Positions 1-64,000 of a stretch of DNA of 64,000 nt are shown here, piece by piece. Source of the DNA: Lepidodermella squamata. Its lineage: Eukaryota > Animalia > Gastrotricha. Position 1 is the first letter of the stretch; every line of letters begins with the position of its first letter. Where the stretch lies: contig JBLDXI010000015.1 in NCBI GenBank assembly GCA_047495785.1, positions 2,170,001 to 2,234,000 on the forward strand, given 5' to 3'. A program made the translations under genes and the position numbers. The notes below the pieces were generated by a model that did not search any database, was not told the origin of the DNA, and saw nothing but the letters and a program-made list of their open reading frames with translations.

Positions 1-1941
1 TATTTTTTTAGATGGTTTTATTACTGTAGAATCGCTCACCCCAAGCGGGTAGGTAAGTATTTTTCTTGAAGAAATTTAACTGCAGTGCCGCGGAAATTCG
101 CGCGCTCTTAATTGCTCATTGTTTCGTAATGCACGCGATCGCACGCAGGTGGTAATTACTGGGGCGTCTGCAAGTCGTCGAAGTGACTTCTTTCCGCAGC
201 AAAATCAGACACACCGTTGCCCATAATGATCTTGTGGAAATGTGTAATTAGCACTTCCATACCTCAGCTAATGGATAGTCTTGTCTGATTAGCTGCTTTT
301 TCTGGTGCTTTCTGCAAAATTCTATTCTGCGTGTCTCTCTTCCGCTGTAATTATTGCTCTCTTGGCATCTTTCTCATTCCTTAGTAGATTTCATGTTTCT
401 ATTCTCAGATGACGCTTCCTAGCAATTAATCTCGTGCTACTTGGCGATTTTATGAATTGAAAATATACGTCATGTGTGTGGTGTCATAAAACTAGTAAAC
501 ATAAAAACCAGGCGCATTTGCCTTGTTATTCGCAACCACGCTGTTTCTCGTGTCTTTTCATTGCGCCGTTTTCCTTTCTAGGTCAGTGCAGCTGATATGA
601 ATGTGGCTGAAAGTTGGTCATTATATGATTATTGCCTTCTCAGTTTTGTGCGTAGGGTTTCGCTATTTTTAAGGTGGATGTTTTATTATGTGCGTTCTGT
701 TCTGCTTTTCTGAATTTTGCCACTTAATCGCAGTCTCTTCTCCCTAGCGCGTTTTCAAGTGGAGGAATGGGTGCGCTTCACGCCCTGTGTTCAATCACGC
801 GCGGATTCGGCGTTTTAATACGTGTGATAATCCACTTCTGTGTGGGTGTGTGTAACAACGCAACCGCCGATGCAAATCCGCTAAACAGCAAGTACCATCA
901 CGTCCTTCCGCATCGCACTTTTGTTTGAAGTGCAATGCTGTTAATTCTCGCTCCTCTACCGCCGTCACTCTACCGGTCTGTGTTTTCATGTGATAAAAAT
1001 CGATATCTCGATTACGTTGGTGGCTCACGCTAAAAGCCTCACTAGTATGGGCTCGCCAACCCAGGACTCGCCCAGGGCCATGAGGCCAATAACGACCCTC
1101 CAATGATTTGGCGGTCTCTCTCATTTCCGCCTAATAGATCTAACGGCCGCTTGCAGGGATTAATTTATTGATACCGAAATTTGTAGTTGATGACATTGAA
1201 ACTAGTCTTTTTCTGCGATTCCACCTTACTCTGTCATTATTTACATGTGAATTCCTTGCAAAAGCACGCCACTTGAGACACAGCGTGACGTAAAACAGCG
1301 GGGCGTTTGGTGTACTTTTAATTCTACCGTCTTGCGACGTATCAATCACGCTAAAACTAATAACCGCGGGGGTTGTTAATAACCGCGAGCAGTAACAATT
1401 TGCGCGTCAGAATGCCCGTGATTCGTAATTACGACTGCCGCACATTTCGCCAAACTTGATCAAACGCATTTCACGCATTTTACTCAAAAGCTGCGTGGTC
1501 TAATTTATGGCTAGCAAATTGAGCCGGTGCCGTAGGCTGGTTGGTGTTGGTAGCCGGCGGCCGTGGGAGACGCAGCACGCGGGACACTTTTTATATTATT
1601 TCAAATTCTCGAAAAGCGTAAATTTTACTCGTAGTGCGTGCAACCAGCCATGCGTTGTTGTCATCACCGCGGCGCTGCTAGTTTTTGCCGTTACGTTACA
1701 CGACCGCACAATGGCTGCAGTATTATAAATACCCCCGCCGTAATAATAATAGTAATCGTGATAGATGCTTTTTCTCTCTCCAACAAAAAATAAAGAGGAC
1801 CTGTTTTTCAAGTCGCGGCTTTGAATCGCATCAACAATGTACCCACTTTATTATTTATGTTATTTCTTTTACCAACGTCTACTGTAATTCTCAACGCTTT
1901 AACTACTTGATTCATTACTATCATCGTCGTCGTTTGATTGA

Positions 1942-2967
1942 ATGAGTAGTAACTTGGCCTGGCCGGATGTTTTGAGTGTTGAAGAGGGCGTCGTCGACAA
2001 AAAACGGCCGCGATTTTTTATGAAACACTCCGACGACAGCGATGACGAATTTGATGCGAGCGCGATAACGAGTAACACGCCACGTGCCAGCATCCACGTG
2101 GCGACACATCGTCATTTCCCCTCAGCGAACAATAACAACAACAGGAACAGCAACGCAGTTGTTTCCTCGACAACGTCAGCTTCCAAGTCTGAGTTGGAGA
2201 TTGTTAGGGCTGAGCTGAAAAAAGCGCAACAGCGACTGGCGGACGAGCGGCGGAAAATCGGCGCTACTGATGCTGCGGTAGCGACGGCGGTGAAGAAGGT
2301 GGCGGCTGTTAAGCAGCAGCTTAACCTCGCCCAGTCTCGTTTTATGCGCGAAAAACGCGACCTCTCTGCGTCGATTACTAATTTGCAGTGCGAGTTGGCT
2401 CGACTGCGCGAGGAAAACTCGCGATTACGCAAAAGCGGCTGCAGCAATAGTAATAATAATAATAATCAAAACAATCAGCAAACGCAAATTACTAAAAGCA
2501 ACAGCGGCGAAATTATCATTGCATCTCTTCTTCGCAATTTACTCACTGAAAAAGCGAAAACTGCTCTGCGGCAAATTGACCCATTGGAAGAAACTGGTGA
2601 AAAGCCGCTTCAAAAACAGCAACCGCCTGTCAAAAATTTGCCTAGCGCTAGTGCCAATTCAATGTTGGTGCAAATTTCGGACATCAAGGCCGAGTTCAAG
2701 GGTGATAATGCGACGAAACAGGCGGCGCAGGAGGCGATTTCAGAGCTGAAAGCTGCCTTTGACGAGTTTGCTCGTGGCGTTGTTTCGCCCGTTGCCACTC
2801 TTGCGGCGTCGTCAAGCCCCGAGGCGCCGTCCTCGTCGAGGACGCCCTCGTTGAAAATGGTGTCGACGTCGCCGGTTTCTTCGCCTACCAACTCACCGCG
2901 TCCTGATTACTCTTCATCTTCTCTTATCGTCATGCCCGGGCCGCCGCCTGGTTTTGAGGATTTCTAA
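1942..2967 (+). CDS. Orphan coiled-coil protein A (341 aa, single exon); N/Q/S-rich, NLS-like KKRPR, C-terminal PPPGF
   Basis: Long ORF with a heptad-like segment (ELEIVRAELKKAQQRLADERR...LQCELARLREENSRLRK) and low-complexity flanks; TATAAAT at 1724-1730. Lacks the full family motif of genes B-F. Confidence 0.7.
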   Translation: MSSNLAWPDVLSVEEGVVDKKRPRFFMKHSDDSDDEFDASAITSNTPRASIHVATHRHFPSANNNNNRNSNAVVSSTTSASKSELEIVRAELKKAQQRLADERRKIGATDAAVATAVKKVAAVKQQLNLAQSRFMREKRDLSASITNLQCELARLREENSRLRKSGCSNSNNNNNQNNQQTQITKSNSGEIIIASLLRNLLTEKAKTALRQIDPLEETGEKPLQKQQPPVKNLPSASANSMLVQISDIKAEFKGDNATKQAAQEAISELKAAFDEFARGVVSPVATLAASSSPEAPSSSRTPSLKMVSTSPVSSPTNSPRPDYSSSSLIVMPGPPPGFEDF

Positions 2968-3165
2968 CTACAAATCAACACGACTCAACTGCCTAATACT
3001 CATCCAATTGCTCCTCAAATTAACTTAATTACACAACAAAAAAGTTTTTTATTTTTAAGGTGGAAAAACAGTATTTTCTTCTCTCGGTTGTTCTATTTTT
3101 CGCATCTTGAGAAAGCAATAAAATAATTTCTATTTTTTTCTAGATTTTTTGCGTGTGTTTTGAAC

Positions 3166-4159
3166 ATGTCTGCGCTTTGGCCTGATTTGGTTAAGCGCTT
3201 GTTGTCGCTTGGTTTAGGCGAAAACTTCATCGCCGCCATCGAAAAGGAGTGCCCGACGCCTGAAGTCATCGCCGCTGTGATAGAATTCGCCGAATCGAAA
3301 CACCAGCCCCGCGAGGCTCGCATGCAGTTCCTGGAGGCGGAAAATCAGCGGTTGCACGACGCTAAATTTCGCCTCGAAATGGCGTTGCGATGCGCGAAAA
3401 AACGCGTCGACCTCGGCGTAGTCGACGAATCCGTCGTTGAAAAAGACAAGAAAATCGCCCAGCTGAGCGCTGAACTCGCCGATTTGAAGCAGAACTCTGC
3501 GTTGATTCAAGAAAAATTGACGCAAGAAAACTCGTTTCTCGCCGAGAGTTTGCAACAAGCTCGAGCTGCCGCGGAAAAATTCGAAGCTCAATACCGCGAG
3601 GCGCTGGATGAAAGCGACAAGGTCCATGAAGAAAATTCGTCTCTCAAAAAGAAACTCAAACAACTGTCTAGTCAAATTGAAGACCTCAAGAAGCCGAGAT
3701 CCTTAGAACAAGAAGTAAGAATTTTTATTAAGGTGGATTTTTTAAAAATTTGTTTTGAATTTTTAGAACGCGACAGCTGCGCGATTTATCGGCCCGAAAA
3801 AGCGAGCGATCGACGCGACTGAAACGGTTGTGAATGTCGTAAATTCGGTGTATCAACAACCCGGTCGACAGCTTCAAATGCCGTCACAATCGATGCCGTC
3901 TTATTCGCTTCAAAATTTCGCAACGCCGCCGACGCCGATTACGCCGGAAAATTTCGGTCAGCCAATGTACCCGCAGCATTATCAACCTCAGCAGCAGCAA
4001 ATGCAGACCGTGTTTCCTGCGCAGCGATCGCCGCCCCAATTTAACCAACCTCAGCAGCAATTATATGCAACACCGCCACAGCAGCAACAGCAGCAGCAAC
4101 AACAACATCGGGCTTATAATAATGGATTAGGTCAATTTCGAAGTGATGCCTATGCGTAG
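3166..4159 (+). CDS. Orphan family gene B (~313 aa): N-terminal motif, coiled coil, Q/P-rich tail; exons 3166-3714, 3767-4159
   Basis: Phase-0 intron 3715-3766 (gtaaga...ttttag) joins ORFs 3160 and 3830 in frame; motif LWPDLVKRLLSLGLGENFIAAIEKECPTPEVIAAVIEFAE. Confidence 0.75.
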
Positions 4160-4845
4160 TCAGCAATTAATTACCTCTTGTTTTTACGATAATTTGCTTA
4201 AGAAAGATAATCTCAACGAAACTCGCGCGATTTTATTGCCGCTTTTTGCTCTTTTCTTGTTTTGATGTCTCGCTCAGACGAAATAAAGAAAAGCTAATAT
4301 ACTGACTGTTGTGATTTTGAAATTTTTCGGTAATTTTTGTCTAGGTGTGGACAGGCGAGGTTGAAATTTGTGATGATTGATGCGGAGAAACCCACCGAAG
4401 AGAAAATTGTCGAAGAAATTGAAACGACTGCTGGTGCTGGTAAGGTTAGGTTCGAAGAACATCTAGTCTTGCTTCTTGAAGCTACGGTCAACTGAAAATA
4501 CCACGGCAATTAGTGGCGAGATAAATCGTGAAAAACCAGGTTCGAATTATTGTTATCAGTTGGTTAACAATTTTGAAAAAACGTTATTTTTGAGTTTTCG
4601 AGTGACATTTTTTGTAATTGTAATTTTAGCCAATTGGGAGTTTCTGGAATATGCTCAGCATTTTTTAGACGGGCAGGAATTATAAATTGAACTGTCTAGC
4701 TTCGTCCGAGCTCCGGATTTTGTAGCTGTTTTGTTCGGGCATGTAAGTATCGCGTTTCAAGGGCAGCGCACCTCCTTACACCTAGCGTCGTTTTCCAAAA
4801 TTTTAATTTCTTGAAAAAATATGTCAATTTTTTTATAATTCCAGG

Positions 4846-5138
4846 TTGGCTCACAAATCGTTGCTTATTAGTTAAGGCTTAATTCTCAGTCTGAGAGCGA
4901 TTTTGCACTCGAAATGCTCGTATGCCTTGGCTGGATTGTGAGCGCAAAAAGCTCATTCAGATCGAACACACGTGTATCTTATCCGGTTTCGGCTGGGTCT
5001 GATGCTGTCAGTATTTGGCCTTATGAATCGCCTCACCGTCGACTTCAGCACCGCTGAGGGGCAAACGCACTATAATTTGCTCACACAAATATCTTCTACG
5101 CCTATCCTTATTGCTTGAGGTAACCATTTGTGAGCCAA
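4846..5138 (+). ncRNA. Candidate structured RNA or fold-back element, unidentified (~290 nt)
   Basis: 21-bp terminal stem with G-U pairs, an internal imperfect hairpin (4890-4961) and a UUCG-capped stem; no convincing ORF and no recognisable family motif. Confidence 0.3.
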
Positions 5139-6385
5139 GCGTTAAGGTTAAGGCTACTGATAGCTTTTGCCAGATTTGAATTCGATTTCATTCGATTTAT
5201 GCTCCCTTTATACTAATTTCGATTTAAAATGATTTTCTGTATTTTACCGGAATGGATCGAATTCACCCGGATTCTGAGCGAGGTGCTTCAATCTCGCCAA
5301 AATCTTTAATTTCACATAACCTTGCTTTTATATGGAATTTCAGGAATATTTTTTTAAATTCGAGAAGCTCGACCATGTCTTTAATCATCAAAACGGTTTA
5401 CAGCTGCTTTGATCGACGGAAAAAATGTCTTGCTTCAGCATTTTAGGTGTTTCACGGATTTTCTGCTATTCTGCAGATTTATTTCTCGAGGTTTTAGCGC
5501 GCGAAATTCATGTGCGTGCGCGCATTTACGCTAAAACTGCGAAATCTCGAGATTGATATCGCGTGACCGTGAGTATTTTTCTCTGGGGCGTGGCGCGACC
5601 GGCCTTCCTTTGACACTAACTAATAGCATAGCTGTGATTACAAAGTCAGCTGTTCGCTTCGCCCCCATCAAATTTTGCGAAGTGATGCGAAGTGATGCCG
5701 TTCAAAATTGTTGAAGTAAAATTGCGCAACGAAAATGGAGGAGGGCATATGAACGAAAATTTACAAAAGAGAAACGAAATACGAGCGAGACGAATTTAGC
5801 GCAACGGCAGAAGAGCAACTCTTGGCGTTTTATACCAAATTGCTGGTTGCTAAATGTGAAAACTTGGCACCAAATGCAATTTTACGCGAAAGTGTCATTT
5901 TTCTAATAATTTTGTCAGCTCGTGGTTACCCTGTGTTCACGAAAGTGATGATAAGGCCAACTTATTTGTTAAAAGTGAAATTACCCAAAAATGTCTCTTT
6001 TTTATAAATAACCCTATAATTTCCACACATTTTGAATGGACACTTTTTGCAATAAATCATTCAAAATTTGATTTGGCTGAAATAATGACCCTATTTTATT
6101 GCCTTTATTTTCTATTAGGTCGAATTCTTCGGTGTGTAATCCGATTAAGTTCCTTGAAACGAGCAAAATGGCTGGTAAAACTTGATTGAGTCTCAATTTC
6201 AGTGAAGTTGAACGGAATGAAAACTTGTTTCTTATCGCTTCGATCCTCTATAGAATTTCATTTTGACCTAGCCGAAAAATATTTCTGCCTCTTCATTATG
6301 AATTTTTTCAACTTTCCATCATTGACTTGTTTGGAGAAAGCTTGTTAGTCGATAGTTGATTTATTGATTTTTCCGCTTATAGGCG

Positions 6386-8868
6386 ATGTTTCGTCCAAGT
6401 TTTTACCCGTTACATCCCGATTATGTTTGTTTTTTAAATCGCCTCGGCGTTGACGATGAGCTAATTAACGCTCTGCAGTATGTACCGCCCAACAGCCCGG
6501 TTCACAACGCAATTGTCAATTCACATGAACGTAGGCTCAAATCCGATTTCAATCAAGCCCATGGCGCCTTTGATAAATTGGAAAAAGCCGAGGAAAAATT
6601 GGAAATGCTTCAATCGTCGCTGGAGAAGTCGATGCTTCGAAGTGAAGAATTATTAAAATCGAAAATGGCCCTGACTTCGAAATGCGAATTTGCGGAGAGA
6701 AAAATTGCCGAGTTGCAAACTTTGCTGGACGAATCGAAAATTCAGGCTGAACTGCTGGCAAAAAGCAATGCCCATCTGCATCTGACAATCGCGACGCTTA
6801 ATTCTGAGAATAGTCACTTGATTTTAAAGCGGCTGGAAAATAGCCGAGACACCGCAACTATGACAGATCAATCGGAGGATGTGACGGCGGCTTTGCGAGT
6901 TCAAGTCAAAGAGTTATCCCAGAAATTTGCGAGCGCCGAATTGGAAACGCTGCGTTGGAAGTCGAAGATCTTGCAAATCAGAGAACAAGAGCAAGTTAAG
7001 GCTGTGCGGCGAGGTTTGATGAAAACGCTCAAGGTCAGATTTTATTAGATTGTCCGAAACTAGAGGTCATAAAAATTACTCTGAAATTTGAAGCTTTTCC
7101 GATTTTATTGATTTTTTCTGCTTGGCAACTATGCCGAACCTCTTTTTCACAAATTTCGCGTGTATTCTTCCTTGAAAAATTGAAGAGTGCGGCTATTCGT
7201 ACATACATATGTACGCCATTTTGGCTATTCGTACATATATATGTACGTCATTTTGGCTATTCGTACATATATATGTACGCGAAAATGGCTATTCGTACAT
7301 ATTTTCAGCTGATTTTTTGCTGATATTCAATTTGATGCTGAATTTTAACGGTAGCTCATAGAAACTTGAGAATTTAGGGGAAGATGTGCCTAATTGTGCA
7401 GAAGTTGTGCCAACAAATTTGACATGCTGGGACCAACCTACCTTTCGGGATGGGCCTAAAACCGATTTATCATTTACCCCTCTAGTTTCCTTAGAGATGT
7501 GCCCACGGAGCTGAAAATTTCAGGGTTCTAAATTCACCCAATTTCCGATGTGTAGTAAAAAATTCAACGCGTTATCTCACAAATTGTACACATGGCATCA
7601 GTTCAATTTATTTCTAAAAATATATGTACGAATAGCCAAAATTGCGTACATATATATGGGTCAATTCAAAAAAAAGTAACACACGAAGTATAGTAAATTT
7701 GCACAATGATGGCTGAATGAAGGGAGTACGAATGAAGAGAATACCGCCCTAATTTTTAGTTAATAGAATGATAGTTTTTATGTCCTGATGTAAATGGCAT
7801 GAAAATCGAGCTAAAAATATCCTGATTCGCATAAAAGTACACCTGATCCCATCCCTGAACGGGACAAAATTACGGTGGAATATCAAGAAAAAATATTATA
7901 AATGCAAAGAAAATCTTTCGGAATATTTCATTTTTTCACTGCTATTTTGATAAAAATAATATTACTTTCCCAGATGAAATGTGTTATTTACGTCTTTGTT
8001 TCCTGCTAGAAACAGCAGACTATATGCTGTGTTGAGCCCTAGCTAACTCAAGCTCGTGATCTATTCCTTTTTTATGAATGCTCCCATCCAATTCTGAGAT
8101 AACGCTGGGTGGGATTTAATTTATTGAGAATAAGTATATGTTTTTAGTTGATTGGACATCACTCTTTGCAGAATATTTTATGGTGGCTTTGTCAAGTGAT
8201 TTTTTTCAGCGGGCGAGCATATAAGATACTGAATCTACAGTATCTTTTCTTATGTTTGAATGGTAAACAGCAGTTCGATTGGCCTGATTTTTCGGCGATA
8301 AAAAAAGCAACTGAAGCAACTGAAGCAAAAAAGCAACTTCGAATTATACAATTCAGGCAGCCACGTACATTTATGTTTGACGAATATTAAGTCGCACCAG
8401 TCGTGCCTTCGCATAAAAGTACTTGCGACCAAATTCGTGGCAAACATACAAGTACTATCCCAAAGGCCGAATAGGGCCTTGACATAAACAAATTCAATCT
8501 GGTAATGAGGCACTGTCGCGCCCACACATAAATATACTAGAATGAATTTGTTTATGTCTTAACCCTATGTACGAATAGCCATTTTCGCGTACATATATAT
8601 GTACGAATAGCCACTCTGAAAATTGAATGACAGGGTTCAGGACTACATTTTCCTTAAATTTAGAGCTGATATCGATTATAGGTATCAGTTTTAAATTTTA
8701 ATGAAATTAATGAAATTTTAAATTATAAAAAAAACTTAATTTTCTCGTTTTCAGGATGGTTGTCATTGCCACAAGAAAACCAGCAAGAAGCGCCGCCATT
8801 GTAAGGGTCAGAAATCGTCGAAAAAAGACAACAATTCGGAGGAATTTGCTATTGTGGTTTCGGACTGA
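6386..8868 (+). CDS. Orphan family gene C (~253 aa): motif, coiled coil, basic tail; exons 6386-7033, 8755-8868
   Basis: Donor aag|gtcaga at 7034 and acceptor tttcag at 8754, phase 0; tail DGCHCHKKTSKKRRHCKGQK...VSD*; motif LHPDYVCFLNRLGVDDELINALQYVPPNSPVHNAIV. Confidence 0.7.
7185..8618. mobile_element. Non-autonomous Mutator/Foldback-like DNA transposon in the intron of gene C
   Basis: Inverted termini built of repeated GGCTATTCGTACATATATATGTACG units; exact 9-bp target-site duplication AAAATTGAA at 7176-7184 and 8619-8627. Confidence 0.8.
7658..8565. mobile_element. Nested non-autonomous DNA element (GGG...CCC termini, 3-bp TSD TAT); superfamily uncertain
   Basis: Splits one subterminal unit of the host element: GCGTACATATATAT|GGGTCAA...TTAACCC|TATGTACGAATAGCC. 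Confidence 0.65.
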
Positions 8869-9293
8869 AATAACGAGTCGAACTTCCCTGAAAATTGGTC
8901 ATTTTTCGTTATCGAATCACAATCCTTAAAACTATTCAGCATATTTTCCACCAAATGCTATGTATCTATATATTTCCACCGTCAAATTTGCAAGCTTTTC
9001 ACGGAAAAATCCTCCTTAATTAATATTATCCTCAATTAAATAATATTACCTATTTTGGCTAGTCGTTTTTCCATTCTGTGTGTATTTCTCAATTTTTGTT
9101 GATTTTTTGTATCGAATAAGTGGTAAAATGTGCGAAGCAAAATATTGAAAGACCGACTATAAGGTCAGGAAAATAAATATAGAATTCGAATGCATTATTC
9201 ATTCATCTATTATTTTGTAGGAATTTATCTGAATTTCTCTTGTTTTTAGATTTATATATATTTTTATTTACCAATTTATTTACCAATTATTTA

Positions 9294-10365
9294 ATGAGTT
9301 ACAAACTACCGGCTGATGTAAAGGCGTATTTCTCGAGAATCGGCTTCGACGACCGAGCAATCGCCGCCTTTGAATCACAAGAGCTTTCGATCGCAGTCAT
9401 CAATTCGATAATTCGATTTGCTCGGAACAAGACACAGGAAATCGACCTGCTTAAAAACAACGAATTATTACCTCGGCCTAAAGACGAGGATTTTTTCGAT
9501 AAATCGCAGGTGAAAAATGACGATGAAGTGAATCGGTTATCGCAAGAATTATCGACGGCGAAACAATTCAACGAAAAATTGAAGGCCGAGCTCGAAAGTG
9601 CTCAAATTCTTATAAAAAACATGAATGCGAATCTGGCGAGGCTGAACGACGAAAGCCACCTGCAAATGTATACCCTCGAAGTGCTTCACAACGAAAACGT
9701 CCAACTCGAGAAGGAAGTTGAAGTGCTGAAAAATGAAAATAAGCTAGCAAAGCAGATCTGCGAGGCTAGAACTGAGGCGGTTGCCGCGAGCCGGGCGGAA
9801 TCTAACAAGCAAGTTGACGCGTTGAAGCGAAAAATCGAGGCGTTGCGCGTGGAAAAACGCGAATTGAAGACTAAACTCAGCGAATTTCAGTCGACTATTG
9901 CCGACATGAAGCGAGTCATTTTCGGCGACACTCGTGAAAAGGTTCGCGTTTTTTTCTTAATTTTAGATGAAGTGTCGGGAATTGGTTGTGGATTGTAAAA
10001 TCAGCGCATCGTTGAATTTCGCGCTTCAAGATGGCAAAAAATCCTCTTTTCTACATTTTTCCAAAAAATTCCGAAATGTTTGAGAAATTGCCTATTTCGG
10101 AGCCGAATTTCATAATTTGGACTTTACAGGTAATTAAGTTGGAATGTAAATGTTCACCTTGATCGATCGCTGAATTTAATTTAAAATTTTTAATTAATTT
10201 TTTTAGTCGAAAACTGGCGGATCGAAAAGGCCCGAAAACGAGACAAAACGGCCGAAAAAGCCGAGAAGATCTGACGATTTGGAGAAGCAAAGTGAAAGTC
10301 GACAGAGCCTGGAAGATGGCGAAATTCGGGACGAACCAGCGCCGCCTCGCAAGAAATCCTATTGA
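9294..10365 (+). CDS. Orphan family gene D (~268 aa): motif, coiled coil, tail with NLS-like clusters and LEDGEI; exons 9294-9941, 10207-10365
   Basis: Phase-0 intron aag|gttcgc...ttttag; exon 2 open to TGA at 10363-10365; motif LPADVKAYFSRIGFDDRAIAAFESQELSIAVINSII. Confidence 0.75.
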
Positions 10366-10529
10366 AAAAATATCCGCAACTTTTTTGCGTCTTTTGTTGT
10401 TGTGTTGTTGTTGCTCACTATTATTTCAATTTAAACTCATTTTAAGCTAGATTTCTTTCAGCATTTGTTTCATGAATTATACAATTTTTAAATGTAACTT
10501 TTCTCGAAATTAGATTTTTGCTGAAAAAA

Positions 10530-12355
10530 ATGGAAAATAATGAATGGGACGAGTTGAAGGCTAACTTGAACCGCTTAGAGTTCAGCGAAGAATTCATCAC
10601 AGTTGTTGAAAATGACCGCCCTTCCTATGCCGTGTTGAATGCGCTAATTTCCGATGCGGAAAAGCGGCTTGAGGAGCAGCGTGAACTGCGGCGGGTTAAT
10701 GAGCAGTTGACCGCCGAACTTGCGTCTGTAGGCTCGAGTTTGAAGCACAGTGAACAGTGCATTCTCGACGCTGATCGGTTGATTGCTGAACTGAAGGATC
10801 GGAACGACAAATTGCGGCTGGAAATTGAAGAAAGCAATCCTAATAATCATGAACCTTCGCTAGAAAGAGGTAAAAACAATTTCCTTCAGGAAAAATTAGG
10901 TCTCATCAGCTTTCGGTTGATATTGAAATCAACGTTAATTTGAGCAAAAAATCGATTTTCGGAAAAATCAAAATTTGTGTGACTTGATGTCCCTAATATC
11001 TTGGCTCCTAATGTCATTTTTCTCACATTTACAAGATACTCTCTGTTGTTTTTTATTCAAATTTCAAAAGCGTTCAAATGATCCAATAATTGTCCAAGTT
11101 TAGGCCCTGATGTTTTAACTTTCCGAAAAACCATCTAAAACGACGACCAGAAATTCTCAAAATTTGCAGCGGAATCGGGAATTATCTCTGGTTTAAATTT
11201 GGGTCCAAATATTCGCACTACTAAAAATGAGGTTCCAGCCGTAAATTTGAGCGTCGTGGCGCTACATTTTTCAGATTATTTGCGAATTCGGCGTTTTCGT
11301 TTTTTGATCGATACTGATGCCCTCCCAGAACCTAGGATTTTTTGTTTCAGCTACCTGGCGCCCTAGCTAAGTAAAAAAATTATCGATGTTGGGTTCCACG
11401 ACGGCTGATATCGGAAAAATCACTGATTTGTAAAATCGATACTTGGAATCGATATTGCCTCTGTAGGCTGAAGTATGACTCTCATAGTGCAAAAGACGCG
11501 CAATAGGAAGACCTTTTTATGTTAGGCATGATACCAACAAATTTAGATTCTCGTGAAGACATGAAACTGGGAAATCTAGTGTTGGTGTCTCAAATTTAGT
11601 GCTGGAACCCTAAATTTGGGGTGCGCACTTGGTACACCCTTTAAATTTTAGAATTTTCTTTTAGCAAATACTGATTATTTTAAACTTCGTAAATCATGGA
11701 TATTCCCGCCTCTTCTCCTCCTTATGATGATGTAGTGGTTTCATTTTCTGTTCATTTTATATCTCAATTTATTTTAGAGTTGAGTGTCGAGTCCGGCATT
11801 AAGGAGGATTCCTTCGATCATGAAGAAGTTGAATCCGGCGAGGCGAGCAATGACGGTGAAATTAAGGAGGAATGTGACGCGAATAAGCGCTCTCATCGGC
11901 GCCATCGCAGTCACAGCCGGCATCGCAGCAAACACCGGAAATCAAGGCGCCGCCATCGATCACCGCGGGAAAATCTCGACGAAATTCAACCAGTCGATAA
12001 ACAGGCGAAAAATCAGCAGCAGAAAATTGACGAAATGCCTATGTTGCCGCCTGTCCCGCCACCGACATTTTTCTCACCGGCCTACGGGCAAATAATGTCT
12101 TCTCAGGTGCAAAATCAGCTTCCAGCTGTTCCGCCGCCGATTTTTACGCCGCAAAATAATTTTCAACCGAATATTAATTTCGCAAATTCGGCGCCTTTAC
12201 CGCCGTTGGAATTGATTAAAATGCTGCAAAATCAACGGAATAATGCGATTTTTCGAGCTATGCCACCCAACTTCAACGTCCCGCCGCCGCCACCGCCGAT
12301 TTCTCTGCCCGGTTACGGCGGGTTCAACTTGAACAATTTACCTCATCGATTTTAG
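10530..12355 (+). CDS. Orphan family gene E (~305 aa): motif, short coiled coil, RS/RH-rich and Pro-rich tail; exons 10530-10869, 11778-12355
   Basis: Phase-1 donor gag|gtaaaa matches the phase-1 acceptor ttttag at 11777; motif EWDELKANLNRLEFSEEFITVVENDRPSYAVLNALI. Alternative: ORF 11696-12355 is a separate gene. Confidence 0.6.
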
Positions 12356-13300
12356 ATGAATAAAGCGACTTGGATTGTGCCACATTTTAATGGAAGAATA
12401 AATTGCATTTTATTTTATCGATTGACTTTTTCGTTCATTTGAGTAGTTGTTTATTATTTAGCGTTCTGTCGATTTTTATCGAAGCTCACCTGAAATGTGG
12501 CGAGCAGTCGCTGTAGTTCGAATGATAATGAACGGAAAATAATAAAAGATTCATCGTCATTGCGCATGTGGTGGTGGTGGTGGTGTGTTCTCGAATTAAT
12601 AATTGATAACACGTAGGCATTGACAAAGTTGGGCTGGGCTGGGTGGTCTCGCGATAAAGCCACAGTCGTAGTTCTTTCGCAGAAACGCGCCCAGCAGCGG
12701 TTTTCGTGCTTTGACAACACTAATAGTTATAATATTAATAGAAAACGCGACGGAAAAACATCCAGCCAGCGTGCACTGTGCGGACTCATTTTTCAGTTCA
12801 TATCATCTGCGGCTGTTGGTAAAAAGCAACAGCGGCCGTGGCGATGAATAGCCGTTGTTTGGCATCAAAGCTAAAATATTTCAAACCATCGTCTTTTTTA
12901 AGCTGGATTTTTTATTTTCCGATTTTCGTCAATTCAAACCTCGTTGGCTTGCTTTATTTTTCGTTCTTATCGTTTTCCTCGAGTCCTCGGTCGTTGACCT
13001 ACTTTGAAGACAGTGCAAACTGGACTTCGGACCTCGTGGGCGCCACGTGTTTTTGCAAGTCGCGTGGCCTAATTACGCAACACCGCCACGCCTCTCAAAT
13101 AAAACAGCACACACGCGAAACGTGGCCTGCTGTTTGCTGGTCGACGACGCAGTCATTCTTGTTTTATTGCGAACGAACGTCGTCATAATTTTCAATTGCG
13201 TTTTCTGTTTTTATTATAATAGGTCTGCTTGCAGCGGAATGATTACTACCACTACAATTATTGCTGTGTAATTTCTTGGATTTTCTTGCTTTAATACGAA

Positions 13301-15350
13301 ATGACGGATTTACCTCATCGCAACTTGCTGGCTTCATTGCCTAATGCTTCGGTGCCGTCGTCGCAGGAGCGCGACGAGTCGGAGTGGCAGGAGTTGAAAG
13401 GACATTTTAAAAGGCTAGGCTTCGCCGAGGACGTGCTTCAGGCCATGGAGGCCGACTGCCCGTCGTTCGAAGTTCTTCAATCTTTCATCACGTGGTTCGA
13501 CGCGCAAAAACGCGCCGAGCTCAATTTGTCGTCCGCCCTCGCCGACACGAAGAAACAGCTCGACAATGTGCGGCACGATCTCAAGGAGGGTCAGACGTTG
13601 CGAAACGTCGAGTTCGACGTCGCCCAAAAGCGCCTGAAAGCCGCGCAGGCCGAGGCGGATTCGAACAGGACTCGGGCGGATAAGCTTGAAGCTGCGTTGA
13701 AACACGAACGCGAAGACCGGCAACGCGTCACCGCCGAGCTGATGAACCGCGATCTTGAAGTCATGGAGCTGAAAAATCGTTTACAACAAGCCGAGTCCGG
13801 CGACGTTCAAGCTCTTACGGCTATCAATTCGAACCTAGCCGCTGGTCATTCGCAATTGAAAACGGAATTAACGGCTCGTGATCGACAAATTTCAGCGTTA
13901 AATCAAGAGTTGGATCAGTTAAAGGCTACTCGTGATAAATTGTTATCTGATGTTAAAATGGCTCAGGATCAATCGGCGCAGTGGAAGGCGAACTGCGACG
14001 AGTTGAGACTGTCGTTTCGCATTCAAATGGATTCGTTGCGACGTGAGCACGAAAAGTCGGCGACTTCTTCAGAAAACTCGGACTCGTCTTGGGCGGAGAA
14101 ATTGCGCCGAACTGAGGAGATTTTGAGGTTGCAAACGCAAGTTTCCGCTAAATTTCAGGCTCAAAACGAGGCGTTGCATGAGGAGTTGAACGTGAAGAAG
14201 GCGGAATTAACGGCGCTGGGTGAAGAAAAAGCGAAACTGCAACGCCAGCTGGAAGAAGCTCTGTCTCTAGCAATGGCTAGTCGGAAACTATCGGCCTCTT
14301 CGTCGCCTCCGCTGGCGTTGTTGAAAGCCGAGGCCGTTGAAACTTGTTGTAGCCATTCAGAAACGCCGCTTCCTCCGCCTGCAGAAAACGTGCGAAATTC
14401 ACCGTTTCAGTTATCTAAAATTCAACCGCCGTCTTCGCTTTACCAAACTTATCAACCAGCGCTGTCGGCTGATTCGAAGGAAACCGGCGCCTGCTCGACA
14501 ATTTCGCCGTCAGAATCAGGTGAGGGGAACAAAAAGAGCGATTTTAAGGAGGATTTTTTTGAAAAACTCGAATTTTTTCTCACACTGACAGGCCCTGGAG
14601 ATGACAGTTTTAGCATGATGACTAGTGAGGAGATATCGATGATGGACGATATCAATGATTTGCCATTGTTGAAGTCGATCAACGCTCAGTTGTGTAGGAA
14701 AGTCTCGGAGCGTACTGCTAAATATTTCGAAATGCGAAAGGAACTTCAGGAATGCCAGGCGTGCTATACCTCGATTTGCAAACAGCTTCAGGTAAATTTC
14801 ACGCCGGATGCTTGCCTTATAGTAATATTGTCTGAAATGAGGTCATTTCATTTTTGGCCTACTTTGAGGTTAAATTTTGGACAACCGTTGCAGCAACTGG
14901 GAATTTTAATTCCGATATCATGATTTTCAGGAGGCGAAAAAGGAGTCTGATGACAAGCAGGAGTACATAATCAAGTTGCGCCGGCGTCTACGCCATTTGG
15001 GCCAGGATTTGGAGGAATTTGCGGCGCACGAAGCCCGGAACCAGGCGGCGCGCTCAAGCTGTGACTCTACCGGCTTCAATTGCCCGTCTCCGATTGCGGC
15101 CTCGGATTCTGAGCCGCCGGCTAAAATGTTCCGCCGGAGTGGTAGCATCGCTCACAACGCGAACCATAGCCCGTCGCCTAACTACAACAACGGCCCTAAT
15201 AACTATCAATATCGGCCTAACCGGGGCAATAATAATAATGGCGTCAACAATAACAACATGTTCGTTCCTGGTCGACGGCGGCAGCAGTTTAATAACAACA
15301 ATAATAATTACAATGAGGGCGCGATGAGAAGCTTCACGCCACGCCACTGA
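13301..15350 (+). CDS. Orphan family gene F (~612 aa): motif, long coiled coil, Asn-rich prion-like tail; exons 13301-14519, 14592-14791, 14931-15350
   Basis: Two GT-AG introns preserve frame; motif EWQELKGHFKRLGFAEDVLQAMEADCPSFEVLQSFI; tail NYNNGPNNYQYRPNRGNNNN. Confidence 0.78.
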
Positions 15351-15986
15351 AGACGAAAAAAATCGATGTGAAGCGTGATTTCTTTTTGTCTTGTTTTTTC
15401 TTCTGTTCGCGAGTGTGTGAGTAGCGAGATAGAGAAAAACCTCAATCGCGTGCCGAATATTTTTTCTTCTTTCGCTTTTTTCTATAAAACCTTGTCAAAT
15501 GATGAATAATTTTCAAATAAAACGATAATTTGATTGTTTAAATTAATAATGAATTGTTTGAAAATTTTTCACAACCGTTCGACTTTTTTCATCAGTGAAT
15601 CACAAATGGGCGAGGAAAACATACGGACATTGACCTAATAATGTTCCTTGCTATCTATTAACGAGCTAGTGGCCAAAAACGAGTGCAAATGAGTCGCACT
15701 TGACGATAACATCTTATCAAGTTTCAGTCGCCGGACATGGCCGTTCGGGGTAAAAAATTAAAATTGCTGTACATAAGCGGTCACGTTTTATTACGCCGAT
15801 TCTGGTCGCTAGCTATGAATCATCTTATAAATTCTCATTTTCAAAGTCTTCACAATATATAAAACCGTGATGAAATATAACATTAGTATATCACTCAGAG
15901 ATGATCATTAAAATTTTGACAGAGTAAAACCGATGACTTCGTAAAATAGAAAAAAATAAGTTTATATCGCGATTTTTTTCGCTCAT

Positions 15987-17172
15987 TTAAATATTGTGTT
16001 GAACTACGGCAAGATTTGAAACAGGCCCGGATTGTTTGACAGCCTGTTGCTGCTGACGAGGCTTAACCATGTCAACAGCCTTCTGAAGAGCCGCTTTGTT
16101 GTCCGGATTCGGCTCTTTATTGATCAAAATGTCGAACATTTTCGGCTCGAACCCGGCCAGCAAATCCATGATTTTCTGCTGCTGATCAGCCGGCAGCTTG
16201 TTGCTGGAGACGTAGTACAACATCCGGGTCAAAACGTCGATCGGGTTGGTGTCTTGCCGCGACAGCTGTTCGCGGAACCATTTGTCCAGTTGGTCTTTGA
16301 TTTCAGTGACTGGGGGCTGATTTTTGTTATCGCTTACCGCTTTATTCGCAATTGTGGTTGTCATTTGCTGGGACGGAGGCGCTGGCGTTGTCGCGTCTTC
16401 CTGCTCCTCGTCTTCTTGCTCCTCCTCATCCGCGTTATTATTTTCCTCCTCTTCGTAATTATCCTCCTGATTTTCCGTTTCTTCAGCTTGCTCTTCAGGC
16501 TGCTCATCGTCCTCGGGAGCTGTATCAGCAGATGCTTCACTATTTTCTGTTTCTACGTCAACTTCCTGCGGCAATTCTTGCAGCGCTTCCTATGACGAAG
16601 AAATTGAAGATTGATTTTTTGACCCTGAAAAAATTATTCGATTTCTCACCTGTTCACCTTCGCTATTTTCTTCGGTTTGTTCTCCGTCCTCATTCTGCGC
16701 AGACTCAGCTTCAGTTTCGTTATTGGAATCAGCCTGAGAATTTTTTAAAAATTATCCGGATTAATGGTTAAAAAATCCGAATTATTACCTGTTCCTGTTC
16801 GTTATCAGCCGATGAAGCTTCCTGTTCCTGTTCTTCAGCTGGCTGTTCGGACTCTGGATCCTCGCCTGCCTCTTCGCCATTCTCTTCCTCAGCCTCAGTT
16901 TCTTCGGATGGACCTTCTTCCTCAGCCGCTTCGTCGTCGTCAGCAGGTTTCACCTGATCTTCATTGCCAATGGCGCTTTGCGCAACAGCAGCCGCGTATT
17001 TATCGGCTGTTTCCTTCGGCAGCATGTGCAAATAGCTTACGAAGCCGTTGTAATTGCCAGACTGCTCGAGGTAACGTTCGACTTGCGCCGCATCGGGCGG
17101 AGTAACCGGAGCACCTTGCACCCAGTCAAGGGTGACCACAATAAACGCGCCGAACAGCAGCGATAAATTCAT
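15987..17172 (-). CDS. Secreted Glu/Asp-rich acidic protein, unknown function (~356 aa); exons 17172-16789, 16733-16650, 16589-15987
   Basis: Signal-peptide-like MNLSLLFGAFIVVTLDWVQGA; two phase-0 GT-AG introns; long E/D tract between two short helical-looking segments. Confidence 0.78.
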
Positions 17173-18605
17173 ATTTTTTTATCAAAAAAATCCACCCTAA
17201 AATTAGAAAATTCAAGCTTGATAGAAAATTGTTATTAATCGGAATTTACGATAATATTTCCGTATTAAAAGTGTTTTTCAACCGTAAATTATTGATTGAA
17301 CGTGGGTTTGAAAATAGGGCAATTTTTCAATGGGATACTTCGTTAAATTTATAAATAAATACAGCGAAATTGGAAGCCCTATAAAAACACAAGAATTTGC
17401 ACCTCTGCGTAACGGAAGCGCAAAGTCAAGAGCTCATCAGATTGAAACTATTTTTTTATATAGAGACCGGAAGCCCTCGAATATAAAGCGAGACGAAAAA
17501 CGCGACGACAAAAAAACGGCGATGCGAGGTCAGGATAAAAAAGGATTTAACTTTGGAAATGAATTCAAAGTCCATAATATAGATTTTAGTGTAGGGAAAA
17601 CTATGGAAAACAGAAAATTATGGATTACAAAAATCATCATCGAGGGTCGCAGACAGAAGAAGCTGACGTAAAACTTGAACTATGAAATTTTAATAAAAAT
17701 GTAGAAATTAATTTTTCTGCGTAATAATAAAAATGTCAGATCTGCTGCAAGCTGTTGAGGAAATTTGAGATGTTTTCTATAGCTGCCAGTCGGTTAGTCA
17801 TTTATTCTGCGTAATATAAACTGCGTGTCTGAGAGCCGCCTGTTTTTTTCTCATTTTCACCTCGCCTCTGCCAACGCGTGTTCGCCGCGCAGCTAATCGG
17901 CGCTAATTAGAGCCAATATCCGATAATGACGCCGACGATGCTATGCTATCGAACGGCGCACATTTTTTTGTCACCTTCACGCGCACTCACGCAAAAAACA
18001 CGCGCGCAAAAAACGTTCGCGTCTTCATTAAAAATATCTCTTAAAAAACAGTAATTTTCGATGATGAAATGAGTGATAAGCTTTCTGCGTGTTTTTTATA
18101 TTTCGTATCTTTCTTCTAATGCGAATGACTGGACATTTCCGGTCCTCGTATGGACATCATGATCGCGGTCATTTTATTGGTGCACGATCCCGTATGATTT
18201 ATATTGTCATAAATTGGTTTTATAACGGTCATATTTTCGATGCGATAGATGCGATGATTTCAGCATACAAATCGTTATTATACGCGCAAACAAATGCCTA
18301 CCGGTGCGAGCGTGCGTTTTTCGTTGTCATGAGGTCAACGCAGCCGCGTACTATTTAAACAATTTAAATTGGTTCCTTGGGCATGGTTGCAAAGGAAAAC
18401 ACCCTGAAACCAAGCACGTGATTGTTCTAATACCAAAAACCAAGGGCCTTTTCTCCATCTTAATGTGAATTGTAATCTCCCGTTTATTCGTATATTCACT
18501 GCGCAATTGAGATGGTGAAAAATGAGATGCATATTTTTTAGTGCCGTAAAATGAAAGGAGGTGGGTGCAAGCAATTAGTAACAATTTGCAACGATCAAAA
18601 GCGTT

Positions 18606-18679
18606 AGGTTCCGGCGGGGTTCGAACCCGCGACCTTCTGCGTGTAAAGCAGACGTGATGAACCACTACACAACGGAACC
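18606..18679 (-). tRNA. tRNA-Val(TAC)
   Basis: Cloverleaf GGTTCCG...CGGAACC; anticodon arm TCTGC-TTTACAC-GCAGA; GTTCGAA T-loop; downstream TTTT. Confidence 0.95.
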
Positions 18680-18757
18680 TGTTGATAATAAAGATGGAAT
18701 AATATAATTAAAGCCCGAAAATTCGCTAAGTCTGAAATTTTTAAAATTTAAAAACAT

Positions 18758-18829
18758 TGGAGATGCCGGGGTTTGAACCCGGGACATCTTACATGCAAAG
18801 CAAGCGCTCTACCACTGAGCTACATCCCC
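18758..18829 (-). tRNA. tRNA-Ala(TGC)
   Basis: GGGGATG...CATCTCC-A with G3:U70; anticodon loop TTTGCAT; oligo-T terminator. Confidence 0.95.
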
Positions 18830-18903
18830 AGATGATCTCAAGGAATTTTATCCTCTTTTAATCGCAATGGGACCTTATTGAAGTTGGAAAAAAGTGTTGG
18901 ACG

Positions 18904-18976
18904 AGGTTCCGGCGGGGTTCGAACCCGCGACCTTCTCCGTGTGAAGGAGACGTGATAACCACTACACTACGGAACC
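18904..18976 (-). tRNA. tRNA-Val(CAC)
   Basis: GGTTCCG...CGGAACC; anticodon arm TCTCC-TTCACAC-GGAGA. Confidence 0.95.
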
Positions 18977-19045
18977 TGAGTCATTACATTGGTACCTGTT
19001 TAGGCCATTATATCCGAAGCCACATTGATTATGGGAGAAAAATAG

Positions 19046-19117
19046 TTCCCTGACCGGGAATCGAACCCGGGCCGCCGCGGTGAAAGCGCGGAATCCTAAC
19101 CACTAGACCATCAGGGA
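19046..19117 (-). tRNA. tRNA-Glu(TTC)
   Basis: TCCCTGA...TCAGGGA-A; anticodon arm CCGCG-CTTTCAC-CGCGG. Confidence 0.95.
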
Positions 19118-19189
19118 GGATGAAACTTGATCCTAATTGGGATGTGACCTTCGTTAGGAATTAGGATCCTATTGCCATAAAATTGAAGC

Positions 19190-19263
19190 TGCCCCCTGTG
19201 AGGATCGAACTCACGACCTCCAGATTATGAGACTGGCGCTCTAGCCAACTGAGCCAAGGAGGC
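19190..19263 (-). tRNA. tRNA-Met(CAT), elongator
   Basis: GCCTCCT...AGGGGGC-A; loop CTCATAA; TTCG T-loop and G1-C72, so elongator rather than initiator. Confidence 0.95.
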
Positions 19264-19342
19264 GCTTGTGGTCACTCTAGGTCAAATTCTCATTTCCTAA
19301 TTGAACGCCGATTGATTGATGCTAGGCGAAAAAGAGAAGCCG

Positions 19343-19414
19343 AGGCCCAGACGGGGATCGAACCCGTGACCTTCTGTTTACAAGACAGATGCTCTACCAC
19401 TAAGCTACTGAGCC
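19343..19414 (-). tRNA. tRNA-Thr(TGT)
   Basis: GGCTCAG...CTGGGCC-T; anticodon arm TCTGT-CTTGTAA-ACAGA. Confidence 0.95.
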
Positions 19415-19500
19415 GGCTCATTGATGGATGTCTGATTATCTGTCCATTTTTGTTCCTCAATCGAGCTTCTTTGACTGAAGATTCGTGGGCAAAAAATAAT

Positions 19501-19572
19501 CGACCCAGATGGGACTCGAACCCACAATCTCCGGCTCCGGAGGCCGACGCCTTACCATTAGGCCACTAGGCC
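19501..19572 (-). tRNA. tRNA-Arg(CCG)
   Basis: GGCCTAG...CTGGGTC-G; anticodon arm TCGGC-CTCCGGA-GCCGG. Confidence 0.93.
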
Positions 19573-19885
19573 GAGTTAATATTCGTAGCAATCTGAAATT
19601 TAACTCAGACATCATTAAATTCTTTGAATAATCAGCATGCAATACTCTGCTGTAGCCGCTATTGAGAATCATTCGTTTGAGTCTAAATATTCCAGCAACC
19701 TCCGCTAGTCATTGTTGCCATCTAATGCATAAAAACTATTGCGCCTCTTGGACCTTTCAAAGAATTTCGGGTTTCACTTTATTTCTATTTGAAAAGATGC
19801 GTGCGCATTTGAAAAGATCAGCACATTTGTCCCATGAATAGTGATTGGAGGTAAAAAAAATAAATAAAAAAACAAAAAAGAACTC

Positions 19886-19958
19886 CGCCGAGACCCGGGA
19901 TCGAACCAGGGACCTTTAGATCTTCAGTCTAACGCTCTCCCAACTGAGCTATCTCGGC
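19886..19958 (-). tRNA. tRNA-Phe(GAA)
   Basis: GCCGAGATAGCTCAGTTGGGAGAGCGTTAGACTGAAGATCTAAAGG...; long oligo-T terminator. Confidence 0.96.
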
Positions 19959-20783
19959 TGTGACAGTGGCGAGTTGATAAAAATAATCAAGTAACAGCCA
20001 CACACACGTATCAAATTTCTTATCTTACTGACTGTGGGTGCCGCTTCCCTTCAAAAAAAATGCATAGCAGTCATCTACATGGCTCTTTTATTTATGAGAA
20101 CAGCTTCGTTAATCTCGGCGGCTATTGATTGCAATTCGATATTTCCATTGAGTTTTTTTTTCAAAAAATCAACCCGTTTTTGCGCTATATTACCTGAGAC
20201 AAGATAGTATATGTGTGTTATCCGGGTCGTATCGTAAAATTTTCAGGGTTACTAGTATTGTATGGTACACTCTCGCTGAATTTCTATTGATTTGATTTGA
20301 AATTAAAAGATCCAACTTAAAAAATCACGAAATTTGTTTCTTGCTCATTTTTTTCTCGCATTCTTCATTTTGCGAGTTTTTGGTTCGTTTTTCACATAGA
20401 ATTTCCCGCATTTCTGGCACGCCAAACAAATTGCTGGTGCTGAATCTTGTAATTGGGCTCTCGCACCAAGGTGGTTCTGCTCGATTGGCTTCGGATGGCT
20501 ATCAATACGACTGTCAATGCGACAATGCGGTTTGCAGAGCTGCTGCTAAATCGACGAAGAACACGATCGACGAAATCTTGAACGAATAGCCGCAATGTGT
20601 CAGGGTTTCAGCAAACGCCCAACAAGACCTGCTCGAATTTGTCTACTTCGCTCGATTCGCTGTATCTTCTAGCTTTCGCTGTCACAAGCGATGCCGTGCT
20701 GCGATTTCTGGAATCCAATGCTGCCCGAGCTCTCTCTGATCTCACGGAAAGCTGGCCGATTGTTTCTTGATTTCCGCGACATG

Positions 20784-20870
20784 CTGGACGAATTCTGCCC
20801 ACATTTCGCCAATTTCTGGACGAATTCTGCCCAAATTTCGCCAATTTCTGGACGAGTTCTGCCCGATTTT
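20784..20870. repeat. 32-bp tandem repeat, ~2.7 copies
   Basis: Unit CTGGACGAATTCTGCCCA(C/A)ATTTCGCCAATTT. Confidence 0.85.
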
Positions 20871-21033
20871 CCCGAGCTCTTGGCTAAGTGCTGTTCGATT
20901 GGGGTGAATGCTGCCCGATTCGATACCTGGCGTGTGCAATTTCTTCCAAAATTATGCCAAATTTCTCGTGATTCTTAATAAAATCGTTTTCGAGTGTTGC
21001 TTAAACTTTTTTGGGTTTCTCTTGTGTGTTTGA

Positions 21034-21139
21034 CAAGTGGGGTTTTTTGTGATATTTTCTGGACAAGCGGGCATTTTTTGATATAAAAAATATCAAAAAA
21101 TCCCTGCCTGTTTAGAAAATATCAAAAAATCCCTGCTTG
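21034..21139. repeat. Imperfect ~50-bp-arm inverted repeat made of ~30-bp subunits
   Basis: CAAG...TTTTTTGATA twice, mirrored by TATCAAAAAATCCCTGC twice. Confidence 0.75.
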
Positions 21140-21291
21140 GAAGAAGGTTTTATGAGTTTATAATTCGGCCATTAAGAAGGCATATTTTACGATACGATCC
21201 GGATAACAAGAAAAAAAACACATCTTGGCCTTTAAATGAGATATTAATTAAGAAAAAAATGGGAAGAATTACTTATAGTCAAAACAGAAGC

Positions 21292-21365
21292 TGCCCCCTG
21301 TGAGGATCGAACTCACGACCTCCAGATTATGAGACTGGCGCTCTAGCCAACTGAGCCAAGGAGGC
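21292..21365 (-). tRNA. tRNA-Met(CAT), elongator, second copy
   Basis: Identical to 19190-19263, including a few flanking bases. Confidence 0.95.
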
Positions 21366-21667
21366 GCTTGTGAAAATTTCAACCAGGCTATCGGGGATCA
21401 TTCTTTGCGTTGAATATATCAGCATATCAGAAATGAGTGGATAGTGATTAAATAAATGACATCACGTCAATCGATATCAGCCATCCATGCCCACTCAACC
21501 TATGAAGCCGATTTCGCTTAAAAAAAGCGAATCATTTACAATTTATATTATTATGTATTATTATGTATAGATAGAACCGTCGAAAAGTCTCTTGACATGA
21601 AACGATTTTATTATACAACCTTAGCCTCTCGGCTCAGAACATTTATCAAAAGATTCAGCAATCAGCC

Positions 21668-21739
21668 GGCTCAGTAGCTTAGTGGTAGAGCATCTGTCTT
21701 GTAAACAGAAGGTCGCGGGTTCGATCCCCGTCTGGGCCT
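21668..21739 (+). tRNA. tRNA-Thr(TGT), second copy
   Basis: One substitution versus 19343-19414 (T-stem A-U to G-U); TTTTT terminator follows. Confidence 0.95.
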
Positions 21740-22239
21740 CGGCTCCTCTTTTTCGAACCTGGGAATTCCTGGCGATTCCAAGATATCAAAGTTGAGATGA
21801 TTTGTCATGCCTGGCTCGTATTTTGATTTGAAGGTATAGAATCTGCAAGATATAGACGTCAATTTTAGCATTTGCAATTTATTTTGCTCTCAGTTGAAAC
21901 ATTTTAAGTCCATCGTTTGACAAACTTGATTTGTGAAGGCTACGAAATCTGAGCGTTTTATCATTTGATGCTTTTAAAATTCCCTTATCTATTTCTATAG
22001 GTATACCACGCTCATGTCAAGAAAACAGATACATCGGTAAAGCAAATAACATTTTCAGCATCGATCTTTTGTACAAATATCGAGCTTGATAAATTATTTA
22101 CAGGCGTTTTTCATTCATCAGAATACCCAGCATTTCAATCAATTATTACGCACTAGGACTTGGCTACCACTTTTTAATATAAAAACTTCAGTTTTTTCCT
22201 TTTTCATTGACACGTTGATTCGTCGCCTCCTTGAATTTT

Positions 22240-25200
22240 ATGGCTGGAAGAGATCAGGTATTAATTTATGTCGTCTATAGCCAAGAATGCCGACCGTCCG
22301 AAGTGCGAAATATTTGCGACCTGCTGGAAAAGGACGATCGCCAATCTTTCAAATGTATCCACTACCAGGATGGTAGCGATGAGCTGCTTCAAAAGTGCGA
22401 GACTTTCATCAGGTTCCTGAGTTTCCCCTATCAATCCAGCTCGGCATCTAAAGAGGACGCGGAGACTATCAAGAAATGGCGGAAACCGGTGATCGACGTT
22501 AAGCTAGACAGTGATGTTGAGAGCTCAAACTTTAACTGCTTGGATTTCTTCGAAGGAGACAACGTTGAAACCTTCGCAGATCAGCTTTCGACTCTACTTA
22601 AACAAGTCGTCACAGAAAACCGATTCAAACTTCTTGATGGCCCTGAAATCATCGCGTCAACCCATGTTCCGATTGTTCCGGAGAAGCTAAACGAAAATCA
22701 GCTACTTTTGGGACATCTGAAAATGATTCTAAGCGAAAAAAGTAATCTTCAACTAGCTGTCGTAGTCGGTGAAACCGGGTGCGGAAAGTCTCGCTTCGTT
22801 GCAGAATTCCTGCAGAATCGGTCCAATCAAAAAGTATTTCTATCCGATCCTTCAGTAATCACAAAAAGAGCCATTTGGATCCGCTGCAGAAAATGGCTTG
22901 ATCCAGCTCGATTCGATCCACGCCAATTCGAGACATATGTACTGAAAAAGTCACGCCTATTCACGAAAGGAGCGGCTGGAAGTTGGGAGGAGATCGATGA
23001 ACAAAGAATTTTGTTTGTTTTCGACGATGTATCGCATTGCAAACTGCTAGCCTACATAAGAAGCCTGTCTATCGCGTGGAGTTTGCCTTGCATTGTAATT
23101 ATTCCATCCCATCTATACACTACAATCAAACTAGAATATTTCCGAGAATTTCGTGAAAATGAACTGCTAGAATGCAGCTTGTCCGAAAATAGTGAACGAT
23201 TTCTCGCTAGAATTATCACTAGTCGCGTTGCTCACTTGAAGGTTGACGATAACCAGCTTCGAACATTGGCAGCTAAATGTCGAGGCCTGCCAGCGATTGC
23301 GACATACTTGGCCACTCTTCTCTGTGAACAAAAGCGGGTCGACAAAGTTATTGAATCGTTAAATGCATTGGGTGATTTGGACGTAGAAGACATTGACTGG
23401 GGCCGGACAGAGCGAAGCACAAAGCAATTGCCAATACAAGCACCACTATTGTCACCCAGACGCTCTGAAATCAATGAAACGGACCAAAACTTCGCGAAAC
23501 CTCTGACGTGAGTTTCACACTAATCTCTTTGATTTTATAACTTCTGCCCACATATTTCAGATTAGTTGGAGACCCTCCGGCATGTGAACATTATTATCCC
23601 CGGGAACAGGCGAATTTGGTGAAACAGGGTCTGCTACAACTTTCGAAGAATGGCATGGCGGGAGTGTTATCTATATCAGGAAAAGAAAGTGTAGGCAAAA
23701 CAACTTTGCTGGCCAGTGTTTTCCGATCTCCAGATTTATCTGCATTCTTCAAACATCAATGCGGCATTCGCATAGTGTTATGGCTTGGTTGCTGCAACCA
23801 AACTAATGTAGAAAAAGCCTTGCTAAAATTGGGGTCCGTCGTCTTAGAATCTCATCAAGATTACACCCAGGAATGGCCGAATTTACAGGAAATGGTTGAA
23901 TTCTTCGAGAATAGGGGTCAGCGAATCCTTTTTGTCCTCGATGACGTATCTGAAGTCACACTGATCAAAGAATTGCGAATCAAAGCACCAAAAGCGTTAC
24001 TTTGCGTAATCTCTCGCGACGAGTCTTTGATACCTGGAGCCGTTGCGAAATGTGAAATACCACGGTTCACCGATCGCGAAATCTTCGAGTGGCTTCAAAC
24101 AAGCCTGGATCTGAAAGACAAGTTAGAAAGGCCTCAAATCATCGCTTTGGCAAAACGCTGCAATGGATCGCCTTTAACTGCCAAGCTGTTATCTGGTTTC
24201 TTCAATATTCCAGGAAATCAGAAGCACTGTGAAAAATTCAGTGAATTGATGAAATCTAGCGATATGAATCCTCAAGGATTGTTCCATCGGCTCGTAAATT
24301 TCGAGCTCAACAAGTACGTTTTCTCGCAGTATCAAGTGTTTTTGCTTCTCGATCCTGGGCAACCGTTTTTGATGGAAGAATTGAGCTGCATATTGCAATC
24401 GCCGATCGATACCCTGGCTCAACTCGATATTTTCGAAGAGATGAGAATTATCGAACGTACATTGGACAAGTACGGCAGATCGCAGTATTCGATACATCCA
24501 TTTCTCCATGAATTCGCCGCATCAATAGGATTCCAGCGATACAATGTTGTGAAGCTCTCAGAATTACGCGTAAAAATCATGGCTAATCTCGGCGGAATCG
24601 AATCCAAAGAAGAATCTTCAAGCATTGCTGATTTTATGTTCAAATTGGCTAAAACTGAGGAAGGCAGCGATTTGCTGCGGAAAATACTGAAATGCTGTGA
24701 GGATGAAGCGTTTCCGACTTGTGATTTCGAAACAAAATTTGCAAGTTCAAGCGATGAAAATTTGAACAGCACAAAACCGGCGACCCCCGTCCATCTAGCT
24801 TCTGAGCTCGGGCTCCTCAACTTGTTAAAGCTAACCGTGAGCCACATTCCTAATTCGAACCTTCTCCGCATTCCATGTGATCCAAACGAAGAAATTCCTC
24901 TACATTTGACAGCAAGGAATGGCCATTTAGATATCGCTCGATATATCCTGGAAATATCGCCTGAATCGATTGACGTTTTTGACGCTTCTGGCCTAAATGC
25001 CTTTCAAAAAGCTGCCAGGGGTGGTCATCTGTTACTTGTGAAGCTTATCTACAAAAAATCGCCTAAAATTCTGAAAACTGTTAACAACAAAGCAGAAACA
25101 GCGCTGCACCATGCTGCAATCAGTGGGAATATGGAACTACTGCGGTTTCTACAAGAGAAATGGCCAGATGCCGTTCGCATGAAAACTGACGTCGGCGAAA

Positions 25201-26378
25201 CTGTTCTGCATTACGCAGCTCTTGGTGGATCAGTCCAGGCAATTCAGTTCTTATTGGAACTATGGCCGGAAGCTATAAACGAGATTGATGTGACGGGTCG
25301 ATCTATATTGTGCCCGGCAGTTGATCGCGGCCATTTTCAGCTTGCGAAGCATCTGTTGGAAATCAAACCTGATTTGGCTTTGGTTTCAAACAACAACTCT
25401 GTATCATGCTTACACCTGGCCGCAAGACATGGTCATATCGAAATTGCGAGATTTTTAATTGAAAAGTGGCCCCAATTGGTTGAATCGAGGAACAAGCAAG
25501 GTCAAACAGCCCTTCACCATGCAGCGTCTTGGGGTCATTTGGAGATGGTCAAGCTTCTGCTCGAGGCATACCCAGAGTCGGCGCTGTTACAGGACAAAGA
25601 GGGCCAGACCCCTTTACTCAACGCAATGAACGATTGCGAGGTATCAAAGTGCCTTATTGATCAGTGCCCTGAATCTACAAAAGTTCAGGATGGGCAAGGA
25701 ATAACCGCTCTCCACTTGGCGTCTATAAACTGCTCGCTTCATCATGTCAGATATATCAGCGAAAAATGGCCTAATCTGTTGAAAACTCCCGACTTAGACG
25801 GCAAAACATGCCTTCATTTTGCTGCATTCTTTGGTCAATCAGAATCAGTTGAATATTTGATTAAGAAATGCCCGGATTTACTGAGGATTCAAGACATTCA
25901 TGGCTCGACACCGTTGCATGAAGCTTCTGTTAATGGGCATAACGATGTCATTCGACATCTTTACAGAGAATGGCCTGAAGCGGTGAAAATGACTGATTCC
26001 CAAGGCCGAATTCCTTTACATCTGACTGTTTTGAATTGCAACTTGGAAGGCAGCATATATTTGTGTGAACAGTGGCCTGAAAGTCTGAAAGTAGCCGATA
26101 ACGACGGTTTGACCCCTTTCTTGGCGTCTATTTTAAATGGCGATGAGAAACTCGTAACCTACCTGTTTAAGACTTGGCCGGATTCTTTGAAGGCCAAAAC
26201 TTCAAACGGCAACACTGCTCTTCATTGGGCATCATGTCGCGGTTATATAAATCTGGTGAGATGGATTATCAAGTTATGGCCCGAATCTGTAACTATTACG
26301 AACGAAGAAGGACAGAAGGCTGTGGAAATAGCTGACAATAGCGAAATTGCTGATTATTTGGGCCAATTCAAAACTTGA
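22240..26378 (+). CDS. NLR/apoptosome-like STAND protein (~1361 aa): putative TIR/SEFIR-like N-terminus, two NB-ARC-like modules, ~15 ankyrin repeats; exons 22240-23507, 23561-26378
   Basis: Phase-2 intron gtgagt...tttcag joins the two ORFs in frame. Walker A GETGCGKS and GKESVGKTT; Walker B ILFVFDDV and ILFVLDDV; GxP motifs CRGLP and CNGSP; TALHxAA ankyrin repeats. Confidence 0.85.
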
Positions 26379-26778
26379 AATGTTTCTCGAGTGAAAAAGC
26401 TACTATTATAGATTGTCAATAAAAGTATGCTGGCCTTAAAGAACGTTACGCTTTTAGTGCTAAAAATATGCTCAAGAAATTATAGATATCTGTGTTGTAA
26501 TTGACGTTTAATTGGCTGGACGATGAAGCAGACGCCGTTTACATGTCACCCAGCTTATTATGAGCTTATTAGGCAGCGCCAGTTATGACTCCGACAGCCT
26601 ACATAATCCTCAACAATCTTTTTCATTCAGATTAGCTTTGAACGTGACTTCAATGCGGCTGGGTGACCGCCAACTTTTACCTAATTTATAAATACTTTGT
26701 AAAAAAGAATCGCTGTCTGAATTGTCCTAGCCGCAAATTTAAGATTATCATTAAGTTTTTTTGACTTTTTGACGTAAC

Positions 26779-29199
26779 ATGGTTATGAACTTACTGTTAT
26801 TCACTGGTATTTATTCTGCTTATTCACCAGCAGCTACAGGGGCGTTCGATCCTGAGGAATCCCCATCTGCCGCATCAAATTTAAAAATACTATCGCTACT
26901 GCCTCTGACGGATAACCCTGGCTTAACCGGTCTAGAATGCCAAGCTGCTATAAAATTAGCCGTTGAATGGGCTAAGCGCAATCCTGAAATTCTCCCCGCC
27001 TACAATATCGACTTGGATTTCAGATCAGAAGGAGCCGATGGCACTCGCCATCTTTCAACATCAATTAATTTCCTCCGATCATCGACAGACTTACCAGCAA
27101 ATACCTACTTATCGCCTCTTATATTCTCTGGATATTATTCCACAGGCTGTCGGACATTGGGGAGTGTTTTGCATCACATCGATGCCGTTTCTATTGCAGT
27201 GAAATGCAGTTCTTATCTGTTGACAGATCGACAAAAATATCCTAATATCTACCTATCCCTAGCAACCAGCGACTTCACAACGTTCGGCTTTCTGCAGTAC
27301 ATAAATGAGCTGGGGAAATGGCGGAAAATTGCGATCATCTACAATCTGGCGAGCGTTATTGATTACACAGCTGGCCAACTTGCTTATGAGGTAGCGTTGA
27401 AAATCAACTTGACAGTTGCGTATTACTCCGGTTTCTACGAAATAACTGAATCTAGCCAACTTCAAGCATTAAGGAAGACTGACTCCCGTATTATTATAGT
27501 TTGGTTATCAAACTGGGTGTTGCTCTACCAGTTTTATTGCTTCGCTTATCAACTCGGTATGACAGGGCCGCGTTACACCTTTTTCGTTCAGCAGAAAGTG
27601 TATCCAAGTTCTGTTGACCCTGGAATGCTGCCTCCAGGTTGCTCGAGACAGATTTTGCTGGAGCAAATGAAGTCAGTGGTATGGGCAGTTCCATTAAGTG
27701 CCCCACTTGCAGAAACAGATGACACACGTACTCTTGAGACGGCGATCGATCAAATGACAAACAAATCAAGAGGAAACGATTATCCATACCGTTATTACTG
27801 CTACGATGGAACTATAGCTGGAATACTTGCTCTTGATTCGGCAGAAAGGAAGCTCAACTCAATGAACCTTTCATTAAAAAGTTATTCCACGTATCCCAGA
27901 CTGGTTTCGAAAATTGTGAATGAATCTGTTGCAACCATCGATGTTTATGGCTTAAGGACTGGCCGGGTGAAGTATAGCAATACCGGAAAATTGGCAACAG
28001 ACATTTTGATGTTCGCGCGATGGTTGCCACCGAATGAGACAACTGACACCACTGTGGCTCTTATGCGGCAAATCGATGGATCAAGCGGGTCGAGGTATGA
28101 AGATTATCGATTGCAGCGATTCATCAAAGTCATACCTTGGTACACAAGGAATAACAAACCGCCTGAAGATCATCCTAATTTGAAGCTGATCCAAAGTGAT
28201 GTCCCACTTAGTGCAGCAGTTGTAGTTTACATTTGGTGTATCCTCAACACATCAGCATTCATCTTATGTCTGAAGTTTTTCCCACTGAATTTTGAGCACT
28301 TCGGAGCGAAATCTAAATTATCGGGGACGATTGGGATATGTTTGATCACAACCGCTTCAGTCTTGTTCGTCATCCCGGAAAAATCTGTGGCATTCGCTCT
28401 GATCCTGTGGCGAGCTGAATTCTCTCTGGCGATCATGGGAATTTCTTTGATTAATGGAAGCTTCTTCTCACGGGTTTTCGCTTACAAGATTTGGAAACGA
28501 AACCCTACGTGGAAGGCAACCAGGGAATCAGCTTCAGCGGGAACGATCCAGAGAATGTCAGAGCAGCTGAAGGAGCCCGAACTCGAAGGAATTGAAATGA
28601 AGGCATTGAGGATTTCTTTAATCTTCGCAGCCGCTAATGCGTTGATTCTCATTTTATGGTTATCACCCAACTATGTTATAGATTCGCTTGACTGCTCTGT
28701 AGAACAATGGCCGGATGGGAACTCGGATAAGCTAATTTACGACCCTTCAGAGGACACAGTTCTCTCTTGGCGATACAACTTCTGTTCATCAGAATCAACG
28801 ATTGTTTGGCTATTGACTTTCACAGGATTCCACATTATTTTTCTCATAATTGTCTTGACCCTTCTACATGATATCAAATCTTTAGGCAGGAATGGTGTTT
28901 GCCAGGATTACAGCCGAATAGCAGCAGGGCTAATCAACTCCATCTTGTTAACGCTTTCGGGACTAATCATCATGATAGCTCTCCAAAGCAATGAGAATCT
29001 TGGGGTGGCTATTGTTAACCAGAAGATAGCAGCAGCTTTGCTCTTGTCAGCTTTTTCGACGATTAACATGCTGATGTGGACGCTGCCGTCTGCACGAGTT
29101 GTCGATAACACGTGGCGAAGAAGTAGCGCGGTGCTGGCTGCTCCTAAATCAACAGGGTTCTTCGAATTACCGCGCAGATCGAGCACACGTCAGCAATAA
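26779..29199 (+). CDS. Intronless class C GPCR, GABA-B-receptor-like (Venus flytrap + 7TM, no Cys-rich domain), 806 aa
   Basis: Signal peptide; ANF-receptor-type motifs (AIKLAVE, ILPAYNI, KYPNIY, WRKIAIIY, SRIIIV, YCFAYQLGMTGPRY, YDG); seven hydrophobic segments. Confidence 0.85.
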   Translation: MVMNLLLFTGIYSAYSPAATGAFDPEESPSAASNLKILSLLPLTDNPGLTGLECQAAIKLAVEWAKRNPEILPAYNIDLDFRSEGADGTRHLSTSINFLRSSTDLPANTYLSPLIFSGYYSTGCRTLGSVLHHIDAVSIAVKCSSYLLTDRQKYPNIYLSLATSDFTTFGFLQYINELGKWRKIAIIYNLASVIDYTAGQLAYEVALKINLTVAYYSGFYEITESSQLQALRKTDSRIIIVWLSNWVLLYQFYCFAYQLGMTGPRYTFFVQQKVYPSSVDPGMLPPGCSRQILLEQMKSVVWAVPLSAPLAETDDTRTLETAIDQMTNKSRGNDYPYRYYCYDGTIAGILALDSAERKLNSMNLSLKSYSTYPRLVSKIVNESVATIDVYGLRTGRVKYSNTGKLATDILMFARWLPPNETTDTTVALMRQIDGSSGSRYEDYRLQRFIKVIPWYTRNNKPPEDHPNLKLIQSDVPLSAAVVVYIWCILNTSAFILCLKFFPLNFEHFGAKSKLSGTIGICLITTASVLFVIPEKSVAFALILWRAEFSLAIMGISLINGSFFSRVFAYKIWKRNPTWKATRESASAGTIQRMSEQLKEPELEGIEMKALRISLIFAAANALILILWLSPNYVIDSLDCSVEQWPDGNSDKLIYDPSEDTVLSWRYNFCSSESTIVWLLTFTGFHIIFLIIVLTLLHDIKSLGRNGVCQDYSRIAAGLINSILLTLSGLIIMIALQSNENLGVAIVNQKIAAALLLSAFSTINMLMWTLPSARVVDNTWRRSSAVLAAPKSTGFFELPRRSSTRQQ

Positions 29200-29329
29200 A
29201 AGAAAAGACATGCTCTATATTAATCATCCGCTAAAAGGTTAATGAAACTCCCTCGACGTTCTGCGGAAATGGTTCATAATTTCCTTACTTCCGTTAATTT
29301 TACCTAATTAATGGCAGTATCCTGAACTA

Positions 29330-29657
29330 TTATCTAACGATTATCTAACGAATCGCATTGAGAAAACCTTTTTGAGAACCTTGATAAGTGGCGCGTTCAT
29401 GAGACTTCAATCTTTTATCAACGAGATAATAAGTGAGAGTTGCCCGCAAGTTTCTCATTAATGGGCGACCTTTGTTGATGATAACACCAGAAAAGCGGAG
29501 GTTTCAGCCAATCCCGACTTATTCCGTCATGCTTTGCACTTGGCCGGGCACATATCTTATCTCACTAGCGTCATCCTTAACGAATCATTGTGATACCGAT
29601 CCAAAATAAACATAACCTAGTCACGAACACCATATTATAAAAACTCCATGATTATCA
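29330..29657 (+). promoter_or_regulatory. Trypsin promoter: eight WGATAA sites plus TATA box
   Basis: WGATAA on either strand at 29330, 29341, 29382, 29415, 29424, 29479, 29557, 29652; TATAAAA at 29636-29642. Confidence 0.55.
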
Positions 29658-29680
29658 CACCACTTAATTCAACCTAAAAA

Positions 29681-30619
<939 letters not shown>

Positions 30620-30866
30620 ACAGATTTATTACTAGATCAGATCGGAAAATGACTCAGATAAAAGTAATCTAATGCTTTCACGTGAAGAAAATCCTGGTGA
30701 TTAAATATAATGATTATGATCTCCCATAACAGTACAGACCTAGTTTCGAACAGCATAGAATATGTTCCATTATTATTTGTTCTTTATGCACCCAATAGCA
30801 GATCGAAGTTACTCTAAGAAAGAGATAGAAATGTGAAGAAATTGGCGTTAATATCGCCGGGTTTGT

Positions 30867-33800
30867 TCAGTCAGTTGTGTAAACATGGCGAACGCTGCGC
30901 TGAAGGGTTTGCTTGTCGAACATATCCGGGTATTTACGGCATGTTTCGTCGACTTTTTTCTCCAGCTTTTCCATCAGCGTCATCATGCGATTTGTGAATC
31001 GCTCGATTTCATTCTCATGAATGGCTAAAAATCACGGTTGAAAAATGAGAATATCAGTAAATAAGCACTTACCTTGCTCGGTGTACAGGAATCGCTTATC
31101 AACAGAAAGTGCTGGAGGTCGGCGTTCGACCATGCCAAGTATTTTTTTCAACTTCATGAACATGAACTCGAAAACAGCCTGTTCTTGCTTAAGCAGATGG
31201 CTGTCCATACTCGCTTCTTCATAAGCGAAAACAATGAATGCAATCAGGAAATTGGTCAGAATTATAGAAACAACGAGCGAGAAGATAGTGAAGAAAATTG
31301 GTCCCATAAGTGGGAAAATCAATCGAAGAGTTTTGTAGTCGAAAACACCGAGTTGCGTGGCGAAAAGGGTCTCCAGAGTAGAAACGAACGAAGTGTAACC
31401 GTCTATATGACTGTTAAAAACTAAGAAGCCCCATTGCGCGAACGCCAAGAAAACGATAGCGAAAACCAGAGTGAAGTTGATTAAAACCTCCTTGGCGTTC
31501 TTCAGCGTTTGCATCATGATCATGATGTGGAGATTGAATCGTAGCAGTCGGATGAAACGAAGCGTTCCAACTGCAACAATAAATGCGGCAAAGGCTGATA
31601 CTACGAAGTCGTATACTACGATGAGGTCCAGATTCGTGTAAGTTGTAGTTCGGGTCCTGAAACGGCCAGACATCAGCTTGAAGGCGGCATATCGGGCCCC
31701 GAACATTCCAGCCCAGAGAATGCACGACAGAAGATGGAAAAAGTCAAGAACACACCAGAAATTCGTCCAGTAGGCCTTCACACCTGTTCGCATTTTCAAG
31801 CACTCGCGGACAAACAGCAGAAATATCACCAAGAGGCACAAAATTTGAATAGCCAAGCTTAGCTTTTCTCCTTGGGTGTCATACGATTGAACCCTATGGA
31901 AAATAAAAGATTGGTCAAGAATAATGTTGAATTTTACGAGTTACTTGAGAATGTAGCAGTAAGGTCTTGCTAGAATTCCACCGGTCTCCGGAAACTCGAA
32001 GATGTTTTGCGAAACTGAGAACAAGCTTCTGGCAGGGTTGAATAGATTGAACTCGATGAAGAGAGCTCTGGTTCTATCGTCAAGCCACTTATTGGTAAAC
32101 AGGTCGTTTAACACACTTCGAGCCTCATCGAGGTCTTTAGGGAGATCAACAACGTAGCCGCCAACATCGTATAGTGCCAGATTTCCAGATGTTGGAGTGG
32201 TACCTGTTTTCAACGTTGACATGTAGGTCCAACCCAGTGCACCTGTCGCTTTCGGAACAGGGGTTGTGGTCGTAGTGAAAACTCTAGCCCTTGTTGTTAC
32301 ATTCATCTGCGAAGGATTGTGGGTTGTTGAAATGCTATCCGAAGCTTTGTGGGCTGGTGTCCATCCGACGCTGAAGTTCCGCGTCTCCTGATTGAGAAGT
32401 GAGAACGCAGAAGAACACGGTGTGCCAGTCCTCCTGAATGCTTCATGCACCCGGCAACCCTCTGTTCCGACTCGAAGTTGCCTCAGTCGAACGGTTCCTG
32501 CCAAATATATTGCTTTATCTTGGGTGAAAGATCCTGGCTGGTCGTCATCGGCCCCGTTATACCATTGCCTATCAATCAAGGCTGGCAACAATGTATTGTT
32601 CAGGTAGACCCATATTTGCTCGTCCCGGATTACATCAGTGATTTTGACTGCTTTTCCCGGGCTATCTGCATAGACCCCAGCGAACAGCAGCAGGCGGGAA
32701 GATTGTTGCATCTCCCAAGTCCATGGGTCGACGTTGTTATAAGCCACAAACATGACCATGTAAAGGAAGAAAACGTAAGATCCAATCTCTCGAATAACAC
32801 GCCAGAGAGCCTTTTCTTTCATCCGATTTTCCCGAGCAATTTTCAACTCTTCAGGGTCGGGAGGTAAGAAAATGAAGTCCTGGCTTTTCTTTTGGCGCTC
32901 TTCTCGTATTTTTTCTACATCCTCAGACGATCTAGCCACTGGGCGGACGTACTGCTCGTCATCTTTCAATTTCATCATTTCGTCAATATCATCATCTTTG
33001 GCTGGGTTCTTGATGACCAAAGCATAGAAAAGGACCATAATTACTATTTTGATTGGTTGCATGAATAAGATATCTGTGAATAAGGAAACGACCATAGCCG
33101 CCAACCACTCAGTAGCTTTCTCTGGTCCTAGCGCACCACCATATTCGACAATAGCCCAGAATGCCACTCCGCAAGTAGCAGTGGCGAGGCAGTAAGCAAC
33201 TATCGTACACCACCAAGGAAGTTTGAAGGGTTTCTTGACTTCTTTTTTGATGGGCTTCTTACGAGGCAATGTTTTGCTAGACTTTGAGGAAATACTGGAA
33301 ATCCTATTTCTAGAAGCCTCTGTTTCAGCTCTTTCCTTTATAGCCTCAACCTTTTTCTCGCTCCTGGATTTTCGTCGTTCGCTCATCCGGAACAACTGAA
33401 CAATCATCAAGTTGACCGGCGTGACAATCAGGGCGGATATTATACTCATCATTAGCTTGTCAGTAGTCATAGAAATAGGACCCAGACTCAGCCTAGGCGC
33501 ATCGGGTCGATCTCTTGAAATGCCGAAAAACATGATATTGGCTAACATTGTGCAGTACAGAATGGACAGGCAGCATGTTAGACGCTGAGTTCTTGTGAAC
33601 TGAGATCTCGGAGGCCGGCTAAAGACTGAAATCCACAGGTGGCCATCGGTCAATTTGCGCTGTGACCTTGTAACAAACATGTGTTCGAAACCAGCCAGTA
33701 GCGTTTTATCTGCGACCGTAACAGCCCTCTCGACAAAGCCATCGTCTTCATCCACGGCTAACCATCGGTCACAAACGAAATAGAACTGTTGGTTGCGCTG

Positions 33801-36800
33801 CAGGTCGTTAACCATCATTCGGGCGAAAAACCAGCCAGGTGCCTTGCCGGAATTATCGTGCCAGATTCTTAAGGTGGATAGTTTGCCGAGCGACCTCGGA
33901 ACGGTCATCAAGAATGCATCCATTGCTCCTCGCTCAAAAACCGGCCGCTCAGTGTCGTCGAAAAGGCGAATCTTAGTCTCATCTTCGTCCCCAGTCAGAA
34001 CAAATGAGACATTAGCCGATGTTCCAGATCCCTTCCTTTGACCGGTCCAAACAGTGATCTCATAGGCATACTTGTCTCGCGGGTCATTGTCAAGCAACGG
34101 CAGGGTTCCCCACTTTCTCTCATCATCCTTATCTTTTTTCCGTGCCCAAATCAGAACAGTGAAGTAGACCGCGAATAGAAATATGCCAAACGCAAAACAT
34201 ATGGGATTTTGGTCCAGCTTTGTGAATGCTGAATCACTTGGGTTGAAAGTGTTAATGGGTATGTCGAAGTTGGAGCCGAAAGAAGTCAAGTGATTGCAAA
34301 AGCATTGTGTCAAACTCGGATTCCCACCGGCAGTTGTCAAGGGACCAACAGAGCAGCCCGAAGTTGACCAATCGTTCTTTTCTGGATCCCAAAAGATGCA
34401 ACTCGCTGTGTATGAGTACAGCCGAATCAACGCAGTCGCCGACTTGTCCAGTAAGCTCGTCAATGTTCGGTTAATTATGATGGTTTCCGTAAGTGATGTT
34501 CCGTACTCTGAAAATTACAATATATTTGAATCTCTTTATCCCATCAAGTGCAAGTACCTTGATAGAGCTGTTTCAGCAAAGTCCGCAGTTCTTTCATGGG
34601 AACAGCCCGAATGCCAGCGAACAAAGTTGCAGAGGAATTCCTGCGAAGAAGGAATGAGGAAACTATAATGAATGAGACGATGACTCACGTAATGTTAATT
34701 AGGCGATTTCCGAAGAAACACATGTTGGATGGCAATGCTTTGTTCTTTTTACAGCTCTTACTAGAACCACCAATCGTGGGAGGTGGTGATGGTGTGACAG
34801 AATCGACAGTGTCCGGATTTTGCGTCGTAGTTTTGAATCTTACGTTAGTCCGCTTCGTAGGAATGGGCTTGGTAGTCGTCGCATTACTAACAGCCACCAC
34901 AGTAGCCGTCTTTTTAGTTGTGGTCGAAGTTGTAGGAGCAGGGGCGCTTTTCGCAATCGCACGCAACTCCTCCTCAATCCTCTGCCGGGGCAGAATGCAT
35001 CCTAAATTCGTTTCGCTCGAGTCCTTCGGGTAGACGCCGTATCGATTCAGGAACACAAAGATAGCCACTTCATCCTGAGTTGGATTAATGTCAACTAGTC
35101 TCATCTTGCGACCTCCAACTTGAAGTGTAACGTTCGAAAATGGATTCTTGCAGCTAGGGTCAATCGTGGCGTTACATCCAGCTTGGGAGGCTAGCTCCGT
35201 CTGCGAAAGATCGTACACTTGTTCGACGTTAATGAAGACAGCTGAATCTTTCGTGGCCACCACTTTGATTGGGCGCATAGCTGGAGCCATTTTTTGATCT
35301 TGAACAGCTGTAATCAAAACTTCTGGCTGTTTGACGTTCTTTGACTCGACCATTACTTCGATATCCCGCTTCAGGTTCTTAACAATGACCTCTGCCCCAT
35401 TTTCATCGACCATCGTCAAAGACTGGACCCAAGAGTTGAGATTTACCGCATTCTGTTGCAGTGAAGCGTAAGTGTTTCCTGAATTCATGGAGGCTTTGAT
35501 GTTGATCTTAATGCTGTTGAACAACTCAGTATTATTTGGGCTTTCTCCCAGGGCAACCAATGAAGGTGTGACTGTGGGACCGAAAGTCTCACCAACATCG
35601 CCCAGTTTGAATGAGCCGCAGTCATCATCTGCTCCGCTTGAAAGCGTTGCTAAGATACATTTGTTAAATACATTTATTTCAAGTATAAAATTTCATTGTT
35701 CATTACCATTATTAAGGTTGCCGATGAAATTGGACGACAGTCTCATTTTACTGGTACTTCCGCCAATAACCGATGGCGTCTCTTGCACGCCTTTCCGCGA
35801 CAAAACCAGAGTCATTATTCTCTGAAAAGCAAAAATATGCGAATAATTGGCTTCACAGAAAAGGTGCAACCTCTTGTAGATCAAGGAATTCGATGATCAT
35901 TTCCGTATTTTCTGGGGATTGCTTTGATTTCTCGACCGTTGAGTCCGGAAATGCAGGAGTTGTCGTTCTAAGCGGATTTTCAGGCGATACGTATTCAGCC
36001 GCAAAATCCATGAGCTCTGAAAACATGCCGAATGCATTTACGCAAGCACTAGAAGCTGCGTCCATATCATTCGGGTCGATCGAATCGTCTGCTGACAGTT
36101 GCTCCAGCACTTTAACAGCTGGCTCGAAAGAGGCAAGTATCGCTTGCTGAAATCCAATCGTAAAACTTGGCAGAAAGCTGATGTCAGTAGAAATACTCAC
36201 TCTGAACGCAATTGAAACAGCCTGTTCGTGAGCGCTTTGCAACAATACCAGGAGCGAGCAGTAGCTTTTTGCTGAGTTCGCGCTCTTGTTTGAAGCTCCA
36301 ACTGTTTTAATCCATTCGGCAATTGAGCGGCGCATCTGAAATAAATCAGTGAAATGACAGCTAACAGCTCTTACATGTACAACTGTACAAACTTCTCGAA
36401 GTGCTGAAATTTCGTATTGGTACCGCTTGAAGTCTTTGTCAATGTATTGCTTTTCGTCGTCGCGAATGTTATCACTCACAGACTGGTTATCTGAAATAAA
36501 AGCAATGAAATGACAACCACAAAAATTCTGCTGGCATCTCCGCACTTATCAACTCCCAATCTCCGGTATATGGCTCCTGAAGATCAAAGCCATTTATAGC
36601 TATTACCATCGGAATCAAGTTGGACACCAGCAGGTCTGGGCCCAGATTAGTTGCGTATCCAGCCATTGCCTGGACTTGTGCCTCAAGTACCGGCAAGTCA
36701 CGAACTGGCGAGATTTTCACACCAGAAAAATCGACATAGGCAACCGCATCCACACTATCATAGCAGTAAGCTCGAATGATCAGGGAATAGTTTTGTGATT

Positions 36801-39800
36801 CCAGCCCAGACGGAAGGACTGTTTGATTTAAGAAAGCTGTAGTTTGAGGCACTGGTGTCAAATAAATTGGGTCGCAAGTCGGACATTGATACGCCACAAA
36901 TGTGAACTTTTTGAGAACCAAGTCTTCTTGATCGCTGAAACCACTGCACCTGATATCGAAATTCGTTGTCAGGGCGTAACCTTCTTTTGGAGAAACGCGA
37001 CAAGATGCCGCGGTAGCATTCGGAGGACTGTCGATATACATCACTGCCATTGATCGACCAACCCTAGTGCCGCCAGACATTTTGGCCTCTGATACAACAA
37101 CAAATGCCCGCCGATATTGCTTCAGCCCGAAGGCGTTAGGGTCGAAAGTTATGTCCGGCCCCGATTTTCCGGTCGATGTCAAAAGGGTCCAATTAGCTAA
37201 TGTTTCAAGCGAAGCTGCGTCTCTATCTTCGTCATAGAAAGATGAAGCAATGAACTCCAGATAGAAGACCTCGGGCGCACCATCGGGAATAGGCATGAAC
37301 AGCCAATTATAGCGGTATATTCTACCGATAATTTTGTTGTCTATGGTTCGCCGGAAAGCCATCCTAGCCGCCGGATTCATCAAACAGCCAACGCGATAAT
37401 TTGTCCCGCAATTCGCGAGAGGAATTACACCACCAGAAGGCGGTTCCCCTTTCTCAAGTCGAACGCTTTGAACAGCATAGCTCATTCTTTTCGTTGATCG
37501 ATCGAAAACAATAGCGAGCATGTTGAAGGTTTCATTTTCAAACATGTATGACGTAGTTAAAGCAACAGTTCCATCTGCTTTTGTGTAGTAAGCAGTTATG
37601 TTGTAGGTCTTCGGCTTGCCGTCTTCATCCTTGAATGTCAACGAACGAATAAAACGCGGCAGGTTTATTGATGGGGCCAGTTCTTTCACAGGATACGGGA
37701 AACTCGGATCGTCCTTCGAATGCCAGCCCTGATAAAAACAACCGGGTAAGTTCTTTCCCATTTTCTCCTCTTCGGCATCCTTTGCGGGACATGCAGCTGG
37801 CTTCCATTGTTGAGGATTATTGACAAAGCTGTCCGCCTGAGCATAAGTCTGAAATTGCGGCCAATTGCCTTCACAGGCCCTCTTGCAGTAGAGATGAACC
37901 TCGAGCGGTGTGCTCAGTTCGTCAGGATCATAACTGTTCTTGCGAGCATTTACCAAATGAATTTGGCCAGACCCGAAAATTCCATCAACATAAGGCGGCA
38001 TAGGGTTGAATTTTGCCACCAAAGGTGTTCGGCGGACCTCTGTCACGAATTGGACTATAGTTGCCATGTCCTCTTGTTCCGGCATGTCAAGAGCGAGAGT
38101 GAAACGGTAAAAGCCAATCACAAGTGTGCGCTTCTCGTAAGACAGCGAAAAATCGCGAATTTGGGATTTACCTTTTACCTCAGTGAACTGGTTGAGTCTG
38201 AGATTTTTTGGTACCATGGCCAGAGTTACGTTGTTCCATGGCCCATCTTCCGATGCTGAGAACTCAACAGTCCAGTTTTGAGTGAGAGTGAGCGTATCAG
38301 TGCAGTTCAGTTTTCCCGTGGCAAAAATATCCAATGGTTGACTTCGGAATACAAATTGTATCTGCGGAACATTAGCTATTGGTTCAGTACATGGCCCATT
38401 TGTGATTTTCACGCGTTTTTTCAACGTATTTGGATGGGTTTCCCAATCAACGTTGTCGACAACATTCCGTATGCTCGCTTGGACTTTGAAGGAGCCCTTC
38501 TTTGTGTAATTAGCGAAAATCGTTACTTTGTTGTTTTTCAGGTCTTCGCTCGATATTTGCTTAAGGGTGGCTAAAAGATTGCGCTCATAGAACATAGTGC
38601 ACGTATACTCGGAGCCAAATAGTGCCTGCTGTCCTCCGATAACACGGTCTGAACCGTAATCGACGAAGACGCAAGCTGGAAAATGAGTTTTTATGTCGAA
38701 AACCTAACTAATATTTTAGGGCACTTACGATCAGTAGCGAGTTGATCCGAGACAATCTCGATTTTGAGCAGATTGTTGCGTATTTCAGGGCTGTATTCGA
38801 CCAGCTCAGGGTTGATAGTCCGATCTTGAACGAAGAATGGAGAATCTGCAGCGACACTATCGAAGGGACTGCTCAAGTTCATGCTAGCTGTCATTCCACA
38901 GCTTTCGAGGTACTGGCCACACCTCGTAACTGTTTTGAACTTATGGGTCGTATTTAGCGCAGTTGGTTCAAAGTCCACGGGACAGTCAGATTGCTGCCCA
39001 TCGCCGAAGACCCAACATACTTGAAACAAGGCACCGGAGGGAGCATTCGAGTAGAGCATGACCTCGGTATTGCTAGGTAAGTAATTCTTAGATTTTCCCA
39101 AGGGCTGATACCAAGGAGATGTATCATTATCGCGGAACTTGAAATACAGAGCGAGGTTTGTTGGTACCATGAAGTAGATCGGCATCAACTTTCGATAAGT
39201 CTTCCGCGAAATCGAATTGGCCATATCGATTTTGATTTGGAAAACATCAGACGAGTAGTAAATATGGCTAAACTGTCTGCATGCCCTGAGAGACCCTTGT
39301 GTAATGGATGCAAGGCTGTCATCGCAATCAAAAATCGGGAAATCAGTAACAGAATCATCGCCGAAGTACAGCTGAGCTCGAATATCGCTTGCTACAGGTT
39401 CGGATGTATTTGACCATATAGTCAATACTACAGGATTCGTCGCGAAGCCACCACTACCAGACGGTATGAGCTGCCCGTACTTTGGCGAGGTGGTCAGGAC
39501 AAATGCAAACTCGGTGATGCCATACTCGACCTTTATTTTTTGATCCAGCGCGACTGGGCCAGCCTTACTGATGCTATTCTCAGCGTACACAAGCGGTTGG
39601 TACATCCCTGGCTTACGGAAATTGACGATAGTGTTAACTGTTGTTTGATTAGAAACATTGATAAAGCCAGTGTCGGTCGCATTATAGACGATTCGGTACC
39701 GCCAAGGTACACCATAGTCAATACTGACGCTAACATTGGTATCGTCTCCAACAGCGAGGTAAACCGGGCCGAGGTTGGTAAACTTCAAGCCCTCGAGAAT

Positions 39801-42800
39801 TTCAGCAAACTCTACAAAGTAAGTTTGTGAAAAATTGTAGATGGTTACGTTGTTGGTGATGGTAAGTACTATCGGGAAGGTACCAGCTTTATTCCACGAC
39901 TTGGTCAAGGTGGTCAAATTAGCATTGAAGTCTCCTGAATTCGGAACGTTCGCTGAAAATGAATCCTCGATAACCGCGCCGTCCCAGAAAAGGACTTGAT
40001 ACTCCGGATGGGCTGGGTATTTCGGGTAGTCGACGGCTGGCCCGTTATAGTTGAGCACGATCATAGCGAGGGCAGCTCCATTCTTAGGCAACGCGTTCGG
40101 ATAAGACACGAATAAGTTGAAATTTTTCGCTGGATTCTCGACGCCAACAGATACTGAGGTCGACTTGCTGCTCACATTATTCGCCATGGTAAAATCGACT
40201 CTGTAAGCACCGATAAGATCCCACGTGTATTGAAGGTCGGAGTACGTGTCATTGGCTGAGAAGTAACTGAAATACTTCGAGGCCGTGGTCGACCCTTTCG
40301 AAGATTGGAAAGTTGCAGTCAACAAACAGCGGCTGCAATTTGAAGCTGATACAATAAATTGAACAGGTTGGTTCCTCAGGGTGCCGTATTCCTTAGTTTG
40401 GTTCGATGTTACAGTCAAACTTGTGATGGGCGTCTCAACGTAAATGTATTGCTCAACAGTAATAGGATCAGAGACAATGTTGGACACTGTGATTGCGACC
40501 ATATGATTGCCCTGAGTGCCATCTGCCCCAACAAGTGTTCCTGGAACCATAAATGAGGTGTTTCTAGCGACGTTATCATAGCTGATCCGCAGAGGAATGT
40601 CATTGAACGACGCATTCATCCAGGCATAGGAACCGTCCGTGTATTTTGCCGCTGACGAGATGTTATGGCCACTTGCGATGACAGAAGGTACACTCAATGA
40701 TAGCCCGGCAACTGGTTTTTGCACTAGTGTTGAGACAGAGCTGTAAACTGATGAGCGCCATTGAATTTGAGCTGAATAGATCCCTTCAGCAAGATAACCG
40801 CTTAGAGGAGCTTGACTGACCCCTAGAATCGGCTGGCAACCAGAAAGCTCAATCTGATAGGTCGGCTGGGTGACCCATGATTTTGGGACGATTCTAATCT
40901 TACGAGCAATCAGATATCGCGGGAAACGAACGGTGGCCAAACCATTGGCGTCATAAACTATCGCGAATGATGACAGCCCGGGAAAACAATCAGTCAAGGG
41001 ATCTGTAAGACCACTGGAGCAATCAAATGCTATTGAAGTCACATAACCACTTGCTCTAGAATAGTTCGATATCGTGAAGCTGTGGAGCGCAAGCATGTAG
41101 GAAAATTCAATCGTCAAATATTCCGATGGAGAAGATGGTTGGAAGCCGCCTCCGTTTCGGCCTAAAATTATATTTTCCGGCTGGTATGATGTGTAATTTC
41201 CAGTAAAAATCGTCTCAGAAGCGAATGTCTCCAAAATATTGCTCCAACAATGGGTAGTACTAGATCCATCGCTAACGAAAACATCAGCACTCCCGTTTGA
41301 CGCCATCAACCCAGCAGATAGTGTGTCAATCACGTCCGAATATAGCGTGCATCGATCTCCACGATATTCAAATGTGTTACAGGGTTTGGGTTCTGAGCTT
41401 GTCAAGCATGCCAAGGCACAATCATCAGGCGTCAACGTTGATGGCTTCTGGCAAATGGTTTGCATCGGTTGCGACGTTGCAGATATCGATGACCACTGAT
41501 CAGTAGTAGCAGTTAGCATTACGCGAGCGTTCTGGCTGTTTGAAGGTTGACTCGGGTTGTAGACTGACCGACCTGCTACATCTTTCAAAGCTTGACCAGT
41601 TTTAACAAACTGTCCGAGAGCGATGGGAGAAAAGGATGATACAAGTTGCCGTAGAACAATCGCTTCGGAAGATGAGCTGATCGATACCGGGAATCCGCCT
41701 AAAAGTTGGCAGTAGGACGATGCCACGTCCGGCTGAGAGAGACCAGTAGTCGGCGCATCGATCTCACTCGATTTGAAACAGGAGCCACCCCATATAGTCC
41801 AGCCTATCGGGCATTTAGCAGCAGGCGTTTGGCAAATGTAAGGTAAGGTTTGAGAGCAGGGCAGAACTTTCAAGCCGCCTTCAGCGAAAATCGCCAAGCA
41901 TCCTGACCCACTGAGATTAGGAATGTAACCAGGCGACCATTCGAAATAGGGCGACTTGTTAATCGGGGGTAATCCCGTTGTTAAATCGCTCGGAAGAGCC
42001 ACTTTCCCATTGGAGATCACGAAACCCGTCCACACACCTACTGCTGGCCCGTTCCACTGCAAGCGAGTGTAAAGCATGGACTTAGCAAGTCTCCATTCCT
42101 CTCGAGTAGACGGGGCTGTTAATGAACCACCAAACGAGCTCAAACAAAGACTAGCTGATTGCTGGTTCGTGGAAGCAACTGTAACATTAGGTTGCGAGTA
42201 GCAAGTACCATTCCGGCGGAGCATGGTCGACAGAGGGCAAGATCCGGCGAAAGTTCTTCCGTAAACAGCATCAGCTGGGTTTTTGGCGCAAATAAACGGC
42301 AACTGAGATGTAGCAGCGGTTACAAGCCAAGAGGCTGAAGCAGAAACTAATTGTGCCCCGCTTATGGCAGGAGCAGCTAAGGGAGTTGAACCCGAGCCGC
42401 CCCAGGCCGCAAACGAGGCTAACTTGCCAGAGCCATCCAGGTGTAGCCAGCTGTTCGAAGATCCACCAGTAGCCAGACCAAACCACGCCCCGTCTATTCC
42501 CGCAAATCTAAAATATATAAAGTTTCAATGAATGACGTGTGATAGAATTGCAACCTAACCGAGTAAGATTTGAGAGAAAATTGTTTATTTCAACGCTAGT
42601 TATCGCAGCCAGAGTGCCGCCAATGGATGAAGTGCAATATTGACTTGCAGCGTCCAAAGGCATTGATGCATTAATCAACCTGTAGCACATTCCGCTGTTC
42701 AACGACCAGTCCATGGGGCATGAAAACGGAATTGCCCCGATTCGATTGAACTTCCGACTAGCAATTCGACTGAAAAATCGTGATGGCTTTGTATCAACTA

Positions 42801-45800
42801 GGTAAGGACGTTCGCAAATCGCCGCGAGTTGGGTGGTGCATGGCGTGTCAACCAACGCCCCTGATGATGCATCTAACGCGAGGCAACTCGATGATCCAGC
42901 TGCAGCAGATCCAAGGCGGTAGATATTACCAGAGGAATCTGCTGAGATTGAGCCATTCCCTCGCCAAGTGGCTACATGGTATCGGACCGAAGCGGCGGTT
43001 TTTGCCAGGTTTGAAAGGACGGCCAATGAAGCGGCGTCTTTCAGTGACGCAAGAGAAGCTCCGTTTAATTTGCACTGTTGAACAGCTGAATCAAAGTTGT
43101 AAGACCAAGTCGCAAAGGCCCGGAAGCAACTGCCCCCATACGCAGTCCAGTTGCCACCATCGTTTCCGCATAGTTTATAGTCTAAAGTAAAAAGATAGAA
43201 AATGATTGGAAAACATTTTTATGTTTATTACTTGACGATGGCATCTGGCAGACGTATGGAAGCTTTTTCGAACACAAATTGGCTTGAAGCTTGATTGATG
43301 GTGCTAGAAGAGACACGCAATCGTTGTTAGCCGTTGATCCGGTGAGGTCGTCAAGCTGCTGAATAGCAGGGTCTTCATTTAGCTCCGTCACCCAAAAGTT
43401 GCCAGAATTTCTCAGACGGGACAGACCAGTCCAGATTTCGGAAACGCCACCGCCGACGTAAGATGAAATGGATTGCCATGTTGCGGCCTTTGAGGGAAAT
43501 GCCAAGGTAGCGCCCAGGGCTGAGCATTGATATTGCGCCTCTCCATACGTCGAGGCCTTCGGCATGTAGAGAAGGCATAGGCCATTTCCGAGCAATGTCC
43601 AGCCAGGCAAGCAGGTGCCTCCCTTCAATATTTCATCACCAGTTCGAATCATGAATGCGGTAACATTCGGATCGTTGTAGTTAATCGTCAAATTCTTCGG
43701 AGCAACTAAAAACAGGCAGTTAATTGGGCATAACAATAAAACAGCGAAACTTGCTATTCGAAGTGGCTGCGGCGTAAGAGTATATAGTGATTGTCTGGTT
43801 CTGACCGGGTATTATCGCAGGCGGATTTTGGAGCTGAAGTTGAACGTTGTTGATCGGATTATAAACCGTGACGGCGAACTTAAAAATGAACTGTTAGGCG
43901 TATTGGACCTTTAAAAAGGAAACATACGTCAAAAGTGAAATCGCCAAGCTCGTTCCAGACTCGAACTTTGCCGCTGTAATCACCTGCATCTGGAAAGAAG
44001 CGAGTTATTGGGTTCGTATTATTGGCCGGGTCCCAATACAGCGCTTGCAGGGGATCGCTGCCCCATGCGATCTCATAATTACAGCCACAATTGAACTTTC
44101 GGGTGAGGTATATTACTACTGGCGTTTGGGCATAAGCGACCCCACTCGGTGGAACGAACGTAGGTTTCTGACAAGGAGCCGTAATTCTGATGATTTGAGT
44201 AATAGCCAACACATTATCAGGGAAAGAGGCGTCCGCTGCTGTGGCGTAGAAGGGCACATTTCCGCAAGTACCTTGCCAATTGATAGCCATAACAAAGTTC
44301 ACGGAATGTACAGCAAAAGCCCGAATCATCGGAATGAAGTTGTGAACCTATCACGCCAGCTGGCAATTCATTGTTCGAAAATACACTATCAACTTACCAT
44401 GGTCTGATTGGGCAGGATAGTGTCTGCTGAAGTGAAACTCGTTTTCGAGCTGTTTACGCTGAACGAGTTAATGTTGCTTTGAACATAATTCAAAACTCCA
44501 TTCTCATTCAAGTTTGAAACCCATCGAATCGCCAAGATGCTTCCCTCAGGAAACTCTGCTACATCAACTGATCGTATGTAGTAAATCTGTGGACCAGTCC
44601 CAGGAAAGTTTATCCCATATTCCGTAACAAATTGATATTGAATAGGAGCCTGTGGGCCTTTGAAGTAATTCTTGGTTGGGGCTATCCAGATCCTTGGGTT
44701 TGATACCGAACAGCATCCATTTCCAAAATTGCAAACTTTATAGCCATTTGGACACGTCAATGCATTGTAAGGAGCTTGCTTTGCGCAGACAGTGGTATTG
44801 CTTATGCAGCTGTAACTTTTCATGCAGAAAACAGTGCCAGAAACAGGGCAAAGGGGGGCCCAGAACTGAACGAATATCTTGCCTCCAACACTCATACTTG
44901 AAAGATTTGTGCAATGGGAGCATATGAATCTTGCAAAATTCTAACTTACTCTGCTTCTATGGCATAAACGCTAGCGTATGATTGCAAGGGGAAATTAGAT
45001 AGAAGGAATATCCTGTTTTTGGCGGTTGTAGTGTTGCTGATCAAGCTAACTGGGCTTCCCGAGCTGTTCGTATATGGCGTAATAAGTCCGTACTCTTTTC
45101 TCTCCGCTGTAAGATACATCAAGTAATGATATCACTATTTTTTTCTGAATAACCTACCAACGAGTTTTGTTTTGTATTGACGCCGCTCTGGTCCGAGTGG
45201 TCCGTAAGTAGTGTTGACCGTCAAGTTAGAACCTCCAACGAATCGCAGGAGGCATTTGACAGTTTGGCCAGCTGGACTGTAATTCGGGCAGCTTGCGAGA
45301 GTAATCGATTTCGTCCTCGTTTCAAGCTGTAGAAACCTCGTAGTAGTCGTCTCACGTCCCTCAGCATCCGTTGCAACCAAGACCAGCTTCTGGCCGCCGA
45401 TAATCCTCGGGGTGTAAATGAATGAGCTTGACTTCTTGATTACCAATGGCTCCCCGTATGGTACAGCCAGTCTTGAAAATCCTACTTTGTAAACATAGAG
45501 GCGATAGATGACCCCCATGCCTGCATCTCGGAACGTGTCGATGAAATACGGCATAAATTGTCCCGCTCGGACGTTGTCAGGCCAACTTTCAGATCCGTTG
45601 ATCAAATCTGCGGATAAGCTGTACTTGAGGCACATGGCAGTCACAAAGCTGGTCGGTATGATTCTGATGTAGCGAGCAACAATGTTAGTTTCAAAATTAT
45701 GCGTGATATCCGAGGATGACGCGGTCAAGATGGGCATAACTACTGAAGTCGGCGTTGCTGAAGTTATTTGTACGGCGCCAGAACTTCCATTTTGAGCTGT

Positions 45801-48800
45801 CGTATTCGACCAAGTGTAAGTTGCCCAATTAACGCCATCCGAGCTATACTGGACCCGATAGGTTCTAACGAAAGAACTGGGGGAGGAGCATCCGGTTAGA
45901 CGGACAGAAGTGAAGGAAACTTGGTAGCCGTAGTCGACTTGAATAAACTCGGTGCCGTTGTTCGCGCCACGTCCACACCAGCATGTACCTGATGCGGTGG
46001 CTTGGGCATCGACTGCGCTAGTCGCGGGTACAGACGACGTGATGTATGCATCAGTGATGGCCCCAGATCCGGTCTTTAGCGCGTACGTCGAAAAATCGGG
46101 ATCGAATTCGCAGACGAATGGCATGGTGCGGTAACAGGGAGCTGTCCTCCATTGATATAGGGACCTAGCGTCGGAGTAAACACATGGCGCCGTGAAATCA
46201 ATGAGCTGTTGGTCAACGTCCATTGCAAAGAAGCTGGCTTGGAAATCTGTAACATTGCTACCATCGTTGTTAGCCCAGGTAGGTCCCACGTCAGTCATCT
46301 TCATACCGATCCAAAATCCGATGTAACTACGAAAAATCGAATAAGAGTGTTTTAATTCTAATATCTTATACTAACTTGACTGTTGTCAAATTTCTTATTA
46401 GCTGCAGCTGAGCGAAATGTTCAACAGTTGCCAGATGGCCATTTTTGCTGTTTGGATAGTTGTTGCAATAAACCTCAGCGTCATCGAAAATTTCGGATTG
46501 AGAAACGTATAGATAACAGCTTTTAAATATAAGCCGAGCATATGGCGGACAAACTGCAATGAAAAATCTGACTAAGATTCTATCATAGCACTTCACCGGA
46601 ATTACCGTCAATAGATGGCGACAAAATCTTGCAGAGGCCCAGAGGTGGACCGAATGGGGACTCTGCAGCGGTGTTATTTGCCGGCCACAACTGCCAATCA
46701 GATCCATCTCCTCTCTTCAGCATGCCCATTGTCCCTGCGGTGAACTTTGTCGTGTTTACAGGGCCATCGAAAAATCCGATCGACGGGAGCCCATCATGCC
46801 TTGGACATGGTGGACCTGTGAAAGATCCGCCAACACAGCCGATCCAGAAACGGGAATTTATCCTTTTACCAGGGAAATGCAAAGATCTGTTGAAAGAGAT
46901 AAAAAACAAAGCTTACCCCATTAGCTCTGGAATTCGATTTTCCGCAGGTCCGTCAGGGTAGAAAAGGGCAGCTTGATTCCCGTTCAGGGAGCAAGATGCA
47001 GCGGTAGAGCTGTAGATATCGGAGCCTAGCAGTTTGAAGCAGAGTTCAAAAAATGGTGGAAATCGCTCCCACCCAGCTGGGCAACCCAGCGGTATGATTC
47101 GCGTAATCAGCAACTGGTTGACTTGCCTCGTCGCTGCCGAATTGTATATCGACATGAACTGTGAATTTATTGCCCCGCCTTCTTCAGCGTTATTCTTCAC
47201 AGTCGAAACAGGACACATGCCAGCTTGATGTGCAGGAGAACTCGGCATTGAGTCCAAGCAACGGCAAAGGTAACCGCGCTGAATTGCGGCGAACCGGGTT
47301 TTGGCGGATGAGCAATATCTCCGACACTTAGTTCCCGACATGGCTTGGCGATCGCCCATAGCCTTCAAAGTGTGAATATTTAGATCCTTGGTTGCGTAGC
47401 AACCAATGTAATCAGGATGGCCGCACCATTTCATAGCTTGTTCAGTTTCGGCAGGATTCAAGCCTCTATCGTAGACCTGAAAGCACTGAATCATGCCGGC
47501 AAAAGGTAATTTGCTTTTCGAGAAGCCCAATGGTATCAAAGGATCGATTGCGACAGTCAGTGAGCCTGCAGTGTACATCCCAGCTGGAAGTGTAACTTCA
47601 GTCCAGGCTAGCGACACAGGTTTTCCGTCATACGAAGCGAACATACTATCGGCCCATACATCGTAATGAAAACCATGAGTGTGCCATTCGAAAGGCCTAG
47701 TTCGTGCCTGATATCGTGAAGAACTCAGCGATAGACGACTTTCAATGGTCCAGGAAGCAACGGAATTGTTGGCGAAGCCGCCGACCAAAGCTCCTATCCA
47801 GTTGGCAGATCGCGAGCCTGTATAACCGTAGTCCATTCCCAACGAGTAATTTGCATGATAAGCTTTGTAAAGAACGGTTATGCTTTTGGTGTAACCTCGC
47901 GTGTCAAGCCGACCTCCCGTGCCGTCAACCTGTAAGGTAGAATCAAAACTATGATACAAAAGAATATATGCCGAAGCTTACAATGAAGTATTGACTATCT
48001 CGACCGTAAAACTGAAAGGCCGAATTTGGTCGACCGTCAGGACCTGGAGCGAAATCAGCATCCATGAAGATAGCATGAGGAATTTTGGCCGAGTTGTCCC
48101 CCTCTGTCATGGCTGACATTGGCCACAGAGATAATGGCTCTCGATGATGTCCTTCAAGCGAATCTCAGTTGGTGAGCGGTGTATATAAAATACACAGAAA
48201 TTACCTGCGATGAGTGCGTCGTAACTCCCTGAAAGCACCTTGTCGCAATCAGCTTGAATATCATCCAAATTAAGAAATACCGAATTTAGTATAACAAGGC
48301 CTGAAAAAGCTTAGGTTTGTTGAGCAGTAATAAATTAATTATGGTAATTGTACATGACATCTGAACGACTGATTCATTGACAGGTGTCGCCATGTCCAGA
48401 CCAAGATACAATCCTCCGAATATGCAGGCATAGTTAGGAGTTACTACTGTGTTCGTTTCGCAAGCAAGATCGCCGTCGAAATAAACTTTGAGGTTCATTG
48501 TATTTGAGCCAACCGACCTCACGACATATGAAACGAAAACCCAGCTATTCGGAGCGCTCCTTCAGGAGAAGAATGGAAGTAATAAACGAATAATAACATA
48601 ATTCAGCTTACGGAATATCACATGAGACCGACACACCTAATTGTGGCTTGAATTGGAATTTTAAAATGAGTTTTGCATTTCAGGCGTAAAGTTCAAGAGC
48701 ATACCGCCCCTGAAACCAAGCGGGAAATTATCGCAACGACTTGATTGGCTCTTTGATACAGGCTAAATATATCAGTCGTTGCCGTTGAAGCGATGAACTT

Positions 48801-51800
48801 CTTGTCATTAGTGGTAGGTCCTCTATAAATCCCACGATTCAAATAATTTTCTTATGATTACGATAACTTACGTGTAGTAGAAGTAAAAAGCTATTGTCTG
48901 TCCTACAGATGACATGTAAGAGCACAGGTAACCTCGGTCGTAGATAGATTTTGCGTCTAAAACACTCGAGCCGAGGGCGTTATTACCCTGGTTTGCGTAA
49001 AAACATACTTAAACTGATGATAATGTTCTACTGTTTGTAAAACCTACATCTTTGTCGAGTTCAATGCCGGCCCGAGTTCCGTTAGGACGGAGTTCCACTG
49101 CTCCATTAGCTCGATTTTTCGGACCATTCACGTAGTTCCATTGTTGGTATTGCGGATTGGCTGTTGTTCCAACGTTAACGGGCGAGCCGTGAAATTCGTG
49201 GCCCGAAATGTCGTAGGTGAGAAAGCGGGCATTCAATGGCCAAAAAAGTATTAAATCATTGGCATTGCTGAACAGTCCTGAATCTTTCATAAGATAAAAA
49301 TAGTATTCGAGGCGATGGCTATGAGTTTAAAGCACAAGGGCTTACATTTTCCGTAATAAAAGTTCAATGTATCTACACACATTTTGCTTACTCCGAAGTT
49401 AGGATCAGACAGATCTTCAGGTAGCAACGGTATGTCGTACATCATAAAACAAGCCAATTTGCCGTACAAATCCTAAAAGATGTCAATTACCCAGGAATTA
49501 CATTTTAAGCAGTTTAGTTCATTTACATAAACACCACCTAGCCCAAACCTCATCCCAGATGATGCAACAATCGGATAAGGCGCTGCAGCCTGTGTATATT
49601 CTTTATACCCCTTCGGGCTCGAGATGCTCATAAACCAAATCGATTCGATGCGATTGTACATCAATACTGCTCGGACCCAGTTGTTGCAAAGCATGCCAGT
49701 AGCGTTGAGGGTTACGGTAGTATACATTGTTCCAACAGGACTCATAACGAAGAAAATCAATCTGTCGCAGTTTTCAACAAAGGCCTGAGTCTAAAAAATG
49801 AATAATTTTATTGAATGAAACGACAAACGGCAAAGCTCAATAAGCTCAATTTTAATCGCTGGCACAAAACTACTTACGTTGCCAGCTTGCAGTTGGGAGT
49901 GAGTAAATAGTCCATGATACTCGTTCCAATTCACTATTTTTTGTGAAGTCGTATTATAGCTCGCTTTCGCGTAGAACCAAAAAACATAAGTGAACGAGCT
50001 GTTCGATCCAACAGTATTGTAAAATTCCCCGGAATTGACTTCGGCAATTGTAGTAACACCATCAACTTTGTTAAATGAAGACGCCGAATATGGCAAACCC
50101 GTTGGTCCTGTTCCCGAGGCTACTCGCACTGGTGTAAATCGAGTATGATCCCTGCCGGAAATGTCCCTGAACATCAGATCTCGACCCATCGGCCAAAATC
50201 CTCGCAGGTTCGCTGGTTTATACAGCATATTATTCAGCCCGCCATTCCTGGGATTAGCGTCAGAGAATTGCTTGCAGAACGACGTCAACACTTCGAGATC
50301 GGATATGTTGGTTAGTAAGTTACTCGCATAGATATATAGGCAAAAGAAGTTGCCGTTCATTTGCGTAATTATAGGTTTAACTAAGGCATCCTTTTTCGAT
50401 GCGAATGGACTCGAAATATTAGCTCGACCAATGCCAAAGCCATTCATCATTGGTATGTCATAATTTGCTCCAATCGTCCGACTGCCACAGGTAGAGTCGC
50501 CAGCCATCACCGTTAAATTTCCGCTCGGATAGTCGAAAAATACTCCCAATGGGAAGGTCGATCGACGCTCCGCTCCGCTCGGATAGCATGACGGAAAAGA
50601 GATCCGCGTATCATTTTGCACGAAATTAATAACCAACGTTGCGTTTGCAGTATACCATATGACCATACCTTGATAATTATCCCAGCCGGAGTAGGTGATC
50701 AGCGGTCCTACTGTATCGGCTGAACTGAGCTTTGGGTAGCTTCGATAGACAAAGAAAACCATCGAAAATGAAGACCGGTACAGGCTCATCGATAAACGAT
50801 CACGTTTGTCGTTAAACACTAAAGCGCCACTGCTGTAAACATTACGCTTTAACCACGTGTTTGTTCTCCAGATTAAGGGCACCGGCGTAGTGAATGCAAA
50901 GACCTTTCCAGTCCCTTCCCTGCCAGCATACGTGTCGATCAACGGCCAGAATCCTATCATTTCATAAGGCTTCGGCAGCTTTGTCGGAAACCCTTGAAAA
51001 ACCTTATTCTTAATTGTGCGTAATTAAGAGGCTGTCCGATAATTTTACGTTGTGCTATAGTCTCGTCCAAATATGTTTCCATCGCCGTCGCATTGTAAAA
51101 GCCGTCCACCTCATGAAACGAGTTTCCAGTTGAACTTGTTGGCAGGGCTGTCATCAGCGTGAATCTGAAAAATTAATGATTCATTCTTTCCGCACATATC
51201 GTTAGCGTCGTTGAATAACTCGGATTTAGCTTGTATACGTCCTCGAACAGACACAATTAGTAAGGTTGTTCTACTTACCCTGCAATGGCTCCGTCCCAAG
51301 TAGCTCCAGTCGTCGGATTTTGGCCGAAAATCATCCCGTACTGTGAGGAATCCACCGTCGCCGAAGATGTGGTAGCTTGCGCGCAAGGTTTGGAGCCAAC
51401 AAATATGTAGTAGGTACCCCAAGCGTCGAGGTAAACACCTATAGAAGTGTTAATTTAAGTTACCAACTTGTAAGTTTCAATGTAAGTGAAAAGATCGTTC
51501 CAAAGCTACCGTACTGCCCGAAAAAATGACAACCTCAAATAAATGTCAGAGGTTAGAGGTCGTTCGAAGAATAAATGTCAGGCCCGAATAAAACGTCATT
51601 GGCGGGGACAATACGGAAGATACTGATATACAATTTCTACTCTTTGCACTCAGAAAGGTCAGTTACCGATTTTTTTGGTCAAAATACGTAGAATGTGAGG
51701 TATGCCATTTTGGTTACCTAGGCAGTCACTTGATTTTTCCGATAAATAAATGTCAGTCCCTGTTAAGTGTCAGGGATTTATCAACATCTCAAAAATACAG

Positions 51801-54800
51801 AAGTGTCCTCAAATATATGGTGTAATGTGGTCTTCTTTCCGACAAAAACCTGTTTTTCGCCCCCTTACACTTCGTTATCAAAGTATCAAGCTCAGCTTAA
51901 AGTCAGCTCAGCTTGCGGCGCGCCCAGCGTATTCACACCTTAGCTCAACGTACAAGCTCCGCTTGTTATAGCCGAAGCCAGCTAACCTTATCAAGTTCAC
52001 CTTACTAGCGGGCAGGTTCAGCTGAGCGTAGAAGAATATTGAGTACGAGAATATTGGTTATAGTTGAACACGCTGAGCTGGTTTGTCTCCGATCGCAAGT
52101 TCAGCTTGTCAGCTGAGCTTGTTAATGACATTATTAAGCTAAGCTGACAAGCTGAGCTGAGCTGGTTATTTATTACGCTGAGCTGAATTAGCTGAGCTTG
52201 TTCATAATTTAGCTAAGCTGACTTCAAGCTGAGCTGACTATAAGCTGAGCTTGTTAAATAACGAAGAGCAAGACGGCTGTTTTTCAGGCCTAATTTTGTG
52301 AGGTGAACGAATTTTTTGACGCGCTTTTCGCCAAAAGATGCGCCTTGAAAATCTGCATATCGTAGTGTTAATCACGGTAAAAATATAAAAATATCCAGCA
52401 GATGTATTCACAGGTAACTGACTCGGCTAATTTCGGACAGCTCAGTGTGAATATTTAGATTAGGGTCAAAGTTCACATTAAAACGAAATAAAATTTGAGA
52501 GCAGATTTAAGAATAAATTTCATGTTGAGTAATTTGAACCCGCGATAGCGAATTGGGATAGTGAACGCAGTTCGCAGTGCTATTCTCACTAAAAAAATTA
52601 AAGCTAATAAAATGTCAAGGTCCATTAAATTCTCAGTAGTTTGAGACTGTCTGAAATATGCCGGGGGATGTCGGTTTTTCTGGCTGAATTTCAGGACAAA
52701 TGAGCAATTAGAATTTGTTCCAAACGTTCCAAACATAACTATCTAATTGATGCGATGAGCTCTTTCTTTTGCGCTTCCATCCGGCACAAAATACTGTCAT
52801 TTGAAAAAGTTTGCAATTCTTTACCTTGGCGCACACCTGCGAAGAAGTACAACCATTCTTCGTAAAAAAATCCGTTTCTCATGTTTCAGGTCTCATTCGG
52901 AAGAGGAGACTCTGGGCTATATCATTCTTTTGAACGGTATTTCTATATACCAGGGTTGAGAAGAAACTCGCGCTCAAAGCCAAAAGTGTCCGAAATTACC
53001 CTGCCCGAAAAAAGACCGCGTTACAGTGGGCCGAGTAGCTTGGCCAATTTGATAATTTACGATATAACAGTCGTAAACATAGCGTAACATGCGTAAAAAA
53101 CGATACACGCCATACGCAATAAAGCTATGTAGCTATAAAAAGGGTTTGTGTGGCCTGATAGTCACCAAGGTTGCAATAACAAAACACCCCTGGGTTTGTT
53201 AAGCTGAGATTAAGCGCGTTTATCATTGTTCCATCCCGGAGAAGGTCAAAGAAGGGTAAGTCATGCATCCGATCTAAATTATCAATTACCTTTGCTAGAA
53301 GCGCATTTCCGGGCCCGCCTATGTTTCGCATGCGCGCACAATCCTATTGGTTGAACGATCACGCGTATCCCATCAAAGGTGACATAACGAAAATGTTTTC
53401 AGTTTTTAGAAAAAAAATTTGAGCGATTCTCCGTCGATTGGATATGGGGTTCTCGTTCTAAATTTTTATTTTTAAATTCAGGGAACATTTTGCCAGGAGT
53501 CCAGGCTGTTAATTCGCGGTAAAACTGTTGCTTCCAATATTTTGATGGTAATTTTCAACTTTATTCATGAAATTATCAAATTAATTCCATAAAATGTTGC
53601 TATAACTGACCAACAATAAATTGATATAAAATATGTCGCATTTGTTTTCGCCTGAAGACCTTGAGACGAATACACTACCTAGGTACACACAGGTGGAAGT
53701 AAGTAGCTGTAGTAGTTTTTCGGCGGTTTTAACTGTTGGTCTAGGTACTCTTCTTCAGACTGACTGATTAGGTTCGAAAAATTAAGGGCAGAGACCCTAA
53801 ATACAAGGCACGACTTGAAGGCCGTTTGAAAAAATACAGGGAAGTGTCTTATAATCCGTAAAATACGGTGTATCATTTTGACGACGAAGCAGAAAAAAGC
53901 TGCTGTTGCCGCCCCAATGCGAGCGCAGGGTCGCCTTTCATATGCCATCCTTATGCCTCATCCTGGTTAGAGGACGTTTCAACGCGTGGTAGCCGCCAGT
54001 GCTGGAAAACATAAAGCAAAAATGGCTTGGCACGCAGGAAATTTCAGGAGAATATGGAAATTTTCCTTCAGGTAATGTTAACATTTTGCATTGAAATGAA
54101 CAATTTCGACTGGAAAAATTCGCGTTTCGCCTAATGCAACATGATATCCCGGCAGGAACTTCTGGTGCAAAGAAGGTCTGGCCTGGCTAAGACAAAGAAA
54201 AATGGCAGATTGATAGTCTGGTTTACAAGAATAGTCAGGAGCAGGACCTCTATATTAAAACTAACTCTTTTTGGTTGAACTCAAAGATGAATCCTAATAT
54301 TAGGCCAAATAAGTAAACTAATACTCAATGAACTTACCTATACGATTCCAAGCATTCGGCTTGATACATGGTGCCGCAACTGTGTAGGAAATGCCGCTTC
54401 CTGACCATTTCAGATAGGCTGTTAAGGTTACTTTTCCGTCGTATTCATAGGTGCTTCCACGGAGATCCGGCGACACAGAGTAAGGCTGAACGTAGCTGAA
54501 AACTACGCCAGATTTGTTTAGCTGTGCATACATCCAAAAGCGGAACGTCCATCCTTGCGAACCTCGAAGGTTACCAACCCACTTCGCCGACGTGTCGTTA
54601 ATTAAGATTCCCGAGTTCATAAGATGTGGATGGAATTTAACGGCTGTTCCGGGTATCCCAGTCGGTCCGGCTATCAGGGAAACATTTGCCACCGACCTGA
54701 ACGCCTCGGCTGGCAACAGTGATAGGGTTTTTGTCGTACTGCTCTCACGTGAGACGTCTCGCAAGCCATAAAGTCGGTTCATAGCGAACGCGAATCCAGT

Positions 54801-55998
54801 CGACATCAACATTGAGTCGCTGTTGTCAGATGGATATATAACTGTTGTTTGGCATACATAAGATAGACAATAAGAAACATGAGCATGAAGTTTTCAGATG
54901 TTGTGCCTGGCAAATTAATCGTGTATGGGGAAGTATCTTAGCTATAGGCATTCCCAGCCAATTGCAAGCCACCTCAAGATGGGTGCTAACATCCTTTTTC
55001 TGCGCCAAGTCCCTTCCCCTGAAATGATAACATGTGCCCGCTATGGCGACGAGGCATACCTGTTCATTATGCGACGTGCGATCATTTTCATTTCTTTTGC
55101 TTAAAATACTACACATTCGCGCACTAGGAAAAGTTACCGTCAAATGGAACTTAATGCCGCGTCGCCAGCGGGCCATGTTAACGCTGAACCGAGCCCATTC
55201 TGATATTCTGTGAAATGTGTCAAAACCAGACTAAAGTCTCACCATCCTTAATGGTTTAGCGAGAATCCTGAGTACATAATTTAAGGATTTCAAAGATTTG
55301 CATTTCACACTATCACTTAAGCTGTCTAATTTTACATTGCATTGTGGTCATTGAATTGTGTATTGATCAGTTTACCATATCTGCAGTAGCTCAGGTGCAG
55401 GTTTGAGCAATTCGTATGGCCATAGCTTGACAATTTGGTGTCCCAGAACCCACATCTGCCAATATAAGCGCTATTGCTGGTCGAGAAAGCTGAAACTTGA
55501 AAAATAATCCCAAGGTTTGTACCGCTCTCCTAGAGAAATTTAATAATATAGCATACTAGGAGCCAGCCAGCCAGGCACATTCTGCGAATCATCAAAATAG
55601 TCCCAAGCAGACCGCGCTGTGCTGTAGTAGATCCCCATCCATCTCGGGCCTGGAGTCGTTGACCTGCAATGATGAAATTATTTGTTCTCATTCTGCTGTG
55701 CGAACACGCTAATTTGTGTATCAACTCAATATCCAGATTTGGAAAAGGAGCGCCGCGATAAGTTGCAAGCATGCCACCTGGGGCCATGCTTTTGCAAGCT
55801 TCTATGGCATCTGGCCAACTCAAAGGCGTCGGGTTGATTTTGAAGCAAGAATTCCAGCTGAAAAACCAGCCGACCGGGCAATGTCCTACAACGAAATTAT
55901 TTCGAGCATAACACTTTAGAATATTTCTTACGGTGTGCATAGGCTGCTCGTATCAAAAAGACCCAAACAAAGGTCAAGGTGATTATCTTCAGCCTCAT
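30867..55998 (-). CDS. Giant polycystin-1 family protein (PKD1L/PKDREJ-like), multi-exon, roughly 6000+ aa
   Basis: Signal-peptide exon 55998-55932 (MRLKIITLTFVWVFLIRAAYA). Then C-type lectin, LamG/ConA-like, WSC, F5/8C, PAN-like, PKD and REJ regions; GPS (CIFWD..WSTSGC..CFCNHLTSF); PLAT (YEITVWTG..WHDNSG); TM/TOP/channel region; stop at 30867-30869. Some 5' exon boundaries are uncertain. Confidence 0.9.
51870..52266. mobile_element. MITE-like fold-back element in the large intron (~51439-54337) of the PKD1-like gene
   Basis: Ends CTTCGTTA...TAACGAAG with mirrored arrays of AAGCTCAGCT / AGCTGAGCTT; no clear TSD. Confidence 0.7.
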
Positions 55999-56866
55999 AA
56001 CTTTCTTATTTTCCGCCCAACTCAGTGCAGGTTTTATGAGTTTGAGAAAATTTATCGAAAAAACTAGGCGGCGTGAGTTTGATTTTGATTCGGCTGCTGT
56101 GAGATCGATTGGCTACCGTTGGCTTGAATGACATGTTGCCGTGCAATGGCACCAAAAACGCGTTGCCATAAATTTGTGCTTGGAAACAGCGAGAGAGCAA
56201 GCCCAGACGAGTTTTGGCTTGCTGTTGTTCGATTTAAGAAGGGCGCCCATATTTCACATGCTGGTTTCTATTTATAATCGCGCCAATTCGTTTGATTGCG
56301 AATTTACTAAATTATGTTATATGGTTTTACGGCGTAGAAGGCGTGCCAGCGGTACGGTGCGAGTTCTAATTTTTCCGAACCAACAGTTGTTGCTTCTTAT
56401 TTTTGCTTCTGATTGAGAGAACATTTTGCGAATCTCGACTCGCCTTCCGTAGAGGACGGTCTAGTTTAAACAGCCTTAAACAGCCTATATAAGTGCAGCC
56501 TTGACACCATCGCGACTAGACCTCATGAATCAAAACACATGCCGAGATTAAAGTTTATTACAGGACAAGATCGGAAATCGCTCAATTCTTTAAAAGCACA
56601 TGAGACATGACAACGATTTAGGGCCTATCCAAGTTATTATCTGAGAAAGCTAAAGCTGAAGCAGAACTATTTATTTCGATTTGATGAATTTGATGTCGGA
56701 TAACTACCATATTCGGGTGCTATCAGTAGGCATTATACATTATCTGGGAGCTTTGTGATGGATAGCCTTATTGCAGCTATCCGCGCAAAAAGTTTACAAG
56801 ATCAAAGCGATTCTAAAATAGAGATATAGAAATAAGAAGAAATTTCTGTTATTTCACCGGATTTTA

Positions 56867-59800
56867 TCAGTCAGTTGTGTAAACATGGCGAACGCTGCGC
56901 TGAAGGGTTTGCTTGTCAAACATATCCGGGTATTTACGGCATGTTTCGTCGACTTTCTTCTCCAGCTTTTCCATCAACGTCATCATGCGATTCGTGAATC
57001 GCTCGATTTCATTCTCATGAATGGCTGAATTTCAAATTTGAAGAATAAAAATGGCAATAAATGAGCACCATACCCTGCTCGGTGTACAGAAATCGCTTAT
57101 CCACGGAAAGTGCTGGAGGTCGGCGTTCGACCATGCCAAGTATTTTCTTCAGCTTCACGAACATAAACTCGAAAACAGCCTGCTCTTGTTTAAGCAGATG
57201 GCTGTCCATGCTCGCTTCTTCATAAGCGAATACAATGAATGCAATCAGGAAATTGGTCAGAATTATAGAAACAACGAGCGAGAAGATAGTGAAGAAAATT
57301 GGTCCCATAAGTGGGAAAATCAATCGAAGAGTTTTGTAGTCGAAAACACCGAGTTGCGTTGCGAAAAGGGTCTCCAGAGTAGAAACGAACGACGTATAAC
57401 CGTCTATATGACTGTTGAAAACTAAGAAGCCCCATTGCGCGAACGCCAAGAAAACGATAGCGAAAACTAGAGTGAAGTTGAGTAAAACCTCCTTGGCGTT
57501 CTTCAGCGTTTGCATCATGATCATGATGTGGAGATTGAATCGTAGCAGTCGGATGAAACGAAGCGTTCCAACTGCAACAATAAATGCGGCAAAGGCTGAT
57601 ACTACGAAGTCGTATACTACGATGAGGTCCAGATTCGTGTAAGTTGTAGTTCGCGTCCTGAAACGGCCAGACATAAGCTTGAAGGCAGCATAGCGGGCTC
57701 CGAACATTCCAGCCCAGAGAATGCACGAGAGAAGGTGGAAAAAGTCAAGAACACACCAGAAATTTGTCCAGTAGGCCTTCACGCCTGTTCGCATTTTCAA
57801 GCACTCACGGACAAACAGCAGAAATATCACCAAGAGGCACAAAACTTGAATAGCCAAGCTTAGCTTTTCTCCTTGGGTATCATACGATTGAACCCTATGG
57901 AAAATAAAAAGCTGATCAAGAATAATGCCGACTTTAACGACTTACTTGAGAATATAGCAGTAAGGTCTTGCTAGAATTCCACCGGTCTCCGGAAACTCGA
58001 AGATGTTCTGCGAAACTGAGAACAAGCTCCTGGCAGGGTTGAATAGGTTGAACTCGATGAAGAGAGCTCTGGTTCTATCGTCAAGCCACTTGTTGATGAA
58101 AAGGTCGTTTAAAACACTTCGAGCCTCGTCGAGGTCCTTGGGGAGATCAACAACGTAGCCGCCGCCATCGTATAATGCTAGATTTCCAGATGTTGGAGTG
58201 GTACCTGTTTTCAAGGTTGACATGTATGTCCAACCCAGTGCACCTGTCGCTTTCGGAAAAGGGGTTGTGGTCGTAGTGAAAACTCTAGCCCTTGTTGTTG
58301 CATTCATTTGCGAAGGATTGTGGGTTGTTGAAATGCCATCCGAAGCTTTGATGGCTGGTGTCCATCCGACGCTGAAATTCCGCGTCTCCTGATTGAGAAG
58401 CGAGAACGCAGAAGAACACGGTGTGCCAGTCCTCCTGAATGCTTTATGCACCCGGCAACCGTCTGTTCCGACTCGAAGTTGCCTCAGACGAACGGTTCCC
58501 GCCAAGTATATTGCCTTATCTTGGGTGAAAGATCCTGGCTGGTCGTCATCGGCCCCGTTGTACCATTGCCTATCGATTAAGGCTGGTAACAATGTATTGT
58601 TCAGGTAGACCCATATTTGCTCGTCCCGGATTACATCAGTGATTTTTACTGCTTTTCCCGGGCTGTCTGCATATACCCCAGCGAATAGCAGGAGACGGGA
58701 AGATTGTTGCATCTCCCACGTCCATGGATCGACGTTGTTATAAGCCACAAACATGACCATGTAAAGGAAGAAAATGTAAGATCCAATCTCTCGAATTACG
58801 CGCCAGAGTGCCTTTTCTTTCATCCGATTTTCCCGAGCAATTTTCAACTCTTCAGGGTCGGGAGGTAGGAAAATGAAGTCTTGGCTTTTCTTCTGGCGCT
58901 CTTCACGTATTTTTTCTACATCCTCAGCTGATCTACCCACAGGGCGAACGTACTGCTCGTCATCTTTCAATTTCATCATTTCATCGATATCGTCATCTTT
59001 GGCTGGGTTCTTGATAACCAGCGCATAGAAAAGGACCATAATGACTATTTTGATTGGTTGCATAAATAGGATATCTGTGAATAAAGAAACGACCATAGCC
59101 GCCAACCACTCTGTCGCCTTTTCTGGTCCTAGCGCGCCACCATACTCGACAATAGCCCAGAATGCCACCCCGCATGTAGCCGCGGCGAGACAGTAAGCAA
59201 CTATAGTACACCACCAAGGGAGTGTGAATGGTTTCTTGACTTCTTTTTTGATGGGCTTCTTCCGGGACAGTGTTTTGCTAGACTTTGATGAAATACTGGA
59301 AATTCTATTTCTAGAAGCCTCTGTTTCAGCTCTTTCTTTTATAGCTTCGACTTTTTTCTCACTCTTGGATTTTCGGCGTTCGCTCATCCGGAACAACTGG
59401 ACGATTAACAAGTTGACCGGCGTGACAATCAGGGCGGATATTATGCTCATCATTAGCTTGTCAGTAGTCATAGAAATAGGACCTAGACTCAGCCTAATCG
59501 CATCGGGTCGATCTCTTGATATGCCGAAAAACATAATATTGGCCAGCATTGTGCAGTACAGGATGGATAGGCAGCATGTTAGACGCTGAGTTCTTGTGAA
59601 CTGAGATCTCGGAGGCCGGCTAAAGACTGAAATCCATAGGTGGCCATCAGTCAACTTGCGCTGCGACCTGGTAACAAACATGTGTTCGAAACCAGCTAGT
59701 AGCGTTTTATCTGCGACTGTAACCGCCCTATCGACAAAGCCATCGTCTTCATCCACGGCTAACCATCGGTCACAAACAAAGTAGAACTGTTGGTTGCGCT

Positions 59801-62800
59801 GCAGGTCGTTAACCATCATCCGGGCGAAAAACCAGCCAGGTGACTTGCCGGAATTATCGTGCCAGATTCTTAGCGTGGATAGTTTGCCCAGCGATCTCGG
59901 AACGGTCATCAAAAAGGCATCCATTGCTCCTCGCTCGAAAACCGGCCGCTCAGTGTCGTCGAAAAGGCGAATCTTAGTCTCATCTTCATCCCCAGTCAAG
60001 ACAAAGGAGACATTAGCTGTGGTTCCGGAGCCCTTCCTTTGACCGGTCCACACAGTAATTTCATAGGCATACTTATCTCGTGGTTCATTGTCAAGCAGTG
60101 GCAGGGTTCCCCATTTTCTCTCGTCATCCCTATCTTTCTTCCGTGCCCAAATCAGAACAGTGAAATAGACCGCGAAGAGGCATATGCCAAACGCAAAACA
60201 TATGGGATTTTGGTCCAGCTTTGTGAATGCTGAATCACTCGGGTTGAAAGTGTTAATGGGCATGTCGAAGTTGGAGCCGAAAGAAGTCAAGTGGTTGCAG
60301 AAGCATTGTGTCAAACTCGGATTCCCGCCGGCAGTTGTCAAGGGGCCTACAGAGCAGCCAGAGGTTGACCAATCGTTCTTTTCTGGATCCCAAAAGATGC
60401 AACTCGCTGTGTATGAGTAAAGCCGAATCAGCGCAGTCGCCGATTTGTCCATTAGGCTTGTCAGGGTTCGGTTGATTATGATGGTTTCCGTTAGTGATGT
60501 TCCGTATTCTGAAAATAACAATAAATTATATTCTTCTTATCCTATCAAATGCAGGTACCTTGATAGAGCTGTTTCAGTAAAACTCGCAGTTCTTTCATCG
60601 GAACTGCCCGAATCCCAGCGAACAAAGTTGCCGAGGAATTCCTGAGATGACTGGTTAAAAAAACTAAGATAAATTAGATGATGACTTACGTAATGTTCAT
60701 TAAGCGATTTCCGAAGAAACACATGTTGGAGGACAAGGCCTGATTCTTCTTGCAGTTCTTACTCGAACCTCCAATTGTGGGAGGAGGTGACGTAGTGGCC
60801 GACTCAACAGCATCCGGATCTGGCGTCGTGGTCTTGAATCGTACGTTAGTCCGCTTCGTGGGGATGGGTTTGATAGTAGTGGCATTATTCACAGCCACCA
60901 CCGCCGGCTTTTTAGTTGTGGTGGTCGAAGTTGTAGGAGCAGGGGCGCTTTTTGCGATTGCACTCAACTCCTCTTCAATCCTCTGTCGGGGTAGAATGCA
61001 TCCTAAATTCGTTTCTGATGAGTCCTTTGGGTAGACGCCGTAGCGATTTAGGAACACAAAAATAGCCACTTCATCTTGAGTCGGATTGATGTCAACTAGT
61101 CTCATCTTGCGACCTCCAACTTGAAGGGTAACGTTCGCAAAAGGATTCTTGCAACTAGGGTCAATCGTGATGTTACACTCAGCTCGGGAGGCTAGCTCAG
61201 TCTGAGAAAGATCATACACTTGTTCAACGTTAATGAAGACAGCTGAATCTTTCGTGGCCATCATCTTTATTGGACGCATAGCTGGGGCCATTTTTCGATC
61301 TTGAACGGCTGTAATCAAAACTTCTGGCTGCTTGACGTTCTTTGACTCGACCATCACTTCGATGTCCCGTTTCAGGTTCTTAACAATAACCTCTACCCCA
61401 TTTTCATCGACCATCGTCAACGATTGGACCCAAGAGTTGAGATTTACGGCATTTTGTTGCAGTGAAGCGTAAGTGTTTCCTGTATTCATGGAGGCTTTGA
61501 TGTTGATCTTAATGCTGTTGACCAACTCCGTATTATTAGGGCTCTCTCCCAAGGCCACTATTCCAGGATTAACAGTTGGGCCGAAAGTCTCACCAGCGTC
61601 GCCAAGTTTGAAAGAGCCGCAGTCATCATCGGCTCCGCTCGACAGCGTGGCTAAGAATTAAAACAACAAAAATTCAGGTATGAGATTTCTTTCTTTACTA
61701 CCATTATTGAGGTTGCCGATGAAATTTGACGAAAGCCTCATTTTACTGGTACTTCCACCGATAACCGATGGCGTCTCTTGGACGCCTTTCCGCGACAAGA
61801 CCAGAGTCATTATTCTCTAAAATGCACAAATGATAATGAAGTTTTAACGGGAAAAGTACAACCTCTTGCAGATCAAGGAATTCGATGATCATTTCAGTAT
61901 TTTCCGGCGACTGCTTCGATTTGTCGACCGTTGAGTCAGGAAAGGCAGAAGTTGTCGTTCTGAGCGGATTTTCAATCTGCTCGTATCCAGCCGCGAAATC
62001 CATGAGCTCTGAGAACATGCCGAATGCATTCACACAAGCACTAGAAGCTGCGTCCATATCGTTAGGGTCGATCGAATCGTCTGCGGACAGTTGCTCCAGT
62101 ACCTTAACAGCAGGTTCGAAAGCAGCAAGTATTGCTTGCTGAAACCAATCACAAAGTATTTGAAAATTCGAGTATTAGAAATACTCACTCTGAAAACGAT
62201 TGAAACTGCCTGTTCACGAACACTTTGCAACAATCCCAGGAGCGAGCAGTAGCTTTTTGCCGAGTTCGCGCTCTTGTTCGAAGCTCCAACTGTTTTAATC
62301 CATTCAGCGATTGATCGGCGCATCTAACAAAATTCAGTGATGGGGCAAATAACATCTCTTAAATGTAGGAACCTCTCGAAGTGATGAAATCTCATATTGG
62401 TACCGCTGGAAGTCTTTGTCGATGTACTGTTTTTCTTCTTCACGAATAGAATCACTAACAGACTGGTTATCTGAAATAAAAATGATTTAATGGCCACGTA
62501 AAAGGTCTGCCAGCATCTCCATACTTATCAAATCCCAATCTCCAGTATATGGTTCTTGTAGATCGAAGCCATTTATAGCGATAACCATCGGAATCAAGTT
62601 AGACACAAGCAGGTCTGGGCTCAGTTTAGTTGCATATCCAGCAATTGTTTCGACTTGAGCCTCAAGTACCGGTAAGTCACGAACTGGTAAGATTTTCAAG
62701 CCTGAAAAATCGATATAGGCAACCGCATCCACACTATCATAGCAGTAAGTTCGGATGATCAGGGAATAATTTTGCGATTCCAGCCCTGACGGAAGGACTG

Positions 62801-64000
62801 TTTGATTCAAGAAGGCTGTAGTTTGAGGCACTGGTGTCAAATAAATTGGGTCGCAAGTCGGGCATTGATACGCCACAAATGTGAACTTTTTCAGAACCAA
62901 GTCTTCTTGATCGCTGAAACCACTGCACCTGATATCAAAATTAGTTGTCAGGGCATAACCTTCTTTTGGAGAAACGCGACAAGATGCCGCAGTAGCATTC
63001 GGTGGACTGTCGATATACATCACTGCCATCGATCGACCAACCCTAGTGCCGCCAGACATTTTGGCCTCTGATACAACGACAAATGCCCGCCGATATTGCT
63101 TCGGCCCGAAGGCGTTAGGGTCGAAGGTTATGTCCGGCCCCGATTTTCCGGTCGATGTCAAAAGGGTCCAATTTGCCAATGTTTCAAGCGAAGCTGCGTC
63201 TCTATCTTCGTCGTAGAAAGATGAAGCAATGAACTCCAAATAGAAGACCTCGGGCGCACCATCAGGGATAGGAATAAACAACCAATTATAGCGGTATATT
63301 CTACCAATAATTTTGTTGTCTATGGTTCGCCGAAATGCCATCCTAGCCGCCGGATTCATCAAACAGCCAACGCGATAATTTGTCCCGCAATTCGCGAGAG
63401 GAATTACACCACCAGAAGGCGGTTCTCCTTTCTCAAGTCGAACGCTTTGAACAGCATAGCTCATTCTTTTCGTTAATCGATCGAAAACAATTGCGAGCAT
63501 GTTGAAGGTTTCGTTTTCAAACATATATGACGTAGTTAAAGCAACAGTTCCATCTGCCTTTGTGTAGTAAGCAGTTATGTTGTAGGTCTTCGGCTTGCCG
63601 TCTTCATCCTTGAATGTCAACGAACGAATAAAACGCGGCAGGTTTATTGATGGGGCCAGTTCTTTCACAGGATACGGGAAACTCGGATCGTCCTTCGAAT
63701 GCCAGCCCTGATAAAAACAACCGGGTAAGTTCTTTCCCATTTTCTCCTCTTCGGCATCCTTTGCGGGACATGCAGTTGGCTTCCATTGTTGAGGATTATT
63801 GACAAAGCTGTCCGCCTGAGCATAAGTCTGAAATTGCGGCCAATTGCCTTCACAGGACCTCTTGCAGTAGAGATGAACCTCGAGCGGTGTGCTCAGTTCG
63901 TCAGGATCATAACTGTTCTTGCGAGCATTTACCAAATGAATTTGACCGGACCCGAAAATTCCATCAACATATGGCGGCATAGGGTTGAACTTTGCCACCA
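56867..64000 (-). CDS. Tandem paralogue of the PKD1-like gene (REJ to C-terminus; 5' part lies beyond the window)
   Basis: Near-identical protein and the same intron positions as 30867-38020; frames intact; introns diverged. Confidence 0.9.

What the first reader, a model, noticed from the sequence alone, without database searches (positions are those of the whole stretch)
3166..15350. Tandem orphan gene family defined by an ungapped ~42-aa N-terminal motif, coiled coil and variable disordered tail
Seen: genes B-F align without gaps at their N-termini. B LWPDLVKRLLSLGLGENFIAAIEKECPTPEVIAAVIEFAE; C LHPDYVCFLNRLGVDDELINALQYVPPNSPVHNAIVNSHE; D LPADVKAYFSRIGFDDRAIAAFESQELSIAVINSIIRFAR; E EWDELKANLNRLEFSEEFITVVENDRPSYAVLNALISDAE; F EWQELKGHFKRLGFAEDVLQAMEADCPSFEVLQSFITWFD. 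Each continues into a coiled coil and an intron, and then a tail with a basic NLS-like cluster (PKKRA, KKTSKKRR, KRPKKPRR, KRSHRR, PAKMFRR). The tails differ completely in chemistry (Q/P, K/H/C, acidic-basic, RS plus Pro, poly-N). Known: the helix-LGF-helix pattern recalls UBA domains, and copy D also resembles the first helices of SAM domains, but I cannot assign either. Inference: an old, fast-evolving family of nuclear oligomerising adaptors with a shared docking head and swappable tails, such as condensate, chromosome-axis or RNA-surveillance scaffolds.
Basis: partly seen in the sequence, partly recalled or inferred. Interest (0 to 1): 0.85.

Follow-up and report, generated by a model that had tools for sequence, protein, structure and literature searches.

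The report
Orphan capped coiled-coil gene subfamily
Five neighbouring genes of a tiny freshwater animal (probably the gastrotrich Lepidodermella squamata) are a real, diverged branch of a 25-plus-member gene family with no recognisable relatives elsewhere; three of the five are shown to be expressed, each is predicted to make a two-stranded rod with a small three-helix cap and a different floppy tail, and their job is still unknown.

Summary
The five quoted 40-aa motifs sit exactly where stated. Their ungapped alignment is far above shuffles (pairwise z 4.7-8.6). Each gene is the first non-training hit of a profile built from the other four (E 1e-10 to 0.015).

B-F are not a family on their own. 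Profile-profile comparison (HHalign 94%, score 34.7 against at most 13.9 in 100 shuffles) joins their head to that of 20 more co-oriented genes just upstream and downstream. This scan has already reported those arrays on adjacent DNA (s1-398039, s1-421515). All 25 detectable heads of the 121-Mb genome lie within 165 kb of one contig.

- **Structure:** the head folds as a three-helix cap (pLDDT 87-90). B's first exon is predicted as a parallel, in-register dimer (score 0.49, best control 0.01).
- **Expression and constraint:** cDNA contigs show D, E and F transcribed and F spliced. A second strain differs by 20 synonymous and 9 non-synonymous changes, and its exon indels are in frame.
- **Known families:** nothing matches in Pfam, PDB or 1.84 billion proteins. 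A UBA-like signal is weak (HHalign about 50%, helix 1 and loop only) and has no structural support.

The nuclear and condensate roles are untested.

The parts
3166..4159 (+). Gene B, 313 aa. Exon 1 is 3166-3714 (head 3175-3294, then rod). The intron is 3715-3766 (52 nt, GTAAGA..TTTTTAG, phase 0). Exon 2 is 3767-4159 and encodes a Gln/Pro-rich tail.
   Evidence: The rod is predicted as a parallel in-register homodimer with contacts at residues 49-175. Expression was not tested.
6386..7033 (+). Gene C, exon 1: head 6410-6529 (the most diverged of the five), then rod. The exon end at the 7034 donor is inferred.
   Evidence: C is the first non-training hit of the profile of the other four, but only at E 0.015.
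8755..8868 (+). Putative last exon of gene C: a 37-aa Lys/His/Cys-rich tail containing KKRR. It would be reached through an inferred 1721-nt intron (7034-8754) that holds a 32-nt tandem repeat.
   Evidence: The exon is in frame with a TTTTCAG acceptor, but there is no read evidence.
9291..10365 (+). Gene D, 269 aa. Exon 1 is 9291-9941 (head 9306-9425, then rod). The intron is 9942-10206. Exon 2 is 10207-10365 and encodes an acidic-basic tail with KRPK and KKPR.
   Evidence: cDNA contigs cover both exons, and their depth arithmetic fits nothing between 9942 and 10204. A 5-nt deletion in the second strain at 10121 lies inside this intron. A SMART cDNA oligo follows 10469.
10530..12355 (+). Gene E, 305 aa. 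Exon 1 is 10530-10869 (head 10542-10661, short rod). The intron is 10870-11777 and carries a high-copy repeat. Exon 2 is 11778-12355: acidic, then an Arg/His/Ser run, then Pro-rich.
   Evidence: cDNA depth is 17-51 on exon 1, 0 at 10900-11099 and 29-36 on exon 2.
13301..15350 (+). Gene F, 612 aa. Exon 1 is 13301-14519 (head 13382-13501, long rod). Intron 14520-14591. Exon 2 is 14592-14791 and contains a CxxC. Intron 14792-14930. Exon 3 is 14931-15350, with an Asn-rich tail.
   Evidence: One 973-nt cDNA contig skips both GT..AG introns. The joined frame is open.

Best explanation
B-F are five intact paralogues that form one diverged branch of a lineage-restricted, tandemly arrayed family. Transcription is shown for D, E and F. 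The family has at least 25 heads, all within 165 kb of one contig of a genome that is probably the gastrotrich Lepidodermella squamata.

Each protein has three parts. First comes an N-terminal cap of about 45 aa made of three helices. The third helix runs straight into a parallel, in-register two-stranded coiled coil of 60 to more than 330 residues. A short intron follows, then a low-complexity tail that differs in every copy.

Only the hydrophobic core and loop positions of the cap are conserved across the family.

Most likely mechanism (inferred, not shown): the proteins are intracellular homodimeric scaffolds. The conserved cap either docks one shared partner or nucleates and caps the rod. 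The rod sets spacing and valency. The divergent tails (Gln/Pro-rich, Lys/His/Cys-rich, acidic-basic, Arg/His/Ser plus Pro-rich, and Asn-rich) recruit different clients. For C, D and E, tail chemistry makes the nucleus or RNA-protein bodies the most plausible site.
For: - **Motif is real and in register:**
- **Same head as the flanking arrays:** HHalign probability 94.2%, P 1.1e-7, score 34.7 over 40 columns. One hundred column shuffles gave mean 8.4 and maximum 13.9; the reversed alignment gave 10.8. There are reciprocal weak HMM hits in register. MAFFT aligns all 25 heads in one register.
- **Genome-wide count:** 25 matches, all at C15:2118162-2281196.
- **B-F are a sub-branch:** they form one side of a branch with support 93/86.
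- **Cap fold:** three helices at pLDDT 87.4 and 90.5.
- **Dimer:** score 0.49 (runs 0.49, 0.47, 0.50) against a best control of 0.01. The runs agree in at least 54% of contacts and partner pLDDT is at least 69. Same-residue contacts run from 49 to 175. The mark was reached by 21 of 30 solved homodimers and 0 of 23 solved single chains.
- **Transcription and splicing:** a spliced contig in F, a SMART oligo, and exon-shaped coverage of D, E and F.
- **Constraint:** 20 synonymous against 9 non-synonymous differences from a second strain, pN/pS about 0.13. Indels are +9 and -3 in exons, and -1, +1, -7 and -5 in introns.
- **Open frames:** all five gene models are open.
Against: - No experiment or homologue gives a function.
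- Nuclear targeting rests on short basic clusters, which are weak in B and F.
- The dimer prediction was made without an alignment. Coiled coils are easily laid side by side by such models, and the head made no confident contact.
- Expression of B and C, and the C gene model, are untested.
- The selection estimate uses only the 40 of 116 differences that the tool listed.
- The species name rests on matching assembly statistics only.
Confidence: 0.55

Rival explanations
1. The cap is a very diverged UBA-clan domain. The family would then be a lineage-specific expansion of dimeric ubiquitin- or UBL-binding adaptors, with an N-terminal UBA followed by a coiled coil, as in UBXN1/SAKS1 without its UBX domain.
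For: HHalign of the heads against nine bona fide UBA domains of the same genome gives probability 48-52% and score 20-21. One hundred shuffles gave means of 6.6-8.5 and maxima of 12.4-14.8.

That score is close to the true remote pair UBA against CUE (62.8%, score 22.5). It is also specific: CUE, SAM, homeodomain and LisH all give under 4%.

The layout is the same: helix, hydrophobic-Gly/Asp/Asn-aromatic(-Pro) loop, helix, helix, with nearly equal lengths.
Against: - The confident alignment covers only helix 1 and the loop, 19-25 columns.
- The Pfam UBA model hits none of the 25 heads, even at E 1.
- No UBA or CUE chain is among the top 50 of 48,161 PDB representatives for either model.
- The same L..L..LGF word also pulled out bacterial peptidoglycan-binding repeats by chance.
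Confidence: 0.2
2. The proteins are structural rods of a gastrotrich-specific cell structure, such as ciliary rootlets, the adhesive or cuticular apparatus, or a filament system. The cap would be an end-to-end assembly module and the tails gel-forming low-complexity regions.
For: - The rods are long, parallel and dimeric.
- The array is large and lineage-specific, with members of many lengths.
- Feature-space neighbours are generic coiled-coil structural proteins, at score 0.93 or below.
- There is no signal peptide and no enzyme domain.
Against: - Rod sequences and lengths are not conserved between paralogues, running from 63 to more than 330 residues. That is unusual for co-assembling filaments.
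- Arg/His/Ser, Gln/Pro and acidic-basic tails are more typical of nuclear or RNA-protein-body proteins.
- There are no localisation data either way.
Confidence: 0.2
3. The shared motif is a chance resemblance of amphipathic helices, or the genes are decaying, untranscribed copies.
For: C is recovered only at E 0.015, and rods and tails share nothing.
Against: - The statistics argue against chance.
- There is a spliced cDNA.
- Differences from the second strain are mostly synonymous, and exon indels are in frame.
- All five gene models have open frames.
Confidence: 0.03

Closest known systems
The 'orphan head-plus-coiled-coil' arrays already reported by this scan on flanking DNA (s1-398039 upstream, s1-421515 downstream)
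   Same: The strand and contig are the same. The head has the same three-helix layout and aligns in one register. The head sits at the N-terminus and is followed directly by a coiled coil. Neither group has outside relatives.
   Different: B-F form their own branch (support 93/86). They have Gly-Phe without the Pro of the upstream 'L-D-L-P' type, and they lack the upstream type's conserved R-N-x-Y-E motif after helix 3. Single-profile HMM searches do not cross between the groups, apart from B at E 0.006.
UBA domain (Pfam PF00627, UBA clan), and N-terminal-UBA-plus-coiled-coil adaptors such as UBXN1/SAKS1 (architecture recalled from general knowledge)
   Same: Both are three-helix modules of about 40 aa with a hydrophobic-Gly-Phe loop after helix 1. 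The profile-profile score is comparable to that of UBA against CUE.
   Different: The heads fall below every Pfam threshold. Helices 2 and 3 do not align with confidence. No structural match to a solved UBA was found. Ubiquitin binding is untested.
Helices alpha3-alpha5 of MerR-family regulators (for example PDB 3qao)
   Same: This is the best structural match. Two short helices pack on the start of a long dimerising helix: Z 7.1 and 6.8, rmsd 1.7-1.8 A over 49 and 44 residues, and Atlas TM 0.86.
   Different: It is a geometric analogy only. The Z scores are within the range the tool calls common for helical models. Sequence identity is 16-18%. The MerR winged helix-turn-helix is absent. The MerR coiled coil is antiparallel (from general knowledge), whereas this one is predicted to be parallel.
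Pinin-like and other coiled-coil proteins with Arg/Ser or Gln/Pro-rich tails of nuclear speckles (recalled from general knowledge, not tested)
   Same: The overall plan is shared: a small N-terminal domain, a coiled coil, and a low-complexity Arg/Ser-like or Gln/Pro-rich tail (E and B).
   Different: No sequence similarity was detected in Pfam. The resemblance is compositional only.

Membership tests
Orphan capped coiled-coil family of this genome (scan notes s1-398039 and s1-421515) | The N-terminal head aligns to the family head profile. | tested here: met
   HHalign of B-F against 20 neighbouring heads gave probability 94.2% and score 34.7, with a shuffle maximum of 13.9. In the 25-head profile search, B-F score E 5e-12 to 3e-8, though they are part of that profile.
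Orphan capped coiled-coil family of this genome (scan notes s1-398039 and s1-421515) | The head is followed directly by a dimeric coiled-coil rod. | tested here: met
   A parallel dimer is predicted for B from residue 49. Heptad-periodic segments are present in all five genes by a crude measure.
Orphan capped coiled-coil family of this genome (scan notes s1-398039 and s1-421515) | The gene is a co-oriented member of the tandem cluster on contig C15. | tested here: met
   All 25 heads are on the + strand between C15:2118162 and C15:2281196, and B-F lie in the middle.
UBA (PF00627) | The sequence scores above the Pfam gathering threshold. | tested here: not met
   There is no UBA hit at E up to 1 for the five first-exon ORFs or for the 25 heads. 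The genome-wide PF00627 search finds nine UBA domains, none of them in this cluster.
UBA (PF00627) | Profile-profile homology extends over all three helices. | tested here: inconclusive
   Probability is 48-52% and score 20-21, with confidence only over helix 1 and the loop. The signal is specific relative to CUE, SAM, homeodomain and LisH, and is similar in size to UBA against CUE.
UBA (PF00627) | The fold superposes on solved UBA domains. | tested here: not met
   No UBA or CUE entry is in the top 50 of two searches over 48,161 chains, or in Foldseek. The tool warns that a missing match is not proof that the folds differ.
UBA (PF00627) | The domain binds ubiquitin through the Met/Leu-Gly-Phe loop and helix 3. 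| not testable with these tools
   This needs a binding assay.
SAM (PF00536) | Sequence or profile similarity to SAM domains. | tested here: not met
   There is no Pfam hit. HHalign against 12 SAM domains of the same genome gives probability 0.9-3.8%. The head has three helices, not five.
LisH (PF08513) | Sequence or profile similarity, and a head-to-head dimer. | tested here: not met
   HHalign probability is 0.2-0.3%, though the control set had only two LisH sequences. No confident head-to-head contacts appear in the predicted dimer.
MerR-family regulators | An N-terminal winged helix-turn-helix precedes the dimerisation helix. | tested here: not met
   The head begins at protein residues 4-27, so there is no room for such a domain. 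There is no MerR Pfam hit. Only helices alpha3-alpha5 superpose.

The most novel reading that the evidence does not exclude
The cap is an extremely diverged UBA-clan module. The cluster of 25 or more genes would then be a lineage-specific, combinatorial set of dimeric ubiquitin- or UBL-reading scaffolds whose interchangeable low-complexity tails route marked proteins to different nuclear or cytoplasmic bodies. I know of no such expansion in any animal.
Probability: 0.12. Interest if true: 0.65.

Novelty: new variant of a known kind. Interest (0 to 1): 0.4.

Why it matters
Gastrotrichs are almost unstudied at the molecular level. One 165-kb locus holding 25 or more constrained genes (transcription shown here for D, E and F) with no relatives in 1.84 billion proteins is a clear case of lineage-specific invention by tandem duplication.

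Only a 45-residue cap has been held constant, while the rods and tails have diverged beyond recognition. That makes the family a natural experiment on what a coiled-coil scaffold needs to keep.

This report adds two things to the earlier notes. First, the five genes in this window bridge the two arrays already reported, which makes them one family. Second, the cap carries a weak but family-specific UBA-like signal, which turns 'function unknown' into a cheap bench test of ubiquitin or UBL binding.

Without a function, the interest stays moderate.

Tried and rejected
**Sequence searches that found nothing**
- Pfam on the first-exon ORFs, the tails and all 25 heads gave only sub-threshold coiled-coil noise.
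- A PDB sequence-profile search gave nothing below E 0.04.
- Exhaustive HMMER of the B-F head profile against 1.84 billion proteins gave nine hits. The four I inspected were repeat proteins (short tandem repeats, ARM-like repeats, peptidoglycan-binding repeats). All nine match only part of the profile, most in several stretches, so I count them as false.
- A word-indexed search with F exon 1 found nothing.
- The metagenome scan failed with the alignment, which had no conserved stretch, and found no relative with F exon 1.

**Fold and feature searches**
- Foldseek against PDB found nothing for either head model.
- ESM Atlas feature searches gave generic coiled-coil neighbours for F (0.93) and noise for the B head (0.77).
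- The MerR match is rejected as homology. It is an analogy in geometry only.

**Ideas rejected**
- SAM and LisH.
- Gene A (1942-2967) is not a member. It has no head and no similarity to any paralogue.
- A putative middle exon of D (10031-10129): it has no cDNA coverage, and the second strain carries a 5-nt deletion there.

**Limits of what was run**
- The B-F profile alone did not find the neighbouring heads, even with filters off. Only the profile-profile comparison did.
- Joined (spliced) full-length proteins were never sent to a search or fold tool. All searches were made exon by exon, by reference.
Full report
**Setting.** The window is G000:C15:2170001-2234000 of a 121.2-Mb, 151-contig eukaryotic assembly. 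Introns are short, GT..AG, with T-rich CAG or TAG acceptors, and GC is about 44%. Earlier notes of this scan name the gastrotrich Lepidodermella squamata. The published assembly of that species has 122 Mbp, 157 contigs and 43% GC (PMC11660948), which fits. I could not test the name in any other way.

**The observation.**
- The five quoted 40-aa strings occur verbatim at B 3175-3294, C 6410-6529, D 9306-9425, E 10542-10661 and F 13382-13501, all on the + strand.
- Ungapped BLOSUM62 scores are 16 to 82, against shuffled means near -40 (z 4.7-8.6). No shuffle in 5000 reaches any pair. The sum-of-pairs z is 19.9.
- With default HMMER filters, a leave-one-out profile recovers B, D, E and F (E 4.5e-7 to 4.4e-9) but not C.
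- With filters off and 55-aa heads, every gene is the first non-training hit among 2790 pieces, in register. C comes in only at E 0.015.
- So the motif is real, and C is the outlier.

**Gene models.**
- B: 3166-3714 and 3767-4159, 313 aa, with a 52-nt intron.
- D: 9291-9941 and 10207-10365, 269 aa.
- E: 10530-10869 and 11778-12355, 305 aa.
- F: 13301-14519, 14592-14791 and 14931-15350, 612 aa.
- C: 6386-7033 and 8755-8868, 253 aa. This model is inferred only.
- All five joined frames are open.

**Transcription.**
- One public run (X1) holds a 973-nt contig that skips exactly the two GT..AG introns of F.
- X1 also carries a SMART cDNA oligo after 10469, so it is cDNA.
- Its coverage follows the D, E and F exons and falls to 0 at 10900-11099 and 12500-12699.
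- Depth arithmetic for 9900-10299 fits a contig that joins 9941 to 10207. That supports the D intron and rules out a middle exon I had considered.

**Constraint.**
- A second run (X2, DNA) differs by about 1-2% in its long pieces.
- Of the 40 differences listed, out of 116 in total, 29 fall in D, E or F exons: 20 synonymous and 9 non-synonymous.
- With 3.5 non-synonymous sites per synonymous site, that gives pN/pS of about 0.13.
- X2 indels are +9 and -3 in the F tail, but -1, +1, -7 and -5 inside introns.
- The genes are therefore under purifying selection now, although the paralogues are very old.

**A larger family.**
- A look-up of earlier notes pointed to two arrays reported next to this window. 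I fetched 60 kb on each side.
- Twenty more co-oriented genes start with a head of the same layout.
- A profile of those 20 finds B at E 0.006, in register. The B-F profile finds one downstream gene at E 0.044.
- HHalign of the two alignments gives probability 94.2%, P 1.1e-7 and score 34.7 over 40 columns. One hundred column shuffles give mean 8.4 and maximum 13.9, and the reversed alignment gives 10.8.
- MAFFT aligns all 25 heads in one register.
- A genome-wide search with that profile returns 25 matches, all at C15:2118162-2281196. A further partial copy lies just before the window.
- In a tree of the heads, B-F form one side of a branch (93/86), with long terminal branches.
- Outside the head, no paralogue finds another by phmmer, in either rod or tail.

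**Structure.**
- AlphaFold2 gives three helices for the head, at pLDDT 87.4 with 5 sequences and 90.5 with 25 sequences.
- Two copies of B exon 1 are predicted to pair in parallel and in register from residue 49 to 175, with heptad-spaced contacts.
- The score is 0.49 (runs 0.49, 0.47, 0.50), and the best of three controls is 0.01.
- The runs agree in at least 54% of contacts, and partner pLDDT is at least 69.
- The mark was reached by 21 of 30 solved homodimers and 0 of 23 solved single chains. The tool cautions that the counts are microbial and that a pass may come from memory.
- The head made no confident contact across the dimer.
- A crude heptad measure finds periodic, Pro/Gly-poor segments after each head.

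**Comparison with known families.**
- Pfam, PDB sequences and 1.84 billion cluster representatives give nothing real.
- By shape, the best match is helices alpha3-alpha5 of MerR regulators (Z 7.1 and 6.8, Atlas TM 0.86). These Z values are in the range the tool calls common for helical models, and the MerR DNA-binding part is absent. I treat it as an analogy: two short helices folded back on the start of a dimerising helix.
I collected bona fide domains from the same genome and ran HHalign:

| Comparison | HHalign probability | Score |
|---|---|---|
| Heads vs UBA | 48-52% | 20-21 |
| UBA vs CUE (a true remote pair, as calibrator) | 62.8% | 22.5 |
| Heads vs CUE, SAM, homeodomain or LisH | under 4% | 7-15 |

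- For heads against UBA, the shuffles reached at most 12.4-14.8, and only helix 1 and the Gly-Phe loop align with confidence.
- The UBA likeness is therefore real as a pattern and family-specific, but it is partial and lacks structural support. I put descent from UBA at about one in five.

**Mechanism.**
- Shown or predicted: the genes are intact and constrained, D-F are transcribed, the head is a three-helix cap and the rod a parallel dimer. The tails are unrelated to one another and low in complexity.
- Inferred: these are intracellular dimeric scaffolds with a common cap and client-specific tails.
- The basic clusters are convincing for C and D. E has an Arg/His/Ser run. B and F are weak.
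- Nuclear or RNA-protein-body roles are plausible but untested.

**Verdict.** The family is new at the sequence level but of a familiar general kind, and this scan had already found it on adjacent DNA. This report adds two points: B-F are a bridging third branch of that family, and the cap gives a testable UBA-like lead.

Noticed in passing
window 18605-21740: An array of ten tRNA genes (Val-TAC, Ala-TGC, Val-CAC, Glu-TTC, Met, Thr-TGT, Arg-CCG, Phe-GAA, Met, Thr-TGT). Nine are on the - strand, spaced about 150 nt apart, and the array sits just after the gene cluster.
   Followed up: partly
window about 11300-11600 (inside the intron of gene E): A very high-copy repeat. Summed contig depth in the DNA run reaches about 63,000, against about 120 around it, with many rearranged joints. 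It is probably a transposable element or satellite fragment.
   Followed up: no
window 1942-2967 (+): Gene A is a 341-aa ORF with poly-Asn runs and weak coiled-coil hits, lying between the upstream array and B. It has no head and no detectable similarity to any family member.
   Followed up: partly
G000:C15:2168867-2169238 (372-1133 nt before the window start): An open frame carrying only helix 3 of a family head plus a rod (neighbour profile E 0.0036). It may be a further family member whose first helices lie in another exon or have been lost.
   Followed up: no
window 14592-14791 (F exon 2): A CxxC (Cys-Gln-Ala-Cys) with a third Cys five residues further on, inside a stretch I read as helical (not predicted). 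Metal-bridged, Rad50-hook-like pairing is a thought only.
   Followed up: no
window 31032-38595 and 57015-63998 (- strand): Two nearly identical copies of a block of long polycystin/REJ-like membrane-protein ORFs. This looks like a recent segmental duplication, and further lectin-like ORFs lie beyond the window end.
   Followed up: no
window 7191-7302: A 32-nt tandem repeat of 3.5 copies, inside the inferred long intron of gene C.
   Followed up: no
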